A DNA stretch of 64,000 bases from NCBI GenBank assembly GCA_963733715.1, contig CAVTEN010000004.1, positions 75,109-139,108 of the forward strand, read 5' to 3'. The DNA is from an uncultured delta proteobacterium (GTDB lineage: Bacteria > Desulfobacterota > Binatia > Binatales > Binataceae). The position numbers were made by a program, and so were the translations under genes. The notes beneath the pieces are model-generated. The model was not told the origin of the DNA, searched no databases, and saw only the letters and a list, made by a program, of their open reading frames with translations. This document shows, one piece after another, positions 1 to 64,000 of the stretch. Numbering within the stretch: position 1 is the stretch's first letter; each line of letters opens with the position of its first letter.

Positions 1-1017
1 TGCTACCGACACCGCCGGCGCCGCGGCGATCTTCTTCGTCGCCGGTGTCGCCGCGGACGCAGCCTGCATCGACGCGCTCGCAGCCGGCGCACCGGTGAGT
101 TTCGCGAGCAAATCCTTCACCTGCGTGCGCGCAGTATCGTCCGGCGCGAGCGCGATCGCCTGCTTGAGGGTGGCGACCGCGTCACCGGGCTTGTTCTCCT
201 GCGCGTACGCGATTCCCATATTGTAGTACGCCTGGAAAAATCCGGGCTTCGCGGTGATTGCCTTCTTGTACTGCACGACTGCCTGGTCGGCGTTGCCGGT
301 GTAGAGATACATCGTGCCGAGGTCGGTGCGAACTTCGGGATCGTCCGGCTTCTTTTTCAGGTAATGCTCGTACGCGGCGACCGCTTCGTCGTACTGCTGC
401 TTGTCATAATCGATATCGCCGATACCGCGCAGCGCGTCGAGGTTGTCGGGATCCAACTTCAGAACATGGCCGTAAGCGTCCTCGGCCTTGCCGTAATAGG
501 ACTGATCGAACATCGCCGCACGCATCGAGACCGCGCCGAATTTGTTCCACGCCGTGACGTCCTTGGGTTTTGCGATCGCGTCGCGTTCGATCTTATCGAC
601 AAAACTGCGAGCCTCCGTCGGCAGCTCCATCTTAGGATGTCCCGGCGGCATACCGCCGTTCTCACTTCCACCCGCCGCCGGATTCGCGGCGACATTCTGA
701 TCCGGCGCCGGCGCATTGGGCGCAGCTCCGGGATTCGAAGGCGGAGCGCCGGCACTTGGCGCGGCGACAGGCGCGCTGGCGATCTGCTCGCGCACGACGT
801 CGGGCGTCTTCATATAAATCCACGCGGCAGCCGCCAGGCCGAAGACCGCGAGCGCGACGAATACGAACACAAATGCGTTGGTGATCGAATTGCGTCCGCG
901 AGCCACGCTGCCGGTTTCGCCCGCGCCCGAAGCCGCGACGTCGAGGGAGCGGCCGCATTCCACGCAGAATTTCGCTCCTGCCAAGAGCGGCGCGCCGCAT
1001 TGAGGACAAAATCGCAT
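1..1017 (-). CDS. Zinc-ribbon + TPR-repeat membrane protein (C-terminus cut by window edge)
   Basis: Absent from the ORF track because the frame stays open to position 1. Reverse ATG at 1015-1017. Translation starts MRFCPQCGAPLLAGAKFCVECG (double CxxC), then one hydrophobic helix, a Pro/Ala linker and TPR-like repeats (AVAAYEHYLKKKPDDPEV, AVVQYKKAITAKPGFFQAYYNMGIAYAQ). The + ORF 364..1035 is its shadow. Confidence 0.75.
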   Translation of the reverse strand, partial: MRFCPQCGAPLLAGAKFCVECGRSLDVAASGAGETGSVARGRNSITNAFVFVFVALAVFGLAAAAWIYMKTPDVVREQIASAPVAAPSAGAPPSNPGAAPNAPAPDQNVAANPAAGGSENGGMPPGHPKMELPTEARSFVDKIERDAIAKPKDVTAWNKFGAVSMRAAMFDQSYYGKAEDAYGHVLKLDPDNLDALRGIGDIDYDKQQYDEAVAAYEHYLKKKPDDPEVRTDLGTMYLYTGNADQAVVQYKKAITAKPGFFQAYYNMGIAYAQENKPGDAVATLKQAIALAPDDTARTQVKDLLAKLTGAPAASASMQAASAATPATKKIAAAPAVSVA

Positions 1018-1137
1018 CAGCAAATTCCTACATGACCGCTTCGTTCCAGCGCAACACGCCCCGATTTTCAGTTCCCGCCTTCAAGGTCCCTGTTGTATAG
1101 TCCCGCCCGAAGTCTATCTTTTGCGAGGCGAAAGACC

Positions 1138-1788
1138 ATGCAGCTCTATGACGCTTTTGGACCCAATCCGCGCGCGATGCGAATGTTCCTGGCCGAGAAA
1201 GGAATCACGATTCCCAGCACCGACGTCGACATGATGACGGCGGAAAATCGCAAGCCGCCCTACACCGATCGCAATCCCGGCGGACAAGTGCCGGCGCTCG
1301 AACTCGACAACGGCAAGTGTATCGGCGAGACCGTCGCGATTTGGGAGTATCTCGAAGAGAAACATCCGACGCCGGCTCTGATCGGCACGACCGCCGAGGA
1401 ACGCGCCGAGGCCCGCCAGTGGCAGCGCCGCGTCGAGCTGCAAATCACCGAGCATCTCTACAACGGCTTCCGCTACTCCGAAGGTTTGCAGATGTTCAAG
1501 GATCGCATGCGCGTTCTGCCCGAGGCGTCCGCCGGTCTGAAGGCTATCGTGCAGGACAAGCTCAAATGGCTCGACCAGCTGCTCGAGGGCAAGCAATACA
1601 TCGCGGGCGATCGCTTCACCGTCGCCGACATCATTTTGTATTGCGCGCTCGACTTCGGCGCCGGCGTCAAGCAGCCGCTCGATCCGTCGCTGAAGAACGT
1701 CAACGCGTGGTTCAAGCGCGTCGATTCGCGTCCGAGCGCGAAGTCGAGCCTGCATCCCGCGGCGGCGAAATTCGGGATGAAGGGATAG
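1138..1788 (+). CDS. Glutathione S-transferase family protein
   Basis: ORF 1093..1788. ATG at 1138 gives MQLYDAFGPNPRAMRMFLAEKG. N-domain has GGQVPALE..ETVAIWEYLEE; C-domain has DRFTVADIILYCAL. Confidence 0.85.
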   Translation: MQLYDAFGPNPRAMRMFLAEKGITIPSTDVDMMTAENRKPPYTDRNPGGQVPALELDNGKCIGETVAIWEYLEEKHPTPALIGTTAEERAEARQWQRRVELQITEHLYNGFRYSEGLQMFKDRMRVLPEASAGLKAIVQDKLKWLDQLLEGKQYIAGDRFTVADIILYCALDFGAGVKQPLDPSLKNVNAWFKRVDSRPSAKSSLHPAAAKFGMKG

Positions 1789-1807
1789 CCGGCGACCAGG
1801 CCTCGCG

Positions 1808-2823
1808 ATGCCCGGTGATATCGAACAGGTAACCGCGCAACTGACCGCACTCGTGCGCGCGAAGACTGGTGACGCTGGCGCGCGTGCGCATTCGCTCGAG
1901 TCGCTGCCAGGTCACGCCGGCTTCAGCTACAGCTTCATCCTCGAGCGCAGCGATCCCGGCGCGAAGCCGGCGGGGAAATATGTCGTGCGCATCGCGCCGC
2001 CTGGCGTGAAAATCTCAGGCCCCGCCGACATCGTGCGACAGGCGCGCGTGATGGCGTCGCTGGCCGACACGCCGGTCGCGGTGCCGCCGATCATCTGGCA
2101 CGGCGACGAGCCCGAGTTTTTCGAGCGTCCATACTTCGTCGGCGGCTATGTCGAGGGATTCAAGCTGGGAGAATCTCCGCTGCCGCTCGCGCACTTGAAA
2201 CGCCTCGCGCGCAGTGGGATCGCGACGATGGCCGCGCTGCACAACGTCGCGTGGGAGCCGCGCCGCGAGGCATGGGGCGAGCCGTTCGCGCTCAGCGAGG
2301 AGCTCAAGCGACTCGACTACCTGCTCGATCGCCCGACGCTCGATCCCGCCGTCGTCGCGCGCGCACCCGAACTTCGCGAGCGATTGCGCTCGAGCCTGCC
2401 CGCAGGCGCGCGCATCGGATGCGTCCACGGCGACTTCCAATGGTCGAACGTGCTGTTCAACGAGGAACGCGTCGTCGCGCTGATCGATTGGGAAATCTCG
2501 CTGGTCGGCGCGACGCTGCTCGACCTCGGCTGGATCTGTTTCTTTTCAGACCCCGGAAGCTGGGTCGGCGTTGACCCGGGCCCGACGTGCGATCGCTGCT
2601 GAACGCCGACGAGATCGTCGACGCGTACGCCGAGGCCGCCGGCTTCCCCGTCTCGATTCCCGAAGTGCGATGGTTCCGCGCATTTGCGGGCTACCGATTC
2701 GGCGTGATCACGTGCTTCAACCTGATGCTGCATCGACGCGGCAAGCGGCACGATCCGTTATGGGAAGAGACCGCTCTTTCGGCGCCGCGGATGTTCGAGC
2801 ACGGCCTCGAACTGTTAGGCTAA
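1808..2823 (+). pseudogene. APH/ChoK-type phosphotransferase family protein, frame broken as assembled
   Basis: 1808..2602 carries the kinase core (CVHGDFQWSNVLF, ALIDWEISLVGATLLDLGW). The conserved C-terminal part (LLNADEIVDAYAEAAG..FRAFAGYRFGVI) continues in a second frame open from 2575 to 2823. The shift lies within 2575-2602 (ccc ggg ccc context). Confidence 0.75.
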
Positions 2824-2864
2824 CGGGCAGTTGCCGTGCGAGACTGCTCATCGGGAGGTACGAC

Positions 2865-4575
2865 ATGGACGTTGCAGCCAAGCGGCAGCCTGAAATTCAG
2901 ACTCCCGAGGAAAACCATCCCGCGCTGAACGCGCTTCTCGGCGCAAATCCGTTCGTCGGCCTCGACGGCACGCAGGTGCTCGGCACGTTGGGGACCCTGC
3001 TGATGCATATCGCGTCGCAACCCGTGACCGTCGGCTCGCGCGCGCTGCAGCTGACGCTCGAACTCGGGCAGATCGTGTCGGGCGTCTCTTCGGTGGCTCC
3101 TGAAGCGGGCGACAAGCGCTTCGGCGATCCCGCCTGGACGCAGCATCCGCTCTACCATCGCCTGATGCAGGCCTATCTCGCGTGGCGCGCTGCGATGCAT
3201 GATCTCGTCAACGAAGATGAAAGCGTCGAGTGGAAGGACGTCGAGCAGCAGAAGTTCGCGCTCACGCTGATGACCGAGGCGCTCGCGCCCACCAACGCGT
3301 TCATGCTCAACCCTGCGGCGCTCAAGCGCGCCTTCGACACTTCGGGGATGAGCGTGCTCTGGGGCCTGCGCAACTTTATCGGCGATCTCTGGAGCAACGG
3401 CGGGATGCCGTCGACGGTGGACAAGCGGCCGTTCGAAGTCGGCAAAAATCTCGCACTCTCGCCCGGCGCGGTCGTGTTCCGAAATCCGCTTTGCGAGGTT
3501 ATTCAATACGCGCCCGCGACCGACAAGGTCTACGAGCGCCCGCTGCTCTTCATCCCACCGCAGATCAACAAGTTCTACATCATGGATCTCGCGCCGGGCC
3601 GCAGCTTCGTCGAGTATGCGGTCAAGCACGGCATCCCGATGTTCACGATCAGCTGGCGCAATCCGACGCCGCACGATCGCAGCTGGGGACTCGACGAATA
3701 CGTGAACGCTTGCAAAGACGCGATCGCGGCGGCCTGCGAGATCAGCGGCAGTGCGGACTGCAACGTGCTCGGCGTATGCGCCGGCGGCATCACGACGTCG
3801 CTTATGCTCGGGCATCTGGCGGCGTCGGGCGACAAGCGCGTCAACGCGGTGACGCTGCTGGTGACGATGCTCGATACGAGTCTGCCCTCGATGACCGGGA
3901 TGTTCGCGACCGAGGACGCGATCAATGCTGCGCGCGATCGCTCGGCGGAAAAGGGCGTGCTCGACGGCAATGAAATGGCGCGCATCTTCGCCTGGCTGCG
4001 TCCCAACGATCTGGTGTGGAACTATTGGGTCAACAATTACCTGATGGGCAACGATCCCGCGGCGTTCGACATCCTATATTGGAATGCTGACTCGACCAAT
4101 CTTCCGGCCAATCTCCATGCGGGCTTTCTGGATCTGTTCCTGAGAAATCCGCTGACCCACGGCGGCGTAGTCGTCGGTGCTCGACACGCCGATCGATTTG
4201 CGCGCGGTGAAAAATGATCTCTATCTCGTCGCAGGCATGACCGATCACATCTGCGCCTGGCGCGCATGCTATCGCTCGACCCGGATGTTCGGCGGACGAA
4301 TCGAATTCGTGCTCGGATCCAGCGGCCACATCCAGAGCCTCGTCAATCCGCCGGGCAACTTTAAAGCCCGCTACTACGTCGGCACGCGCCTCCCCGAAGA
4401 TCCCGACGAATGGGCGAAGAGCGCAGTCGAGAACAAGGGTTCGTGGTGGGATCACTGGATCAAGTGGCTAGCCGCGCGTTCAGGCAACGAACGCCCAGCA
4501 TCAAAGTCCCTGGGCAGCGAGTTGTACAAGGCAGGAGAACCTGCACCAGGCCTCTACGTCCACGAACGCCACTAA
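2865..4575 (+). pseudogene. phaC: Class I polyhydroxyalkanoate synthase, frame broken as assembled
   Basis: ATG 2865 follows GGGAGG. Motifs: RFGDPAWTQHPLY, lipase-like box GVCAGG, FAWLRPNDLVWNYWVNNYL. After ..FLRNPLTHGGVVVG the conserved TPIDLRAVKNDLYLVAGMTDHICAW..GHIQSLVNPP continues in the frame of ORF 4177..4575. The shift lies within 4171-4186. Confidence 0.85.
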
Positions 4576-4598
4576 ACGTTGCGGCGTTCTCATCCCGT

Positions 4599-4640
4599 CC
4601 GGTTCCCCTTCCCACCATGGGAAGGGGTTAGGGGTTAGGT
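4599..4640 (+). repeat. Family B palindromic repeat (CCGGTTCCCCTTCCCA-N-TGGGAAGGGG + TTAGGGGTTAGG), copy 1
   Basis: CCGGTTCCCCTTCCCACCATGGGAAGGGGTTAGGGGTTAGGT lies between the convergent phaC and lutA stops. Near-identical copies at 58751 and, inverted, at 38034, 56668 and 61755. Confidence 0.85.
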
Positions 4641-5362
4641 CACCGCGCCGCCAGCACCTCCGCCAGATGACGCAGCTCGAGCTTCTCGCCGGCGCGGCTC
4701 AGGCCTCCGCCGATCTGCATCAGGCATCCGCAATCGTTCGCGACCACGACCTCGGCGCCGCTCTCTTTGATGCGCGCCATCTTGTCCTCGAGCATCGACG
4801 CCGAGATGTCCGGGAACTTCACCGAGAACATCCCGCCGAAGCCGCAGCACTCCTCGCGATCGCGCAGCTCGCAAATTTTGATTCCCGCCACCGCGCTCAG
4901 CAGCGTCATCGGCTCGGCGCGCACGCCCAGCTCGCGCATCAGATGACATGACGGATGATACGCAACAGCTCGCTCGTAGCGCGCGCCGAGATACTTCACC
5001 TTCAGCACGTTGACGATAAATTGCGACAGCTCGAACACCCACGGACGAATCGCCGTCGCCTTGGCGGCGAGCGCGGGATCGTCGGCGAGCAAGTCGCCGT
5101 AGAAAATCTTCAGCATGCTGGTGCATGAGCCCGACGGCACGACTATTGGAACGTCCGGCTGGACCGAGTTCAGGAATCGTCGCGCGAGATCGACCGCCTC
5201 TTCGCGCATTCCCTCATTGAACGCGACCTGCCCGCAACAGAACGCGCCGCGCACGGGAGTCACCTTGAGCCGCAGTCGCTCGAGCACGGTTGCGGCAGCG
5301 TCGTTGACCTCGGGAAAGAATTCCTCGGCGAGGCAGGTCGAGAATAGTTGTACTTCAGTCAT
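4640..5362 (-). CDS. lutA: Lactate utilization protein A, (Fe-S) oxidoreductase with CCG cysteine-rich domains
   Basis: MTEVQLFSTCLAEEFFPEV..CCGQVAFNEG..CCGFGGMFSVKFP..VVVANDCGCLMQIGGG, typical of LutA/YkgE. Last gene of a minus-strand lutB-lutC-lutA run. Confidence 0.85.
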   Translation of the reverse strand: MTEVQLFSTCLAEEFFPEVNDAAATVLERLRLKVTPVRGAFCCGQVAFNEGMREEAVDLARRFLNSVQPDVPIVVPSGSCTSMLKIFYGDLLADDPALAAKATAIRPWVFELSQFIVNVLKVKYLGARYERAVAYHPSCHLMRELGVRAEPMTLLSAVAGIKICELRDREECCGFGGMFSVKFPDISASMLEDKMARIKESGAEVVVANDCGCLMQIGGGLSRAGEKLELRHLAEVLAAR

Positions 5363-6047
5363 CGCGCGGCCACATCACGATCACATGCAATGATTTCGGG
5401 CCGTGGACGCCAAGCACGATTCGCTTCTCGATATCGGCCGTTCTGCTCGGGCCAGTGATCAACGTCAAGCGATTCGCTGCGACGCCGGCCGGTCCCATCT
5501 CGGCGAGCACATCCGCGAGATTCGGCATCACGCGATCGATCTGAACGATAACCAGGCTCGCCGGCGGCAGCAGCGTGAGCGAACCGGGCCGATTCGCGTT
5601 TGAAACGACGGCAAGAGTGCCGGTCGAGGCGATCGCGAAGTCTGCCTCGGCGATGCCGAGGTCGGCATCCGCGACGCGCGAGCGCATCGCGGCGCGCTCG
5701 GTGTCCGCGACCGGCAAGGTGCGAACGATCCTGAAGTCCGCGCGCTCGAGGGCCTCGCCAATCGCGTCCGTGTCAATCGCGACGCCTTGTCCAAGCGCGA
5801 CTGTTTTCGCGCCGATCTCGCCGGCGAGACTGACTATTCGATTAGTCACTTCGGCTGGACTGAGTATTCCGAGAAACTTGCCGCCGACCTCTTCGAGCTC
5901 GCGTGCAAATGCCGATGCGAGTTCCGCGCGCTGCGCAGAGGGCGACACAGGCACCGCAGCGGTGGTATCCGTGGGATGCGAGTTGTTCCGCGCGCCGGCG
6001 CCGAGCGCGTCCTTTACGCTCGCGATTATTTTGTGCTGCTCGGCCAC
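5355..6047 (-). CDS. lutC: Lactate utilization protein C (LUD domain)
   Basis: C-terminal 230 codons of ORF 5355..6539. GTG at 6045-6047 sits 3 nt after the lutB stop (6050). ..DLGIAEADFAIASTGTLAVVSNANRPGSLTLLPP..TADIEKRIVLGVHGP. Confidence 0.75.
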   Translation of the reverse strand: MAEQHKIIASVKDALGAGARNNSHPTDTTAAVPVSPSAQRAELASAFARELEEVGGKFLGILSPAEVTNRIVSLAGEIGAKTVALGQGVAIDTDAIGEALERADFRIVRTLPVADTERAAMRSRVADADLGIAEADFAIASTGTLAVVSNANRPGSLTLLPPASLVIVQIDRVMPNLADVLAEMGPAGVAANRLTLITGPSRTADIEKRIVLGVHGPKSLHVIVMWPRDD

Positions 6048-6049
6048 GT

Positions 6050-7474
6050 TCAGCCTGGCGGCCGCTCCGGCTCGGGCCGCTTGTGCGGCCGTGGCCGTGG
6101 GAAGTCGCGATACTTGGTCCAGTTGCCGAACGGTCCCGGCATCCGGCGCAGATAACCGTTGTGCGCGAATGGCTTCAGCAGCACCGCGGCAAATTTTCCG
6201 AGCAGTCGAATCGTCCGCGGATGTCGCGCCGTCGTGGCAAAGCGTCGCGCTCCTCGCCGCGCCTTCTCGATCTTGCGCGGCCATTTGAGCGGATGCTTGC
6301 CGGTGCTCTCTTTCCATCGAAGATGCAGCAGGATTCGCGGGATGTCGATCTTCACAGGACAGATGTCCTTGCACGCGCCGCACAGCGTCGACGCAAACGG
6401 CAGGTATCCCGCGGCGCTGCCGAAAAGATTTGGACTGACTATTGATCCGATCGGTCCCGGATACACCGAGCCATAGGCGTGGCCGCCGATGCGCCGGTAA
6501 ATCGGGCATACGTTCAGGCACGCGCCGCATCGGATGCAATTCAGCGCCTCGCGCAGTACTGGATCGGCAATCATCGAGCTGCGCCCGTTGTCGAGAATCA
6601 CCACGTGCATCTCGCCCGGCCCGTCGAGCTCGCCCTCGCGCCGCGGTCCCGTGATGAAGCTGGTGTAGGTAGTCAGTTTTTGCCCGGTCGCAGTGCGCGC
6701 GAGAATTTCCAGGAAATGGCTAAGGTCTTCGAGGCGCGGGATGACCTTTTCGATGCCCATCACCGCCACGAACGTCTCCGGCATCGTGCTCGACAGGCGG
6801 CCGTTGCCCTCGTTCTCGACGACGATGAGCGTGCCGGTTTCCGCGATCGCAAAATTGACCCCGGTAACTCCGAAGTCTGCCGCGAGAAAAATCGCGCGCA
6901 ATCGCGATCGCGCTTCCGCTGTGAGTTTTTCAGGCTCCGCGGTGTACTCGATGCCGAACTTCTCGGTGAAGAGCTGTCCGATATCTTCCTTCGACAGATG
7001 AATCGCGGGCGTGATGATATGCGACGGACGCTCGCCGCGAAGCTGCACGATATATTCGCCAAGATCGGTCTCGACCGCGTCGATTCCCGCGTGCGCGAGC
7101 GCATCGTTGAGATCGATTTCCTCGGTCGTCATCGACTTGCCCTTGACGACGTTGGTCGCGCCCTTGGCCTTCGCCAGCGCGACGATATAGTCGCGCGCCT
7201 GGGCCGCGTCCTCGGCGAAGAACACCTTGCATCCCTGCGCTTCGAGCTTCGAGGTCAGCTCGATCAGCAATTCGTCGAGATGCGCGATCGCGTCGGTCTT
7301 GATTCGATGCGCCGCCTCGCGCTCGTCGTCGTACGGCGGGAAGTCCGCTTTGACTTGCGCGAAGTGATCGAGATGCCGCGCGCTGGCGCTCTCGAGCTTG
7401 CGCCGCAATTCATGGTCGCCGACGGCGGCGCTGCTCGACTCGAAGAAATCGTGTGCTTTCGGAGATTCAGACAT
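6050..7474 (-). CDS. lutB: Lactate utilization protein B, 4Fe-4S LUD-domain protein
   Basis: 474 aa. ADFGVTGVNFAIAETGTLIVVENEGNGRL, ferredoxin motifs CIRCGACLNVCPIY and CGACKDICPVKIDIP. Confidence 0.9.
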   Translation of the reverse strand: MSESPKAHDFFESSSAAVGDHELRRKLESASARHLDHFAQVKADFPPYDDEREAAHRIKTDAIAHLDELLIELTSKLEAQGCKVFFAEDAAQARDYIVALAKAKGATNVVKGKSMTTEEIDLNDALAHAGIDAVETDLGEYIVQLRGERPSHIITPAIHLSKEDIGQLFTEKFGIEYTAEPEKLTAEARSRLRAIFLAADFGVTGVNFAIAETGTLIVVENEGNGRLSSTMPETFVAVMGIEKVIPRLEDLSHFLEILARTATGQKLTTYTSFITGPRREGELDGPGEMHVVILDNGRSSMIADPVLREALNCIRCGACLNVCPIYRRIGGHAYGSVYPGPIGSIVSPNLFGSAAGYLPFASTLCGACKDICPVKIDIPRILLHLRWKESTGKHPLKWPRKIEKARRGARRFATTARHPRTIRLLGKFAAVLLKPFAHNGYLRRMPGPFGNWTKYRDFPRPRPHKRPEPERPPG

Positions 7475-7515
7475 CCAGGTTGTCGCGCGTCAGTTGTCGG
7501 ATGTTGAGCGCAACT

Positions 7516-8340
7516 TTAGTTTATCAGAGCGACTTGCCGAATCAGGCGCATCACCGCTTCGCGCGCAGCCTCGGCCGCGGGATGCTCGGGCGCCTGCGAA
7601 AGAAAACTCTGGTAGTCGTCGAGCGCCGGCTTGAAGCATTCGAGCCGCTCGAACAGGCTGCCGCGCTCGACCAGCTCGTCGAGCGCACGCGGCTCGAGCA
7701 TGATGATTCGATCGAGGGCCGCCAGCGCGCGGGTCCAATCCGACGCGCCCATATAAATGATCTTCAGGTTGGTCAGCATCCGCGCCAGGATGTGACGCGC
7801 GCCGCGCGCCTTCAGCATCGCGGGATTCAATTCGACCGGTTGTCCGAAGATTTGCGTCAGCCGCGCGCGAATCTCGTCGAGCGCGAGAATCTTTCCGCCA
7901 ACGAATGGATCGATAATCAGCTCGCCGCGCTCGTCGACCGCCTTGACCAGGAAATGATTCGGGAACGAGACGCCGTAAAGATTGATGCCGAGCCGGCGGC
8001 CGACTTCGAGATAGACCACCGACAGCGTGATCGGAATTCCGAGCCGGCGATTGATCACGTCGTTGAGAAACGAGTTGCGCGGATCGTTGTAATTTTCGGC
8101 GTTGCCCTCGAAGCCCTTCAGCTCGAACAGAAAGTGCGACAGCAACTGGATGCGCTCGACGGTGTCCTCGCCCGCGCGCACGATCGGCTCGGCCTCGCGC
8201 GCAAGAGTCGCGATCTTGTCGAGATACTCGTCGATGTCGAGATTCGGGTACTCCTCTTTCGCGATCAGCAGCGCGCCGCGAGCCAGTGGCACCGGCTCTT
8301 TGGCTGCAATCATCGCAAATTCCCGTCGTGCATCGTTCAT
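7516..8340 (-). CDS. SirB1/YchA-like protein (transglutaminase-like N-domain + TPR)
   Basis: ATG at 8338-8340 (MNDARREFAMIAAKE). ..LSHFLFELKGFEGNAENYNDPRNSFLNDVINRRLGIPITLSVVYLEVGRRLG..FPNHFLV.. then a TPR-like C-terminus. Confidence 0.7.
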   Translation of the reverse strand: MNDARREFAMIAAKEPVPLARGALLIAKEEYPNLDIDEYLDKIATLAREAEPIVRAGEDTVERIQLLSHFLFELKGFEGNAENYNDPRNSFLNDVINRRLGIPITLSVVYLEVGRRLGINLYGVSFPNHFLVKAVDERGELIIDPFVGGKILALDEIRARLTQIFGQPVELNPAMLKARGARHILARMLTNLKIIYMGASDWTRALAALDRIIMLEPRALDELVERGSLFERLECFKPALDDYQSFLSQAPEHPAAEAAREAVMRLIRQVALIN

Positions 8341-8401
8341 CTTAAGGGCACCGTTCGTTACCAGTGTTGCTTTGCCGCAATGCTTTGACAAGCGCCAGCG
8401 C

Positions 8402-9511
8402 TCAGTTTGTTTCGAGCGCGGCTGCTGCCTCCCTGCGCACCGCAGTATCGCGGTCGCGGAGCGCGCGCTCGAGCGCACGGCGGGCAGCGCTTCCACCGAT
8501 CTCGCCGAGCGCCCATGCGGCATGCGACCGAATCAGCGGCTCCGACTCGGACTCAATCGAGCGTGTGAGGGGAGCTACCGCGTCGGGATTTCTGGTATTG
8601 CCGAGGGCAACCGCTACGTTGCGCAACAACCCGCGCCGCTTGGCGCGCTTCACCGCGCTCACCGTGAAGCGCTGGCCGAACTCTTCTTCGCTCAGCGCCA
8701 GCAGCTCGGGCAAACGCGGCAGCCGATCGTCCACGCCATCGCCAGACGCATGCTGATCGTTCCACGGACACACGTCGTTGCAGATATCGCAGCCGAAGAT
8801 CCAGTTACCGAGCTTCGAGCGCAGCTCGCGCGGAATCGCGCCGCGATTTTCGATTGTCTGATACGAGATGCATAGGTCCGAGCGCATCACATAACCGTCG
8901 GCGAGCGCGCCAGTGGGGCACAGATCGAGGCATCGCCGGCAGGTCCCGCAATGCTCGCGATAAGGCTCAACCGGCACGTCGAATTCGACGTCGGTGAAAA
9001 TCTCGGCGAGAAAAAAATACGAACCCTGGTCGCGGTTCAGAATCATGGTGTTCTTGCCGAACCATCCGATGCGCCCGGCCGACGCCCATTCGCGCTCGAA
9101 GACCGGCCCGGTGTCGACGTAGGTGCGCGTGATCGAGCCGGGACGCAGTTGGCGAATTATGTTGCCGACCGCGCGCGCCCGCTTTTTGACGACGTCGTGA
9201 TAGTCGCGGCCAAGCGCGTACGCCGCGATTCTCCCGCGCATCTCGGCGCGCCAGTCGAGGTTGGGCGTGGCGCGCGCGGCGTATGGATAGCCGAGACTGA
9301 CGACGGATTTGTAGCGCGGGTCGAGGCGGCGAGGGTCGAAGCGGCGCTCAGGCTCCCGCGCGAGGTAGGTCATCGACGCGTTGCCGCCGTCGGCGAGCCA
9401 TTGTCGATAGAACTCCTCGCGCTCGGCTAGCGGCTGAAGCGTCGCGAATCCAACCAGCAAGAATCCCAATTCGTGGGCGGTTCGCACTAGGGTTTCTCGC
9501 AGAAAATCCAT
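8402..9511 (-). CDS. queG: Epoxyqueuosine reductase
   Basis: MDFLRETLVRTAHELGFLLVGFA, MTYLAREPERR, GWFGKNTMILN, CGTCRRCLDLCPTGAL, CNDVCPWN, HEAT-like tail AAWALGEIG. Confidence 0.88.
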   Translation of the reverse strand: MDFLRETLVRTAHELGFLLVGFATLQPLAEREEFYRQWLADGGNASMTYLAREPERRFDPRRLDPRYKSVVSLGYPYAARATPNLDWRAEMRGRIAAYALGRDYHDVVKKRARAVGNIIRQLRPGSITRTYVDTGPVFEREWASAGRIGWFGKNTMILNRDQGSYFFLAEIFTDVEFDVPVEPYREHCGTCRRCLDLCPTGALADGYVMRSDLCISYQTIENRGAIPRELRSKLGNWIFGCDICNDVCPWNDQHASGDGVDDRLPRLPELLALSEEEFGQRFTVSAVKRAKRRGLLRNVAVALGNTRNPDAVAPLTRSIESESEPLIRSHAAWALGEIGGSAARRALERALRDRDTAVRREAAAALETN

Positions 9512-9656
9512 GGCTACAGCAAAACGCTAGCATTCAGCAGGGCTTCTTGCGCCGATAATTGTGGATGCATTGACTCGACTATTTGCTATGATTAGTTTCT
9601 GAGTTGAGGCGCAGGATTGAATTGTAAGCGCTGCTTACTGGAGGTTTCTACCGAAA

Positions 9657-10094
9657 ATGGCTGAAGGACTTCATATCGAGCATCATGGGCACGAGCATGA
9701 GCACGAGAATGGGCACGAGCATGTCGAGCAGCAGGCGTCCGCCCAGCCTATAGACAACGCGTCGTTGCCGGATGTGAATCTGACGCCCAAGGCGATCGAG
9801 ATGGTGGGCAAGATGCACGCGAAGGAAGGCCTAAGCGCGAACCATGGAATGCGAATCGGCGTGGTCGGTGGAGGCTGCTCCGGCTTTCAATATTCGTTGA
9901 ACTTCGACACCCAGAAAGAAGGCGACCGGGTGACGGATTTCGGCGGCGTGCTGGTGCTGGTCGACGAAATTTCGCTGCCGTATATCGCGGGCACGACGCT
10001 CGACTACGTCGAGGGACTGCACGGCGCGGGATTTCGATTTGACAATCCTCGCGCGAGCCGCACCTGCGGATGCGGGTCGTCGTTCAGCGCGTAG
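9657..10094 (+). CDS. erpA: HesB/IscA/ErpA-type Fe-S cluster insertion protein with His-rich N-terminal extension
   Basis: Core GMRIGVVGGGCSGFQYSLNFD .. GAGFRFDNPRASRTCGCGSSFSA, preceded by HIEHHGHEHEHENGHEH. Confidence 0.85.
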   Translation: MAEGLHIEHHGHEHEHENGHEHVEQQASAQPIDNASLPDVNLTPKAIEMVGKMHAKEGLSANHGMRIGVVGGGCSGFQYSLNFDTQKEGDRVTDFGGVLVLVDEISLPYIAGTTLDYVEGLHGAGFRFDNPRASRTCGCGSSFSA

Positions 10095-10177
10095 CACCTA
10101 GCATTGAATTGCTTTACCAGGCCGCTCCGACAGGGGCGGCCTTTTTCTTTTCAAGAAAGGGCGTGTTAACTGGATCG

Positions 10178-10738
10178 ATGATGCTGGCTGGATTGATCTA
10201 CTGGCTGTCTCCGGCGCGCCGGCGGTTTATGCGGCGGCTGGCGAAGCCCGGACTCGACGCGACGCGCGCACGGCTGGCCGAGGCGGGCTCGCCGCGCGCG
10301 GTCCAGTTTATCTCGACGCTTCTCGACGCCAACGCCGACTTCCTTGCCTATGCGCTTTCGCCGAAAGGTCCCCTTCATATGTATTGCGATCGTGCGACGC
10401 CGGAGACGGTGGCGGCGTGTATCGCCACGATGCTGATCTACTCGGTGAATCTGTTCGCGCGCGACGAGATGACGAACAATGAGAGCGAGATGATACCGCT
10501 GCTGGCGCATCTGGCGGGCGTCAAACCGATGCAGGTAATGCTGCGGCGCGACGCGTTGCGCAAGGCGCCGCGTTCCGAGGAGTGGATGGTGCTGACGTGG
10601 CTCGCGAAGGACCTGGGCGCCGATCCGCCGAAGTACGACGCCGAGCTTGAGCGCGCCTTCGGATACAACTATTTGTCGTACATCGATCAGTACCGGCCGA
10701 CGCTCGAGCGCGAGATGGCCGCGGCGGACACAGCCTGA
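10178..10738 (+). CDS. Hypothetical protein
   Basis: ORF 10070..10738. ATG at 10178 (MMLAGLIYWLSP) is preferred because upstream codons overlap the erpA end. GC3-rich coding-like frame; no family recognised. Confidence 0.5.
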   Translation: MMLAGLIYWLSPARRRFMRRLAKPGLDATRARLAEAGSPRAVQFISTLLDANADFLAYALSPKGPLHMYCDRATPETVAACIATMLIYSVNLFARDEMTNNESEMIPLLAHLAGVKPMQVMLRRDALRKAPRSEEWMVLTWLAKDLGADPPKYDAELERAFGYNYLSYIDQYRPTLEREMAAADTA

Positions 10739-10754
10739 GGTTCAGGAGCTCAAG

Positions 10755-11501
10755 ATGAAAGACTTCGAAGGGCGCGGAATCATCGTGACCGGCGCGACGC
10801 GCGGAATCGGGCGGGCGATCGCGATGGAAGTCGCGCGGCGCGGCGCCAACGTGTCGTTCAACTACGTCAAGAGCGATCAGCAGGCGGCCGAGCTGAAAAA
10901 CGAAATCGAAAAGCTCGGCGTGAAGGCGCTCGCGTACAAGGTCGATGTCGGCGATCTCAAGAGCGTGCGCGAGATGGTCAACGCGACCAAGAAGGAATTC
11001 GGGCAAATCGACGGGCTGGTCAACAATGCCGGCATGACGCGCGACAAAGTGTTCGTGATGATGTCGGAAGAGGACTGGAACGAGGTTATCCGCGTCAATC
11101 TGACCGGTGCGTTTAATTTCGCGCGCGCGGCGGCGTTCATGATGATGAAAGCGAAGCGCGGATCGATCCTCAATATCACTTCGGTCAGCGGTCTTATCGG
11201 GCTGCCGGGTCAGGCTAACTATTCGGCGGCCAAGGCGGGACTGATAGGACTGACGAAATCGGTAGCGAAGGAAGTAGGGCGGCTTGGCGTTCGCGTCAAC
11301 GCGTTGGCATTGGGATTCATCGAGACCGACATGACCGCATCGCTGCCCGAGGAGAATCGCGCACAAGCGCTGGCGATGATCCCGCTCGGACGCTTCGGCA
11401 AAGTCGAAGACGTAGTGCCGACGGCCGCATTCCTGCTGAGCGACGCCGCGTCGTACATCACCGGCGCAGTGATCCAGGTGGACGGCGGCCTCGCGATGTA
11501 G
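10755..11501 (+). CDS. fabG: 3-oxoacyl-ACP reductase-like SDR
   Basis: ATG 10755. TGATRGIGRAIA, NNAGMTRD, SVSGLIGLPGQANYSAAKAG, GAVIQVDGGLAM. Confidence 0.85.
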   Translation: MKDFEGRGIIVTGATRGIGRAIAMEVARRGANVSFNYVKSDQQAAELKNEIEKLGVKALAYKVDVGDLKSVREMVNATKKEFGQIDGLVNNAGMTRDKVFVMMSEEDWNEVIRVNLTGAFNFARAAAFMMMKAKRGSILNITSVSGLIGLPGQANYSAAKAGLIGLTKSVAKEVGRLGVRVNALALGFIETDMTASLPEENRAQALAMIPLGRFGKVEDVVPTAAFLLSDAASYITGAVIQVDGGLAM

Positions 11502-11516
11502 GCGGAACGAATCTTA

Positions 11517-11569
11517 GTGAAACCCGCGGTGGGTTTCACGCTTCCTTCGGCAGGGCTAAGCCCTGCACC
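11517..11569 (+). repeat. Family A double-hairpin repeat, copy 1
   Basis: GTGAAACCCGCGGTGGGTTTCAC-GCTTCCTTCGG-CAGGGCTAAGCCCTGCACC, 16 nt after the fabG stop. Copies at 58683 (same orientation) and at 15806 and 60265 (inverted). Confidence 0.85.
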
Positions 11570-11709
11570 TTAGAATTAAAACAAACCGCTGATAGGCTCC
11601 TAACTGGAGGCACTTGCACCAAGTGTAAACCGTCGCGCCGCAGGAATGGTTGCGGCGAGCCTTGCCGATGCGGGTTGCGGCGGTTTCGGGTTGGTGCGAG
11701 CCTGACGGG

Positions 11710-12222
11710 ATGAAGAGACTGCTGTTAATTCCGACCGTGTTGCTGGCGGGATGCCTCGCGTCGGGGATTATGGAATCGGAGGGTGGTGGGAATTCGTCGC
11801 GATTCGATCCGGCGCAGCGGCTGAGTCCGACGGCGTTCGAGCAGAATGCCACCATGAAGGACACGTCCGTGCACGAAGATCCGACTCTGCTGCGCGCGGG
11901 CGTATCGCGCAGTCAAATCGCTGACGCGTTCGGCGCGCCGAATGAGACCAGTAACCAGGGAGGCTTGGTGCAGGACGTGTACGAGTTCAATCCCGACGGT
12001 TCGAAATTCGTAAAGCCGAGAGTTTATGCGCGCAACATCGCAGCCGGCGTCTTCACCGGCGGCATCGCGACTGTCGTGCATCAGGCGAGGATTCATCATA
12101 CGGAGGAACAGCTTACGGTGTATCGGCTGACATATGGGCCGGATGGGACTGTGCAGTCGGTGCAGAAAGAATCGCGGCAGCAAGAGCAGGAAGTCGGGGA
12201 ACAATCGGAACCTAATCCCTAA
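11710..12222 (+). CDS. Putative lipoprotein
   Basis: ATG 11710 gives MKRLLLIPTVLLAGC (lipobox LAGC). No family recognised. Confidence 0.6.
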   Translation: MKRLLLIPTVLLAGCLASGIMESEGGGNSSRFDPAQRLSPTAFEQNATMKDTSVHEDPTLLRAGVSRSQIADAFGAPNETSNQGGLVQDVYEFNPDGSKFVKPRVYARNIAAGVFTGGIATVVHQARIHHTEEQLTVYRLTYGPDGTVQSVQKESRQQEQEVGEQSEPNP

Positions 12223-12240
12223 CTCTTTCACTTTTTTAAT

Positions 12241-12274
12241 CCGGTTCCCCTTCCCACCTGGGAAGGGGAACCAG
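12241..12274 (+). repeat. Family B palindrome, short form
   Basis: CCGGTTCCCCTTCCCACCTGGGAAGGGGAACCAG is a perfect extended palindrome. It lacks the TTAGGGG tail. Confidence 0.8.
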
Positions 12275-12293
12275 ATTTATAAGAGATCGCGCG

Positions 12294-14367
12294 TCAATGG
12301 CTCCAGGAGCGGGCGCAGCTTAGGATGTCGATTTGCGTGCCGCTTTCTATTGCTTGGTATTTTTCCAGGAAACTGTAGTCGATTTGCTTGAGGGCCGGGG
12401 GCTCGCGGCGGCGCCATCGATTGCATGCGGCGGGGCCGCCGTTGTAGCCGGCGTATGTCGAACGCGCCAGATGGCTCGAGATCAGTACGGGATCATATTT
12501 CGGTTGTGTGATGGCAGCGAACTGCATCATGCGCGCGAGAATCTCGGATCCCGCGCCCGCATTGTAGAGCACGTCCCACTTCAGGCGATCGATGTCGTAA
12601 AACCCGCGCCAGACGTGCTTGTTCACCTGCATCAGGCCGATGTCGCCGGTGGCGGATTCGAGCCATCGGACGCGATCGCCGACCATCACGAATTGCCGCC
12701 AGCAGCTTTCCTGCCACGCGGTGGCGAGCACCAGCGTTATGTAGGTGCGGCCGTTGTCGGTGTCGAGAGCGTTCATGCCGGATGCTATCTGGCTGAGTTG
12801 GTAAGCGGCGCTGAGATTGAGCAGCAGGGCCATGTCGTGGTGATAGGCGTCGGCATTTTCTTCGTTTATGACGAGGCGGTAGAGGCGGTCGGCAACATCT
12901 TGAAGGCGGGTAATCTGCAGGCCTCCGCTGTCTTCGGAGGCGTCGGCCTCGCAGGGGGTAAAGAAGCGCAGGAACCTAACCCCTAACCCCGAGACACCAG
13001 AACCCTCACCTACCTCGCTCCGCGAGGCCGCCTCTCCCATAAAATAACGGGCGAGGGAATTTCGGAACAATCGCGCGCTGGGGCCAACCTTCGACGGAGG
13101 CGCTGGATTTGGGGGGCTTGCGGGCGCGCTGGAGTCGGAGGGCGGTATGCTCTCTTCTTCGATCGGGCGACGGCTCTTGGGCGGTTCGGGAACCGCGAAG
13201 AGTTTTTTCATCTCGGGATCTTCGCGGTAGTTGAATTGAAGTGGGTCGCCGGTCGCCCCAGGCGCCATGATGTGCGCGAGGTGGCGCAGGTCGGCCGCCG
13301 AGATGCGCATCCCGAGCGCGGGCGCGGCCTGATCGAGCGCAAACAGCGCATCGCCGGCCGAGATGAACGACATGAATTCGAGCGCGTGCGCACCGAGCAT
13401 CCCGCGCCGTGCCGCAGCGCGGACCGCGTCGTGCAACTGCGTCCATTCATCGAGAAACAAAAGGCGAACCGGATCGGGTCCACCCGCCGCCGACGGATTG
13501 TTCAGCGCCTGGACCAGGCGATAGCGGCTGTCGAGCAGGATTTGCAGCAACTGGTCGCGGAACTGCTGGTCGCCGACCGCGCCGCCCAGATGCTTGATCG
13601 AGAAAGCCAGAAACGCGTCCCATTGATCGAGCGTGTCCTGAAAGGCTTTCAGTTCCGCCGGCGTGGGCGAAGACGCGGCGCCCGGATTTATGCCTGCAGC
13701 AGGAACGTCGGGGACAGTCATCACGAGTGTGACGCGGACACCGTCGTCGAGCGCGACGATGTTCGGCTCGGCGGTGAGACTTGAAATTGCCGCGCGCACG
13801 CGGTCGGCGGCGTCCGGCGCGAATCGAGTCGGAGACCATCGCGGCCATTTGTTTGACCGAGGGATTGAGGTCGTAAGAAAAATCGTTGAGCCGCGGAATC
13901 AGATCACCTTTAATCAGGTCGAAGCCCTGGCTGACCATCTCCGTTTTCTGATGCGCGGAGTCGAAGATATTCAAATCCGTGAAATGAAACTTGAGCTGAA
14001 GGCCGGGCGCGATGTACGGGACGCCGAGCGCCTGCACGATGCCGCTCCACTGGACGGCATTGAGACATTGCGAGCCCATCGAGACGCCGAGCCCGAGACT
14101 GTTCGCCGTTTCCAGTTGCACGGTCGCAGCGCCGCCGGTAGTCGCGCGCGAGAACTGGGGATTTTCGGCGTAGAGAAACTGGCAGTCGTCGACGCCGTTC
14201 CAAAGTTGGGCGCGTCCGCCGGGGCCGGTGTAGAGTTTGTGCTTAAGCGCCTCGCGCAGCGTGATGTAGTCGATGGTCAGCGGAATGCGAACCTGCGACG
14301 CGCGCGCGCGATCGGCGGGGGCGAGCAAGACAATGCTCGCGACCGTCAGGATTATCCACAGCCTCAT
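12294..14367 (-). pseudogene. Secreted protein with C-terminal lytic transglycosylase (SLT) domain, frame broken as assembled
   Basis: N-part from ATG 14365-14367 (MRLWIILTVASIVLLAPADRARA signal) runs to ..SVKQMAAMVSDS. It continues in the frame of ORF 12294..13799 (RFAPDAADRVRAAISSL..). SLT motifs ATAWQESCWRQF, GDIGLMQVN, YNAGAG. The shift lies around 13800-13840. Confidence 0.7.
12975..13062. repeat. Family B/C repeat module lying in-frame inside the SLT-protein ORF
   Basis: CCTAACCCCTAACCCC + CCAGAACCCTCACCTACCTCGCTCCGCGAGGCCGCCTCTCCCATAAAATAACGGGCGAGGGAATT. Same module as the intergenic copy at 15581. Here it is translated as ..LARYFMGEAASRSEVGEGSGVSGLGVRFL.. Confidence 0.75.
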
Positions 14368-14588
14368 TGTTGATCGCTTATTTTGATCGAGGCAGGGAAG
14401 TCGCGCGATGCGATAGAATTCGTCAAGGATATTCATGAATTTGTGGTTTTGGTTACTGGAGAGACTCGACTGCGCACGCACTGCTGTCACGAGTCAACTA
14501 TTATGGCAACTGCGTCTCTACTTGTAAGCGATACGATGGCTCATAATAATCAAATAAGAACAATCACCGGAAATTTTGGGTAAGCCGG

Positions 14589-15104
14589 ATGAGTACAGAA
14601 CGCCAGGCAGACTTTTACGAGGCCGAACCGCCGCAGGCGTCGCGCGAACTGGCCAAGCTGCGCGCCTCCGCCGGCTATCTCGCGCCGTTCGAGATCGTGC
14701 GGCGGCGAGTGATCGACGACGTGTACGACGGCAAGATGACCGTCGACGCGACTCTGATCATCAGGATCGGGGACGTCGAGGAAACCGAGGCCGCTTCGGG
14801 CGTCGGCGTCCTGCACGCGCTCGACGTGGCGCTGCGCAAAGCGCTGTTGAAATATTTTCCGTACCTCGAGCCGGTCAAAGTAATCGAAACTTATCAGCAT
14901 GCGACCGGCGCTTCGACCGAGGCCGACGTCGTGTCGGTGAAAAAGTTTGCCGACGGTGACCTGGTGTGGACGACGCTGGCCAAGTCGTCGAACACGATCG
15001 AGTCGGCATGGGTGTCGCTGCTCGACGGTTACGAATGGCGGATTATCCAGGAGAACGCGCGGCTGCGCCGGATAAACGCGAATCCAAGGTGGTCGAAGCG
15101 CTGA
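14589..15104 (+). CDS. Stand-alone LeuA/CimA C-terminal regulatory (LeuA_dimer-like) domain protein
   Basis: 171 aa. ..EAASGVGVLHALDVALRKALLKYFPYLEPVKVIETYQHATGASTEADVVSVKKFADGDLVWTTLAKSSNTIESAWVSLLDGYEWRI resembles the citramalate/isopropylmalate synthase C-terminal domain. No catalytic TIM-barrel domain upstream. Confidence 0.5.
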   Translation: MSTERQADFYEAEPPQASRELAKLRASAGYLAPFEIVRRRVIDDVYDGKMTVDATLIIRIGDVEETEAASGVGVLHALDVALRKALLKYFPYLEPVKVIETYQHATGASTEADVVSVKKFADGDLVWTTLAKSSNTIESAWVSLLDGYEWRIIQENARLRRINANPRWSKR

Positions 15105-15117
15105 CGCGGACGGGCAA

Positions 15118-15528
15118 GTGACGGTAGGGAAGGCGTCGGCGGGCAAGCTCGCGATTCTGTACGACGGCTCATGCGAGATGTGCCGGGCGAGTCTCGACGG
15201 AATCCGGCAATTCGACAATTCGGGGAACATGGAGCCGCTCGATCTTCATGACGAAGAAGTGCGCGCGAAGTTTCCTGAATTAAAGATGGAGAACCTGCTC
15301 GAAGAATTGCACGCGGTGGACGATGACGGCCGTGTGTATCGCGGCGCGCGGGCGATCAACGAAATTCTGCGCCGTCAGCACGGACTCAAGGGCTACCTCG
15401 CCTACCTGTGGTACATCCCCGGCTACGCGTGGCTCGCGGACCGCCAGTACAAGCGAATCGCAGCCTCAAGGTATCAGCGCGACGATCGCGGCCGGTTGAA
15501 AGTACAAGGGCATGCGGTCAAGCAGTAG
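15118..15528 (+). CDS. DCC-family thiol-disulfide oxidoreductase (DUF393)
   Basis: LAILYDGSCEMCRASLDGIRQFD .. ADRQYKRIAASRY. GTG start. Confidence 0.7.
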   Translation: MTVGKASAGKLAILYDGSCEMCRASLDGIRQFDNSGNMEPLDLHDEEVRAKFPELKMENLLEELHAVDDDGRVYRGARAINEILRRQHGLKGYLAYLWYIPGYAWLADRQYKRIAASRYQRDDRGRLKVQGHAVKQ

Positions 15529-15580
15529 CAGGTCCGGAGCCGGAGCCCAGACACCGACGTTGCCGGCATACAGCTTGAGC

Positions 15581-15700
15581 CCAGAACCCTCACCTACCGG
15601 CGGCTGCGCCCGCCGGCGCCTCTCCCGTAAAGTCCGCCCTCACCCGCTCCTTCGGCGCGGCCTCTCCCGCAACTAAGCGGGCGAGGCGGGTACGAGGTGG
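15581..15700. repeat. Tandem family C half-elements (CCCTCACC..GCCTCTCCC..GGGCGAGG)
   Basis: Two consecutive units share CCCTCACC, CCTCTCCC and GCGGGCGAGG blocks. ORF 15590..15865 (-) is an artefact of these repeats. Confidence 0.7.
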
Positions 15701-15805
15701 CGCGGAACGCAACACCCTAACCCGGGCGAGGTAACCTTCGCTCCGCTCAGGATCCACACAAAAAAAGTTCTCACAGGCCGTCAGGCCGCATCTTCTCTTT
15801 TTACT

Positions 15806-15859
15806 GGGTGCAGGGGTCACCCCTGCCGAAGGAAGCGTGAAACCCACCGCGGGTTTCAC
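15806..15859 (-). repeat. Family A double-hairpin repeat, copy 2 (inverted)
   Basis: GGGTGCAGGGGTCACCCCTGCCGAAGGAAGCGTGAAACCCACCGCGGGTTTCAC is the reverse complement of the copy-1 layout. Confidence 0.85.
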
Positions 15860-15940
15860 ATTCAATTAAGTGATTTCCCCTTCCCTCTCCCGCGCCTTGT
15901 CCGAGTCAGCGAGCGCACGCTAAGCTTGACGCGCGCACTC

Positions 15941-17369
15941 GTGAAACCATTCTACATTTTCAATTCGCTGAATCGTGCGGTCGAGGAATTCCAGCCGCTC
16001 AACCCTCCCGAAGTGACGCTGTATTCATGCGGCCCGACCGTCTACCTGCCGCAGCATCTCGGGAATCTGCGCGCGTACGTGTTTGTCGACAGTATCCGCC
16101 GGGCGCTCGAGTTCAACGGTTACAAAGTGCGGCACGTGATGAACGTGACGGATGTCGGGCACATGACGAGCGACGAGGACGCTGGCGAAGATAAGATCGA
16201 GAAAACCGCGCGCGCGCAGGGCAAATCGCCGCTCGAGGTCGCTAACTACTATCTCGAGCAGTTCCAGCGCGATTGCGCCGCGCTCGAATCTCGAGCCGCC
16301 GCAGACCTGGTCGCGCGCGACCGACCATATCGGCGATATGATCGCGCTCACAAAAAGAATCATCGACGCCGGCGTTGCGTACGTAACGAAGAGCGGCGTG
16401 TACTTCGACGTCGAGCGCTACCGCGGAGAGAATCGTCTCGGCAGGCTCTCGCGCCAGAGTCTCGACGAGCAGAACGCCGCGCAACGCCTCGAGCATTCTG
16501 CCGACAAGCGCAGCCCGCACGATTTTACGCTGTGGGTGCTCGGCCAGCCCGACCACCTGATGCAATGGGACAGTCCGTGGGGGCGCGGTTATCCGGGATG
16601 GCATATCGAGTGCTCCGCGATGGCGATGAAGTATCTCGGCGAGACTATCGACATCCACACCGGCGGCATCGATCACATCCCGGTGCATCACGAGAACGAA
16701 ATCGCGCAGTCGGAAAGCGCGACGCACAAACCGTTCGCGCGGTACTTCGTGCATAACGCGTTTCTGGTCGGGAAAGAGGGGACCAAGATCAGCAAGAGCG
16801 CGGGCAAGTTTCCGCTGCTGAGCGATCTCGGAGCGGCGGGAATCGATCCGCTGGCGTTCCGGATTTTCTGCTACGGCGCGAAGTATCGATCCGAGATTGC
16901 CTTCAACGACGATGCGATCCGCGCATCGCAGAACAATCTGGATTATTTTCGTGAGTTCGCGCGCAGCGTGCCCGACGAGGCGGCTGCCAATGGCGTCGAG
17001 GCGGCTGGCTGGGCGGCCGAATACTACGAGCGCTTTCACGAGGCTATCAACAATGATCTGAATACGCCGCAAGCTCTGGCGGTGGCGCTCGAACTGGTCG
17101 CGGAAGCATACCGGCGCAAGGATTTTCGCGCATGGCCGACCCTGCTCGCGCTCGACACGGTGCTGGGCCTCGACCTGCGAAGGCATCGCGAGGCGGCGCA
17201 TGCGAGCACTATCGAAGCGGACGTGCAGCAATTGATCGAAAATCGAGCTGCAGCGCGCAAGGCGAAGGACTTCAGCACCGCCGACGAGCTGCGCAAGGAA
17301 ATCGAGCGCCGCGGCTACGAGGTCAAGGATAATCGCGACGGCACCGCTACCTATCAACGCCGAACCTGA
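15941..17369 (+). pseudogene. cysS: Cysteine--tRNA ligase, frame broken as assembled
   Basis: VKPFYIFNSLNRAVEEF..LYSCGPTVYLPQHLGNLR..KVRHVMNVTDVGH.. reads to ..QRDCAAL. The next frame then gives NLEPPQTWSRATDHIGDMIALTKRII..GWHIECSAM..KISKSAGKF. A single-nt shift sits near 16287 (gcgctc g aatctc). Alternative TTG start at 15926. Confidence 0.88.
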
Positions 17370-17449
17370 GCGGTGATTTAGGTTGAATGCTTGCGCGAAA
17401 GAATCTTAGAATCGCCCCTTGACGCATCAACTGTGCCCAGAAGGAACCG

Positions 17450-18316
17450 ATGGGGATTGAGTTAAAGAAATTCGACACCAGGCTGCAGGCTGAAGGGCCC
17501 GAGGTAAAGCATCTCGATCCCGCCGCGGCACCGTTTTACCTGCCGATTGGCGACGAAGTGGAAATCTTCACCGCCGCTTACAAAGCGCGACTGCCGCTGC
17601 TGCTCAAGGGTCCCACCGGATGCGGCAAGACGCGCTTCGTCGAGCACATGGCGCATCAACTGTCGTCGCTCGCCAACGGCCCCAATGAGTTGATCACAGT
17701 TGCCTGTCACGAGGATCTCACCGGCAGCGACCTGGTCGGACGTTTTCTGATCCAGGCCGACGAGACGGTGTGGGTTGACGGTCCGCTGACGCAGGCCGTG
17801 CGCCGCGGCGCGATTTGCTACCTCGACGAAGTGGTCGAGGCGCGCAAGGACACGACCGTGCTGATACATCCGCTGTCGGATCATCGGCGGATTCTGCCGA
17901 TCGAAAAACGCGGCGAGACGATCGAGGCGCACGAGGGATTTCTGCTGGTGATTTCGTACAATCCCGGCTACCAGAGCATCCAGAAAAATTTGAAGCATTC
18001 GACCCGCCAGCGCTTCGTGACGATCGAGTTCACCTATCCACCGGCGGATAAGGAAGTGGAGATTATCGCGCACGAGGCCGGCGTCGATCAGGATATCGCG
18101 CAGCAACTCGCGGTGCTGGGCGAGAAGGTGCGGCATCTGAAGGCGTCGGGATTGGAAGAAGGCGTCTCGACCCGACTGCTGATTTACGCCGGCGAGCTGA
18201 TCCGCCAGGGAATTGCGCCACGGCGCGCGGCGACCGTCGCCGTCACGTGGTCGCTCACCGACGAAGTGGACAGCAAGCGCGCGATCGACGAAGTGGTAAA
18301 AGCGATCTTTCCATAA
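17450..18316 (+). CDS. CbbQ/NirQ/NorQ-type MoxR AAA+ ATPase
   Basis: [19 protein letters not shown] (Walker A), [14 protein letters not shown] (Walker B), [22 protein letters not shown]. Confidence 0.85.
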
Positions 18317-18376
18317 GTTGCGGCAAGATTCGTGACCGACGCGAATAGTACCTACAACCTCAGAGAGGTCGCGTAA

Positions 18377-19402
18377 ATGAGAGTCTTCGCAAACTTCAAA
18401 GTGATTCTGGCTGCGGCGGCGATGCTCGCCGTTGGCGCATCCGCGATCGCGCAGGAACTGCAAGGGCTCCAGGCACAGTCAGGACCGCGGCTGGATTTTC
18501 CCGCCGGACTCGCGACCGACGGCCGCGCAGTTTACGTTGCGAACAGCCGCAACAATACGGTCGAAGCGATCGATTTGACGGCGAGATCGCTGCGAATCGT
18601 CGCGGGCAAGCTTTTCCAGGAAGGCAACAATGACGGCGTCGGCGATGCGGCGCGCTTCAACAGCCCTGACGGCATGACGATCAACGGGCAGGATCTTTAT
18701 CTCTGCGACACCAACAATTCCGACATCCGCAAGATCACCGTCAGTGGCACTGTCACCACGGTCGCGGGCACCGCGAATATCGGGGGCACCGATGACGGCA
18801 CCGGTACGGCGGCGCACTTCAACAACCCGACGCAGATCGCGAGTGACGGCACCTCGCTCTACGTGGCCGACAGCGGCAACAGCGCGATTCGGCGCATCAC
18901 GCTCGCCGACTTCAAGGTCATAACGATCGCGGGACAATCGGGCACGGCAGGTAAGACTGAGGGTGGTCCGAAGAAGTCGCTGCTCAGCGGCCCGCGCGGA
19001 GTCGCAGTGGATAAAAAAGCGATCTACGTGGCGGACACCGGCAACGACGTAATCCGCAAGATCGATATAAGCTCGCTCGAGACCAGCACGATTGCGGGCA
19101 CCGGCGAAGAAGGCGACAAGGACGGTCCCGCGCTACAGGCGCAATTCAACAATCCCGGCGCTGTATGCACCGACGGATCGTTTCTGTACATCCTCGACGC
19201 CGACAATCATTCGATTCGCAAGATGGATCTCAACGCCAACACCGTGACCAAGCTGACTCTCGTCAACGGCCATATCGGTTCCGGCTGCGCGCTCACCAGC
19301 GACGGCAAGCAGCTCTATTTTTCAGACACGACAGAAAACGCCGTCGAGGTTGTCGATACGACCAGCGGCAACGTCAGCCAGCTCTATCCGCCGGGGCAGT
19401 AG
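18377..19402 (+). CDS. Secreted NHL-repeat beta-propeller protein
   Basis: Signal peptide MRVFANFKVILAAAAMLAVGASAIA. Six repeats of the type F(N)xPxGxAxDGxxLYVADxxNxxIRKI. Confidence 0.8.
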   Translation: MRVFANFKVILAAAAMLAVGASAIAQELQGLQAQSGPRLDFPAGLATDGRAVYVANSRNNTVEAIDLTARSLRIVAGKLFQEGNNDGVGDAARFNSPDGMTINGQDLYLCDTNNSDIRKITVSGTVTTVAGTANIGGTDDGTGTAAHFNNPTQIASDGTSLYVADSGNSAIRRITLADFKVITIAGQSGTAGKTEGGPKKSLLSGPRGVAVDKKAIYVADTGNDVIRKIDISSLETSTIAGTGEEGDKDGPALQAQFNNPGAVCTDGSFLYILDADNHSIRKMDLNANTVTKLTLVNGHIGSGCALTSDGKQLYFSDTTENAVEVVDTTSGNVSQLYPPGQ

Positions 19403-19426
19403 GCCTCGCGCGACAGGCATCGCGTT

Positions 19427-20473
19427 TTGATCGATCTGCGCAGTGACACCGTAACGTTGCCGACGCCGGAAATGCGCGAGGCGATCGCGCGCGCCGAGCT
19501 GGGCGACGACGTTTACGGCGAAGACCCGACCGTGAACCGGCTCGAGGAGATGGCGGCGTCTATTATGGGCAAGGACGCCGCGCTGCTTGTGCCGAGCGGT
19601 ACGATGGGCAATCTTGCTGCCATGCTGACGCATTGCGCGCGCGGCACCAAGGCGATAGTCGGCTCGCAATCGCACACCAATCTTTACGAAGCGGGCGGCG
19701 CGTCGGCTCTGGGAGGCATCGTGCTCACCGCGATCGCCAACACCGAAGAGGGCGAGCTCGACACGCATGAACTCGCGCGCGAGCTTGGGACGCCGGCCGA
19801 CGATCATTTCGCGCAGCCGTCGCTGGTCGTCATCGAAAATACGCACAACCGATGCGGCGGCGCGCCGATCAAGCTCTCGCACATGGCGGAAGTTTCGACG
19901 GCGACGCATCGAAGGAAAATTCCGCTGCATCTCGACGGCGCGCGAATCTTCAACGCGGCGCTCGCGCTCGAGACGACGCCAAAGGAAATCGCGAACAGCG
20001 CGGACACCGTTTCGTTCTGCCTGTCGAAGGGGCTCGGATGCCCAGTGGGTTCGCTCCTGTGCGGGAGCCGCGAATTTATTGCGAGTGCGCATCGCACGCG
20101 GAAACTCCTGGGCGGCGGGATGCGCCAAGCGGGAATAATCGCGGCGGCCGGGATCGTCGCGCTGACCACGATGGTGGATCGGCTGGCCGAGGATCATCAG
20201 AATGCGCGCGCGCTGGCGCAGGGACTCGCGCTGGTCGCGGGACTCAACGTGCGGGCGGTCGCAAATCGCACCAACATGGTCGTGTTCGACGTGGACGGCG
20301 ACGCGGACGCGTCTGGCCGCTTCGCAGTGGCGATGCGCGAGCGGGACGTGCTGATCTCGCCGCGCGATTCGACCTCTTTCCGCGCGGTGACGCATCATGG
20401 AATTTCGCGCGCCGACATCGATCGCGCAGTCGCTGCCGCCGCGCAAGCCACCGGTGAAGTTTTCGGCGACTGA
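19427..20473 (+). CDS. ltaE: Low-specificity L-threonine aldolase
   Basis: IDLRSDTVTLPTPEMREAIARAELGDDVYGEDPTVNRLEE..LVPSGTMGNL..FCLSKGLGCPVGS. TTG start. Confidence 0.85.
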   Translation: MIDLRSDTVTLPTPEMREAIARAELGDDVYGEDPTVNRLEEMAASIMGKDAALLVPSGTMGNLAAMLTHCARGTKAIVGSQSHTNLYEAGGASALGGIVLTAIANTEEGELDTHELARELGTPADDHFAQPSLVVIENTHNRCGGAPIKLSHMAEVSTATHRRKIPLHLDGARIFNAALALETTPKEIANSADTVSFCLSKGLGCPVGSLLCGSREFIASAHRTRKLLGGGMRQAGIIAAAGIVALTTMVDRLAEDHQNARALAQGLALVAGLNVRAVANRTNMVVFDVDGDADASGRFAVAMRERDVLISPRDSTSFRAVTHHGISRADIDRAVAAAAQATGEVFGD

Positions 20474-20483
20474 AACTTCAATA

Positions 20484-21266
20484 ATGGACTCACTCGAATC
20501 GTTGTTCTCCCTGCGCGGGCATCGCGGACTGGTAACCGGCGCATCGTCGGGGCTGGGAATCGAATGCGCGAAGGCGCTGGCGATTGGGGGCGCCGACGTT
20601 GCGCTCGTCGCGCGGCGCAAGGATCGCGTCGTTGAGATTGCGGACGAACTCGCGAAAACGCACGGCGTCAGGGCGATTGGGATCGGCGCCGACGTGACGC
20701 GCGAGGACGACCTGGATCGCGTGATGGCCGAAGCGTCGGCCGCGCTTGGCGACATCGATATCCTGGTGAACAACGCCGGCGTGTCGCCGACCGGGCGCGC
20801 CGAGAATTTCAAGCGCGAGGCGTGGGACCAAACGCTCGCGGTGAATCTGACTGCGCCGATGATGCTCTCGCAGCGCTTCGCGCGCCGGCTGATCGAGATT
20901 AAACAGCCGGGCCGAATCATCAACATGGCTTCGATCTACGCGTCCGTCGCGAGTTCGGTGTATCGATTGTCGGCATACGTGGCGACCAAGGCCGCGTTGG
21001 CGAATCTTACGCGTCAGCTCGCGGTCGAATGGGCCGGCTACGGAATTTTGGTCAATGCGATCGCACCCGGATGGATTCCCACCGAGGCGACTGAAGGCGG
21101 GATCGCGAAGCCGGCGAACAAGGAGCGGATGGAAGCGTTCACGCCGATGAAGCGGCTCGGGCTGCCGCACGAGATTCGCGGCGCGGTGATCTTCCTTGCG
21201 AGTCCGGCTTCAAGCTACGTTACGGGGTCGGTAATTTCGGTGGACGGCGGATACCAGGCATGGTGA
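20484..21266 (+). CDS. SDR family oxidoreductase
   Basis: ATG 20484. VTGASSGLGIECAKAL, NNAGV, YVATKAALANLTRQLAVEW, GSVISVDGGYQAW. Confidence 0.85.
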   Translation: MDSLESLFSLRGHRGLVTGASSGLGIECAKALAIGGADVALVARRKDRVVEIADELAKTHGVRAIGIGADVTREDDLDRVMAEASAALGDIDILVNNAGVSPTGRAENFKREAWDQTLAVNLTAPMMLSQRFARRLIEIKQPGRIINMASIYASVASSVYRLSAYVATKAALANLTRQLAVEWAGYGILVNAIAPGWIPTEATEGGIAKPANKERMEAFTPMKRLGLPHEIRGAVIFLASPASSYVTGSVISVDGGYQAW

Positions 21267-21286
21267 GCGCCGCGAGGGGGAGGGGG

Positions 21287-23212
21287 ATGAACGGAACCGG
21301 ACTGAGGGCGCAACTTTTCCGGCGCAAGCCCGCGTCGGCGTTGATGGCGGAGGCGGATGCGCGCGATGGCGGCCTCAAGCGGGCTCTGGGAGCGCTCGAT
21401 CTCACGCTGCTCGGAATTGGCGCGATCGTCGGCGCGGGAATTTTCGTGCTGACCGGCGTCGCCGCTGCAAAATACGCCGGCCCTGCGATCGTACTCTCGT
21501 TCATCGTGTCGGGATTCGCATGCGCGATGGCTGCCCTGTGCTACGCCGAGTTCGCCGCGATGATTCCCGTCGCAGGCAGTGCGTATTCATATTCGTACGC
21601 GACGATGGGCGAGCTGGTCGGCTGGATCATCGGCTGGGACCTCGTGCTCGAATACGCCGTCGGCGCCGCCGCGGTCGCAGTCGGATGGTCGGGCTACCTT
21701 ACCGTCATCCTGCAGGGGCTCGGGATTCATCTGCCAGTTGCGATAACCCACGCGCCCGGGTCGGCGCCCGGCGCGATCATCAACCTGCCCGCACTGCTAA
21801 TCGTGATGCTGATCACGTACGTGCTGTACATCGGCATCTCGGAGAGCGCGCGAATCAATTCGGTCATCGTCGGAATCAAGCTGGTTGTGATCGCCGCCGT
21901 GATCATCGTCGGCGCATTCTTCGTCAAGCCGGCGAACTGGAGTCCGTTCGCGCCGATGGGATGGTCGGGCGTGATGAAGGGCGCGGCCGTAATTTTTTTC
22001 GCCTACATCGGATTCGATGCGGTCTCGACGGCGGCGGAAGAGGTCGTCGATCCGAATCGCGACCTGCCGCTCGGCATCCTCGGTTCGCTGTTCGTATGCA
22101 CCGTGCTCTACATCCTGGTCGCCGGCGTGTTGACCGGGATGGTGCCGGCCCATCTGATCGACGTGAACGCGCCGCTGGCGTCGGCCTTCGTGCTGCGCGG
22201 GATGCATGCCCTGTCGGGATTTATCTCGCTCGGCGCGGTGGCGGGTTTGACCTCGGTGCTGCTGGTGCTGATGCTCGGCCAATCTCGCGTATTTTTCGCC
22301 GTGTCGCGCGACGGCCTGCTGCCGCCGGCCTTCAGCAAGATACATCCGAAGTATCGCACGCCGTATATCCCGACGACGCTGACCGGATTCGCGGTTGGAA
22401 TCACGGCGGCGCTGCTGCCGATACAGGAAATCGCGGAGCTGACGAATATCGGCACGCTATTCGCCTTCGCGCTCGTATGCTTCGGCGTGTGGATCTTGCG
22501 CCACGTCGAGCCGGACCTGAAGCGTCCGTTCCGCACCCCGCTGGTGCCTCTGGTGCCGATCCTTGGCGTCGTGTTCTGCGTCTATCTGATGGCGAGTCTG
22601 CCGGTCGTAACCTGGATTCGTTTTTTCGTATGGCTGGTGATCGGACTCGTCATCTATTTCAGCTACGGCCGCTTCCACAGCAAAGTGCAGAACAACGTAA
22701 TCGATAAGGCCGCCGCGTCAGGAAGAGATAGCGATCGCGATCCTAACCTCTCCTTGTCCGAGGAGAGGTCGGCGCGAGCCGAAGGTGAGCGACGGGAGAG
22801 GTACCACGCTGGCAGGCGCAACTCGCGTAGTTGTGCTGCTGTCGGGCGGCGGACCTGGTGTCTCTGCATTGAGGTTAGACGAGTTGGCGTCGGTGCAATG
22901 TCCGGCGTTGCACCTCACCCGGCGACACCGCTTTTCAAGTTTTCACTGGCTTACGCCGACCTCTCCTCGGACAAGGGGAGGTTAGGAAAAGAGCAAGCTA
23001 TTGCCCCGAGCGGTCGGCTGCTTTCTGGGCGGCTGCGGCAGCGGCGGCGGCCGCCGCGTGGGTCTGAGCGGTTTTTTCCATCGCGGCTTTGCGCTGCTCG
23101 CCGTGGGCGAGATTCTGCCGCATTTGCGCCGCGCCCGCGGCGCCGAGGTTCTGCGTTTCCCACTTCGGTTTGGAGACTGAGACCCACTGCCCGTCCTCAA
23201 GCGCGTAGGTGA
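21287..23212 (+). CDS. APC-family (cationic) amino acid permease; ORF runs about 170 codons past the conserved end into a MITE
   Basis: LTLLGIGAIVGAGIFVLTG, AELAAMIPVAGSAYSY-like AEFAAMIPVAGSAYSYSYA, 12 TM-like segments up to ..YFSYGRFHSKVQNN (about 22700). No in-frame stop until 23212. Both other frames have stops at about 22696-22708. Confidence 0.8.
   Translation: MNGTGLRAQLFRRKPASALMAEADARDGGLKRALGALDLTLLGIGAIVGAGIFVLTGVAAAKYAGPAIVLSFIVSGFACAMAALCYAEFAAMIPVAGSAYSYSYATMGELVGWIIGWDLVLEYAVGAAAVAVGWSGYLTVILQGLGIHLPVAITHAPGSAPGAIINLPALLIVMLITYVLYIGISESARINSVIVGIKLVVIAAVIIVGAFFVKPANWSPFAPMGWSGVMKGAAVIFFAYIGFDAVSTAAEEVVDPNRDLPLGILGSLFVCTVLYILVAGVLTGMVPAHLIDVNAPLASAFVLRGMHALSGFISLGAVAGLTSVLLVLMLGQSRVFFAVSRDGLLPPAFSKIHPKYRTPYIPTTLTGFAVGITAALLPIQEIAELTNIGTLFAFALVCFGVWILRHVEPDLKRPFRTPLVPLVPILGVVFCVYLMASLPVVTWIRFFVWLVIGLVIYFSYGRFHSKVQNNVIDKAAASGRDSDRDPNLSLSEERSARAEGERRERYHAGRRNSRSCAAVGRRTWCLCIEVRRVGVGAMSGVAPHPATPLFKFSLAYADLSSDKGRLGKEQAIAPSGRLLSGRLRQRRRPPRGSERFFPSRLCAARRGRDSAAFAPRPRRRGSAFPTSVWRLRPTARPQARR
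22741..22986. mobile_element. 246-bp MITE-like element (family D) with 33-bp terminal inverted repeats
   Basis: Left end CCTAACCTCTCCTTGTCCGAGGAGAGGTCGGCG. The right end CGCCGACCTCTCCTCGGACAAGGGGAGGTTAGG is its reverse complement with 2 mismatches. Each arm is itself a hairpin. Confidence 0.75.
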
Positions 23213-23579
23213 AGACGAGATATTTGAGATTGCCGGTGGCGAGGCCCTTGGTCGTTCCCGGTTTCACGGGATTGTACTCGACGCCCCCGAGCTTGCAGCT
23301 CACGACCAGGTGATTGTGCGGCCCGTAAGTCGGCAGGTATTCGAACTTCTGCAACAGGTCGATGTACACCTGACCCTTGGCCTTCTTTTCATCCTGCTCG
23401 TCAAAGTAGGGCCCGGTCACATCTGAGAGTTTGTCCTGCAGCGAATTCTGGAGTGCGGGAGTGAGGTCCTTTTGTGCGCGCGCGTGCTGCAAGTCATACG
23501 CATGCGCCCGCGAAGCGCTCAGCGGAAAAAAGAGCGCGGCCGCAAGGGCGACCGCGCTCAGGTTCTTGAGATTTTTCAT
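22998..23579 (-). CDS. Secreted hypothetical protein with poly-Ala C-terminus
   Basis: Signal MKNLKNLSAVALAAALFFPLSASRAHA. Last gene downstream of the exbB-exbD-exbD-VWA run. Tail HAAAAAAAAAAQKAA. Confidence 0.6.
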   Translation of the reverse strand: MKNLKNLSAVALAAALFFPLSASRAHAYDLQHARAQKDLTPALQNSLQDKLSDVTGPYFDEQDEKKAKGQVYIDLLQKFEYLPTYGPHNHLVVSCKLGGVEYNPVKPGTTKGLATGNLKYLVFTYALEDGQWVSVSKPKWETQNLGAAGAAQMRQNLAHGEQRKAAMEKTAQTHAAAAAAAAAAQKAADRSGQ

Positions 23580-23626
23580 AACGTCCCGGCCACCATCATA
23601 GTAGACGAATGGCCGGACGCAAATAT

Positions 23627-24847
23627 TTACTGACTGCCGCTACCGCCATTCAACCCGCGGCCGAACGCAGACACCTGCGACTGCCACTGATCGCCGAACG
23701 CGAGGATCAGCACCTGCTGGTTGATGTGCGCGTCCTTGGTCAACGACTTCATCGAGCCGCCGCCCGCAGTAGCCAGCACTTTGTACGCGGCTTGCGTCTG
23801 TCGATAGAACGCCGGCAACGGCGAGATCTTCGGCGGCTCCTCGCGATGCACCTTCAGCCAGAACTCGCGCTCGAAGCGTTCGTGCTCTTCAGCCGCGACG
23901 TCAACGGTGTTGAAGGTGCCGTTGTTGCTCTTGAACTGCCGAATCAGCGACAGCAGCGGCGCGAAGTCCTCCGTGCGCGGAGGCGAGTCGCCTACCAGCA
24001 CGACGACCTTCTTCGCATACGGCTTCCAGTCCATCTTGTTGATTCCCGTCTCGACGGCGCCGAGCGTGTCTTCTTCCCACTCGCCGCCACCCATCGCCTG
24101 GATGCCGTTTAAGAAGTCGCTCAACTTTTGTGGCGAGAGCGTCAGCGGCTGGATGTTCATCTTCTCGCCCTTGCCGCCGAACACGATTATTCCGATTCGC
24201 GCGATCGGCACCAGCCGGTGAATCGATTGCACCAGTTGCATCATCTTGGCTTTGACGTCGTCGATGATCAGTTTCATCGAGCCGGTGCCGTCGATTACCA
24301 GCACCACGTCAAGGCCCTTGCGCCGCAACTCTCCGATGAACCCGCCGAAGCCAGAGCCGATGCCGTGGCCGTAGCCTGAGCCCATGCCGCCGCCACGCCC
24401 GATTCCGATACCGCCGCCGCCCGCAGCGCGCACGTAGTCACTGGCGAGACCGACGGCCTGCGACGTGTCGACCGCAGTCGGCTGCTCCATCTGCTGCGGC
24501 GCCGAGTCGGGCATCGGCACTTCGGGCATGTCGAGATCCTGCATCTCGTTGCCGCCGCCGCCACCGCCGCCCGCTTCGAGGTTCACCATGATCAATTCGC
24601 GGCCACGCTGTTCGTGCACCGTGATGATCAGGAAGAGCAGGGCGAGCACGTGAAGCGCGACCGATAGTGGAAAGGGCCCGATCAGCAGACCGAGCGCGTC
24701 TTTCATCTTCTGCAGGCGGGTCGCGTCCGCCTCGTCATCCTCGCGGTTCGCCTCGGCCGCGGCCTCCCGCTTGCCGATGATCCGGTAGAAGATGAAAGCG
24801 ACGACGAACGTCGACAGAACAAGCAAAATGATAATTGGAACGATCAT
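23627..24847 (-). CDS. Membrane protein with TonB-like N-terminal anchor, Gly-rich spacer and C-terminal VWA domain
   Basis: ATG 24845-24847 (MIVPIIILLVL). Second TM FPLSVALHVLALLFLIITVHEQ resembles the E. coli TonB anchor (LLSVCIHGAVVAGLLYTSVHQ; S-x3-H). Poly-Gly spacers. VWA/MIDAS LDVVLVIDGTGSM ..VVVLVGDSPP. Confidence 0.7.
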   Translation of the reverse strand: MIVPIIILLVLSTFVVAFIFYRIIGKREAAAEANREDDEADATRLQKMKDALGLLIGPFPLSVALHVLALLFLIITVHEQRGRELIMVNLEAGGGGGGGNEMQDLDMPEVPMPDSAPQQMEQPTAVDTSQAVGLASDYVRAAGGGGIGIGRGGGMGSGYGHGIGSGFGGFIGELRRKGLDVVLVIDGTGSMKLIIDDVKAKMMQLVQSIHRLVPIARIGIIVFGGKGEKMNIQPLTLSPQKLSDFLNGIQAMGGGEWEEDTLGAVETGINKMDWKPYAKKVVVLVGDSPPRTEDFAPLLSLIRQFKSNNGTFNTVDVAAEEHERFEREFWLKVHREEPPKISPLPAFYRQTQAAYKVLATAGGGSMKSLTKDAHINQQVLILAFGDQWQSQVSAFGRGLNGGSGSQ

Positions 24848-24857
24848 ATATAAATTC

Positions 24858-25316
24858 CTACGCTCCGCCTCCCGGCGTCGCGGCACCGCCGCCGCCCGGA
24901 GGGAGCGAAGACACTGCTATTGCTATCGCTTCCGCGCCAGCCGACTTGGCCAAATCCAGGATGCGAACCATATCACCAAGGATAACCTTCGGGTCGCCCT
25001 GGAAAATCACAATTTTGTCGGTTGAATTCTGGAGCGCGTCATGTAGTTGGGGTACCAGTTCGGCCTCGGTAACCTGCTTCTCGTTAAGGAAGACCTGGTG
25101 GTCGGCATTGTAGGTGACGATGATGCCTTTGGGCTTGTCGGTCGGCGACGGCGCACCCTGCTTGGGCAAATCGACGTGGGCTGCGGATTCGATCGTCACG
25201 GCCGTCGTCACCATGAAGATGATCAGCAGGACGAGAAAGATGTCGGTCAGCGGGGTGATGTTGATGTCGGCGAACACCCCGCCGCCTTTGTTACTGCTCA
25301 TTTTTTTTGCTGCCAT
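24858..25316 (-). CDS. exbD: ExbD/TolR biopolymer transport protein
   Basis: FADINITPLTDIFLVLLIIFMVTTAV..VDLP..IVIFQGDPKVILGDMVRILDLAKSAG. Confidence 0.88.
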   Translation of the reverse strand: MAAKKMSSNKGGGVFADINITPLTDIFLVLLIIFMVTTAVTIESAAHVDLPKQGAPSPTDKPKGIIVTYNADHQVFLNEKQVTEAELVPQLHDALQNSTDKIVIFQGDPKVILGDMVRILDLAKSAGAEAIAIAVSSLPPGGGGAATPGGGA

Positions 25317-25341
25317 GCCGATATACCTCTACAGGTAGCGA

Positions 25342-25792
25342 TCAACTGCCTCCACCGGAGGTGTTGGCCATTTGCGCACCCGTGACCCGCTTGGCTGCGA
25401 TTGCAATTTGTTCTGCGTGAGCTTCTTTGGCGATACCCAGGATCCGCACCATGTCGCCGAGCAGCACTTTGCGATCGCCCTGGAACACGACGATCTTCTG
25501 ATCCACCTTGGCCGAGCGCGTCGGTCAAGGCGGATTTGAGTTCGCGCTCGGGCACGTCCTTCGAGTTCACGAACAGCTCGTGCTGCGCAGTGTACGTCAC
25601 GATAACGCCCTTGTTCTCGGGTGCGGTGTTGGTCGCGTTGGGCAGATCGACGTGCGCGGCGGATTCGATGGTGACAGAGGTCGTCACCATGAAGATGATC
25701 AGCAGAACCAAAAAAATATCGGTCAGCGGGGTGATGTTGATGTCGGCGAAAACGCCGCCACCCTCGCCGCCATGAGGTCCGCTAATTGCCAC
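25342..25792 (-). pseudogene. exbD: Second ExbD/TolR paralog, frame broken as assembled
   Basis: GVFADINITPLTDIFLVLLIIFMVTTSV.. reads to ..SALTDALG. The conserved KVDQKIVVFQGDRKVLLGDMVRILGIAKEAHAEQIAIAAK..GGGS* is in the adjacent frame (stop 25342-25344). The shift is near 25493-25500. Confidence 0.8.
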
Positions 25793-26423
25793 GCGATTGT
25801 CTCCCCTGAAGGGCTGCGTCGATCAGGCGGTCGTCGTTGATGTGCTGGATCGCGCTGATGTTCTCAACCTTGACCGAGAAATAGTTGTAGAAAATAACCG
25901 CGACGATCGCGACCGCCAGTCCGAGCGCAGTCGAAATCAACGCTTCCGAAATACCGGCCGCGACGACCGAGAAACCGCCGGTGCCCATGATTGCCATCGA
26001 CTGGAACGCCACCAGAATACCAACCACGGTGCCGAACAGCCCGATGAACGGGGCAGATGCGCCCGCGGTCGCGAGCACCCAGATGTAGCGTTTGAACTCG
26101 AGGCCTTCCTGGTAGCGCCGCTCGTCGTCGAGCTCGAGCAGATGATCGCGGTCCATCGTCTGCGCGCCCGAAATCAGCGTGTGGAAGATACGCTCTGCCG
26201 CCGTCCTGCGCGCCTGCGTCGCCTGCAGCGCTTCGTTGAATTTACCCTGGCGCAGTTGCGGGATCAGCGCGTCCGCGAGCTTGGCCGTCCGCGGTCCGAC
26301 GCCCCACAGTGCCCATACGCGCTCGAAAATAATCGCGAGGCATACGACCGAAATGAAGAGCAGGGGATACGTTGCATAGTATCCCTGCTGAATCATACCC
26401 AAAATTCCAAATTGGCTTTGCAT
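25782..26423 (-). CDS. exbB: MotA/TolQ/ExbB proton channel protein
   Basis: 213 aa. ..LATAGASAPFIGLFGTVVGILVAFQSM..GISEALISTALGLAVAIVAVIFYNYF. Confidence 0.9.
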   Translation of the reverse strand: MQSQFGILGMIQQGYYATYPLLFISVVCLAIIFERVWALWGVGPRTAKLADALIPQLRQGKFNEALQATQARRTAAERIFHTLISGAQTMDRDHLLELDDERRYQEGLEFKRYIWVLATAGASAPFIGLFGTVVGILVAFQSMAIMGTGGFSVVAAGISEALISTALGLAVAIVAVIFYNYFSVKVENISAIQHINDDRLIDAALQGRQSRGN

Positions 26424-26892
26424 CTCTTACCCTCTCGAGATTGATATAAATTGAGCGGCGAAATTCTGGCCCCGCTCGAACCGTTGCGATAACTGTCCCA
26501 AAATGCCTCGGCGGTTCACCCCTGAACCGGACGTTAGCCCAATTTTGGCGAAAAGGGCTACCTCACGCCGGTAAAAGTTTCCCGTGATGGCGCGGAAAGT
26601 CTGAATGCAACAATAGAAAGTATTTGTCAAGGGTCGCCGATCGGAAGGAAAAAATTTGAACATTTCGTCCACGATTGCGAATGCGCACAAGCGGCTCTCC
26701 AGGCCGTGACATGTAGCGCGATGGTCGCACCTGCTCGACATCTGTCGTCATCTACTCTACGCCGTTGGCCATGCTGGCGACTAGATCAACTCTGATCGCT
26801 AATCTGCACCGCCGACGCCCCAACCGCCTTGACTTCTTGCCCCCTCACGTCTATCCAGAAGCTTGCCACAGCAAGCCCACAGGTTGACCGCA

Positions 26893-27528
26893 ATGCGGTC
26901 TTTGTTTTTGTGGCGATTGACGCTTTTGAGAAATCTGGACCCACTCAATAATCAGACGGTGAACAGGGCCGCTATCTTCATAATTGCAGCCACGTTCATG
27001 GTTGTACTCGCGTCTTGCAAGGCGACTCCGGCGTCGGCGCCCCTTGGCCCCCCGCCTGAGCCTGTTGCGAAAGGCCCGACTGACGAGCCGAGCAAGGAAC
27101 TACCCAAGGATCTGTTCCCCTCGATGCCCATCTACCCCGGCGCCAAAGTCGAGCACATCCGCAAGCCCAAGGGCGCGATGCGCGAAATCCTGCTCAGCTC
27201 CGACTCGACGATGCAGCAGATGGTTGGCTACTACAAAGAGGAGCTGAAAAAGAACGACTTCCACATCACGTCCTCGCTGATCATGCCCGCGCGCAGGACC
27301 TGGTCGTGCGATTTCCACTACAATGGGCGCCCCGGCAGCATCATGCTCTATCCGAGCGATCAGGATAAGACGAAAATGACGATCGATCTTATCTACGAGC
27401 TGCCGGCGCACATCGACGAATCGCTGGTGGAACCCAAGGAAGATTTCGACATAGAAGGACCGGGCGAAATGGCCCAACAAGCACCGAACGCAAATCCAAA
27501 TCCAAGCGAGAAAGAGAAGAGGAATTAG
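26893..27528 (+). CDS. Putative lipoprotein
   Basis: Lipobox FMVVLASC. The start is uncertain: ATG 26893, or GTG 26959, which would give a 20-aa signal peptide. No family recognised. Confidence 0.55.
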   Translation: MRSLFLWRLTLLRNLDPLNNQTVNRAAIFIIAATFMVVLASCKATPASAPLGPPPEPVAKGPTDEPSKELPKDLFPSMPIYPGAKVEHIRKPKGAMREILLSSDSTMQQMVGYYKEELKKNDFHITSSLIMPARRTWSCDFHYNGRPGSIMLYPSDQDKTKMTIDLIYELPAHIDESLVEPKEDFDIEGPGEMAQQAPNANPNPSEKEKRN

Positions 27529-27532
27529 TGAG

Positions 27533-28465
27533 ATGGCACTACTGACAGGCAAAGTTGCGGTAATCACCGGCGCCGGCCGCGGCATCGGGCGCGAAGAGGC
27601 GTTGTTGCTGGCCAAGCACGGCGCGAAGGTGGTCGTGAACGACCTCGGCGGCCACTTCGACGGGACCGGGCAGTCGCGCTCGCCGGCCGAAGACGTCGTC
27701 AAGGAAATCCGCTCCGCCGGCGGCGAGGCAGTCGCCAACTTCGAGAGCGTCACCGACTTCAAGGCCGCCAAGCGAATCATCGATTGCGCGATCGACAACT
27801 TCGGCAAGCTCAACATCGTGGTGAACAACGCGGGCATCCTGCGCGACCGCATGATTTTCAACATGAGCGAAGAGGACTGGGACGCCGTCGTCACCGTCCA
27901 TCTGAAGGGCTCGTTCAACGTCGCCCGCCACGCGGCCGCCTACTGGCGCGAGCAGCATAAGGCCGGCAACGTGCTCAACGGCCGGCTGATCAACACCAGC
28001 TCCGACTCGGGCATCCTCGGCAACGCGGGACAGAGCAATTACGGCGCGGCGAAGGCCGCAGTCGCCGCGATGGCGATAATCGTGGATCGCGAGATGAACC
28101 GCTACGGCGTCACCGCCAATGCGATTGCTCCCGTCGCGCGCACTCGACTGACGGTCGACGCGACTCCGCAGACCGCAGCCGGCATGGCGCAGAAGGCGGG
28201 CGAATGGGACGCGTTCACGCCCGCGCACGTCGCGCCGCTGGTCGCATGGCTCGCGAGCGACGATGCCAAAGACGTTCACGGCGAAGTCTTCCGCGTGGGC
28301 CTGGGCAACGTATGGCTGATGCGCGGATGGCACACTGGCGCCAAAGTCTCGAAGAAGGGCTCGATGTGGGAGCCGGCGGAACTCGGCGGCAAGCTCAAGG
28401 AAGAGCTGGCCAAGGGCGTCACCAAGAAAGAAAGCATGGGCGAGGTGATGGGCGGGGGCGTGTAG
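27533..28465 (+). CDS. SDR, MFE-2-type 3-hydroxyacyl-CoA dehydrogenase-like
   Basis: VAVITGAGRGIGREEALLLAKHGAKVVVNDLGG, NNAGILRD, SSDSGILGNAGQSNYGAAKAAV. Confidence 0.8.
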   Translation: MALLTGKVAVITGAGRGIGREEALLLAKHGAKVVVNDLGGHFDGTGQSRSPAEDVVKEIRSAGGEAVANFESVTDFKAAKRIIDCAIDNFGKLNIVVNNAGILRDRMIFNMSEEDWDAVVTVHLKGSFNVARHAAAYWREQHKAGNVLNGRLINTSSDSGILGNAGQSNYGAAKAAVAAMAIIVDREMNRYGVTANAIAPVARTRLTVDATPQTAAGMAQKAGEWDAFTPAHVAPLVAWLASDDAKDVHGEVFRVGLGNVWLMRGWHTGAKVSKKGSMWEPAELGGKLKEELAKGVTKKESMGEVMGGGV

Positions 28466-28469
28466 ATTT

Positions 28470-28991
28470 TTGACCGCTGACACGAAACCTAAAAGCGCGG
28501 CTCCTCGTGAGCCGCGCTTTCGTTCCATCCTGTTCATTTGCGCCGCCAACACCGCGCGCAGCGTGATGGCCGAGCATATCCTGCGTCGCGAACTCGACGC
28601 ACTGGGCTTCGATCACAACATCACGATTACGTCCGCAGGCATCGCGCCGTATGCCCGCGACGGCGCGTTGGTCTCGCTCGACACGCGGATGGCGTTGCGC
28701 GAAGTCGGCATCGACATCAGCGACGAAGCCACGTCGACGGACCTCAAGCGGCATCCCGAGCTGCTCGAGCAGACCGATCTCATCATCGCGATGACCGAGC
28801 AGCAGGCGCGCGATCTGGTCGAACGATTCCCCGGCGCGAAGGAGCGCCCGGTGTTCACGCTACGTTCGTTCGCGGGCGAGACCGGGGACATCGACGACCC
28901 CTACGAAAAAGGCGACCTGGTCTTCGCCGAATGCCGCGAAGAAATCCATCGCCTCGTCCCAACAATCATCGAGCGCCTCTTCCACAACTAG
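28470..28991 (+). CDS. Low-molecular-weight protein tyrosine phosphatase / ArsC-fold phosphatase
   Basis: P-loop ILFICAANTARS (CX5R-S) and DIDDPY (Asp loop). TTG start. Confidence 0.8.
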   Translation: MTADTKPKSAAPREPRFRSILFICAANTARSVMAEHILRRELDALGFDHNITITSAGIAPYARDGALVSLDTRMALREVGIDISDEATSTDLKRHPELLEQTDLIIAMTEQQARDLVERFPGAKERPVFTLRSFAGETGDIDDPYEKGDLVFAECREEIHRLVPTIIERLFHN

Positions 28992-29024
28992 CCACGCCGC
29001 GCGTCGCGCGTGATCATAGTTAGT

Positions 29025-29453
29025 ATGGAATTCAAAAATCCGTCTGACGCCGAAATTCGCGCGATCTTGTCGAAGCCGACCACGGTCGCAGTCGTCGGAT
29101 GCTCCGACAATCCGGCGCGCGACTCACTTCGAATCGCCAAACTGCTGAAGGGCCGCGGCTTCAAGGTGATCCCGGTCAATCCGCAACTCGATGCCGACGC
29201 GCTCCGCAACGCTCTCGGCGAGAAGTGCTATCGCGATCTGGCGTCGATTCCCGAGCCGGTCGAGATAGTCGACGTATTTCGCCGCTCAGAGTTCGTGCCG
29301 CAAATCGTCGACGAGGCAATCGCCAAAGGCGCCCGCATCCTGTGGTGCCAGCTCGGCGTAATCCACCTCGACGCAGCCCATCGCGCGCAGCAAGCCGGTA
29401 TGACAGTCATCATGGATCGATGCCCCGCAATCGAATACGCGCGCCTGTTCTGA
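29025..29453 (+). CDS. CoA-binding domain protein (YccU/YneT-like)
   Basis: ATG 29025. TVAVVGCSDNPARDSLRIAKLLKGRGFKVIPVNP .. VDVFRRSEF..ILWCQLGV. Confidence 0.8.
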   Translation: MEFKNPSDAEIRAILSKPTTVAVVGCSDNPARDSLRIAKLLKGRGFKVIPVNPQLDADALRNALGEKCYRDLASIPEPVEIVDVFRRSEFVPQIVDEAIAKGARILWCQLGVIHLDAAHRAQQAGMTVIMDRCPAIEYARLF

Positions 29454-29467
29454 GGGGGCGAGCTATT

Positions 29468-29794
29468 GTGGCGCGGTGGGAGAGCAGGACTTTCTACGTG
29501 TACATCATGGGCAGCAAGTTCGGTGTTCTATACATCGGGGTCACGAACAATTTGGAAAGGCGGGTGAAGGAGCATCGCGACGGACTGATTCCGGGTTTTA
29601 CGAAGAAGTATCGCGTGCGGCGGCTCTTGTATTTCGAACAGTTCGACCGGCCGGCGGAAGCGATAGCTCGCGAGAAGCAAATCAAAGGATGGAAGCGGGC
29701 GCGGAAGCTTGATCTGATTCATTCGATGAATCTTGAGATGGCCGATCTTAGCGCGTGCTGGAGCACGCGAGATTCTTCGCTGCGCTCAGAATGA
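29468..29794 (+). CDS. Small GIY-YIG nuclease family protein
   Basis: GTG 29468. FYVYIMGSKFGVLYIGVTNNLERRVKEHRDG..REKQIKGWKRARK. The last codons (RDSSLRSE*) are encoded by one arm of the family E inverted repeat. Confidence 0.8.
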   Translation: MARWESRTFYVYIMGSKFGVLYIGVTNNLERRVKEHRDGLIPGFTKKYRVRRLLYFEQFDRPAEAIAREKQIKGWKRARKLDLIHSMNLEMADLSACWSTRDSSLRSE

Positions 29795-29888
29795 CTGAAA
29801 TTATGCTGATCCCCGCACTTTCTTTTTTCCGTCAAGTTTTTTTCCGTCATCCTGAGCGGAGTCTGCGCAGCGAAGGATCTCGTCCGCC
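29768..29888. repeat. Family E inverted repeat (GAGATTCTTCGCTGCGCTCAGAATGAC / GTCATCCTGAGCGGAGTCTGCGCAGCGAAGGATCTC) around a T-rich core
   Basis: Arms at 29768-29794 and 29853-29888 are imperfect reverse complements. The core contains T6 and T7 runs. Degenerate GTCATCCTGAC/GAATGAC motifs recur at 61600-61750. Confidence 0.65.
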
Positions 29889-29944
29889 GCGCAGCGGCGG
29901 CGCCATTAGATTCATCGGCTAATCGGAGTACGCGGAGCATACTC

Positions 29945-31126
29945 ATGCGAATAATAGTCATCGGCGCGGGAATCGGCGGCCTCTCAGCGGCGCTGACGCT
30001 TCGACGCGCTGGGCTCGAGGTTCAGGTGTTCGAGCAGGCCGCCGAATTGCGCGAGGTCGGCGCCGGCATCCAGATAAGTCCCAACGCGTCGCGAATCCTC
30101 AATCGCCTCGGACTCGAGGAGCCGATGCGCCGCCTTGGAGTGCGGCCACACTCGATCATCATCCGCCGATGGGACGACGGGCGCGAACTCGCCCGGCAGC
30201 CGCTCGCCGACGCATGCGAACGTAACTTCGGCGCGCCCTACTATAACTTCCATCGCGCCGACCTGCTCGACCTTCTTTCAGCGGCGGTGCCTCCGGGCGT
30301 GCTGCATCTCGATCATCGATGCGTCGGACTCACTCAGCATGCTGATCGCGTCGAGGTGCAATTTCATAACGGCGCGACCGCCGATGCCGACGTGGTCGTT
30401 GGCGCCGACGGTATCCACTCGACGGTGCGCAAGGCCGTCATGGGGCCGGAGTCGCCGCAATTTTCGGGACACGTGGCCTATCGCGGGCTGGTCCCCGCCG
30501 ATCGCGTCGCGCATCTCGGACTCGAAGTCGCTGCCTCCGTATGGTGGGGGCCTGAGCATCATTTCGTTCATTACTATGTCGGCGCCGGCGCCCGTTATCT
30601 CAATTGGGTAGCGCTAACGCCTGGCGAATGGCGCGTCGAGTCGTGGACCGCAAAAGGCGAGGTGGCCGACGCGCTCAAGGAGTTCGAAGGATGGCATCCG
30701 CAGATCCGCGAGCTCATCGGCGCGGTTGAGACGACCAATCGATGGGCGCTCTACGACCGCAACCCGCTTCCGCGATGGACCGTGGGGCGCGTCACGCTGA
30801 TGGGCGATGCGGCGCATCCAATGCTCCCGTACATGGCGCAAGGCGCGGTGCAATCAATCGAGGACGCAGCGGTGCTGGCGAAATGTCTCGAGCTCGCAGA
30901 TGCGCACGACGTGGGCGCGGCGCTCTCGCGCTACGAACAGACGCGCAAACCACGCGCCTCACAATGCCAGGAGGGTTCGCGCCGCAACGCCGTCATGTTC
31001 CATCTCGCCGACGGTGAAGAGCAGCGCAAGCGCGACGCCAACCTGACGTCGGCCACGACCGCGCCGCTGCCTCAGAACGCGTGGCTGTACGGTCACGACG
31101 TCGAAGTCGAATTCGAGCGAAAGTGA
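29945..31126 (+). CDS. FAD-dependent aromatic-ring monooxygenase (salicylate/3-hydroxybenzoate hydroxylase-like)
   Basis: MRIIVIGAGIGGLSAALTLRRAG (GxGxxG), ADVVVGADGIHS, LMGDAAHPMLPYMAQGA. Confidence 0.85.
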   Translation: MRIIVIGAGIGGLSAALTLRRAGLEVQVFEQAAELREVGAGIQISPNASRILNRLGLEEPMRRLGVRPHSIIIRRWDDGRELARQPLADACERNFGAPYYNFHRADLLDLLSAAVPPGVLHLDHRCVGLTQHADRVEVQFHNGATADADVVVGADGIHSTVRKAVMGPESPQFSGHVAYRGLVPADRVAHLGLEVAASVWWGPEHHFVHYYVGAGARYLNWVALTPGEWRVESWTAKGEVADALKEFEGWHPQIRELIGAVETTNRWALYDRNPLPRWTVGRVTLMGDAAHPMLPYMAQGAVQSIEDAAVLAKCLELADAHDVGAALSRYEQTRKPRASQCQEGSRRNAVMFHLADGEEQRKRDANLTSATTAPLPQNAWLYGHDVEVEFERK

Positions 31127-31148
31127 CGTCCGCGAGCGTCCCTGTCAG

Positions 31149-31718
31149 ATGAAGCCGCGGAAATGGAAGACGCTCAAAAGCGACGTCGCGTACAGTACGC
31201 CGATTTTCGATTTGCATCGGCGGCGCTCGATGCATTCGCGGCGCGGCGAGCGCGACTTCTTTATTCTCGACGCGCCCAACTGGGTGAACATCATTCCGCT
31301 CGCAAAAAATGGCGACGTCGTGATGATTCGGCAATGGCGTCACGGCATCTCGGAATTCACGCTTGAAGTGCCGGGCGGAATGGTCGATCCCGAGGATCCG
31401 TCGCCGATGCAGGCGGCGCGGCGCGAGATGATCGAGGAGACCGGCTTCGATTCCGACGCGATTGTCGCACTCGGCAAGGTGCATCCGAATCCCGCAATCC
31501 AGGGCAACATCTGCTTCTCCTTCCTCGCCGAGAACGTCCGCCAGGTCGAGCGGGTGGTATCGATCGGTGACGAAGAGACCGAAGTCGTGATGGTCCCGAT
31601 GCGCGAAATCCGCGGCCTGATAGCGTCAGGCAAAGTCATGCACGCGCTGACGATCGCCGCATTCTCGTTCCTGCACGTCTACAACCCCCCGCCCAAGCAC
31701 CTCCGCCGCAAGCGATAG
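31149..31718 (+). CDS. NUDIX hydrolase (ADP-ribose pyrophosphatase-like)
   Basis: Nudix box GGMVDPEDPSPMQAARREMIEETG. Confidence 0.85.
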   Translation: MKPRKWKTLKSDVAYSTPIFDLHRRRSMHSRRGERDFFILDAPNWVNIIPLAKNGDVVMIRQWRHGISEFTLEVPGGMVDPEDPSPMQAARREMIEETGFDSDAIVALGKVHPNPAIQGNICFSFLAENVRQVERVVSIGDEETEVVMVPMREIRGLIASGKVMHALTIAAFSFLHVYNPPPKHLRRKR

Positions 31719-31729
31719 CCTCCGAATTC

Positions 31730-31886
31730 GCCTCCCCCGTTCGTGGGGGAGGCCGACGCGCTTCCAAGCGCGGCGGGTGGGGGACCTTTAATTCTGAATT
31801 GCTCTACGCCAGAACATGGCGCGCACCAGACAATTGCGCGCCGTATTGTCCCCCACCCTAACCCTCCCCCCACGAACGGGGGAGGG
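31730..31886. mobile_element. 157-bp MITE-like element (family C), long hairpin-containing inverted arms
   Basis: Left arm GCCTCCCCCGTTCGTGGGGGAGGCCGACGCG..GGGTGGGGGACC. Right arm GTCCCCCACCCTAACCCTCCCCCCACGAACGGGGGAGGG. Flanked by GAATTC../..GGAATC. Twin at 35266. Confidence 0.75.
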
Positions 31887-31951
31887 AATCAGAAGGAAAC
31901 CCTGCAAGAAAATTCGCCGCCTCCGTTCAAAGAGTCGAGAGGGACGACTCG

Positions 31952-32851
31952 ATGGACGCATTCAGCTCGAAGCTCAAGCTCTGCACTGCCTCATTCGCGG
32001 ATCCTCGGCTGTTCCAGATCTTTTCCCTCGGCATTTTGCTCGCCACTGGTGCGTACTTCCGCGATTTCAGCATCCGCCCCGAGCAGGTCCTGCTGACTTT
32101 CGCCGCCGGCCTGCTGACGCAGGCCGCATGCTGGAGGCTTACCCCGTCGAAGCCGTGCACATTGCGCAGCGCCATCATCACCTGCCTCAGCCTGACGCTG
32201 CTGCTGCGCGCGGACAATCTGCTCGCGCATCCGATTGCCGCTGCCGTCGCAATCTCCTCGAAGTCACTTTTCCGATTTCGCGGCAAGCACCTTTTCAATC
32301 CCGCGACCTTCGGCGTCATCTTCGCGATCATCTTTCTTCCCGGCACCTGGGTATCTCCGGGGCAGTGGGGGCAGGACGTTGCCGTCGCGGGATGGGTCGT
32401 GATGCTTGGCATGCTGGTGACGAATCGCGCGCGGCGCGGCGACATCAGCTGGACGTTCCTCGCGTTCTATCTCGGCGCGCTCGCGCTTCGCATCGAATAC
32501 CTCGGCCAGAGGTGGGCCGTCTGGACGCATCAGCTCGAGAGCGGCGCGCTGCTGCTGTTCGCGTTCTTCATGATTTCCGATCCGATGACCGGCCCCAACG
32601 ATCGCCGCGGCAGAATCGCGCACGCCGCGCTCGTTGCCGCAATCGCGTACGTGTGGCAGGTCCGCCTCTACCACACCAACGGACTCATCTGGGCTTTGTT
32701 TATCGCGGCGCCATGCGTTCCGCTGTGGGACGCGATTTGGCCCGCGCGCAAATTCGAATGGACACAAAATGGAGGTAGCAATGTTTTTTCGTCGAATCCT
32801 GATTCTCGTTTCGGTGATCCTGGCAACGCTGATTCTCGGCGCGCCGCATGA
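31952..32851 (+). CDS. RnfD/NqrB-like polytopic membrane protein
   Basis: KHLFNPATFGVIFAI, GALLLFAFFMISDPMTGP resemble the NQR2/RnfD/RnfE family. The ORF tail overlaps the next gene by about 80 nt, so the 3' end is uncertain. Confidence 0.6.
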   Translation: MDAFSSKLKLCTASFADPRLFQIFSLGILLATGAYFRDFSIRPEQVLLTFAAGLLTQAACWRLTPSKPCTLRSAIITCLSLTLLLRADNLLAHPIAAAVAISSKSLFRFRGKHLFNPATFGVIFAIIFLPGTWVSPGQWGQDVAVAGWVVMLGMLVTNRARRGDISWTFLAFYLGALALRIEYLGQRWAVWTHQLESGALLLFAFFMISDPMTGPNDRRGRIAHAALVAAIAYVWQVRLYHTNGLIWALFIAAPCVPLWDAIWPARKFEWTQNGGSNVFSSNPDSRFGDPGNADSRRAA

Positions 32852-34171
32852 TGCGCGCGCGTTCTGCGGCTTCTATGTCGGCAAGGCTGACGAGCCGCTG
32901 GTGAATCACGCGTCGCAAGTCGTGATCGCGCATCATGACGACAAGACCGTCATCAGCCTGATGAACGACTACCAGGGCGAGCCGTCGGATTTCGCGTTGG
33001 TGGTGCCGGTTCCGGTCGTGCTGCAAAAGGGGCAGGTGCATATCGGCGATCGCGAATTGTTCCAGAAGATCGACGCGTACAGTTCGCCGCGCCTGGTTGA
33101 GTACCCCGACCCGGATCCGTGCCAGATGATGCCAATGGCACGGGCATTCGCCGCCGCACCGGCTGTTGGGGGCTTTTCCGGCAATATTGCCGAGCGCAGA
33201 GAAGCGGACGCGCTCGGGGTGAAAATAGAAGCCGAGTACACCGTCGGCGAATACGACATCGTGATCTTGTCGGCCAAGGAATCGTCGGGGCTGGAAACCT
33301 GGCTGCAGCAAAGCGGTTATAAAATTCCGTTCGGAGCTCAGCGCGCGCTCGAGCCGTACATTCGCAGCGACATGAAGTTTTTCGTCGCCAAGGTCAATCT
33401 CACCGAGCACAATCGCACCGGGCTGACCTACCTGCGGCCGCTGCAGTTCGCCTTCGAATCGCCAAAGTTCATGCTGCCGATTCGGCTCGGGATGATTAAT
33501 TCGCAGGGGCCGCAGGACCTCGTCGTCTACATGCTCACCGAAAACGGCCGCGTCGAGACCACCAACTATCGCACCGTGAAATTGCCGACCGGGATGGATA
33601 TCCCTCAGTACGTGCGCGACGAGTTCGGTGACTTCTACAAGGCGATGTTCGACGAGCAGGTCAAGCGCAACGACATGCGCGCAGTGTTCACCGAGTACGT
33701 GTGGAACATGGGATGGTGCGATCCGTGCGCGGGACCGCCGCTGTCGCGCGAGGAGTTGAAGAACCTCGGCGTGTTCTGGCTCGACGACCAGCCGGGCGGC
33801 GCGGTCCCCATGTATCGCCCCGGCGGTTTCATGCCGGCACCTCAGCCCTCGGGCGGCCGATGCCGGTGATGCTCACGCGCCTGCACGTCCGCTACAGCGC
33901 CGACACTTTCCCCGAAGATCTGATCTTCCAGGAGACGCAGGATCAGGAAAATTTTCAAGCGCGTTATGTGATGCACCGTGCGTGGGATGGATCGCCCAAC
34001 GCATGCGAGGGTGCCCGCAACTATTTCGAAGAACTGAACAAGCGCAAAGCGCACGAAGCGGAGACGCTGGCCGATCTGACTGGATGGAACCTGCAGGACG
34101 TTATCAAGAAAGCCGGCCTGCCGCCGGAGTCGCAGCCGAAGCCATGGTGGCAAGGCATCTGGGGTTCGTGA
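32769..34171 (+). pseudogene. DUF2330-like secreted protein, frame broken as assembled
   Basis: Signal MFFRRILILVSVILATLILGAPHDARA then FCGFYVGKADEPL... Reads to ..PAPQPSGG, then PMPVMLTRLHVRYSADTFPEDLIFQETQD.. in the frame of ORF 33701..34171. The shift lies at 33840-33862. The family call is from memory only. Confidence 0.55.
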
Positions 34172-34271
34172 CGCGTTGCGGAAAGGGGAGTGCGCGCGGG
34201 GTCACATCGACCCCGCGCGCCGCGTTATTCAGCCGCCGCGCATATCTATATAATCCACCACGAGCACTACG

Positions 34272-35687
34272 ATGGCGTTTCCAATCAATCGCCCGCGCCG
34301 GCTGCGACGCACCGAAACAATCCGCCGCATGGTCCGCGAGACGCGTTTGTCACCGGACGACCTGATCCTCCCGATGTTCGTGTGCCCGGGACGCGGCGTG
34401 AAGAAAGCCGTGGCCTCGATGCCTGGCGTTGCACAGATGTCCGTCGATAACATCGTCGCAGAAGCGCGCGAGACCTGGGCGGCCGGCGTCCCCGCGGTCA
34501 TCCTGTTTGGAATTCCTGAACGCAAGGACGCGAATGGCAGCGAAGCGTGGAACGACGACGGCGAGGTGCAGCGCGCAATCCGCGAGATCAAGGAACGCGT
34601 GCCCGGGATGGCGGTGATTACCGACGTATGCATGTGCGAATACACTGACCACGGGCATTGCGGGGCGCTCGACGGCAACGACGTCGATAACGACGCGACG
34701 CTGGAACTGCTGACGCGCTCGGCGCTGTCGCACGCGCGCGCGGGCGCAGATATCGTCGCGCCGTCGGACATGATGGACGGGCGCGTCGGAGCAATCCGCA
34801 CTGCGCTGGACGCCAACGGCTTCAGCCACGTTGCAATCATGGCGTATTCGGCGAAGTTCGCGTCCGCATTCTATGGCCCGTTTCGCGAGGCGGCGGAGTC
34901 GGCGCCGAAATTCGGCGATCGTCGCTCGTATCAGATGGACCCGCCCAACGGCGACGAAGCGATGCGGGAAGTGGCGCTCGATCTGGAAGAAGGCGCGGAC
35001 ATCGTGATGGTCAAACCCGCGCTGCCTTACCTCGATCTGATTTACCGGGTCAAACAGGAATTCAACGCGCCGGTGGCGGCCTACAACGTCTCAGGCGAGT
35101 ACTCGATGATCCGCGCAGCCGGCATCAACGGATGGATCGATGAAGAGCGCGCCACGATGGAAGTACTGACGTCGATCAAGCGAGCCGGCGCGGATTTAAT
35201 CCTGACCTACTTCGCGAAAGAAGTAGCCCGCAAACTCCGAAGGGAATTAAGAGCGCGGCCGAATTGCCTCGCCCCACGAGGGGAGAGGCCGACGTCCGTC
35301 TTCGGGGCGGCGGGTGAGGGACCTAATTTGCCGAAGATTCCGGATGTTCGGCGCAACAGAGATTCGCGCCGCAGAAAGGTCCCTCACCCTAACCCTCTCC
35401 CCACGTGGGGCGAGGGAATTAGGAAATATCGGCGAATCGCTTCTGCCAGAGCCTCGATCGTGTACTGGGTGGGGCTGACGACAACTTCGAAACCCCGCTC
35501 TTCAGCAGTAGCAGCCGTGATCGGCCCGATCGCCGCGGCTCTGATTCCTTTCACCGGTACGCCGATCAGCTCGCAGAAATTCGTGACGGTACTCGAACTG
35601 GTGAACGTAACGAGATCGATCGCTCCCGCCGCGATCAGCTCGTGCATCCGCACTATCTGCGCGCGCTTCGGCTTGACGGTCCGATAG
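34272..35687 (+). CDS. hemB: Porphobilinogen synthase (Zn-type); ORF lacks a stop at the conserved end and reads on through a MITE
   Basis: [13 protein letters not shown], Zn site [14 protein letters not shown], active-site SDMMDGR and [12 protein letters not shown]. Homology ends at ..[14 protein letters not shown] (about 35250). The remaining about 145 codons cross repeat 35266-35416 and the antisense of cobA-hemD. Confidence 0.85.
35266..35416. mobile_element. 151-bp MITE-like element (family C), twin of 31730..31886
   Basis: Left arm GCCTCGCCCCACGAGGGGAGAGGCCGACG..GGGTGAGGGACC. Right arm GGTCCCTCACCCTAACCCTCTCCCCACGTGGGGCGAGGG. Flanked by GAATT/AATT. Confidence 0.75.
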
Positions 35688-37042
35688 GCAGGCGCGACGA
35701 CGACTTCTCTGGTGCCCTTGTCGCGCAGAATTTCGGGCAGCGCTTCGCGCGCAACTTCAGCGCGAGGAATCAGGAAACGCTTCCCGCGAATCTGCTTGAT
35801 TCCGATCGCGGAAACGATTTCCTCCGCGCGATATTCGTCGGGCACCGCCGCAACTTGTAACGCGTGGTCGGCAAGGCGCGCCGCCGTTGCAGGTCCGATC
35901 GCCGCAATCGACGAATGTCCGAGCGCGCGAATATCGCAGCCGCGCGACTTCATCCGTTCGATAAAGCTCTCGACTCCCGTCGCGCTGGTGAAAATTATCC
36001 AGTCGAAAGAGTCCCGCGACGGTGTCGAGAAACGTTTGATCGCGCGGTCCAGCGGTGCGTAGCTCCTTGGCGGTGCGGTTTCGATCGTTGGAAATTCCAC
36101 GACCTCCGCGCCGAGCCGCCTAAGCGCGGTCGCGAACTTCGCCGCACCCGCGCGCGCGCGCGTTACTACAATAGTGCGGCCGAACAGTGGCGTGCGCTCG
36201 ACCCACTTCAGATGTTCGCGCATTCCCGCGAGTTCTCCGACGACGATTACGGCCGGCGCGCCAATCCCTTCGCGCGCAGCTACGTCCGCGAGCGTCGCCA
36301 GCGTTGCGCTGAAGGTTTTCTGCGCGGCCGTCGTGGCCCATTGTACTGCGACTGCCGGTGTTTCATCGGGAAGTCCGGCAGCGCGAATTCGATCGAGTGT
36401 GGCGCGCATTCGCGCCGTCGCCATCAGGATCACGATGGTGCCGCCGTGACGGGCCGCCGCGACCAGCTCGTCCCACGGCACCGCGCTCGCACCCTTGCTT
36501 TCATCTTCATGGCCGGTGACGAACGCGACGAACGAGCCGTGCCCGCGATGCGTCAGCGGAACTCCCGCGAACGCCGGCCCCGCAATTGCCGACGTGACGC
36601 CAGGTACCACTTCGAACTCGACATGCGCGCGCGCCAGCGCCTCGGCCTCCTCGCCACCGCGTCCGAAAATAAACGGATCGCCGCCCTTGAGCCGCACAAC
36701 GACGCGCCCCTTGCGCGCGTGCGCGATCAGCATCGTGTTCAGTTTTGATTGCTCAATGCTTTTTTCCGATCCGCCGCGTTTGCCCGCATAAATCAACTCG
36801 GCATTCGGCGGCGTGAGCCTGAGCAGTTCGGGACTAACCAGGTTGTCGTAAACAACCACGTCGGCGCGGCTGAGAACATCAGCACCGCGAATCGTGATCA
36901 AGTCAGAGGCGCCAGGCCCGGCGCCCACCAGGAAAACCCTGCCACTTTTACGCTTCGATCGATCTTTCTTCCCCTCTCCCTGTAAGGGAGAGGATGAAGG
37001 TGAGGGTCCTTGTACAGCGCGCATTTTTCGCGCGCGATTCAA
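35384..37042 (-). CDS. cobA-hemD: Fused uroporphyrinogen-III C-methyltransferase / uroporphyrinogen-III synthase
   Basis: N-half [43 protein letters not shown] (SUMT). C-half [23 protein letters not shown] (HemD). TTG 37042 follows AGAGG; alternative ATG at 37024. The first and last codons lie in family C repeats. Confidence 0.85.
36971..37009. repeat. Family C single arm inside the 5' end of cobA-hemD
   Basis: CCCCTCTCCCTGTAAGGGAGAGGATGAAGGTGAGGGTCC, translated on the minus strand as ..[13 protein letters not shown].. Confidence 0.65.
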
Positions 37043-37084
37043 GATTCTGCCTCTTTGAACGCGTCACTGGGATTACGCAAAGGT

Positions 37085-38026
37085 CTATTTTCCAAGGAGA
37101 GCAGCGGCGCCACGCGCAAGCATCTTTTCCGCGAGCCGTTTGCCGGAATTTTCGGCGGCGAACGGCGCATAGAGTGCGTCGATCGGTTGCTTTATCGATT
37201 CGGATAGCTCTCCCGCGCCGTCGAGGCTGAATAGCATCGCCTCTAATACGAGCCTGTTGCCCACGATGCTTGCCCTCACTCCCACCGGTGTCGTGCATGA
37301 CGCTTCGATCGCGGCGAGGAACGCTCGCTCGGCCGCAGTCTCATAAAACGCGCGCGCCTCGTTGATCCCCGACAGCGCACGATCGAGTTCATCGCCTTTG
37401 CGATCGGCCAACGTTTCGATCGCGAGTGCGCCCTGCCCGCCGGCTGGAATAAAGTCGCCTGCATCGAGCTCGACGAACTTTACATCTTTGACCCGGCCCA
37501 ACCGCTTAAGACCCGCCATCGCGACTATGATCGCGTCGAAGGTGCCGTCGGCCACGCGAGCCAGCCGCGTATCGACGTTGCCGCGCAACGGCAGTATCTC
37601 GAGTCCGCGATTTATCCTGAGTGCCTGGAAGCGGCGGCGCGACGACGACGTTCCAAGCCGCGCGCCCGCGGGCAGCGCGGACAGCGTCGAGCCGTCGCGC
37701 GTCACCAGAATATCGGACGTATTCTCGCGCCCCGGCACGGCGGCTACGCGAAATTGCGATGGCAGCAGGGCAGGGAGATCCTTCATCGAATGGACGGCAG
37801 CGTCGATCGTGCGATTGGCGAGCGCCTGCTCGAGCTCTTTTATGAAGAGTCCTTTGCCGCCGACATCCGCGAGCGATGCGGACGTCATCTTGTCGCCGCT
37901 GGTCCGTATCTCGACGATTTCAATTTCGATTCCGGAAATTTGCGCGAGTAGGCAGTCACGTACTATCGACGCCTGAGCGAGTGCCAATTTGCTGGGGCGC
38001 GAACCGATTCTAATTTTCAGTGGCAT
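37085..38026 (-). CDS. hemC: Hydroxymethylbilane synthase (porphobilinogen deaminase)
   Basis: IRIGSRPSKLALAQA, IRTSGDK, GGKGLFIKELE, HSMKDLP, RGNVDTRL. Confidence 0.9.
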   Translation of the reverse strand: MPLKIRIGSRPSKLALAQASIVRDCLLAQISGIEIEIVEIRTSGDKMTSASLADVGGKGLFIKELEQALANRTIDAAVHSMKDLPALLPSQFRVAAVPGRENTSDILVTRDGSTLSALPAGARLGTSSSRRRFQALRINRGLEILPLRGNVDTRLARVADGTFDAIIVAMAGLKRLGRVKDVKFVELDAGDFIPAGGQGALAIETLADRKGDELDRALSGINEARAFYETAAERAFLAAIEASCTTPVGVRASIVGNRLVLEAMLFSLDGAGELSESIKQPIDALYAPFAAENSGKRLAEKMLARGAAALLGK

Positions 38027-38033
38027 CGAAGAA

Positions 38034-38075
38034 CCTAACCCCTAACCCCTTCCCTCGAGGGAAGGGGAACAATCG
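38034..38075 (-). repeat. Family B repeat (inverted) in the hemA-hemC intergenic spacer
   Basis: CCTAACCCCTAACCCCTTCCCTCGAGGGAAGGGGAACAATCG. It sits inside the operon between the hemA stop (38103) and the hemC start (38026). Confidence 0.85.
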
Positions 38076-38102
38076 TATACCGGGGGTCAACGCGAGGGGC
38101 GG

Positions 38103-39434
38103 TCACTCGAGGTCCGCGTCGTCGTCATCGTTGTCGTCGAGGGCGTCGTCCTGGGCGTCGAATTCGGCGCCGAGCAGGCGGCGCGCGACTTCGGCGGCGA
38201 ATGCGGCGTCGAGAGTCTTGTCGTCGCGCTGCTTCAGCCCCGACAGAATCCTGTGAAGCAGCTTGTTTGTGAGTCCGCGCGTCAATAATACAACTCGCTC
38301 GCGTTCGGCGGGGCCGAGCTGCGCCATCCACCCGCGCGCGCGGCCCAGCTCGTCGTCGCGCAATCGCTCGACGCTGTAGCGGATGTCCTTGATGGTCGGC
38401 GTCAGGTCCAGGCCAGCGAGCCATTTGAGGAACGAATCGAGCTCGAGCTCGACGATCTGTTCGGCCTTTTCGGCTTCGCGTTCGCGGTCTCCAAGCGATC
38501 GTTGAACCAGCGCGCCGAGATCGTCGATATCGTACAGATACACATTTTGCAGCGCGTTTAGCCGCTCGTCGAAATTGCGCGGCACGCCCATGTCGATCAG
38601 AAACATCGGCCGGTAGCGGCGCTCTCGAATCACCGACTCGAATTCGTCGGGCCCCAGGATTGGCTTGGTCGAGGAGACCGAACCGATCAGCACGTCCACC
38701 ATCTTGAGATAAGGTTTGTAGTTATCGTACGGCACGGCGGTGCCGCCGAGGTCGCGCGCGAGCGCGACTGCACGATCGAAAGTGCGCGATGTAATCAGGA
38801 TCGACTCGACTCCGAGCGCTCCGAGTTGCCGCGCGGTCAACTCCGCCATCTTGCCCGCACCCATCAGCATCACGGTCTTGTCTTTGAGCGTGTCGAAAAT
38901 CTGGCCCGCCAGCGCGACCGCCGCGCTGCTGACGGATACCGAACCGTGACCGATGAGCGTGCCCCGGCGCACGCGCTTGGCTACCGTGAACGCCTTGTGG
39001 AACGCGCGATGCAAAATCAACCCGACGCTGCGCGCCGCGGACGCCTGCGCATACGCGAGCTTGAGCTGACCCAGTATTTGCGGCTCGCCGACGACCATCG
39101 AATCGAGACTCGCGCCGACGCGGAACAGATGGCGCGCGGCGTCGCGGCCGGCGAAACTGTAAACTGCATCGGCGAACTCGGTCTGCGCGACTCGTCTGTC
39201 AGCGGACAAAAATTTGAGCGTCTCATCCGCCGCTCGCGATGCATCGATGGCGACTCCTACTACCTCGACGCGATTGCAGGTCGAAATCAGCGCCACCTCG
39301 GTCACACCGGACGACGATTCGCGCAGCCGACCGAGCGCGGCCACGATCTCATCGTCGGCAAACGCAAGCCGCTCGCGCAACGCGACCGCCGCGCTGCGAT
39401 GGTTTATTCCCACGATGAATAGCGTCTGATCCAT
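38103..39434 (-). CDS. hemA: Glutamyl-tRNA reductase
   Basis: FIVGINHRSAAVALRERLAF, LISTCNRVEV (active-site Cys), MLMGAGKMAEL. Acidic tail DDALDDNDDDDADLE. Confidence 0.9.
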   Translation of the reverse strand: MDQTLFIVGINHRSAAVALRERLAFADDEIVAALGRLRESSSGVTEVALISTCNRVEVVGVAIDASRAADETLKFLSADRRVAQTEFADAVYSFAGRDAARHLFRVGASLDSMVVGEPQILGQLKLAYAQASAARSVGLILHRAFHKAFTVAKRVRRGTLIGHGSVSVSSAAVALAGQIFDTLKDKTVMLMGAGKMAELTARQLGALGVESILITSRTFDRAVALARDLGGTAVPYDNYKPYLKMVDVLIGSVSSTKPILGPDEFESVIRERRYRPMFLIDMGVPRNFDERLNALQNVYLYDIDDLGALVQRSLGDREREAEKAEQIVELELDSFLKWLAGLDLTPTIKDIRYSVERLRDDELGRARGWMAQLGPAERERVVLLTRGLTNKLLHRILSGLKQRDDKTLDAAFAAEVARRLLGAEFDAQDDALDDNDDDDADLE

Positions 39435-39441
39435 TTTGACG

Positions 39442-40269
39442 TCAGCCGAAACTGCCGCCGTGCTTGCCCGGAAAAATCAGGTTAACGCCCACGAACGAGC
39501 CAACCAACACGCTCGCCAGCACGATTGTGAGCGCCGCCGCGCGCCGCCCGCGCCATCCTACGGTGAGGCGCGATTCGAGCAGGCCCGCGTATAAGATCCA
39601 AATCACCAGCGACCACGATTCTTTGGGCTCCCACGACCAGAAATGGCCCCAGGTCGCGTCGGCCCAGATCGCGCCGCTGACGATCGCCAGGCTCAGCATC
39701 ACGAAGCCCCATCCCAGCAACCGATAATTGATTCGGTCGAGCTTTTCGAGACTCGGCGCACCTTCGTTGGCGGGACCGAGCGCGCGTTTCGATTTGAGCC
39801 GCGACTCGTACGCGAGGTAAACGATACTCACGCTCGCCGCCAGCACGAACATCGTGTAGCCGAGGATTGCGAGCGTCACGTGAATCGGCAGCCATACGCT
39901 GCGAAGCGTCTCCGGCAAAACCAGCCGCCCGCTGCTGGTCGCGAGCGAGGCCGCTCCCAGGGCTATAGTCACCGCCGGCGCGACGAACGCGCCAATCACC
40001 GCGAGCCTGAGGCGTACGATCATCAGCAGGCCGGCCAGCGCGGTAAGCCACGCCAGAAAGGAGAGCGCCTGCGCAAAATTCGCCACCGGAATATTGCCCG
40101 CCTGCAGGCCGCGCGCGGTCAAATCAAACGCATGAAAGATCGCGCCGGCGCCAAGGATCGCAACCGCGTAGCCGGTTGCGCGGGTGCGGCCCGACGAACG
40201 ATCGAACACAAACAACGCGGCCGAAAGCGCGTAGCACGCGAGCGCCGGCAATAGCCACAATGTATCCAT
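39442..40269 (-). CDS. CcsA/HemX-like cytochrome c assembly family membrane protein
   Basis: ATG 40267-40269 (MDTLWLLPALA). Trp-rich motif WADATWGHFWSWEPKESWSLVIW. Its position between sirC and hemA mirrors hemX in hemAXCDBL-type operons. Confidence 0.75.
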   Translation of the reverse strand: MDTLWLLPALACYALSAALFVFDRSSGRTRATGYAVAILGAGAIFHAFDLTARGLQAGNIPVANFAQALSFLAWLTALAGLLMIVRLRLAVIGAFVAPAVTIALGAASLATSSGRLVLPETLRSVWLPIHVTLAILGYTMFVLAASVSIVYLAYESRLKSKRALGPANEGAPSLEKLDRINYRLLGWGFVMLSLAIVSGAIWADATWGHFWSWEPKESWSLVIWILYAGLLESRLTVGWRGRRAAALTIVLASVLVGSFVGVNLIFPGKHGGSFG

Positions 40270-40285
40270 CGGATTTTTCAGTTTT

Positions 40286-40963
40286 TCACTGAGAGTCTTC
40301 GGCCAGCGCCAGTCCAAGCGCCGCCAGACCGACACCATCACCAAGACAACTAGCAAGAATCCGCTCGATTGCGGCAACGTCGCCAACGGCGATCGCGTCG
40401 GGCAGCGCGGAGTCGGCGAGTTCTTTCAGTCGTCGCATTCGATCCGCTGGATCTATTTCGTCGGCGTGCAATCGAAGGCGCGCCGCGCGCAACACTTTGA
40501 GCGTGAGCGCGTGCTCGGTACCGAACCGATCCTCCAACTCGCGTCTGAGGCGCGCAGCAAATGCGGGCGACGCGCCGCCGGTCGAAATTGCTATCTGAAG
40601 ATCGCCACGATTCACAACCGCGGGCGAGATGAACGTACACAACTCGGGAACGTCGACTACATTTATCGGGATCCCGAGCGCACGCGCCTCCGCGACCAGC
40701 GCGCGATGCAATTTCGGATCGTCGGTTGCTGCGTATACCAGTACGCATCCGCGGATATCGCCGCGCTCGTAGCCGCGGGCGATATGCGTCACCAGCCCGC
40801 GCGCGGCCATTGACTCCAGCTGCCGCGACAGGCGCGGACTCACGACTGTTACCTGGGCGCCAGCATTCAGCAACGCCTCGATTTTGCGCGCGGCAACCTC
40901 GCCGCCACCGACCACCACGCATTCGCGGCCGGTTACGTCGAGAAATATCGGAATGTATCCCAT
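40286..40963 (-). CDS. sirC: Precorrin-2 dehydrogenase / sirohydrochlorin ferrochelatase (SirC / CysG N-domain type)
   Basis: IPIFLDVTGRECVVVGGGEVAARKIEALLNAGAQVTVVSP, ATDDPKLHRALV, GDLQIAISTGGASPAFA. Confidence 0.85.
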   Translation of the reverse strand: MGYIPIFLDVTGRECVVVGGGEVAARKIEALLNAGAQVTVVSPRLSRQLESMAARGLVTHIARGYERGDIRGCVLVYAATDDPKLHRALVAEARALGIPINVVDVPELCTFISPAVVNRGDLQIAISTGGASPAFAARLRRELEDRFGTEHALTLKVLRAARLRLHADEIDPADRMRRLKELADSALPDAIAVGDVAAIERILASCLGDGVGLAALGLALAEDSQ

Positions 40964-40996
40964 GAAACTTACGCGATTTTATTACATGATGACGTG

Positions 40997-41410
40997 ATGA
41001 GACAGTCCCAAAAGCCCGACGCGCCGTCGTCCAACGATTCTATTATTCGAGCACTGAATCAAACCCGCGGGACTGTGCTCTGCGCGCGACTCGAGAACGC
41101 CGGCGGTCTCGCGGGCCAGGGCCGCGGCTTGCTCGGTCGCGACGGCCTCGAGCCGGGAACAGGGATGCTATTCGAGAATGGGCGATTCACCCCGTTCATG
41201 TGGATGCACATGTTCTTCATGCGCTTCGCGATCGATATCGTTTTCCTGGGACGGGGCAATACCGTCATCAGGATCAATCGTCGGCTGAAGCCGTGGCGAG
41301 TGTCCTCCGTCGTATTCGGGGCGCGAAACGCACTGGAGCTTCCGGCGGGCGCGTCGGACGACAGTTCAACACAGGTGGGAGATCAGATCGTGTTCGAAGC
41401 GATAGAGTAG
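40997..41410 (+). CDS. DUF192 family protein
   Basis: RGLLGRDGLEPGTGMLFENGRFTPFMWMHMFFMRFAIDIVFL..ALELPAG..VGDQIVF. GTG 40994 is also possible. Confidence 0.75.
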   Translation: MRQSQKPDAPSSNDSIIRALNQTRGTVLCARLENAGGLAGQGRGLLGRDGLEPGTGMLFENGRFTPFMWMHMFFMRFAIDIVFLGRGNTVIRINRRLKPWRVSSVVFGARNALELPAGASDDSSTQVGDQIVFEAIE

Positions 41411-41682
41411 GCGTCCGCAATTCGTCCAAAGAACAACCTCATCTAGATTTCTCCAAGTCAGGGCCTATTTAGTGGTGCGATTCGAGGCACCCACCATGGA
41501 TTGACATTCATCGCTAAGCTCATCTATATCGAATCAAGGCCTCTTTGACCGTCTTAGATTTCCAGAAATAGTCCCTCTATGCCTATCTCTGTTGCGGGCT
41601 CGCAACCAACAGTTGCATCACTGCGGCTGCCGTAATCCGCTTTGAAATGAAAAAGTTGAAGGAATTGCTCGATAGATCAAGA

Positions 41683-41698
41683 TGGCACGAGAGATGCT
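41683..41698 (+). promoter_or_regulatory. Candidate sigma-54 (-24/-12) promoter upstream of flp1
   Basis: TGGCACGAGAGATGCT versus consensus TGGCACG-N4-TTGCW. GG and GC are at the canonical spacing, with one mismatch in the -12 box. It lies 183 nt upstream of the flp1 ATG. A sigma-54 activator is encoded at 51007..52491. Confidence 0.5.
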
Positions 41699-41880
41699 CA
41701 CGATACGTCTCGCCTTGGCACAGTAAAAGTTGCCACAAGCGAAGCTCGCGCTCGTCGGGGGAGGAAATGGACTGAACGGTCGCGTGGCGTCGCCGGACCG
41801 TAAGTTGGAAAGCTCGAATAACTAATGGGGACAATGGCCAATTTCGGCCAATTAAACAGACTGAAGGAGGATACGGGACA

Positions 41881-42051
41881 ATGGACAAGATCATCGGAAT
41901 GTTTGTGAAGGCTCGGGAGTTTCAGAAGGGACAGACGATGGCTGAGTACGCCCTGATCATGGCCGCCGTCGCGGTCGTAGTGTTCGTCGGCTACCAGACG
42001 ATGGGCACGACCATCACCACGCTGCTCAGCACCGTGGACAGCAAACTCTAA
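41881..42051 (+). CDS. flp: Flp/Fap-family type IVb prepilin, copy 1
   Basis: Not in the ORF track (56 aa). MDKIIGMFVKAREFQKGQTMAEYALIMAAVAVVVFVGYQTMGTTITTLLSTVDSKL. Flp motif G/QTMAEYALI. GGAGG sits 10 nt upstream. Confidence 0.9.
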   Translation: MDKIIGMFVKAREFQKGQTMAEYALIMAAVAVVVFVGYQTMGTTITTLLSTVDSKL

Positions 42052-42146
42052 TCGAAAGGCGACGTCTCGGGGTGGCGCGCTAACAGTTCGCCACCCCAAA
42101 AATCGACAACCAGCGCGAAAATTGGCGCGCGGAGGAAACAAACAAC

Positions 42147-42317
42147 ATGAATGCAATCACCAAACTAGTTGTCCGGGCGCGCGAATTTCAGCGTGGCCAG
42201 ACCATGGCCGAGTACGCGCTGATCATGGCCGCCGTCGCGGTTGTAGTGTTCGTCGGCTACCAGACCATGGGCACGACCATCACCACGCTGCTGAGCACCG
42301 TGGACAGCAAGCTCTAA
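42147..42317 (+). CDS. flp: Flp/Fap-family type IVb prepilin, copy 2
   Basis: MNAITKLVVRAREFQRGQTMAEYALIMAAVAVVVFVGYQTMGTTITTLLSTVDSKL. The mature part is identical to copy 1, with synonymous differences only. SD GGAGG. Confidence 0.9.
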   Translation: MNAITKLVVRAREFQRGQTMAEYALIMAAVAVVVFVGYQTMGTTITTLLSTVDSKL

Positions 42318-42397
42318 ATTCGAGAACTGTGAATCATGGATGGCGGACTAACCCATCCGCCACCCACATTAAACACAAGCGGGTTGAGGAGGAATTC

Positions 42398-42568
42398 ATG
42401 CGATCGATCACGAAGTTGGTAGTGCAGGCCCGCGAATTTCAGCGTGGCCAGACCATGGCCGAGTACGCGCTGATCATGGCAGCGGTGGCCGTCGTCGTTT
42501 TCGTGGGCTATCAGACGATGGGCACGACGATTACGACGCTGTTGTCCACCGTTGACAGTAGCCTGTAG
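42398..42568 (+). CDS. flp: Flp/Fap-family type IVb prepilin, copy 3
   Basis: Last 56 codons of track ORF 42122..42568. MRSITKLVVQAREFQRGQTMAEYALIMAAVAVVVFVGYQTMGTTITTLLSTVDSSL. SD GAGGAGG. Confidence 0.9.
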   Translation: MRSITKLVVQAREFQRGQTMAEYALIMAAVAVVVFVGYQTMGTTITTLLSTVDSSL

Positions 42569-42679
42569 TCATCCGATGGCCTGACGGTCGTCAGGGAGGC
42601 TCTCTTAGCGGGGGTTGGTGACCCAACCCCCCACTAGGAGTTCACTCCAGGAGCGCGACCACCTTGGGAGGGGAAGTCG

Positions 42680-42850
42680 ATGAGCCGGCGGAAGGGAATT
42701 TATAAATTAACTGCAACCTCGCAGGGTCAGACTATGACCGAGTATGCTCTGATACTCGCGACAATCGCTCTGATATCGACCGCACTTGTCCAGAATGCGG
42801 GCACTATCATCAATACGCTAACTATTCGCGTGGTTAATCTGTTTCAGTAG
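42680..42850 (+). CDS. flp: Divergent Flp-family prepilin, copy 4
   Basis: MSRRKGIYKLTATSQGQTMTEYALILATIALISTALVQNAGTIINTLTIRVVNLFQ. It keeps GQTMTEYALIL. Visibly lower GC and different codon usage from copies 1-3. Confidence 0.8.
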   Translation: MSRRKGIYKLTATSQGQTMTEYALILATIALISTALVQNAGTIINTLTIRVVNLFQ

Positions 42851-43085
42851 GCCACGTGGTATTTCAGGAAAATCTGTGATGACGGCCAGCTCAAATCCGC
42901 TCTACAAGGGTAATTTTAGGAAGATCTACACTACAAATACGACTATTCTTGGCTCGGGCTTGCTAATCAATTCCACTGCCAGCCTGGCTGATGCTGAAGC
43001 TACTTTTAAGATGTACAAGATGCTAGGATGCGCAACGATTCTTTGAAGTTAGCCGGCCGTCACACGGTCGGAGGGGAGGGGTAAT

Positions 43086-44192
43086 ATGAGACGACCGATG
43101 GTATTCGTCTTGCTCGCGGGGTTGGCGGCGATGCTCGCTTCGGTGATGGTGTACTCCGCCTTGAAGCGGAGAGAAGCCGAAGTTCAGAACGCGATGTCGC
43201 ACAACGTCGAGGTAGTGGTCGCGGCGTACGATCTCCCACTCGGCACCAAGATCGATCTGGGCGAAGTGAAATTGGCGCGCTGGTCGGCCGACAGTCTGCC
43301 CGAAGGTGCGTACACCGATCCCCACCAGGTCATCGGCAGCTACGTGAAGAACTCGTTGGTAGCCAACGAGCCAATCGTGCAGGCCAAGCTGTTCACCGGG
43401 GACAAGACGGCGGGCGTGATGCCCTTGCTGATTCCTTTCGGGATGCGCGCCGTATCGGTTCCGGTGGATGAGGTCAGCGATGTCGCGGGCTTCGTGCTGC
43501 CGCATACTCGCGTCGACGTGCTCGTTGCGACCCAGGGCGAAGGCTCTGGCGCAGGCGATAAATCGTTCTCGAAAGTGATTCTGCAGAACGTCGAAGTGCT
43601 CGCGGTAGCGCAGGAAGTCGAACAAAAGAAAGACGAGCCGCAAATCGTGAAAGTCGTCACGCTGCTGGTGACGCCGCAGGAGTCCGAGCGCCTGGCGCTT
43701 GCGAGTCATTCGGGAACGCTGCGCCTCGCGATGCGCAACTACAATGATAACAAGATCGTTCTGACCAGCGGCAGCGACGTCGCGCAGATGCTGCGGGCGT
43801 ACAGTCTGGCGCCTGACGTTCCGGTGATGGCGGTACAGCCTGAGCCTCGTCACGTGGCCGTCGCGGTACCGCATCGGCGCAAGGCGGTCGAGATCGAGAT
43901 TCTCCGCAACGGCAAATCGTCCGAGTCCGTGTCGTTTGTGAATGAAGCGGCAGCGGATGTCGACGGCTCGAGCAAGTCAGTGGGCCATATCCGCAAGGCG
44001 GCGGTGAAAGACGACGAAGACACCGCTGACGACGCAACCGACGCCAGCGCCGATGCGACAGGTGCAACGACGGTGGCGAGCGCTCCCGCGCCCGAGCGTC
44101 ACGACCTTGCGGCGCCCATCGTTGTTCCGGCCGGCGCACCCAACGCGACGGCGGATCACGTGCCGACGCCTAAGACGATCGACATACCTTAA
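43086..44192 (+). CDS. cpaB: Flp pilus assembly protein CpaB/RcpC
   Basis: N-terminal TM MVFVLLAGLAAMLASVMVY. SAF-like VVVAAYDLPLGTKIDLGEVKLARW. RcpC-like MRAVSVPVDEVSDVAGFVLPHTRVDVLV..LQNVEVLAV. Acidic/Ala-rich tail. Confidence 0.85.
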   Translation: MRRPMVFVLLAGLAAMLASVMVYSALKRREAEVQNAMSHNVEVVVAAYDLPLGTKIDLGEVKLARWSADSLPEGAYTDPHQVIGSYVKNSLVANEPIVQAKLFTGDKTAGVMPLLIPFGMRAVSVPVDEVSDVAGFVLPHTRVDVLVATQGEGSGAGDKSFSKVILQNVEVLAVAQEVEQKKDEPQIVKVVTLLVTPQESERLALASHSGTLRLAMRNYNDNKIVLTSGSDVAQMLRAYSLAPDVPVMAVQPEPRHVAVAVPHRRKAVEIEILRNGKSSESVSFVNEAAADVDGSSKSVGHIRKAAVKDDEDTADDATDASADATGATTVASAPAPERHDLAAPIVVPAGAPNATADHVPTPKTIDIP

Positions 44193-44213
44193 TTAAGCCG
44201 CGACGAAGACGAG

Positions 44214-46121
44214 GTGAAGAAGATGAAACCAACACGAGGATGTGGACTGCTTCCGTGGCTAGTTGCTGCTTTCAGCATGCTCATGCTTCGGCCCGGCCTG
44301 CTGTATGCGGACGACGGCACGACAATGGCTCTCGCCTTGAATGCTGGCGAGAGTTACGTAATCAACAACGTCAGCCCCGGCGAAGCGCCGGCTGTGAACG
44401 TGATCACAAACCCGCATGCACTGGTGGTGCATAACGAGGAGCCGGGCAAGGTTGTCCTCCTAGGTGCAGAAGCGGGCGAATGGACCGTCGCGGTCAAGAC
44501 CACTGATGGCAGCACCGTTAAGTATGATGTGACGGTTAAGTCGGTCGCCAACATCAAAGACATCAATAATCCCGGCAAAGCCCCGGGACCAATCGAGGGT
44601 ACCGGCGCGACCACTGGCAGCGCGGCTCCTGTCGTAGCCAAGATGGATCCGGGCACAGGTCCGGTTGCATCGCCTTCGTCACCCGCTTCGATTTCTTCAT
44701 CGGCTTCGTCTGCTTCCTCATCTTCAGGAAGCTATACGACCACGACCGATACGGTGGCGGCCGCTTCGCCCAGCGCGCCGGTAGCGGCAGCGCCCGGAGT
44801 TGCAACACCTCCCGCTCCTATCAGCCACTCGACCTTTGACTTTGCTCCTTCGTCTCCGGCCGCTTCCTACGCGCCTCCGGCGCCGTCGAGTCAGACCGCT
44901 TCGGCATCGCTGTCGAACGAGCGGTATCGGGTCGATCCGTCTGTCAGTCTGAATGGCGGCGAATTGCGCTCGGGTGCAGTGTCTGGCGGACGGCATTACC
45001 TGCCCGAAGACGGAGTGCAGTTGCAGACCGGGAGCTCGAGAATAATCGACTTTGCAAGCAAGCTCCGCCGCGTGTCGATCGCCGATACGACGGTCGCGGA
45101 CATCCAGGTAATCAATCCGTTCCAGGTCAATCTGATTGGCCATAAGCCGGGCTTCACGACACTTGCGGTTTGGGACCAGACCGGGCAGTACCAGGAGCGC
45201 CCGGTGCGAATCGATCCCAACGGCAAACAGCAGGTGTTGCTCAACACGATGGTGGCGGAGCTGGATCGTTCTGCAATCGAGAACCAGGGAACTAACATTT
45301 CGGTCGCGCTCGCCCGAGCAGGAATATCGCTGGTTGGATTGCCGGGTGCGGTGGCGACACCGTTCAACCCGTCGACGAGCATCACCTCTCCTTCCGGGGT
45401 GGTCACTACCTCTGGTAATTCGCTGGTTGCTCCCGGATCCCTTAACTCGCTGATCCTGTCGCAGGGGATGACTTATGGTTTAGCGGTGGGAAACAGTAAT
45501 TATCAGCTCCAGGGATTTTTCCAGTACCTCGAGAACCACCAGCTCGCAAAGATTCTCGCGCAGCCGCATCTGCTGGCGAATTCAGGTGAAGAAGCAAAGT
45601 TTCTGTCTGGCGGCGAAATTCCAATCGTGCTCGCACAGGCTCTTAATACTTCGATCGTATTCAAACAGTTCGGCACTTCGGTTGAATTCGTTCCGACTGT
45701 CATAGGCCGCAATGATATCGAGCTGCTCGTGAAGCCCGAAGTATCGGAACCCGATTTTGCCCACGGTGTGCAGCTGTTCGGCTTCAGCGTCCCGGCATTC
45801 GTGACTCGGCGCGCTGAGACCCTGGTGCAGATGAAGGACAATCAGACGTTGATCATCGCGGGCCTGATTCTGCACGAAAAGAAGACGCAGATTCAGAAAG
45901 TCCCATACATAGGCGACGTCCCTTACATCGGCGGACTGTTCCGCAACACCAGCTATTCGAACACCGAAACCGACCTCGTGATGAGTGTAACCCCGCAAAT
46001 CGTGCAGCCGCTGCCCGATGGCGCCTCGGTTTACAACCCGACTTCGGTGCCCGATCTGACGCGTGAGCAGATCGAGACCCGTCGCCTGGCGCAGCCGGAC
46101 ATTACACGGCCTAGATTTTAG
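44214..46121 (+). CDS. cpaC: CpaC/RcpA secretin
   Basis: Two pilus-N-type domains (..VINNVSPGEAPAVNVITNPHALVV.. and ..RVSIADTTVADIQVINPFQVNLIGHKPGFTTLAVW). Secretin core LANSGEEAKFLSGGEIPIV..FKQFGTSVEF..VPYIGDVPYIGGLFR. Confidence 0.88.
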   Translation: MKKMKPTRGCGLLPWLVAAFSMLMLRPGLLYADDGTTMALALNAGESYVINNVSPGEAPAVNVITNPHALVVHNEEPGKVVLLGAEAGEWTVAVKTTDGSTVKYDVTVKSVANIKDINNPGKAPGPIEGTGATTGSAAPVVAKMDPGTGPVASPSSPASISSSASSASSSSGSYTTTTDTVAAASPSAPVAAAPGVATPPAPISHSTFDFAPSSPAASYAPPAPSSQTASASLSNERYRVDPSVSLNGGELRSGAVSGGRHYLPEDGVQLQTGSSRIIDFASKLRRVSIADTTVADIQVINPFQVNLIGHKPGFTTLAVWDQTGQYQERPVRIDPNGKQQVLLNTMVAELDRSAIENQGTNISVALARAGISLVGLPGAVATPFNPSTSITSPSGVVTTSGNSLVAPGSLNSLILSQGMTYGLAVGNSNYQLQGFFQYLENHQLAKILAQPHLLANSGEEAKFLSGGEIPIVLAQALNTSIVFKQFGTSVEFVPTVIGRNDIELLVKPEVSEPDFAHGVQLFGFSVPAFVTRRAETLVQMKDNQTLIIAGLILHEKKTQIQKVPYIGDVPYIGGLFRNTSYSNTETDLVMSVTPQIVQPLPDGASVYNPTSVPDLTREQIETRRLAQPDITRPRF

Positions 46122-46198
46122 TTGGACGTAGGAGAAGACATAGCCGAGTAATTAGTGCATGATATGGCACCGCATAGCTGAAGCAGGGAGAGTGTGAA

Positions 46199-47422
46199 GT
46201 GTCATCGCTCGGTAAAAAAAATGATGGAAGGCACGGCGGGCTGAAAGTTCAATTGGTCGGCCAAAGCGACGACCATCGGACGGAAGTCCGGGACGCTTTG
46301 GCCGCCTTGGGCGACCCCGTGCTGAACATCAATGAAATCGAACCGGATCCGGATGTCGCCACTGACGTCAACTTTGACGTTACGATGGTGGTTTTCAACG
46401 GCAACGACGAACTATCTCTGAGCTATCTCAATACCCGGGCGGGGCAAGAGCCTCGTCCGGCTCTTTTTGCGCTACTGCACGATCGTTCCCCCGATCTGAT
46501 GAAGCGGGTGCTGAGGGCGGGAGCCGATGAGCTCCTGTTCCTGCCGCTGGATCCGGGCGACGCTACCCGCGCACTGCTCAAGATAAGCGAAACCCGCCGT
46601 CGCGAAGAAGTTCACGTCGGAGGAGGCACCATCGTTTCGATGGTGAGCCTGATCGGCGGCACCGGGGTGACGAGCCTGGCGGCTAACCTCGCGCTGGCGC
46701 TGCGCTACGCGTTCGACAAACGGGTGGCAGTAGTCGATCTCGATCTGCAAACGGGTGGGCTCTCGGTGTTTCTGAATCTCGAGCCCGAGCGCACGATCAT
46801 GACGCTGACCGAGGGAACGCGAAAGCTCGATTCGATTCAACTCGAATCGGCGCTCAGCAAGCACGCGTCCGGAATCTACCTGCTGGCGGCACCCAAGCGG
46901 ATCGAAGACAGCGAATTGGTCACCGACGCTACGGTCGGTGCGACGCTCGAGCTGATGCGCCAGTTGTTCGACTTCGTGATCGTGGATTGCGGCACGCATA
47001 TCGACTCGAACACGGTCGCGGCGTGGGAGCGATCGAATCATCTGTTTTACGTGCTCGACCAGTCGATCGGCGCGGCGCGATGCGCCTGGCGATTCGTCGA
47101 TCTGGTGGGACGGCTGGGGCTGCAGGGAATCGAGCCCAACTTCATTCTAAGCCGCTTCGTGCCCGGTCATCCGATCACCGAAGATCAGCTGAGCCATACT
47201 CTGGCCAAAGCGATTCACACGCGTATTCCGCGCGATGAAAAAGTTCTCGAGCGCGTGCAGTTGAGCGCACAGGATTTGTGGCAGGTAGCGCCGAACTCGC
47301 CGCTGGCCAAGAGTGTCGAGGACCTGGCGCGACGGCTCGAAGTCGGCAACGAAATCCCCGATAACGATTCCTCGAATTCTCTGGTTTCGCGCCTCTTGAA
47401 TGTTATCGGCGCGCGCAATTGA
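46199..47422 (+). CDS. tadZ: TadZ/CpaE: pseudo-receiver + ParA/MinD-like ATPase
   Basis: N-terminal receiver-like fold without an obvious phospho-Asp pocket. Deviant Walker A SLIGGTGVTSLAANLA..VVDLDLQTGG. Confidence 0.85.
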   Translation: MSSLGKKNDGRHGGLKVQLVGQSDDHRTEVRDALAALGDPVLNINEIEPDPDVATDVNFDVTMVVFNGNDELSLSYLNTRAGQEPRPALFALLHDRSPDLMKRVLRAGADELLFLPLDPGDATRALLKISETRRREEVHVGGGTIVSMVSLIGGTGVTSLAANLALALRYAFDKRVAVVDLDLQTGGLSVFLNLEPERTIMTLTEGTRKLDSIQLESALSKHASGIYLLAAPKRIEDSELVTDATVGATLELMRQLFDFVIVDCGTHIDSNTVAAWERSNHLFYVLDQSIGAARCAWRFVDLVGRLGLQGIEPNFILSRFVPGHPITEDQLSHTLAKAIHTRIPRDEKVLERVQLSAQDLWQVAPNSPLAKSVEDLARRLEVGNEIPDNDSSNSLVSRLLNVIGARN

Positions 47423-47431
47423 GGTACCACA

Positions 47432-48808
47432 ATGAAGCTGGTTGAGAGAATCTCGCAGCAGAACGCCGCAACGCCGGCGCCGTTCCAGCGTTCGCTGATG
47501 AGTAACGGCGCCGCCAAGCGTACTGTCAAAGACGCGCAGGCCGAAGGATTTCAGCAGCTCAAACTCGCGGTCCACAACCGCCTGTTTGAGATGTTGGACG
47601 TTACCCGGCTTGAGAGCCTCGAGCCGGTGCTGGCGGCGCAGAAGGTCACCGAAGCTATCTCCGCGATTCTCGACGACGAGGGACGGCTGCTCACCGACAT
47701 CGACAAGACTCACCTCATCGAAGAGATCAAAAACGAGCTGCTCGGACTCGGGCCGCTCGAGCCGCTTCTGTGGGACGATGAAATCACCGATATCCTGGTC
47801 AACGGGCATAACCAGGTTTACGTCGAAAAGCGCGGCAAGCTCCACACCACCGAGGTCAAGTTTCAGGACGATCAGCACTTGATGCTGATCATCGATCGGA
47901 TCGTGTCGCAGGTCGGACGCCGGGTCGACGAAGCGTCGCCGATGGTCGATGCGCGCTTGCCCGACGGTTCTCGTATCAACGCGATCATTCCGCCGCTGGC
48001 GCTCGATGGACCGGCGCTCTCGATTCGCCGATTCGGCCGCAAGCGCTTCAACATCGACGACCTGGTCGAGAAGAAGACCGTCGTACCCGAGATTGTCGAG
48101 TTCCTGCGCACGATCGTTCGCGCGCGCCTCAACATCCTGGTTTGCGGCGGCACCGGCTCCGGCAAAACGACCATGCTCAACTGCTTGTCGCTGTTTATCC
48201 CGGCCGACGAGCGAATCGTGACGATCGAGGACTCCGCGGAACTGAGTCTTCAGCAGCCGCACGTGGTCAGGCTCGAAACGCGGCCGGCGAACGTCGAAGG
48301 CAAGGGCGAAGTCAGTCAGCGCGACCTGGTCAAGAACACCCTGCGTATGCGGCCGGACCGCATTATCGTCGGCGAGGTCCGCGGCGGCGAAGTGTTCGAC
48401 ATGTTGCAGGCGATGTCGACCGGTCATGACGGGTCAATCGCGACTATCCACGCCAACACTCCCCGCGACAGCATGGGACGCCTCGAGATGATGATGCTGC
48501 TGTCGGGCGTACAGATTCCGCAGCGCGCGATGCGCCAGCAAATCGCGTCCGCACTCAACATCATCGTTCACGTTTCGCGTCTGTCAGACGGCTCGCGCAA
48601 AATATTGCGCATCTCCGAGATCAGCGGAATGGAAGGCGAGATGGTGATGATGCAGGATCTGTTCGAGTTCAAGCGCACCGGAATCGGACCGGGCGGCGAA
48701 GTGCTCGGCGCGTTTATCGCCACCGGAATTCGTTCAACCTACTCGCAGCGGCTCGAGGCTGCGGGATACAAACTCGACGGCAAAATCTTCCGCAACACTA
48801 TCGGATAA
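47432..48808 (+). CDS. tadA: TadA/CpaF secretion ATPase
   Basis: ITDILVNG, Walker [49 protein letters not shown]. Confidence 0.92.
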
Positions 48809-48813
48809 ATACT

Positions 48814-49761
48814 ATGGATTTTTTGATGGCAAGCGGAATATTCGCGCTCGTCTTCATGGGCGTGCTGATATTTACCAGCAGTCGCGGCACTGAAGTCGAG
48901 CAATCGCGCGAGGTGGCCCGGCGCCTGACCCGACCCCCCGACGAGATAGAAGTCAACGTCATGCGCAAGCAGCGGCCCCAGGAGGGAGTGCTGCTGGGCG
49001 CTCTGTACAGGATGAACCTGCTGCGCAAACTCGAAGAGGCGATGTGGCAGGCCGGCATGTACATGAGGGTCGGCGACATCCTGCTGATCATCGTGCTGGC
49101 ATTCGGCGCGGGTTTGTTCGGTGGCAATCTCTTCTTCCACGACATCTGGTTCGGTGTGATTACCGGCCTGGTCACTGGCGCGATGCCACTGTTCTACATC
49201 CAATTCATGAAGAAGCGGCGGTTGAAGGCCTTCGCAGCTCAGTTGCCGTTCGCACTTGACCTCATCAAATCGTCGCTCGAGGCGGGCCATTCGCTGCAGC
49301 GCGCTATGCAAGTTCTGGTCAGCGAGTTCGCCGATCCGCTGGGCGCCGAATTCCGCACCGTGCTCGAGCAGAACCGGATTGGACTGCCGCTGCCACGCGC
49401 GCTCGAGGACATGCTCAAGCGAGTTCCCGAGGATGACCTCCGCCTGCTGGTCGTCGCGGTGCGGGTCCAAACGGAAGTTGGATCGAGCCTGGCGCAAATT
49501 GTCGGTCGACTCTCCGAAATCGTACGAATCAGGCAGCGCTTGCGGATGCAAATCCGGGCACTGACCGCTCAATCGCGCATGGGCGGCATGGTGGTCGGGA
49601 TCCTGCCGATCATCGTGCTTACAATATTCAGCGTGGTTCAACCGGGCTATACGGATAAATTGTTCCATGACCCAACCGGTCAGAAGATTTTGAAATTTGC
49701 GATCGGTTCGGACCTGCTCGCTCTGATCACCATCAGGCGACTACTGAAGGTGGACTACTAG
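48814..49761 (+). CDS. tadB: TadB (type II secretion F-family inner-membrane platform protein)
   Basis: QLPFALDLIKSSLEAGHSLQRAM..RALTAQSRMGGMVVGILP. Confidence 0.85.
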   Translation: MDFLMASGIFALVFMGVLIFTSSRGTEVEQSREVARRLTRPPDEIEVNVMRKQRPQEGVLLGALYRMNLLRKLEEAMWQAGMYMRVGDILLIIVLAFGAGLFGGNLFFHDIWFGVITGLVTGAMPLFYIQFMKKRRLKAFAAQLPFALDLIKSSLEAGHSLQRAMQVLVSEFADPLGAEFRTVLEQNRIGLPLPRALEDMLKRVPEDDLRLLVVAVRVQTEVGSSLAQIVGRLSEIVRIRQRLRMQIRALTAQSRMGGMVVGILPIIVLTIFSVVQPGYTDKLFHDPTGQKILKFAIGSDLLALITIRRLLKVDY

Positions 49762-49762
49762 T

Positions 49763-50698
49763 ATGAGCCCATTCATGATTGGCGTCGGGGTCTTTCTCCT
49801 GGCCGGCGGCGCATGTGTGGCCCTCTATTTCGCCATCTCGCCGCAAAACCGGGCGGTCGATGAACGCTTCGCGGATTTGGCGGTCCAAATGCGAGCCTCG
49901 CAGGGGGCGCTCGCCGGTGACAACCAGGACGAGACCCTGCTCCGCATGCTTTTCAGATGGGCCGCCAAGCGAGTGCCGCCGCCTAACCTGGATAGTCCCA
50001 CCGGAGAAAAGCTGCAGCAGACCCTGGTGCAGGCAGGATTTATCAAGTCCACCGCGCCGCAGACCTATCAGGTCGCCCGTGTACTGCTGGCGGTAGGATG
50101 CGGCGTCATTGGACTGCTGTTCGGAGCCATTTTTCACCCGGCATCGGCTACTCCGCTGCTGCTCGGAGTTGGCGGCGTCGGAATCGGAATCTTCGTACCC
50201 AGCTACTATTTGGGACGGCGCGCGCGTATCCGGCAGGGCGCCATCGCAAAGCAGCTCTCGGACGTGCTCGATCTGCTGGTGGTATGCGTCGAAGCGGGCA
50301 TGGGGTTGTTCGAGGCGATTCGAATCGTCGGCACAGAATGCGAACGTCATGGGCAGGAAATCGGTTTCGAGCTGAACCTCGTTGCAACCGATATTTCCGC
50401 AGGTGCGAGCCTTGGACAGGCGTTACGCGGGCTCGCCGACCGGACTGCAGTGGAGGATATCAAGCCGCTCGCCGCGACCTTGATCCAGAGCGAGCAACTT
50501 GGTGCGCAGATCGGACCCGCGTTGCGCGCCAGCTCCGATGCATTGCGCCAGCGGCGCCGGCTGCATGCCGAGGAAAGCGCGCAGAAGGCATCGATTAAGA
50601 TATTGTTCCCGCTGGTCATCTTCGTGTTGCCCTCGATGATGGCGGTGATCATCGGACCTGCAATGATCTCGGTCCTCCATACGCTCTCGAATCAGTGA
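49763..50698 (+). CDS. tadC: TadC (type II secretion F-family platform protein)
   Basis: QLSDVLDLLVVCVEAGMGLFEAI..LRQRRRLHAEESAQKASIKILFPLVIFVLPSMM. Confidence 0.85.
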   Translation: MSPFMIGVGVFLLAGGACVALYFAISPQNRAVDERFADLAVQMRASQGALAGDNQDETLLRMLFRWAAKRVPPPNLDSPTGEKLQQTLVQAGFIKSTAPQTYQVARVLLAVGCGVIGLLFGAIFHPASATPLLLGVGGVGIGIFVPSYYLGRRARIRQGAIAKQLSDVLDLLVVCVEAGMGLFEAIRIVGTECERHGQEIGFELNLVATDISAGASLGQALRGLADRTAVEDIKPLAATLIQSEQLGAQIGPALRASSDALRQRRRLHAEESAQKASIKILFPLVIFVLPSMMAVIIGPAMISVLHTLSNQ

Positions 50699-51006
50699 GG
50701 GCGGCCGTCGTTAGACGGCAATCCAAAATAGCCTCTCCCAGGGGGCCTCGGTCCGGCGCGGCGCCGCGTCGGTCCGGGGCCTGTACGTTTTTGGCGCGCC
50801 GTCTGCTCCTCACAGATTTTAGTTGCCGGCATAGAAGCGGAGAGCAAACGCTATGACATTAGCCGCGAGGAAGGCATACCCGCAGAGCGACAGTCGCCGC
50901 CTGGTGAAGATGGCGTCTTCGGCCTTGGACACGCTCGGCCACGGACCAGACGCGGTGAATCCTGTCGATCCGCGCCCTTCTTTTCGTCGCCCGAGAATCC
51001 GATGGC

Positions 51007-52491
<1,485 letters not shown>

Positions 52492-52757
52492 TCCTCACAC
52501 CCAAAGGCCGCCGTTTCCCTGGAGGGGCAAACGCGGCTTAGCGTAGCATTCTTGCCCCTGCCAGTAGGCCTGTCAATAAGGGGTCAAAGCACCTGATTTA
52601 TCAGGATAATCCAGAGAATGAGGCGTTGCTGAGATGAAACGTGCCCAGAAATACCGAGGCTGATTTCAATTCGATGAAGCAGGAAGGCGAGAGGGAGAAA
52701 GTCGCAGAGCGCTAACGCCACATCGCTTTGACAGGGAGCACGAGGCTTCCCCAGTTG

Positions 52758-53010
52758 CTAGTTCGGAGAACTATTGCGCGAGGTGAGCGGTATCGGCAGC
52801 AATCCCGGCGGCGAATTCAGATATCCGAGCGATGGCTCATCCTGATAGTCGGCTTCGTCGCGAATCTGGCGGGCGTTGTCGCGGGCTTCACAGTCGCTCT
52901 GGTCCTGCACCCTGACAGGTCGTCGCCGCTGCCACCTGCGCGCTGTCGGACGCGCACCCGTACAAGCCAGTGGCCGCAGCCAGTATCGCGACGGCCAGGA
53001 GTCGATTCAT
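52758..53010 (-). pseudogene. Small Cys-motif lipoprotein, frame broken as assembled
   Basis: ATG 53008-53010 gives MNRLLAVAILAAATGLYGC..AQVAAATTCQGA. The adjacent frame then gives DQSDCEARDNARQIRDEADYQDEPS..* (stop 52758-52760). Paralogous to 53197..53409. The shift is near 52903-52908. Confidence 0.5.
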
Positions 53011-53196
53011 CCTGCTGCCAATCATGTTACCGGGATAACCTAGCAGATTATTTGATCGGGTCGATACGACGCAGGCGCAATTAATAACCGCCACCGGCGA
53101 AAAAACGGTGCGCCTCAGTTTGTTTGAATGGAAACAAAGGCGGGCTCACAATTGTTATCGAGATAGCGTTCGACGATTCTTGAAGAGGGAACCCCT

Positions 53197-53409
53197 ATGC
53201 TCAAACTGATGACATTGATGTTCGCATCGGCGCTGCTGCTCGCGAGCGGCTGCGCTGAGCATGCTCAAAGAGTGGCTCTTCAGCAAAAATGCGATAGTGG
53301 CGATCAGAATGCCTGCCAGCAGATTGCCCAGGACACTGCTGCGTTCTATCCGACGCCTCCGAACGTGCGCGTATTTCCCAGCGGCGCTCCGGCGCTAAAC
53401 AGCCTCTGA
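53197..53409 (+). CDS. Small Cys-motif lipoprotein
   Basis: MLKLMTLMFASALLLASGC (lipobox) ..AQRVALQQKCDSGDQNACQQIAQDTAAFYPTPP. Confidence 0.6.
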   Translation: MLKLMTLMFASALLLASGCAEHAQRVALQQKCDSGDQNACQQIAQDTAAFYPTPPNVRVFPSGAPALNSL

Positions 53410-53449
53410 CCGACGTCACCTCTCACCAGCGAGAGTCTATCTGAAGAAA

Positions 53450-53525
53450 TGGCTCCCCGGGCCGGATTCGAACCAGCGACATGACGGTTAACAGCCGTCC
53501 GCTCTACCGACTGAGCTACCGGGGA
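53450..53525 (-). tRNA. tRNA-Asn (GTT)
   Basis: Reverse strand TCCCCGG-TA-GCTCAGTCGGTAGAGC-G-GACGG-CTGTTAA-CCGTC-ATGTC-GCTGGTTCGAATCCGGC-CCGGGGA-G-CCA. Full cloverleaf with encoded CCA. Confidence 0.93.
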
Positions 53526-53651
53526 GTATTTTGATTTATCGGCGCTGAGCCTGAACTACTCTCGATATACGCGCGTCGCCGCGAGATCAAGAACCGACAT
53601 TATAACTGCAGATCGGCTGCATGAATCAATCCGAATCGTGCACGATGCCGA

Positions 53652-54507
53652 TCACTTGCCGATTTTGGAGCTTTGCAGCGTTTTGTCCTGTACCTCGCCC
53701 ATCTTCTTGACGGTCTCTGCCACGAACTTCGCAGGGAGGACGCCCGCCAAGCCTGAAAAAACCGGATCGGTGTTGAGCGAAGTATTGGCCTCGAGAATTC
53801 CCCATAGCGCGAAGCGAAGCCCGGCGCTGACGAACACCGGAGCGCCGCTGGAGAACCCCGGCGCGCTGCCGCCGTCAAGATAGCTGAGCTGCTGCAGGCC
53901 GGCGCCGATCACCTCGGTGTCGGCGGGCGCGGGAACCGAGACGTGGCCGAAGCGAGCGAGCGCCTCGAAGCGATGCTGCTGGACGCCCACGGTCGCGGCA
54001 GTCAGGTAGTAGACCTGCGCTCCCGTTTCGGGCCGTGCGAAAGGGTCGTCGCTGCCGAGCAGAGAGGCGAGCGCGATTGGCGCGATACTCGCGCCCTTGG
54101 GAGTCAGAGGAATCGCGGCGACGTCGGCCTTTTCTTCATTCGGATCGAGCACCCAGCGAGTTTCGGGCGGCAGCGGCTCCTCGCGCATCGCGCCGGTCTT
54201 GGAGTCTTCGAGCGTCAGCAGGAGGCCGGCGCGCGGCTTGCCGTCGTCATCGAGCAGGTTGTGATGCGCGGTCACCAGGTAAACGAACGATCGTCCGGGG
54301 AATACGTAGCTTGGCACGGCGACGAAAAATGCGGTGCCGACCTGCACCGAGCGCCCGCCGGAGTGAGTCACGATGCCGGCGACGTTGCGCAACGTGCCGG
54401 TCGGGACGGTGCCGTTTTCGTCTGCGCAAGAAGCAGTCGCGGGATATGGCGAGGATGGACGCGAGCGCGACGGCGGCCGCCGCAATCGAGAGTGTGACTT
54501 TTCTCAT
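53652..54507 (-). pseudogene. Secreted trypsin-like (S1-fold) serine protease, frame broken as assembled
   Basis: Signal MRKVTLSIAAAAVALASILAIS (ORF 54247..54507), then PATASCADENG.. in the frame of ORF 53652..54485. Candidate catalytic residues: YLVTAHH (His), DVAAI (Asp), GGSAPGFSSGAPVF (Ser). The shift is near 54435-54445. Confidence 0.65.
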
Positions 54508-54715
54508 TCGATCAGATTCATCCAGAGCTTGATTTGGGGTTGGCCCGGCTCAGTTCGGCGCATAACGATAGCAGAAGAGCCCATGTGAGGAAGAGGCTGG
54601 GGCAGCAGGGCGGCAGCCGAGTCGTCAAACGCAGAGCGGCGCGGCCATAGCTTTCCGCTCGGACCGCGCCGCCAATCGACTACTTTTTTATCGATCGCAA
54701 TTCGTGTCGCAGATT

Positions 54716-55081
54716 CTACCAGCGGTTGCGATTTCCACCGCCGCCACCGCCTTCTCTGCCGCCACCGCCACCGCCGCCACCACGCCGGCGATCTCCGCCT
54801 CCGCCACCTCCACCGCCGCCACGCGGGCCGCCGGTGCTGGCGCGAGCCTCGTCAATCTTGATTCGCCGTCCCTTCAGGTCGGTGTCGTTGAGCGTCTGGA
54901 TTGCAGTGGCCGCATCGGCCGCCTCCACCATCTCGACGAAACCGAAGCCGCGCGACTGTCCCGAGAATTTGTCGGAGACCACTACCGCGCTTTCGACTTT
55001 CCCAGCCTGTCCAAAGAGCTCCGCCAGGTCATCCTGCGTAACCGCGTAGGCGAGATTGCCTACATACAACTTAGTGGGCAT
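54716..55081 (-). CDS. RRM-type RNA-binding protein with Gly/Arg-rich tail
   Basis: ATG 55079-55081 follows AAGGAGGG. RNP-2 LYVGNL, RNP-1 RGFGFVEM. Tail GGPRGGGGGGGGGDRRRGGGGGGGGREGGGGGGNRNRW. Confidence 0.88.
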   Translation of the reverse strand: MPTKLYVGNLAYAVTQDDLAELFGQAGKVESAVVVSDKFSGQSRGFGFVEMVEAADAATAIQTLNDTDLKGRRIKIDEARASTGGPRGGGGGGGGGDRRRGGGGGGGGREGGGGGGNRNRW

Positions 55082-55229
55082 AAAAGCCCTCCTTACTTTT
55101 TGCCGGGAAGCTCCTAAACAGACGACCATCCGGGAAGACCGGGATCCGAGAGAAAGGCGGCGTCCGAGGCATGTTAGATCCTAGAAATAAAGATAGGCGC
55201 GAGGCAATTCTGAGTAAAGTCGGAACCGG

Positions 55230-56530
55230 GAACGCCTTGGGAAACGTAGTGCGGCTGCTCACCCGCCACGCGAGGACGAGCGTCGGCCTTGTATGTTGCG
55301 GTCAGAGTCCGAAGATGGAGTAGGACGAGGGCGCGGCAGGCCGATTCGGCCTGGGTCGATAGAGACCGTGGGAGAGCGTGGTCGCCGCGCCCATAACTCC
55401 GGCCAGGAGCCCGAACAGTCGCTGGGGCGGCGCACGGCGCAGAGCCCGAATCGCGCAAGGATGGGCGGCGCCGGAACCAGTGGAGGCGGTAGGATGGAAG
55501 CAGCGGTGGTGGTTGGAATCGATGTGAGCAAGCGCACGCTGGAAGTAGCGTTGTCCAGTGGCGGCGGCTTCAGCGTTGCGAACAACGAAGACGGGATCGG
55601 CGAGCTGCTGGTGCGGCTGCGGCAAAGCGGCGCCGCGCTGGTAGTGCTGGAAGCCTCGGGTGGATATGAGAGCCCAGCCTATCTGGCGCTGTGGGAGGCC
55701 GGGGTGCCGACCGCGCTAATCAATCCGCGCGATGCCTATCACTTCGCCCAAGCCAATCGGCAATTGGCTAAAACCGATCAGCTCGATGCGCGCGGGTTAT
55801 GTGAGTTTGGCTTGCGCATGCAGCCCGAACCGTTGCCTCCGCCGGAGGCGGCGGATGAAGAACTCAAAGCCCTGGCCGTGCGCCGGCGCCAAGTAGTCAA
55901 GATGCTGGCGGCGGAGCGCACCCGGGTGCAGCAGGCGCCGCGCTCAGTGCGGTCCAGCGTCAAGCGCATCGTCCGGGCGCTGGAGCGCGAGCTCGGTGCG
56001 GTCGACCATCAGATCGAACAACGCCTGCGGGACAATCCGCGCCTGGCGCACCGCTGCGCGCAACTCGAACAGGTGCCGGGACTGGGGCCGGTGACCGGCG
56101 CGATCCTGGTCAGCCGGTTGCCCGAGCTGGGTCTGCTCGGGCCCAAGCAGATCGCGGCGCTGGTCGGAGTCGCACCGTATGACCATCAAAGCGGTGAGTG
56201 GCGCGGGCGCAGCTCGATCTTCGGCGGCCGCGCCGAGGTGCGCAGCGCCCTGTATATGGCCACCCTGTCCGCGATTCGCTGTAACCCGGTGTTGCGCAGC
56301 TTTTATCGCCGGCTGCGGGCGGCAGGTAAACCGGCCAAGGTCGCCATCATCGCAGCCATGCGCAAACTACTGGTCATCCTCAACGCGATGCTCAAAACCA
56401 ACTCGCCCTGGAGGCCTCCATGCGCAATCACCGTCTAGCTAACCGGTTGTCCACAAGTCCACAGGCGGGGTCCTTCCCTGGACCCCACAGCCTGTGGACC
56501 CTGTGGGCAACCCGCTTACCTTGACTGCCA
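55230..56530 (+). mobile_element. IS110-family insertion sequence (boundaries approximate)
   Basis: Single DEDD-type transposase ORF with about 260 nt of structured non-coding sequence upstream and about 90 nt of hairpin-rich sequence downstream. No terminal inverted repeats were seen, as expected for IS110. The ends are not mapped. Confidence 0.5.
55494..56438 (+). CDS. IS110-family transposase/recombinase
   Basis: ATG 55494. VVVGIDVSKRTLEVAL, VVLEASGGYE, AKTDQLDA, VPGLGPVTGAILV, AGKPAKVAIIAAMRKLLVILNAML. Confidence 0.9.
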   Translation: MEAAVVVGIDVSKRTLEVALSSGGGFSVANNEDGIGELLVRLRQSGAALVVLEASGGYESPAYLALWEAGVPTALINPRDAYHFAQANRQLAKTDQLDARGLCEFGLRMQPEPLPPPEAADEELKALAVRRRQVVKMLAAERTRVQQAPRSVRSSVKRIVRALERELGAVDHQIEQRLRDNPRLAHRCAQLEQVPGLGPVTGAILVSRLPELGLLGPKQIAALVGVAPYDHQSGEWRGRSSIFGGRAEVRSALYMATLSAIRCNPVLRSFYRRLRAAGKPAKVAIIAAMRKLLVILNAMLKTNSPWRPPCAITV

Positions 56531-56539
56531 ACACAGTCG

Positions 56540-56560
56540 CTCTCCCCTCGTGGGGCGAGG
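56540..56560. repeat. Family C hairpin unit
   Basis: CTCTCCCCTCGTGGGGCGAGG. Same hairpin as in the arms of 35266..35416. Confidence 0.7.
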
Positions 56561-56667
56561 CAAGGAAGGAGCCGTAGAGTGAGTCCGCTTTTGAGTTTGA
56601 TTTTTTCGAAGCGCCAGGGTTCGGGCGTGGCCGCGCTGAACGAACGCGAGTGCGGATTTTCCGGCAA

Positions 56668-56709
56668 CCTAACCCCTAACCCCTTCCCTCGAGGGAAGGG
56701 GGACAATCG
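56668..56709 (-). repeat. Family B repeat (inverted)
   Basis: CCTAACCCCTAACCCCTTCCCTCGAGGGAAGGGGGACAATCG. One mismatch from the copy at 38034. Confidence 0.85.
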
Positions 56710-56724
56710 CCCACGGAAAAATCG

Positions 56725-57481
56725 CTACGCGGCTACCTTCGTCGTACCCTGCATCGCCGGTATCTCCGGATTGCAGATGTAGCGGATCTTCGGGAGCGTT
56801 ACGTCGGCGGTGGTGAAGGTCGCGGAAATTGGATTGTCGAGGCGCAGATTCGTGCCCGCCCCGAATGCGTCGTTGTCCATCAGGACAATCCGCGGCTTGC
56901 CGCGCTCAGCTTTCGCAAACGTGAACTCGGGATCTACCTGCACCAGCACCAGCTTGCCATCGTCCTTGTTGCGGGCGAGATGCATGCTCGCGATGTACTG
57001 GATGTCGCCGCCGGAGATCATGTCGCGATCGAGCAGCTCGCATTCGAGCACCGGCTTGCCGCCTGCGCCGACGCGCGCAACAACGCGGTCGTGGCGGATG
57101 TCGATCTTCACGTCGCCTGCGACCGTCGGATAACCCCATCGCGCGGCCAGCTCGCGGCGCGCGTCTTCATTGTCGCAATAACTGCGGAGCACGAAGCCGC
57201 GCGGACGAACGCCGGTGCGGCCCGACGACGCGAACCTCGGCAATCGAAAACGCGCCGACCGGACTTTCTGGATACGTCGTCACGCAGAAAATTGCATACT
57301 CGGGAATCGACGGATGCATCGTGGCCGGGATCAGGTTGTCGGCCGGATCGTCGTCGATCTCCATATTGATGGTGAGAATCTTCGCGCCCTTCAAAATCCA
57401 CGGCTCGGTCTTGTAGCCATTGATCGTCGGCGCCGACTTGGCCCATGCAGCGAGATCGAGCTTTCCAAAACGCGGCGGCAT
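56725..57481 (-). pseudogene. Acetoacetate decarboxylase (ADC)-family-like protein, frame broken as assembled
   Basis: ATG 57479-57481 follows AGGAGG (MPPRFGKLDLAAW..YPESPVGAFSIAEVRVVG), then RTGVRPRGFVLRSYCDNEDARRELAARWGYP.. in the frame of ORF 56725..57243. The shift is at a GGG/CCC run near 57220-57224. The family call is tentative. Confidence 0.55.
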
Positions 57482-58595
57482 CAGCGGCCTCCTGCGGCGG
57501 CGGAAGCTGTGGTCGCTCGCGCCCTGAAAATGAGGCATCACTTCTTTCGCGAACAGGCGCAATCGAGTCGAGCACCTTTTGCTGCGGCACGGTTTCGAGC
57601 GCGTTCAGCAGGAAGTTCACGCGATCGCAGCCGACCGCCTCCCACTTCTTCATCTCGCGCAAAATGCGCGCGGGATTTCCAATCGCGATCCCCTCGGGCG
57701 CACCGGACGCATCGCCCGGCCCGGCCGCATCCTGACGCAGCGAAGGCAGCAGTCCGAGCGACGGATACGATTTGCTCGGATATGCCTCGCGCGCGGCGAG
57801 CAACTGCGCGGCGAGATAGTTGAAGGTGCCGGTGAGGCGCTTGCCCACCTTGACGCCTTCGGCGTCGTCTTCATGACAATAGAGAAAGTTCACGGTCGAG
57901 ACGGCTTCGTTGACGACATCGCCGACCGGAGTGCAGTTCTGAATGATCTTGCGATAGCGCTTGACCTTCTCGTCCTGCTCGGCGAATCCGCCGAAGGTCA
58001 GCCCGAGGCTGCCCATCCCGCGCTCGGCCGCGTCGATCTCAGTGCCGGGACTGGTGACCGCGACCCACAGCGGCGGATGCGGTTTCTGATACGGCTTGGG
58101 CACGATCGTCCGCTGCGGCATCGACCATGACCGTCCCTGATACGAGAAGCGCTCCTGCGTCCACATTTTCGGCAGGCAATGGACGAACTCGTCCCAGGTT
58201 TTCTTGGTCTCGTCGGGACTCGCGCGAAATCCTGCCAGTTCGGTCCAGGTTGCGGATCGGCCCGTGCCAACATCGAGACGGCCGCCGGACAGAATGTCGA
58301 GCACGGCGGTGCGCTCGGCGATTTTTATCGGATGATTGAACTCGGGCACGCATACCACGATGCCGTGACCGACGCGCATTTTCTTGGTCTTCATCGCGCA
58401 CGCGGTCAGGAACAACTCGGGCGCGGGGCAATGCGAATATTCTTCGAGGAAGTGATGCTCGACGGCCCACACAGAATCGAAGCCGAGCGAATCGGCGAGA
58501 GCGACCTGCTCGAGGCAGTTGTCGTACACGTTTTTTTCGGTTTCGCGCCCCCATGGTCGCGGTACCGAGATTTCATAGAAGAGGCCGAATTTCAT
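57482..58595 (-). pseudogene. LLM-class (luciferase-like) flavin-dependent oxidoreductase, 3' end frame-broken and unresolved
   Basis: MKFGLFYEISVPRPW..SVWAVEHHFLEEYSH..GGRLDVGTGRS.. reads to ..QQKVLDS. The conserved LRLFAKEVMPHFQG is in the next frame (shift near 57556-57562). No in-frame stop before the ADC-like ATG. Confidence 0.75.
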
Positions 58596-58682
58596 AGCAT
58601 TACCTCCATACCGTTCGTTTAGCGCAATCGCAGCGAGATCGAAAGTCCCGTGAGCGGGGAAGGGTAAATCACTTTATTTAAT

Positions 58683-58736
58683 GTGAAACCCGCGGTGGGT
58701 TTCCCTCTTCCTTCGGCAGGGGTGACCCCTGCACCC
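58683..58736 (+). repeat. Family A double-hairpin repeat, copy 3
   Basis: GTGAAACCCGCGGTGGGTTTCCCTCTTCCTTCGGCAGGGGTGACCCCTGCACCC. Confidence 0.85.
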
Positions 58737-58750
58737 AGTGCTTCTTAGCT

Positions 58751-58792
58751 CCGGTTCCCCTTCCCACTATGGGAAGGGGTTAGGGGTTAGGT
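58751..58792 (+). repeat. Family B repeat
   Basis: CCGGTTCCCCTTCCCACTATGGGAAGGGGTTAGGGGTTAGGT, directly after a family A copy. Confidence 0.85.
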
Positions 58793-58844
58793 TGTTCTAT
58801 GCCATCGACCCGCCAGATGCATCATCAATGCTCCTGTATATCGC

Positions 58845-58873
58845 TTGACATATGTTGATTCCAAGCTTTAAAT
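58845..58873 (+). promoter_or_regulatory. Candidate sigma-70 promoter for the HMGL-like synthase gene
   Basis: TTGACA (58845-58850), a 17-nt spacer, then TTAAAT (58868-58873). ATG at 58893, preceded by GAGG. Confidence 0.45.
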
Positions 58874-58892
58874 CAGAGTCGAGGACTCTCCA

Positions 58893-60238
58893 ATGAAACA
58901 CGAACTAATCGACGTGGCCGAGCCGAATCTTCTCCGCGATCAATTCCCCTACGACGCAGTGCCGCGAATAATCTTCGACGGCGAGTTCGAAAAACCAGAC
59001 CCCGCGCCGGATTTTTTTATCACCGACACAACCTTCCGCGACGGACAGCAGGCGCGTCCTCCCTACACCGCCGGCGCAAATCGTCGCGATGTTCGACATG
59101 CTGCATCGCCTCGGCGGTCCCAACGGCGTTATCCGGCAGACCGAGTTTTTCCTGTACTCGAAGACCGATCGCGAGGCGGTGAATCGATGCCTCGCGCGCG
59201 GCTACGAGTTTCCCGAAGTGACAGGATGGATTCGCGCGGTGAAGGCGGACTTCAAGATCGTGAAGGAGATGGGCCTGCGCGAGACCGGGATTCTGACCTC
59301 GGCGTCCGACTACCACATTTTCAACAAGCTCAAGAAAACGCGGCGCGCTGCAATGGAGGATTACCTGGAGATTGTGAACGCGGCGCTCGATGCGGGCCTC
59401 AAAATCCGCTGCCATCTCGAGGACGCGACGCGCGCGGACTTTTACGGCTTCGTCGTGCCGTTCGTGTCCAAGCTGATGGAACTCGGCGATGGGGCAGGGC
59501 TACCCGTCAAGATTCGCGTCTGCGACACGCTCGGATTCGGCGTGCCCTATCCGGGAGTTGCGCTGCCGCGCAGCGTGCCGAAGCTGATTTTGGGACTGCG
59601 TCGCGAATGCGGCGTGAAGCCGGAGCAGCTCGAATGGCACGGGCACAACGACTTCCACAAAGTGCTCGCCAACGCGACTGCCGCATGGCTCTACGGATGC
59701 ATGTACGCCAACGGTACCATCCTCGGCTATGGCGAGCGCACAGGAAATCCTCCGCTGGAAGGGCTGGTGATGGACTACGTCTCGCTCAAGGGCGACGCCA
59801 ACGGAATGGATCTGTCGGTGATCACCGAAATCGCGGAGTACTTCGAGCGCGAAGCGGGCTACCGGATTCCGGCTAACTATCCGTTCGTCGGGCGCGACTT
59901 CAACGTGACGCGCGCGGGGATTCATGCCGACGGATTGCTGAAGGACGAGGAAATTTACAACGTCTTCGACACGGCGAAGATTCTAGGCCGGCCGCCGCGC
60001 GTCGCGGTGGACAAAACCTCCGGCGTGGCGGGTATCGCGTGGTGGATCAATTCGTACTTCGGTCTCGCGCGCGGCGCGCAAGTCGAAAAGCGCTCAGCCC
60101 GAGGTGATGGAGATCGCAAAGTGGGTCGACGCCCAGTACGACGACGGCCGCACCACCTCGATTTCCGATCAGGAGATGGAGGCGCAGGTGCGGCGGCACA
60201 TGCCGCGGCTGTTCGAGAGTGCTCGGCTAGCCGGATAG
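58893..60238 (+). pseudogene. HMGL-like 2-oxoacid:acetyl-CoA condensing enzyme (LeuA/CimA/NifV/Re-citrate-synthase family), two frame breaks as assembled
   Basis: FFITDTTFRDGQQARPPYT | PAQIVAMFDMLHRLGG..ASDYHIFNKL..LEWHGHNDFHKVLANA..GERTGNPPLE..AGIHADGLLK.. | QPEVMEIAKWVDAQYDDGRTTSISDQEM..*. Shifts near 59068-59071 and 60086-60097 (A4 run). Stop at 60236-60238. Confidence 0.75.
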
Positions 60239-60264
60239 CGCGTCCGACTCTGTCTTAGTACTAA

Positions 60265-60317
60265 GGTGCAGGGGTTACCCCTGCCCAAGGAAGTGTGAAA
60301 CCCACGGCGGGTTTCAC
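60265..60317 (-). repeat. Family A double-hairpin repeat, copy 4 (inverted)
   Basis: GGTGCAGGGGTTACCCCTGCCCAAGGAAGTGTGAAACCCACGGCGGGTTTCAC, between convergent stops 60238 and 60319. Confidence 0.85.
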
Positions 60318-60318
60318 A

Positions 60319-61545
60319 TTAAATCGAAGAGTGGAGGTCGCGGCCTTTGCGCTCGCGGCCGAGCAGGATGACGACGGCGGCCAGGACCATCACGATTGCG
60401 GCGACGCTTGCGAGCGTCGCGGCGTAACCGAATTTTTCCGCCAGCAGTGCCTGGCTAACGGCGGCTCCGGAAGCCATCAAGACGCCAGTCTGATACGCAA
60501 GTCCTGAAAAAAGGCCGCGAACTTCCGGCGGCGAGAGCTCCGTCAGATGCGCCGGGATGACGCCCCATGCGCCCTGCACCATGAACTGCATCAGGAACGC
60601 GCCGAGCGTCAGCACCGCGAGCGTCGAGGGATAAATCCACAGCGGGATGACGAGGCCGGCGCAGATCACCGCCGTCGCCATCGTGCGGCGACGTCCCCAT
60701 CGATCGGAAAAATAGCCGAAGGTCAGGCCGCCGAGCAGCGCGCCTACATTGTAGATGAGCGCGATGGTCGCGACGGTGCGGGTATCGAAGCCGCGCGTCT
60801 TTTCGAGGAAGGTCGGGTACATGTCCTGGGTGCCGTGCGAGACGAAATTCATCATCGTCATCAGCGCGCACAGGTAGATGAACAATTTCCAGTTGGCGCG
60901 AACTGCCTTGCCGATCTTCGCTCTGTCCGGACGCGTGCGCTGCCATGCCTCGGACTCCGGCACCTTGGTGCGGATGTAGATCGTCAGCAGCGCGGGCGCG
61001 CCGCCGAGGAAGAACATCGCGCGCCATCCGAAATGCGGGAAGACGAAGAAGAACGCGGCCGCCGCGAGCAAATATCCGACCGCATAGCCCTCCTGCAGGA
61101 GTCCTGAAAAGAATCCGCGCCATCGCGGCGCGACCGCTTCCATCGCGAGCGACGCGCCCACGCCCCATTCGCCGCCCATCCCGATTCCGTACAGCGCGCG
61201 CATCGCCAGGAACCATCCGTAGCTCGGCGCGAGGCCGCTCAGCACTTCGACGACCGAATAGAAGATGACGTCGATCATCAGCGGGATGCGGCGGCCGTAG
61301 CGGTCCGCCATCCAGCCGAAGATGAGCGCGCCGACGGGCCGCAGCGCGAGCGTCGCGGTGATCGTGAACGCGATGTGCGAGATGGGGCGATGGAATTCGC
61401 GCGCGACCGCGGGCATCACGAAGATCAGGATGAAGAAATCGAAGGCGTCGAGCGCCCAGCCGAGAAAGCTCGCGAGCAGAGTATGCGCGGCCTCGGCCGA
61501 AGTGATCGCGCGGACAGGCTCGAGGGTGGGTGCGGCAGCGTCCAT
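60319..61545 (-). CDS. MFS transporter
   Basis: ATG 61543-61545 (MDAAAPT). GWMADRYGRRIPL, 12 TM-like segments, FSDRWGRRRTM. TTG 61554 is also possible. Confidence 0.85.
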   Translation of the reverse strand: MDAAAPTLEPVRAITSAEAAHTLLASFLGWALDAFDFFILIFVMPAVAREFHRPISHIAFTITATLALRPVGALIFGWMADRYGRRIPLMIDVIFYSVVEVLSGLAPSYGWFLAMRALYGIGMGGEWGVGASLAMEAVAPRWRGFFSGLLQEGYAVGYLLAAAAFFFVFPHFGWRAMFFLGGAPALLTIYIRTKVPESEAWQRTRPDRAKIGKAVRANWKLFIYLCALMTMMNFVSHGTQDMYPTFLEKTRGFDTRTVATIALIYNVGALLGGLTFGYFSDRWGRRRTMATAVICAGLVIPLWIYPSTLAVLTLGAFLMQFMVQGAWGVIPAHLTELSPPEVRGLFSGLAYQTGVLMASGAAVSQALLAEKFGYAATLASVAAIVMVLAAVVILLGRERKGRDLHSSI

Positions 61546-61754
61546 GGCGAGCAATGATTATTCGAACCGAGCGATTTGTCATTCGAAATGGTCCGAGAAC
61601 GAGCAACGCGGCTGTGTCATCCTGACGAAGCGAGCATCGCGAGCTGATGGCAAGCGAACCTCGGACAGCTTCGCGCGAGCGAAGCCGGTTCCGGTTTCCG
61701 AAATCGCGCAGCGGTCCTTTTATTGCGATGCGGCATTGCGAATGACGCGAGCGA

Positions 61755-61800
61755 CCTAACCCCTAACCCCTTCCCATAGTGGAGAAGGCAGGAACAATCG
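61755..61800 (-). repeat. Family B repeat (inverted, degenerate palindrome)
   Basis: CCTAACCCCTAACCCCTTCCCATAGTGGAGAAGGCAGGAACAATCG. Confidence 0.75.
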
Positions 61801-61832
61801 CGGATTGGAGTTTCGAAGTTCGTGAAATCGGG

Positions 61833-62907
61833 TCACGCCGCTTCTTTGCGGCTGCCGGCGTATTCCTTTCTGTAGACCCGCAGCAGGGCCGCGAAGACCG
61901 ACATGATTGCGGGGCCGAGGAACAGGCCGAGCGGGCCGTAGGCTTCGAGGCCGCCGAGAATTCCGAGGAACAGCGCTATCGTCGGCAGGCCGGTGCCGTG
62001 CTTCATCGCCAGTGGCTTGATGAAGTTGTCGATGACGGCGAGCGCTACCGAGCACCAGATGAGCAGGCCGACCGCCGCCGACCAGCTGGCCGCGAAGCCC
62101 AGGTAGATCATCGCGGGTATCCAGACCAGCGCGGTGCCGCCGATTGGCATCAGGCCGGCAGCCGCCGACGCGATCGCGAGGAACAGCCAGTACGGCACGC
62201 CGAAGATCAGCATCCCGATGCCGATCGATACGCCCTGCAGCACGGCGGTCAGCATCAGGCCGCGCATCACCGACGAGAGAGTCGTGCGCAGGGTGTCGAA
62301 AATCGCCTTCTTGTCGTCGTCATGCAGCGGGGTCAGGTCGCGCAGACTCTTGTAGTAGTAGTCGCCGTCGCGCAGCAGGTAGAAGAACGCGAGCAGCGCG
62401 ATACCGAAATCGACGATGAACCCGAGGATATTTTTCGCGGCGTGGGTCGCATTCGCGGCGACGTAATTGCTGGTTATTTGCGCCGCTTGCAGAGTCAGCT
62501 TGGGCAGCTCTTCGTCGAGCTTGTAGCCGCGCGCCTCCATTTTTTTTGCGATCCATGCGCCGAGATCGGTGTTGACCGCCCAGTCGTGCAGCTTTGTCAC
62601 GCCGCCTGTATTCACCATCACGGTGGCCTGCGTGTAGAGCGCCTGCGCTTCGACGACAAGGCGTCCCGAGGCCCAGATGGCAGGCAGGATGACGACGAGA
62701 GCGACGACGATGCTGATGATCGCGGTCGAGAGCGATCGCCGCTTGACGTACCTTTTCGACTTCGATCAGCGCCGGATGCGCCATGAAGGCGAGCAGCATT
62801 CCCCACGCCAGCGGCGTCAGGAACGGCAGCATCAACTGGTACAGCTCGTAGGCCATCAGGGCCAGGAAGCCGAAGAAGAAGAGCTGCACCAGGCGCTCGC
62901 GATCCAT
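61833..62907 (-). pseudogene. AI-2E family (PerM/UPF0118) transporter, frame broken as assembled
   Basis: ATG 62905-62907 gives MDRERLVQLFFFGFLALMAYELYQLMLPFLTPLAWGMLLAFMAHPALIEVEKVRQ, then RRSLSTAIISIVVALVVILPAIW.. joining ORF 61833..62621 (..VIDNFIKPLAMKHGTGLP..). The shift is near 62745-62755. Confidence 0.75.
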
Positions 62908-63084
62908 TTTCTGAGGCGTGGCGATCCTCCGTTGCGCGCGCGATACTTGGCGCGAAATCCTAGCAGATGCCCCCGCTACGGTCGCCTGTCGAGCGGCGGC
63001 GAAACAGGCGGTGCGTTCCTGGGGATATGGTCCCCGGCGCGGAAATTTGGCAATCTGCTGCGGTAAGAACTTAGAGACGTAGCG

Positions 63085-63262
63085 ATGCTTGTTCGGCAGT
63101 TGAAAATTCGGCGAAAAACTCGGCGGCCAGACCATGACCGAGTACGCCCTCATACTCGCTGGGCTGGCACTCGTCGCCTACGGGCTGAGCCCGACATCGG
63201 GTTACAACTTCCTCGACGATGCGATTACGGGCTTGATCGGCAAAGTCACATCGATGCTGTAG
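63085..63262 (+). pseudogene. flp: Orphan Flp-family prepilin, leader frame-shifted in an A4 run
   Basis: ATG 63085 gives MLVRQLK. After ttgaaaattc the next frame reads FGEKLGGQTMTEYALILAGLALVAYGLSPTSGYNFLDDAITGLIGKVTSML* (stop 63260-63262). Removing one A restores a complete prepilin. Confidence 0.65.
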
Positions 63263-63376
63263 AGAATCGGATAAGCGTCGGGTATCCACCACGCGAATCT
63301 TTGGTTGCCCGCCAACGCATAATCGGTTACCGTCAGCGTTTGCTTGATGTGTTTAAACAATACCCCTCGCCCGTGA

Positions 63377-63451
63377 AGGCACGTAGCTCAGTGGGAGAGC
63401 GCTTCCTTGACACGGAAGAGGTCGGCGGTTCAATCCCGCCCGTGCCTACCA
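63377..63451 (+). tRNA. tRNA-Val (GAC)
   Basis: AGGCACG-TA-GCTCAGTGGGAGAGC-G-CTTCC-TTGACAC-GGAAG-AGGTC-GGCGGTTCAATCCCGCC-CGTGCCT-A-CCA. Confidence 0.93.
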
Positions 63452-63522
63452 GGTCCGTGCCCACAACCGCGTGCGCGTTTCTCGCCTCGCCAGTTTTTCG
63501 CGATGATTAAATTTTTCGCTTG

Positions 63523-64000
63523 ATGAGTTCCCAAGTAACCGTAACCGTCGGCGGCGAAGCGCGCGTCGTGCCGGTTGGCACTGTCGTTCGCGACGTGCTG
63601 AATGGGATTCCAAGCCGCGACCTGGTGGCCGCGCGCGTCGACGGCAAGGTCGTCGACCTCACGCGCAAGCTCGATCACGATGCGGCAGTCGAGCCGGTGA
63701 CAGCCGACTCGCCCGAGGGTCTCGACGTTATCCGTCATTCGACCGCTCATCTGATGGCGATGGCGGTGCAGTCGCTCTATCCCGGCACGCAGGTGACGAT
63801 TGGTCCGGTTATCGAAGACGGCTTTTTCTACGACTTCGCGCCGCCTGCGCCGTTCACCGTCGAGGATTTGCCGAAGATCGAAGCGAAGATGCGCGAGTTG
63901 GCGAAGGCCGACCACAAGATCACGCGGACCGAAATCGCGCGCGAAGACGCAATCCGAAAATTCTCTGAGATGGGCGAGAAGTACAAGGTCGAGATAATCC
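63523..64000 (+). CDS. thrS: Threonine--tRNA ligase (N-terminal part; continues beyond the window)
   Basis: Not in the ORF track (no stop before the window end). MSSQVTVTVGGEARVVPVGTVVRDVL (TGS domain) ..DVIRHSTAHLMAMAVQSLYPGTQVTIGPVIEDGFFYDF. Confidence 0.88.
   Translation, partial: MSSQVTVTVGGEARVVPVGTVVRDVLNGIPSRDLVAARVDGKVVDLTRKLDHDAAVEPVTADSPEGLDVIRHSTAHLMAMAVQSLYPGTQVTIGPVIEDGFFYDFAPPAPFTVEDLPKIEAKMRELAKADHKITRTEIAREDAIRKFSEMGEKYKVEII

Follow-up and report, generated by a model that had tools for sequence, protein, structure and literature searches.

An operon in the genome of Candidatus Binatus, a soil bacterium of the phylum Binatota, probably encodes a Ton/Tol-type 5:2 proton motor (ExbB plus an ExbD1/ExbD2 pair) with its own dedicated transducer; we put the probability of this reading at about 0.75. 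All positions given here refer to the window, the whole 64,000-nucleotide stretch of DNA that was analyzed (Table 1). The putative transducer is the 406-aa product of the fourth gene, which consists of a first transmembrane (TM) helix, a cytoplasmic loop, a TonB/TolA-type second TM helix, a Gly-rich linker, and a von Willebrand A (VWA) domain. The reading draws on the genes present, the invariant motif, the fold, topological reasoning, and synteny. The first-pass annotation of this DNA had also proposed a force transducer, and that idea is supported, but it is not new. Its remark that no characterized example was known is outdated as to description, although the described class is a computational prediction: Williams-Jones et al. 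(2025; Mol Biol Evol 42:msaf138, PMC12204202) proposed, from sequence and AlphaFold 3 models, a class of vWA force transducers encoded beside tolQ/tolR-like motors, with Tichowtungia aerotolerans as the type example. In their AlphaFold 3 complexes the TM histidine is placed on the motor, a co-occurring TPR protein is frequent but not obligatory, and Binatota is not among the phyla listed (PMC12204202).

By its described features and gene context, the window protein can be placed as a real member of the predicted vWA force transducer class. Like the others, it carries the Ser/His motif of TonB/TolA in a TM helix near its N-terminus, it has a disordered post-TM linker with a candidate strand and a C-terminal VWA fold, and its gene sits with ExbB/ExbD motor genes. 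It differs in three respects, which, together with the extension of the class to Binatota, are what is new here: the protein has one more TM helix, N-terminal to the anchor; the operon has no adjoining TPR gene and carries in that partner's place a gene for a lineage-restricted secreted protein of 193 aa; and there are orphan paralogs in the Binataceae, one of which joins the anchor-linker-VWA module to a zinc-finger anti-sigma domain beside an ECF sigma gene.

Open reading frame and Pfam checks found all five genes on the minus strand at the positions first assigned to them. They are tightly spaced, with exbD1 beginning at a GTG codon 11 nt inside exbB and the next three gaps measuring 25, 10, and 47 nt. 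The VWA gene starts with the ATG at 24,847, which has an AGGA sequence 8-9 nt upstream. An in-frame GTG at 24,886 was considered as its start and rejected; it overlaps exbD2 and has no counterpart in the related locus L002.

Table 1. Features of the motor-VWA operon and its surroundings (window coordinates; residue numbers are those of the 406-aa protein)
Feature	Position	Strand	Remarks
exbB/tolQ-like proton-channel subunit	25782..26423	-	213 aa; PF01618 MotA_ExbB, E 7.6e-27; operon gene 1
exbD1/tolR-like subunit	25342..25792	-	PF02472, E 3.9e-15 on N-terminal part; frameshifted
exbD2/tolR-like subunit, heterologous exbD1 partner	24858..25316	-	152 aa; PF02472, E 4.9e-25
Candidate VWA force transducer	23627..24847	-	406 aa; VWA_2, E 2.8e-9; VWA, E 2.9e-6
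Extra N-terminal TM helix (TM1)	24776..24844	-	residues 2-24, within AF2 helix 2-35
TM2, predicted TonB/TolA-type motor-docking motif Ser62-x3-His66-x6-Leu73	24617..24688	-	residues 54-77; AF2 helix 58-81
Post-TM alternating hydrophobic stretch ELIMVNLE, candidate "motor box" strand	24575..24598	-	residues 84-91
Gly-rich, partly Pro-containing linker	24323..24574	-	residues 92-175; helix FGGFIGELRRKG at its end
VWA domain	23645..24322	-	residues 176-401; MIDAS-like D186-x-T188-x-S190, D/E256, E259, D287
Secreted protein, last operon gene	22998..23579	-	193 aa; signal peptide ending AHA
Putative lipoprotein, divergent from exbB	26863..27528	+	221 aa; lipobox LASC

The association of the VWA gene with ExbB/ExbD genes, without which the force transducer idea would fall, is very strong and phylogenetically wide. 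An exbB gene and two exbD genes are present in 52 of the 52 Binataceae type-A loci that have enough flanking sequence, ExbB and ExbD are encoded in all seven distant homolog loci (30-45% identity), and the same holds for all 24 metagenome loci whose flanks are long enough, 22 of these loci having two exbD genes. At least five gene orders occur among the 24 metagenome loci, which speaks for a functional link and against mere inheritance of the gene neighborhood. The same anchor is also found far from any motor gene, in 26 Binataceae loci of a second type (type B) and in an FHA-containing variant (L090), so the anchor alone is no proof of motor coupling.

The TonB-type S-x3-H motif noticed in the anchor at first reading is well conserved. 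Ser62 and His66 are each present in 39 of 39 relatives (mean column identity 24%), which is far above what chance conservation of a TM helix would yield, and Leu73 is the majority residue at its position (20/39). The helix as first quoted, FPLSVALHVLALLFLIITVHEQ, spans residues 59-80 (nt 24,673-24,608). Among metagenome homologs with N-terminus sequence, at least 65 of 66 have SxxxH; a script missed six of them, of which five carry the motif by eye and the sixth is a parsing failure. With hhalign, the Ser/His pair falls in register with S16/H20 of E. coli TonB (P 2.4e-4, probability 44%) and S18/H22 of E. coli TolA (P 7.5e-4, probability 25%). A search of PDB sequences with the N-terminal profile found neither TonB nor TolA and matched unrelated S...H TM helices; homology of the anchor to TonB/TolA cannot be shown statistically.

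The extra TM helix that was reported ahead of the anchor is real and is conserved within Binataceae according to the AlphaFold2 (AF2) model and the alignment; it was found in P0004, P0013, P0122, P0124, P0125, and P0127 and is missing from more distant relatives. Most relatives have a single N-terminal TM preceded by a basic N-tail, and in the anti-sigma paralog a cytoplasmic zinc finger lies N-terminal to the same TM. The basic loop between TM1 and TM2 of the window protein points to an N-out, loop-in, VWA-out arrangement. A cytoplasmic VWA domain, which would not fit a force transducer, is not borne out, and topology logic puts the domain in the periplasm. Behind TM2, the segment ELIMVNLE occupies the place of the motor box that has been described in TonB/TolA and in vWA-class proteins, and most relatives have an [IV]x[IV]x[LIV]-type pattern after the TM; the AF2 monomer has no strand predicted at ELIMVNLE, and residues 84-105 have a pLDDT below 50.

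The spacer had been called Gly-rich and Pro-containing; residues 92-175 include more than 25 Gly and about 5 Pro. Its pLDDT is below 50 at residues 143-163, and the helix at its end is conserved (F167 in 38/39 and R175 in 33/39 relatives). The remainder of the protein is, as first annotated, a VWA domain and not a TonB C-terminal domain: residues 179-401 adopt a VWA fold in the AF2 model with a pLDDT above 90, and a Pfam search of the 406-aa protein (E<=0.1) returned VWA families only and no TonB_C (PF03544). The MIDAS-like DGTGS corresponds to D186-G-T188-G-S190, with the three named residues kept in 39, 38, and 37 of 39 sequences, respectively; the MIDAS residue Asp287 is missing in 10 of 39 relatives.

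Similarity to TonB thus includes a single functional anchor helix with S-x3-H-x6-L and N-in, C-out orientation, a candidate strand behind the TM, a periplasmic spacer that is long and flexible, and a gene position after exbB-exbD. Unlike TonB, the window protein has a VWA domain in place of TonB_C, so TonB-box strand exchange is not expected; moreover, its spacer is rich in Gly and not in Pro, the fourth SHLS residue, Ser31 in TonB, is replaced by Val77, and there is the added TM helix. Parallels with TolA are the anchor (S18-x3-H22 in TolA) and a glycine run and candidate strand after the TM. The window motor also fits the TolQ/TolR models slightly better than those for ExbB/ExbD, and the periplasmic TPR protein in the clusters of other phyla is reminiscent of CpoB in the Tol-Pal system. 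On the other hand, there is no TolA domain III, the locus has neither tolB nor pal, and it has two ExbD/TolR genes where Tol-Pal has one.

The closest solved VWA structures are those of BatA/BatB proteins of the Bacteroides aerotolerance operon (3ibs and 4jdu), and the best Foldseek match in the PDB is Bacteroides thetaiotaomicron BatB (3ibs, E 1.3e-8), with Rpn10 and integrin I domains matching at a TMt of about 0.7. Like BatA/BatB, the window protein is predicted to be a membrane-anchored, periplasm-facing VWA protein with a MIDAS, and many of its relatives have TPR proteins in the same operon. It might then be an ordinary BatA/BatB-type protein, or the partner of a MoxR-type ATPase, that lies beside a motor serving a canonical TonB or TolA encoded elsewhere, and a CbbQ-type AAA+ gene does lie about 5 kb away (17,450-18,316). 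We consider this very unlikely. The NCBIfam BatB model (NF047506) gives 15.9 bits against a cut-off of 350, and the neighboring genes include no MoxR, DUF58, or BatC-E gene. Between the AAA+ gene and the operon lie four unrelated genes on the opposite strand, and none of the distant loci has the AAA+ gene. The linkage to ExbB/ExbD outlasts rearrangement into several gene orders across phyla, and an ordinary Bat-type protein leaves the invariant TM Ser/His unexplained. Bat operons are not known to contain ExbB/ExbD genes, nor their proteins to have a Ser/His anchor motif.

The motor subunits themselves resemble TolQ/TolR as much as ExbB/ExbD. The exbB product matches the NCBIfam TolQ (2.1e-30) and ExbB (1.7e-22) models, both under the equivalog cut-offs, and the TolR model matches corrected exbD1 (1.3e-21) and exbD2 (1.3e-22). 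The two ExbD proteins are about 65-70% identical, and the TM Asp (PLTDIF) can be read in both. The exbD1 gene is where it was first annotated but is not an intact ORF there, as its 451-nt span cannot be divided by three; uncorrected, the ORF runs on to 25,298 and ends in junk sequence, the true C-terminus being encoded in a different frame. The cause is an extra C at 25,510-25,511, where relatives (L003, L016, and L010) have one C fewer in "GGCC"; after correction the protein has ~149 aa, and the intact L002 ortholog has 150.

A genuine break of exbD1 by this one C would mean that the locus is decaying in this genome and that the motor and the system are nonfunctional here. This seems quite improbable, since all the other operon genes are intact and 94-99% identical to their relatives, the out-of-frame C-terminal part of exbD1 still aligns to exbD2 at about 60% identity, and the DNA 3' of the shift is ~92% identical to L003, the closest ortholog, with no second indel. 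Single frameshifts are present in different locus genes of other long-read assemblies (ExbB of L010, L011, and L032; VWA of L035; ExbD of L059; sigma of L076), a typical assembly-indel pattern, and because of this an assembly indel is likelier than pseudogenization.

We infer both motor coupling and force delivery for the VWA protein of this operon. TM2, through Ser62, His66, and Leu73, would dock it on the motor, as in TonB and TolA, and ELIMVNLE would probably add a short strand to the periplasmic domains of a putatively heterodimeric ExbD pair. The flexible Gly-rich linker of about 85 residues could span the periplasm and so present a VWA domain, presumably metal-dependent (MIDAS-type), to a partner in the periplasm or outer membrane. 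Proton flow through the motor would then pull on, or cyclically engage, the contact between the VWA domain and its ligand. As biological output, tethering of the envelope, adhesion or gliding, and signaling are conceivable.

The last of these is raised by the VWA paralogs of the Binataceae, which include, besides the operon copy, another copy with two TM helices and a fusion to an anti-sigma domain. In 26 Binataceae loci, an ECF sigma gene (its product matches TIGR02937 above cut-off) is followed by a gene in which a ZAS-type anti-sigma N-terminus with HxxxCxxC (zf-HC2 above cut-off in P0102) is fused to TM-linker-VWA. The paralog, though not the window gene, is similar to ZAS-type (zf-HC2) anti-sigma factors: in P0073 and P0102 it has the HxxxCxxC N-terminal domain, one TM, and a periplasmic sensor, and its gene overlaps the ECF sigma stop codon by 4 nt. 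It differs from them in that the TM has the TonB-type motif and the sensor is the VWA module of a motor-linked protein; no description of an anti-sigma factor with such a TM motif and a motor-type VWA domain was found in the literature. Within a genome the operon and anti-sigma copies are 83-97% identical, and they group by genome clade and not by type; the two evolve in concert. In other clades the same module is fused to a cytoplasmic FHA domain.

The system might mainly serve trans-envelope signaling and not mechanical tethering or transport: the VWA domain would be the sensor of a ligand in the periplasm or outer membrane, energy from the motor would reset or probe the contact, and the state would be reported to transcription via the paralogous anti-sigma factor, which could dock on the same motor. 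The sigma/anti-sigma loci and the FHA fusions favor this, as do the high within-genome identity and clade grouping insofar as they imply selection for identical periplasmic and TM parts. It nevertheless appears unlikely: the window and the DNA within 8 kb of each type-A locus are free of sigma and anti-sigma genes, comparison of the regions upstream of sigma and exbB revealed no common promoter motif, most phyla have only a motor-VWA-TPR module without a signaling domain, and neutral gene conversion could explain the concerted evolution. Equally doubtful is the more specific proposal that one Binataceae ExbB-ExbD1-ExbD2 motor serves all three anchor-linker-VWA paralogs, with the anti-sigma factor a motor-docked sensor gated by force or proton-motive force. 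A pull on the shared VWA ligand, or its release, would there translate directly into ECF sigma activation, and gene conversion would keep the TM and periplasmic parts of transducer and anti-sigma factor interchangeable. If true, this would be a new way to couple a 5:2 motor to transcription, different from FecR-type signaling, where the anti-sigma factor is no client of the motor.

Downstream of the VWA gene, a secreted protein encoded in the same direction had been noted; this is correct, and its signal peptide can be read from the sequence. The usual partner encoded with the system in most phyla is a 690-820-aa secreted TPR protein, present in 7/7 distant and 21/24 metagenome loci. A profile scan of the window found no member of this family next to the operon; the sole match to the TPR model (489-238, E 1.4e-4) is in a TPR-repeat gene at the far window end. 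Scans with the same model found no TPR partner in the 26 type-B loci, L071, or L090. The 193-aa protein, which on comparison is unrelated to the TPR family, had no match in a Pfam search and no significant one in a PDB fold search; AF2 models it (pLDDT 72.7) as a helix, a five-stranded sheet, and a long C-terminal helix. In 46 of 47 Binataceae type-A loci its gene is the one after the VWA gene, and of the protein's 233 database matches, all those listed with a source name are from Candidatus Binatus. In the Binataceae a small secreted ORFan thus appears to take the downstream slot of the usual TPR gene, and it is a candidate lineage-restricted partner of the VWA domain. At the other end of the operon, the putative 221-aa lipoprotein, which has neither a Pfam nor an NCBIfam match, adjoins exbB in 49 of 51 Binataceae loci and is a possible accessory gene of the system.

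The minus strand carries a head-to-tail array of five genes: exbB, exbD1 and exbD2 (the first and second ExbD/TolR-like genes), a gene for a 406-aa VWA protein, and a gene for a secreted protein called Sec193 here. They are separated by one 11-nt overlap and gaps of 25, 10, and 47 nt, and are therefore taken to form one operon. The first-pass annotation had proposed this layout, including the secreted protein downstream in the same direction; all five genes were found at the coordinates in the table, and the Pfam assignments are clear. The motor subunits are as near to TolQ/TolR as to ExbB/ExbD in NCBIfam, and none reaches an equivalog cut-off. The closest matches of the VWA protein are annotated as Candidatus Binatus or Binataceae, phylum Binatota.

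Features of the operon and its surroundings in the window, with one anti-sigma locus from a relative
Feature	Coordinates	Strand	Remarks
exbB	26423-25782	minus	MotA_ExbB 7.6e-27 (Pfam)
exbD1	25792-25342	minus	ExbD 3.9e-15 (Pfam); frameshifted
exbD2	25316-24858	minus	ExbD 4.9e-25 (Pfam)
VWA protein, 406 aa	24847-23627	minus	VWA_2 2.8e-9 (Pfam)
Sec193, secreted, 193 aa	23579-22998	minus	no Pfam family
Putative lipoprotein, 221 aa, lipobox LASC	26863-27528	+	divergent from exbB; no family match
Strongly conserved box TTGACAAA-N10-TTTGTTGCATT	26596-26630	minus	~200 nt upstream of exbB; contains inverted repeat
6-bp hairpin GAGCGG/CCGCTC	26453-26477	minus	~30 nt upstream of exbB start
CbbQ/NorQ-type AAA+ ATPase	17450-18316	+
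Secreted NHL-repeat protein	18377-19402	+	adjoins CbbQ/NorQ-type ATPase gene
Tad/Flp pilus cluster	43053-50695	+	RcpC/CpaB, secretin, CpaE-like ATPase, CpaF/T2SSE ATPase, TadB/C-like
Sigma-54 response regulator (activator)	51010-52494	minus
IS110-family transposase	55218-56435	+
Anti-sigma locus, example	L001 7117-11055		25 others, including L017, L018, L036, L037, L040, L043

The exbD1 gene is present as first described, but its frame is broken within the 451 nt originally allotted to it. The open reading frame as read runs on to 25298 with a junk tail, and the conserved C-terminus (VDQKIVVFQGDRKV...) sits in a different frame. Alignment with close relatives, all of which lack it, places an extra C at 25510-25511 that splits the gene in two frames; the orthologue at locus L002 is intact (150 aa). 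Single frameshifts hit other, differing genes of the locus in several long-read assemblies of relatives, and for this reason the extra C is read as a probable assembly indel, a genuine frameshift and true pseudogenisation being quite unlikely. At another locus (L003, 6551-7988) three ExbD-like stretches are present where two are expected.

The VWA protein starts at the ATG at 24847, which is preceded by AGGA; an in-frame GTG farther upstream is not conserved. When 1.84 billion representatives were searched exhaustively, 2650 relatives were retrieved at E<=1e-3, and an AlphaFold2 model built from an alignment of 39 of the sequences (mean pLDDT 80.8) predicts helices at residues 2-35 (TM1), 43-56, and 58-81 (TM2), another, conserved helix spanning 167-177, and, with pLDDT >90, a VWA domain over residues 179-401; residues 84-163 are disordered in it apart from one low-confidence helix. 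Foldseek matches this model to VWA folds, namely BatB (3ibs, E 1.3e-8), Rpn10, and integrin I domains; TM-scores on the target are ~0.7, and no TonB-like fold is among the matches. The full-length protein has no significant match among PDB sequences. A TonB_C domain at the C-terminus was rejected, as none was found by Pfam search or by Foldseek, and the proposal that a VWA domain stands in place of the TonB C-terminal domain is borne out by Pfam, AlphaFold2, and Foldseek together. MIDAS-like residues are well kept in the alignment: D186 in 39/39, T188 in 38/39, and S190 in 37/39, with further such positions at D/E256 (34/39), E259 (39/39), and D287 (29/39). That the protein is a Bat-like protein or MoxR partner lying beside the motor genes by coincidence is very improbable, and is disfavoured by the model scores, the gene context, and the invariant Ser and His described below. 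Pairing with the MoxR/CbbQ-type ATPase was likewise rejected, because of the distance and strand of the ATPase gene and because other loci lack it.

The second helix carries the S-x3-H motif (Ser62 and His66) for which the first-pass annotation had named it a TonB-type anchor. S-x3-H stands in the N-terminal TM helix of 41 of the 44 full-length distant members read; of the other three, two keep the His alone and the third lacks both residues. Ser62 and His66 are among just 12 invariant columns of the 39-sequence alignment, whose mean identity is 24%, an invariance that is slightly overstated for the family as a whole because the alignment took motif carriers and left out the three exceptions; Leu73 is the majority residue at its column. 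In a metagenome sample at least 65 of 66 N-termini carry the motif (a hydrophobicity filter missed six, five of which carry it on inspection, while the sixth is a parsing failure). Most members also have an alternating pattern after the helix, for example ELIMVNLE, IRVKVVD, and IEIKVPP, which appears to correspond to the "motor box" strand known for TonB and TolA (PMC12204202). With hhalign the Ser and His fall in register with S16/H20 of E. coli TonB (P 2.4e-4, probability 44%) and S18/H22 of TolA (P 7.5e-4, probability 25%). Homology of so short a helix cannot be proven by sequence statistics, and the N-terminal profile retrieved from PDB sequences only unrelated TM helices (LH antenna, ND5), not TonB or TolA; the case for a putative TonB/TolA-type anchor rests on the invariant motif and its context.

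The extra N-terminal helix noted earlier ahead of the anchor corresponds to the predicted TM1 and is found in Binataceae members. In most relatives a single TM helix follows a basic N-tail, which puts their VWA domain outside. The TM1-TM2 loop of the window protein has seven Lys/Arg, so by the positive-inside rule its orientation should be N-out, loop-in, and VWA-out, and in a Binataceae paralogue a cytoplasmic zinc-finger domain precedes the same helix. All three features place the VWA domain outside, not in the cytoplasm.

A scan of the genome collection returned 80 loci, all from Binataceae, 53 of which are of the window type; breadth was therefore sought by looking up individual contigs and by scanning metagenomes from a seed in another clade. 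ExbB and two ExbD genes are present at all 52 window-type Binataceae loci with enough upstream DNA, and Sec193 is next after the VWA gene in 46 of 47. Seven distant homologues (30-45% identity) were looked up individually, and 7/7 have MotA_ExbB with one or two ExbD genes, and 7/7 a secreted, mostly TPR-containing protein of a single family (685-824 aa at full length, one copy being cut by a contig end), in varying gene orders. The metagenome scan gave 80 loci, 24 of them with an upstream flank of at least 2.5 kb and a downstream one of at least 4.5 kb; ExbB and ExbD are present in 24/24 of these, two ExbD in 22/24, and the TPR family in 21/24, in six arrangements, one of them divergent. The expected association of VWA proteins with ExbB/ExbD genes thus holds at all 52, 7, and 24 of these loci, and since it survives so much rearrangement it indicates a functional module. 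The large secreted TPR proteins beside VWA genes (L083-L089, L091-L170) are one homologous family across phyla, and those of different clades match by BLASTP down to 1e-9. At locus L087 two more secreted proteins (322 and 513 aa) lie between the TPR and motor genes.

The first-pass annotation knew of no characterised example of such a protein. The idea of a motor-linked VWA protein is right but was already published, as a computational prediction only and with no reported phenotype, when the vWA force transducer class was described (Williams-Jones et al. 2025, PMC12204202); the literature search found no follow-up work on the class. Its members have an SHLS TM helix, a disordered region with the motor box, a ~100-residue domain II, and a vWA C-terminal domain; AF3 models put the His on the motor, and the class was reported in Proteobacteria, Planctomycetes, Verrucomicrobia, Bacteroidetes, and Rhodothermaeota (PMC12204202). 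Binatota are outside these phyla, Binataceae members add the N-terminal TM helix, and in the window Sec193, which is unrelated to the TPR family, occupies the downstream slot, with no TPR gene beside the operon. The window locus independently confirms the class as real and tightly motor-linked in a further phylum, and demonstrates that another protein can take the place of the TPR partner. Source names point to Gemmatimonadota and "Binatia" for other class members.

A dedicated motor-transducer pair is the best explanation (probability about 0.75), and the invariant Ser/His, the VWA fold outside, and the motor linkage all support the motor-driven reading first put forward. TM2 would dock on ExbB through Ser62 and His66, the strand after it would engage the periplasmic domains of ExbD1/ExbD2, the Gly-rich linker would cross the periplasm, and the MIDAS-type VWA domain would hold a partner on which the motor pulls. 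To our knowledge, Ton and Tol are the sole well-understood routes by which inner-membrane energy reaches the outer envelope in diderm bacteria, and were a VWA-headed protein a third type of client, the same motors would drive metal-dependent protein-protein adhesion.

Related modules are also found apart from the motor. At 26 Binataceae loci outside the window an ECF sigma gene (TIGR02937 above cut-off) has its stop codon overlapped by a VWA paralogue gene. This paralogue joins a ZAS-type anti-sigma N-terminus with HxxxCxxC (in P0102 zf-HC2 scores above cut-off) to the same anchor (SxxxH), linker, and VWA domain; in 18 of the 26 loci a third VWA paralogue, with two TM helices, comes next. Within 8 kb of these loci there is no gene for ExbB, ExbD, or the TPR family. 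In more distant relatives from other clades (P0222, P0224, P0240, P0242, P0247, P0265) a cytoplasmic FHA domain precedes the same SxxxH helix and VWA domain, with a ~150-200 aa C-terminal extension, and no motor genes were found near the one FHA locus examined (L090, 7001-8824). The anchor-VWA module is therefore connected in some cases to signalling domains in the cytoplasm, and "orphan" copies also carry the anchor motif. Orphan TonB paralogues exist, and these copies are like them.

Operon and anti-sigma locus types co-occur in the same genomes (for example L035/L017, L021/L076, L041/L065). Within a genome, their cores from anchor to end are 83-97% identical, and a neighbour-joining tree groups them by genome clade, not locus type, a pattern that indicates concerted evolution or gene conversion; no shared promoter motif is evident between the sigma and exbB upstream regions. 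The anti-sigma paralogue points to a variant of the motor-transducer model centred on signalling, which we consider unlikely, though less so than the other alternatives. The sigma/anti-sigma wiring and the concerted evolution of the module together provide a concrete lead to function, making a signalling role testable and, through the Binataceae, offering a way to test what the whole vWA class does. At locus L047 (6855-8560) a Sec193 gene comes after a VWA gene of the anti-sigma type, either because the two loci recombined or because the contig is chimeric.

Sec193 has only 233 database relatives, and all those listed with a source name are Candidatus Binatus. A fold search of the PDB gave no match for Sec193 at E<=0.001. 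That Sec193 is a remnant of the TPR partner was rejected (nothing by BLASTP, hhalign probability 0.9%). The putative lipoprotein gene, which may be part of the system, keeps its divergent position beside exbB in 49 of 51 Binataceae loci; both it and Sec193 are, by position only, candidate VWA partners. In the exbB leader 85% of cells are paired in the small hairpin, against 32-54% in slid registers, and compensatory changes are seen at two pairs; an overall leader structure beyond this hairpin is not supported. Neither the hairpin nor the upstream box matches an Rfam family, an Rfam scan of the window found two tRNAs only, and sigma-70 promoter and terminator scans of the operon gave no sites in excess of those in shuffled sequence. 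No canonical TonB (TonB_C) or TonB-dependent receptor was found in 20 large window ORFs scanned or in the L002 annotation. The operon's other neighbours are housekeeping genes, which include an amino-acid permease, short-chain dehydrogenases, a low-molecular-weight phosphatase, a NUDIX hydrolase, CysS, haem biosynthesis genes, and PhaC.

Follow-up and report, generated by a model that had tools for sequence, protein, structure and literature searches.

A Tad-pilus operon of Candidatus Binatus headed by four pilin genes whose major copies appear to evolve in concert at the protein level

In Aggregatibacter actinomycetemcomitans, the genes for Tad pilus assembly reportedly lie in a tad locus that carries flp-1 and flp-2. 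A flp1-flp2-flp3-...-rcp-tad operon has been described in Haemophilus ducreyi, with Flps of predicted sizes 9.3, 8.9 and 9.9 kDa (PMC3201912). The PilA/Cpa Tad pilus of Caulobacter crescentus is available as PDB 8U1K (PMC11067988), and further Flp pilin structures as 8U2B and 8UCR. In these filaments the mature pilin is a single amphipathic helix, with its N terminus in the filament core and its C terminus pointing outward. Phage PhiCb5 contacts the exposed C-terminal pilin residues, and natural substitutions there alter the contacts, which the authors suggest contributes to the resistance of a non-host strain (PMC11067988).

Here we describe a Tad-pilus operon led by four small pilin genes in an uncultured soil bacterium (Candidatus Binatus, Binataceae); the window referred to below is the whole 64-kb stretch of DNA that was analysed (Table 1). 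As in H. ducreyi and A. actinomycetemcomitans, tandem flp prepilin genes with a G/XXXXEY motif lead a predicted polycistronic tad operon, followed by genes of the rcpC/cpaB, secretin, tadZ, tadA, tadB and tadC types. The six machinery genes from cpaB/rcpC to tadC lie directly downstream of the flp array on the same strand, in an order that is kept in related loci. Whereas the H. ducreyi Flps differ in predicted size, three of the Binatus genes encode the same mature peptide, save for one residue in Flp3; H. ducreyi uses control by CpxR, whereas the Binatus locus is of sigma-54 type. The Binatus locus also differs from an H. ducreyi-type locus in that no adjoining tadV or tadD-G was seen, and its host is an uncultured Binatota soil bacterium. 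Caulobacter has one pilA, a cpaA peptidase gene in the locus and a mature pilin of 45 aa, compared with 39 aa in Binatus. The flp genes as such are ordinary and the array is a routine multi-flp Tad pilus locus, for which NCBI and JGI already give the name 'Flp family type IVb pilin [Candidatus Binatus sp.]'. Our reading, to which we assign a probability of about 0.8, is that this stretch is the pilin end of a Candidatus Binatus Tad (Flp, type IVb/IVc) operon, composed of sigma-54-driven isogenes flp1-3 and an old paralogue, flp4, with hairpins between the genes.

Table 1. Features of the flp array and its surroundings, in window positions
Feature	Position	Strand	Description
DUF192 gene	40994..41410	+	Directly upstream of array; Pfam DUF192 64.7 bits; syntenic neighbour
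Putative upstream activator site	41590..41617	+	TGTTGC-N6-GCAAC-N5-GTTGCA; inverted repeat plus third half-site, ~90 nt upstream of -24
Sigma-54-type promoter	41683-41698	+	TGGCACGAGAGATGCT; -24 GG and -12 GC at canonical spacing; 11/12
flp1	41881-42051	+	171 nt including stop, ATG, 56 aa; leader MDKIIGMFVKAREFQKG and 39-aa mature pilin; Flp_Fap 39.5 bits
Type-A hairpin after flp1	42069..42097	+	GGGGTGGCG...CGCCACCCC; no U-tract; spacer fold z = -3.0
Small GC stem with A-rich loop	42110..42132	+	Directly 5' of flp2 Shine-Dalgarno; part of MFE structure
flp2	42147-42317	+	171 nt including stop, ATG, 56 aa; leader MNAITKLVVRAREFQRG; mature pilin as flp1
Type-A hairpin after flp2	42337..42366	+	TGG-TGGCGGA-CTAACCCA-TCCGCCA-CCA; encloses the first-pass 42342-42361
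flp3	42398-42568	+	171 nt including stop, ATG, 56 aa; leader MRSITKLVVQAREFQRG; mature pilin differs from flp1/2 at residue 55 only (S for K)
Small hairpin after flp3	42578..42595	+	CCTGAC-GGTC-GTCAGG; sequence kept in relatives (alignment)
Type-B hairpin between last major flp and flp4	42602..42640	+	Encloses the first-pass 42610-31; covarying helix 42604-42613 with 42629-42638
flp4	42680-42850	+	171 nt including stop, ATG, 56 aa; divergent Flp-type prepilin, G16/QTMTEYAL
Spacer before cpaB	42851..43085	+	AT-rich; holds 55-aa ORF 42879-43046
cpaB/rcpC	43086..44192	+	RcpC 98 bits and SAF domain
cpaC/rcpA secretin	44214..46121	+	Secretin 130 bits and T2SS-T3SS_pil_N
cpaE/tadZ-like ParA/MinD-family ATPase	46199..47422	+	AAA_31 and CbiA; weak CpaE_hom_Actino match
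cpaF/tadA secretion ATPase	47432..48808	+	T2SSE 215 bits
tadB	48814-49761	+	Platform protein; T2SSF domain
tadC	49763-50698	+	Platform protein; T2SSF domain
NtrC-family response regulator/sigma-54 activator	51007..52491	-	Convergent with tadC; Response_reg, Sigma54_activat, HTH_8

The first-pass annotation had proposed four 171-nt genes of 56 codons, each with its own Shine-Dalgarno sequence and a G/QTM(A/T)EYAL motif, and we found all four, the motif being present in every prepilin (G17/QTMAEYAL in flp1-3, G16/QTMTEYAL in flp4). The regions upstream of the flp1, flp2, flp3 and flp4 starts read GAAGGAGGA, GCGGAGGAA, TGAGGAGGAA and TGGGAGGGG, in that order, and the products are short prepilins in which the G/XXXXEY motif is followed by a hydrophobic helix (G17/QTMAEYALIMAAVAVVVFVG in flp1-3, G16/QTMTEYALILATIALIS in flp4). 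The 148-aa ORF at 42122-42568 that the ORF track displayed instead, judged an artefact in the same annotation, is a TTG-start, in-frame upstream extension of flp3 that crosses flp2 in a different frame. The description of the genes as 'hidden' holds for that track but not for NCBI and JGI, which name them. Against a curated cut-off of 32.2 bits for Pfam Flp_Fap (PF04964), flp1-3 score 39.2-39.5 bits; flp4 falls below it (18.7 bits, E = 0.0015), and 35 of 40 flp4 orthologues match the family at E <= 0.01 (best E = 1.3e-7). An NCBIfam search of the pilins returned one spurious sub-threshold match to a small membrane protein and nothing else. The nearest solved relatives by sequence are the Tad pilins 8U1K and 8U2B, a weak match (E = 0.045); as the alignment to mature PilA in 8U1K begins at T19, we place the predicted cleavage at G17/Q18, which would release the same 39-aa alpha-helical major pilin from Flp1-3, with one penultimate difference in Flp3. 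Leader cleavage and assembly into a pilus are predicted from sequence. No Pfam match to a prepilin peptidase (Peptidase_A24, TadV/CpaA) was found among about 47 ORFs scanned in the window, and none to TadD or TadE/F/G among the ORFs scanned, so processing and assembly would rest on genes elsewhere in the genome.

Type IVa pilin genes (pilA) of Pseudomonas, Myxococcus and Geobacter are under sigma-54/PilR-type control. We scored the window for sigma-54 promoters as matches, out of 12, to TGGCACG-N4-TTGCW at exact spacing, and the element upstream of flp1 was the sole site reaching 11/12 or more on either strand of the 64 kb. It is invariant in the species alignment, and 56 of 57 loci have a site of at least 9/12 (nearly all 10 or 11) at a distance of 52-360 nt before their first flp gene; the same scan gave no comparable site before flp2, flp3 or flp4. 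Two other candidates had the wrong spacing and were rejected: TGGCAC...TTGCC at 41712 (GG-N13-GC) and a conserved TGGCTCGGGCTTGC at 42950 (GG-N9-GC). A consensus promoter and terminator scan gave counts at chance level. The half-sites of the putative activator site are invariant in 17 aligned species, distant Binataceae included. Together, these elements would drive one transcript, flp1-flp2-flp3-flp4-cpaB-cpaC-cpaE-cpaF-tadB-tadC, with the activator site probably served by the NtrC-type regulator encoded beside tadC. That regulator carries a GSFTGA motif at residue 225 and its gene follows tadC in conserved synteny in at least 29 loci, and we regard it as the candidate activator of the flp promoter, binding at 41590-41617. 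The arrangement resembles type IVa pilA control in having a -24/-12 promoter before the major pilin, an upstream activator site and an NtrC-family response regulator; it differs in serving a Flp/Tad (type IVb/c) array, with the putative regulator gene after tadC and no adjacent sensor kinase identified. At the other end of the array, a tblastn search placed the DUF192 gene ahead of the flp genes in 44 related loci.

In the E. coli papBA and Rhodobacter puf operons, intercistronic stem-loops set differential mRNA stability. GC-rich hairpins without U-tracts had been reported after flp1, flp2 and flp3; we recovered them and found that they are array-specific and covarying. Conservation of the type-A family extends over 39 spacers and includes compensatory changes. 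For the type-B hairpin in 26 species, 90.4% of cells are paired, compared with 75.5% in shuffles, compensatory changes occur in nine of ten pairs and the covariation score is 0.56, compared with 0.27 when shuffled and at most 0.25 when slid. The window has a single occurrence of the flp2 type-A motif, with 0 expected, and ACGCGAAAAATTATCGCGCGGAGGA, from the small stem before flp2, is found again between flp1 and flp2 in several species. The type-A hairpin was also considered as a genome-wide REP-like repeat and rejected, as all 18 matches in related 21-kb loci lay inside flp arrays. An Rfam scan of 41300-43200 gave two sub-threshold chance matches and nothing at gathering score. No U-tract was found after any array hairpin, where A-rich or mixed sequence follows, and the terminator scan called none; we therefore term these stems intercistronic hairpins rather than intrinsic terminators. 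A stem-loop after each major gene would most likely act as a 3'-end stabiliser or a partial read-through barrier, and either action would make the pilin message outnumber the machinery message. Such tuning of the pilin-to-machinery transcript ratio, as the first-pass annotation proposed, is plausible, and the lack of U-tracts leaves it as an inferred role. The likeness to papBA and puf lies in a stable hairpin without a U-tract after a highly needed structural gene and upstream of genes needed at lower levels; the Binatus hairpin, unlike theirs, is repeated after each isogene. One type of array hairpin has the conserved loop sequence ACTAACCCA, and this loop could be a protein-binding site instead.

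We compared the major copies codon by codon. In the mature part (codons 18-56), flp1 and flp2 differ by seven synonymous and no non-synonymous changes (Nei-Gojobori Sd = 7, Nd = 0), flp2 and flp3 by 18 and one, and flp1 and flp3 by 19 and one, which reproduces the earlier estimates of about 7 for the first pair and about 18 against one for the second. One of the 'synonymous' differences between flp2 and flp3 is Ser AGC versus TCC; as no single synonymous step joins these codons, the Nei-Gojobori count for that pair is Sd = 17, Nd = 4. Between flp3 and flp1/2, 21-23 of 117 nt differ in the mature part (80-82% identity), dS is about 1.1-1.2 and dN/dS is 0.044-0.048 (p about 3e-9), far from the value near 1 that would argue against constraint. 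Between strains, flp2 and flp3 show dN near 0 and dS of 0.02-0.2. These data demonstrate that the mature pilin is under very strong purifying selection. The mature peptides of copies 1-3 had been described as identical except for K versus S at the third-last residue; the identity holds, but the residue is the penultimate one (55), being third-last only when the stop codon is counted. The leaders do differ, with 8, 8 and 3 non-synonymous changes among 17 codons in flp1 versus flp2, flp1 versus flp3 and flp2 versus flp3. After cleavage the leaders would be free to differ while the mature part stays constrained.

Since flp1-3 give the same mature pilin, the most likely effect of the array is a multiplied supply of major pilin. 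Each copy type has its own conserved leader, however, and the copies could therefore be more than simply redundant. It is possible, at something like one chance in four by our estimate, that the three major genes are specialised, with copy-specific leaders and 5' regions altering translation, membrane insertion, processing rate or regulation, and with selection keeping three distinct 'delivery versions' of one pilin. The flp1 leader type, for example, is kept in its orthologues; leaders of orthologues differ at 3-4.7 of 16 aa, compared with 8 between paralogues 1 and 2 or 1 and 3; three-copy arrays persist in several species; and the spacers differ structurally, a conserved small stem being found only before the flp2 ribosome-binding site. 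Set against this, only one sigma-54 promoter is detectable and the leader is cut off the product. Furthermore, the number of major copies in related genomes ranges from one to three per species, and clean deletions occur (an flp3 remnant in locus L010, a doubled hairpin in L007), which argues that no copy is indispensable. Multiplied supply of one major pilin is the reading we retain.

Purifying selection over long periods, the explanation first put forward for the synonymous divergence, is borne out by the dN/dS values but is not sufficient alone: although the mature pilin varies from species to species, the copies within a genome agree, which makes their evolution concerted at the level of the protein. 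In 64 non-redundant arrays, the mature pilins encoded by paralogues of one genome have lineage-specific amino-acid changes in common, and the synonymous sites of these paralogues are not homogenised. The excess of within-genome amino-acid similarity between first and last copies was highly significant (p = 2e-7), whereas their synonymous fractions were 0.428 within genomes and 0.435 for nearest neighbours (p = 0.17). The whole-core synonymous comparison has limited power, as the paralogues have already reached saturation (0.435), and we therefore added nearest-neighbour and per-column tests.

Concerted evolution driven by gene conversion is familiar from bacterial genes such as tufA/tufB, and the mature parts of flp1 and flp2 behave like converted duplicates of this kind. 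Synonymous differences between flp1 and flp2 numbered 93 within genomes, compared with 107.6 +/- 3.4 across genomes, and pS was 0.24 in the mature part compared with 0.76 in the leader (p = 0.008). Gene conversion between flp1 and flp2 has clearly occurred, confined to the mature part, and partly accounts for the likeness of the two. The synonymous-site signal of conversion was absent for flp3 versus flp1/2, for which differences within genomes (129 and 115) equal those across genomes (122.7 and 114.9), and for first versus last copies.

We also considered whether repeated conversion among all three major genes, with later synonymous drift hiding the tracts, could account for the whole pattern, and we give this about one chance in five. 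Beyond the flp1/flp2 case, near-identical copies or low synonymous divergence occur in several arrays (L015 copies 1-2, L017, L020, L021, L025, L041, L090 and L145), and old tracts would be invisible in paralogues whose synonymous sites are saturated. Nearest-neighbour orthologues, however, differ at far fewer synonymous sites, which shows that saturation has not been reached at that scale. The codons next to co-substituted sites resemble each other slightly more than the baseline (0.58 versus 0.47, p = 0.11), but in the 87 co-substituted columns themselves codon identity was 0.57 against a baseline of 0.54 (p = 0.58). Where an array gave no conversion signal, the two copies had reached the shared residue by different nucleotide changes in 25 of 42 co-substitutions, and in about 17 lineages one copy encodes Ser by AGY and another by TCN. 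In the window, the Ser50 codons of flp1, flp2 and flp3 are AGC, AGC and TCC, and a close relative (L072) has Thr, encoded by ACA, ACC and ACC. Copies that are 80-82% identical, mismatched at about one nt in six, would offer little uninterrupted homology to RecA.

These results suggest that the shared amino-acid changes are parallel substitutions under selection. At roughly even odds, we propose that the sameness of the mature major pilin in isogenes that are old and diverged in their DNA is maintained by selection rather than by DNA exchange, that is, protein-level concerted evolution by parallel substitution. What varies from species to species is the exposed C-terminal third of the pilin, and it does so in all copies of a genome together; on the proposed reading, a C-terminal exposed change arising in a lineage would be followed by separate fixation of the same replacement in each copy, often by different nucleotide changes, as in a Thr50-to-Ser replacement here by ACC to AGC in flp1/2 and ACC to TCC in flp3. 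Judged from the alignment, the co-substituting residues (40-51, 54 and 55) probably map to the corresponding C-terminal third of the 8U1K pilin. In L005 and L006, T54 occurs in flp1 alone, as in a transient state in which a single copy has changed. Parallel substitution would mean that mixing pilin types does harm; a lone old-type subunit in the filament may still serve as a receptor for a phage or predator, or it may disturb filament packing. Gene families such as histones and ubiquitin are said to evolve by birth-and-death under strong purifying selection. flp3 and flp1/2 resemble the histone case in combining the same protein with saturated synonymous sites, but histone-type families are invariant between species, whereas the flp pilin varies between species and matches within a genome. 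Neither the conversion model nor the birth-and-death model alone predicts the flp pattern. A search of the open-access literature, which is weak evidence on this point, found no work on pilin paralogues evolving in this manner or on Binatota pili.

The locus is of more interest for its evolutionary pattern than as a gene cluster: across 64 arrays, paralogues that are presumably co-expressed stay identical in their secreted product across speciation, with no detectable homogenisation of their DNA. If parallel substitution is true, it would be a clear-cut case in nature of selection favouring uniform subunits in a homopolymer, and a way to find residues under lineage-specific pressure on the pilus surface. 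The locus also gives the first described picture of Binataceae pilus genetics, with a sigma-54 promoter and conserved activator site, one to three major isogenes, one conserved divergent pilin and covarying, array-specific hairpins.

The fourth gene had been described as strongly diverged and low in GC, and hence as a minor pilin or a foreign acquisition. Its composition is indeed unusual, with a GC content of 0.47, compared with about 0.57-0.60 in flp1-3 and 0.61 in the window, a GC3 of 0.54, compared with 0.80-0.86 in flp1-3, and a low-GC stretch that continues to 43050, all of which would fit horizontal acquisition. However, a gene of this type lies before cpaB in 48 genome loci, and across Binataceae, distant clades included, it has the same position, motif and C-terminal signature. 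Low GC3 is moreover a trait of the whole flp4 family (0.639, n = 48, compared with 0.787, n = 95, for major copies), and we regard horizontal acquisition as very improbable. flp4, whose dN/dS between strains is 0.3-0.76, is an old, faster-evolving paralogue that is kept throughout the family. It probably serves as a minor or alternative pilin, the part of the earlier description that is still plausible. The ORF at 42879-43046 in the adjoining spacer was considered as a fifth small gene and rejected: although called on related contigs, it has dN/dS of 0.77-1.32 between strains, its frame is broken in five loci (L008, L010, L011, L012 and L013) and it has no Pfam or NCBIfam match, so it is probably non-coding.

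We reject an assembly artefact or very recent duplication as the explanation of the array. Tandem near-repeats are a known trouble spot of metagenome assemblies, but any two copies are separated by 28-44 differences in 171 nt, flp3 and flp1/2 have a dS of about 1, and the same copy-specific sequences recur in short-read assemblies made separately by JGI and ENA, as well as on MAG contigs of megabase scale. The leader types, last residues (xKL versus xSL or xNL) and stop codons are copy-specific and orthologous across species and independent assemblies, in agreement with the first-pass annotation, which had argued against both origins. Repeat similarity is limited to the coding parts of the array. 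The array also occurs in dozens of MAGs, the related loci being Binatus/Binataceae MAGs, and in six independent metagenome contigs; the exact Flp2 protein is likewise present on six independent contigs.

All four flp ORFs at the head of the tad operon in this Binataceae (Binatota) soil bacterium are preceded by a strong Shine-Dalgarno sequence and carry the Flp processing motif (G17/QTMAEYAL in copies 1-3, G16/QTMTEYAL in copy 4), as the first-pass annotation had accurately described them. The 148-aa ORF that it dismissed as an artefact ending with copy 3 is indeed copy 3 with an in-frame extension to a TTG start, which crosses copy 2 in a different frame. Copies 1-3 passed the Pfam Flp_Fap model at 39 bits (cut-off 32.2), whereas copy 4 alone scored 18.7 bits; copy 4 is also lower in GC, as had been noticed (0.47 versus 0.57-0.59). 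The nearest solved structures by sequence are the Tad pilins 8U1K and 8U2B, and because the alignment begins at T19, cleavage is placed between G17 and Q18, giving a mature pilin of 39 aa. The genes had been called hidden, but normal annotation already finds such pilins: a search returned 1194 relatives, the best 120 of which are all at least 82% identical, and existing names include 'Flp pilus assembly pilin Flp' and 'Flp family type IVb pilin [Candidatus Binatus sp.]'.

Tandem flp genes heading a tad operon are well known, and this array, already annotated by homology, resembles flp1-flp2-flp3 of H. ducreyi (PMC3201912) in having several of them at the operon head. Particular to it are three isogenes for one mature pilin and a conserved, divergent fourth pilin, together with apparent sigma-54 control and array-specific hairpins that covary. 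It adds a case in an uncultured phylum, and what deserves follow-up is its evolutionary pattern.

Coordinates of the flp array and its surroundings in the window
Feature	Position	Strand	Remarks
Haem-synthesis cluster	37085-40963	-	upstream of the DUF192 gene
DUF192 (COG1430) gene	40994-41410		directly 5' of the flp promoter region
TGTTGC-N6-GCAAC-N5-GTTGCA	41590-41617		about 90 nt 5' of the sigma-54 site
Sigma-54-type site	41683-41698		198 nt 5' of flp1
flp1	41881-42051	+	171 nt, 56 aa
Small stem	42110-42132		abuts the flp2 Shine-Dalgarno sequence
148-aa ORF	42122-42568		extension of copy 3
flp2	42147-42317	+	171 nt, 56 aa
flp3	42398-42568	+	171 nt, 56 aa
flp4	42680-42850	+	171 nt, 56 aa
AT-rich spacer	42851-43085
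55-aa ORF	42879-43046		after flp4
Conserved DNA motif	42950-42966
cpaB/rcpC	43086-44192		3' of flp array
Secretin	44214-46121		3' of flp array
cpaE/tadZ-like ATPase	46199-47422		3' of flp array
cpaF/tadA	47432-48808		3' of flp array
tadB	48814-49761		3' of flp array
tadC	49763-50698		3' of flp array
NtrC-type regulator	51007-52491		convergent, after tadC
RNA recognition motif protein	54716-55129	-
IS110-family transposase	55293-56438

No Peptidase_A24 gene was found among the roughly 47 window ORFs scanned with Pfam. The DUF192 gene holds this position in 44 related loci too and is possibly linked functionally to the Tad system. On the opposite strand, the haem cluster encodes porphobilinogen deaminase, glutamyl-tRNA reductase, a cytochrome c assembly protein and a sirohaem synthase domain protein. 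The 55-aa ORF is predicted as a gene on related contigs; we rejected it because strain comparisons give a dN/dS of about 1, several species have a broken frame and no family matches it. We treat the stretch between flp4 and cpaB as an AT-rich spacer (GC 0.43-0.48) with conserved DNA, which may be a regulatory region for cpaB. A conserved motif there, TGGCTCGGGCTTGCTAA, resembles a sigma-54 -24/-12 element except that its spacer is too short by one base.

In the mature part (codons 18-56), copies 1 and 2 differ by 7 synonymous and 0 non-synonymous changes, copies 2 and 3 by 18 and 1, and copies 1 and 3 by 19 and 1. The first-pass counts were right, although one 'synonymous' pair is Ser AGC versus TCC, which single synonymous steps cannot link; the K/S difference it reported is present, at the penultimate residue 55 rather than the third-last. 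Nei-Gojobori estimates of mature-part dN/dS were far from 1, at 0.048 for flp3 versus flp1 (Sd 18, Nd 5, dS 1.24, p = 2e-9) and 0.044 for flp3 versus flp2 (Sd 17, Nd 4, dS 1.07, p = 3.5e-9); for flp1 versus flp2, dS was 0.285 (Sd 7, Nd 0). In the leader (the 17 preceding codons), flp1 and flp2 have a pS of 0.76, significantly heterogeneous with the mature part (p = 0.008), so this pair is a mosaic whose mature part was converted more recently than its leader. When close strains are compared, dN is near 0 and dS 0.02-0.2 in both flp2 and flp3. Long-term purifying selection on old copies, as first proposed, holds, but alone it misses the pattern between species.

The exact Flp2 protein occurs on six independent JGI/ENA contigs carrying the same array. 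We compared 60 Binataceae loci, found by using CpaB to scan one genome per species, and 80 further loci from a metagenome scan; across loci the order is one to three major-type flp genes (like copies 1-3), one copy-4-type gene and cpaB. Leader types (MDKIT..FVK in the first copy, M.AITKLVVRARE in later ones), last residues (xKL versus xSL or xNL) and stop codons are copy-specific and common across species, so the duplications predate those species. The array is neither an artefact nor recent, in agreement with the earlier claim. Copy number changes by clean deletion, and footprints in related loci from other assemblies indicate deletion between repeats: L010:9341-9592 still has the opening codons of an flp3 that was deleted (ATGCTCGCGATCACGAAGTTGGCAGTG), L007:9184-9315 has two type-A spacer hairpins in tandem, and in L047:2129-2297 and L066:3112-3285 a type-A hairpin directly adjoins a type-B one. 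Some major-type genes have frameshifted or truncated C-termini (L016:9305-9490 (= L092:2305), L064:9238-9423, L088:2302 and L090:1718; for example, ...TTVDGNRSRSMA), and these are either decaying copies or MAG sequencing errors.

We found that the copies change together as protein, not as DNA. In eight three-copy genomes, we set mature-core differences between paralogues of a single genome against those between the same copy types taken from different genomes. Amino-acid differences were 2 within versus 15.0 across for copies 1 and 3, 4 versus 16.4 for copies 2 and 3, and 2 versus 16.6 for copies 1 and 2, and no derangement of genome labels came near these observed totals. The corresponding synonymous differences were 129 versus 122.7 ± 4.9, 115 versus 114.9 and 93 versus 107.6 ± 3.4, a within-genome reduction for flp1 versus flp2 but not for flp3 versus either. 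Leaders in these genomes showed no such within-genome likeness. A second clade, with two copies, gave 18 amino-acid differences within genomes versus 55.5 across, and synonymous fractions of 0.361 versus 0.383 ± 0.028. In a stricter design, 64 non-redundant arrays were each compared with the nearest neighbour only: core amino-acid differences averaged 1.73 within versus 3.12 across (Wilcoxon p = 2e-7; the within-genome value was the lower in 39 arrays and the higher in 7, with 18 ties), whereas synonymous fractions were 0.428 and 0.435 (p = 0.17). Nearest-neighbour orthologues differ at far fewer synonymous sites, so those sites are not saturated at that scale.

We give about even odds to the reading that the shared amino-acid changes arose by parallel substitution. 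At 87 co-substituted columns, where both copies share one residue and both neighbour copies another, codon identity between copies was 0.57 (baseline 0.54, p = 0.58), and of 42 co-substitutions in arrays lacking a conversion signal, 25 involved different nucleotide changes in the two copies. A caveat on all these comparisons is that the genes have only 39 codons and many lineages are related. Ser50, for example, is AGC in flp1 and flp2 and TCC in flp3, and the close relative L072 has Thr there (ACA, ACC, ACC), so Thr became Ser by changing the second codon position in flp1/2 and the first in flp3. Serines from different codon families occur in copies of one genome in about 17 lineages. In the strain-level relatives L005:294-464 and L006:502-672, flp1 alone has Thr54 (ACC) while flp2 and flp3 have Ser54, a transient state of the kind that parallel substitution would produce. 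Co-substituted sites cluster at residues 40-51, and alignment to Tad pilin structures would place the variable sites in the exposed C-terminal third. In Caulobacter, phage PhiCb5 contacts the Tad pilus at the outward-facing C-terminal end of the pilin helix, and natural substitutions there alter these contacts in a non-host strain (PMC11067988).

Conversion clearly occurs in flp1/flp2 here and in L015, L017, L020, L021, L025, L041, L090 and L145. Synonymous divergence between paralogues has reached the level at which codon usage predicts saturation (0.435), so old conversion events are invisible. It is possible that very short conversion tracts lie behind the shared changes, as flanking codons are slightly more alike than baseline (0.58 versus 0.47, p = 0.11), against which stands the near-baseline codon identity at the co-substituted columns themselves. 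Parallel substitution and conversion probably both act.

A copy-4-type gene stands before cpaB across the family, distant clades included; it shares the motif and ends in a characteristic ..VGPLL or ..TLF; 35 of 40 members match Flp_Fap, and GC3 is 0.639 family-wide versus 0.787 for major-type genes. This family-wide presence and low GC3 rule out the foreign acquisition that had been suggested for flp4. It is an old paralogue (dN/dS 0.3-0.76 between close strains) whose C-terminal half evolves faster, and plausibly a minor pilin. At L013:9645-9764, the profile search detected no copy-4-type gene beside the three major flp genes and the type-B hairpin; flp4 may be lost or strongly diverged there.

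A scored scan of both strands found a single sigma-54-type site in the whole window, TGGCACGAGAGATGCT, and none comparable before copies 2-4, so one transcript from one regulated promoter is the simplest reading. In 56 of 57 loci this promoter element is found 52-360 nt 5' of the leading flp gene. The TGTTGC-containing element is invariant in a 17-species alignment and kept even in distant Binataceae; it is a likely enhancer-binding-protein site. The response regulator gene, with a Sigma54_activat domain and GSFTGA motif, is syntenic in at least 29 loci. About 3 kb past it lies the transposase gene (DEDD_Tnp_IS110 and Transposase_20), and the window also encodes a small protein whose RNA recognition motif is of eukaryote type (RRM_1, 78.6 bits).

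The hairpins fold as first described, and a terminator scan and folding found no U-tract in any of them; a scan of 41300-43200 gave no Rfam match. Type A (GGGTGGCGG-ACTAACCCA-TCCGCCACC) occurs in every spacer after a non-final major copy, and 39 spacers preserve it, with compensatory changes; all 18 of 18 matches in related loci lie inside flp arrays. The longer type B, between the last major copy and flp4, has 90.4% of cells paired across 26 species versus 75.5% in shuffles, compensatory changes in 9 of 10 pairs, and a covariation score of 0.56, compared with 0.27 after shuffling and 0.25 or less after sliding. The hairpins are real structures under selection, and our best guess is that they would stabilise the 3' ends of pilin messages or damp read-through, which would agree with the tuning of transcript ratios first suggested. 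Next to the flp2 ribosome-binding site, a small stem (GCGCG/CGCGC) closes an A-rich loop; several species have similar sequence in their flp1-flp2 spacer and nowhere else, and the stem could modulate flp2 translation.
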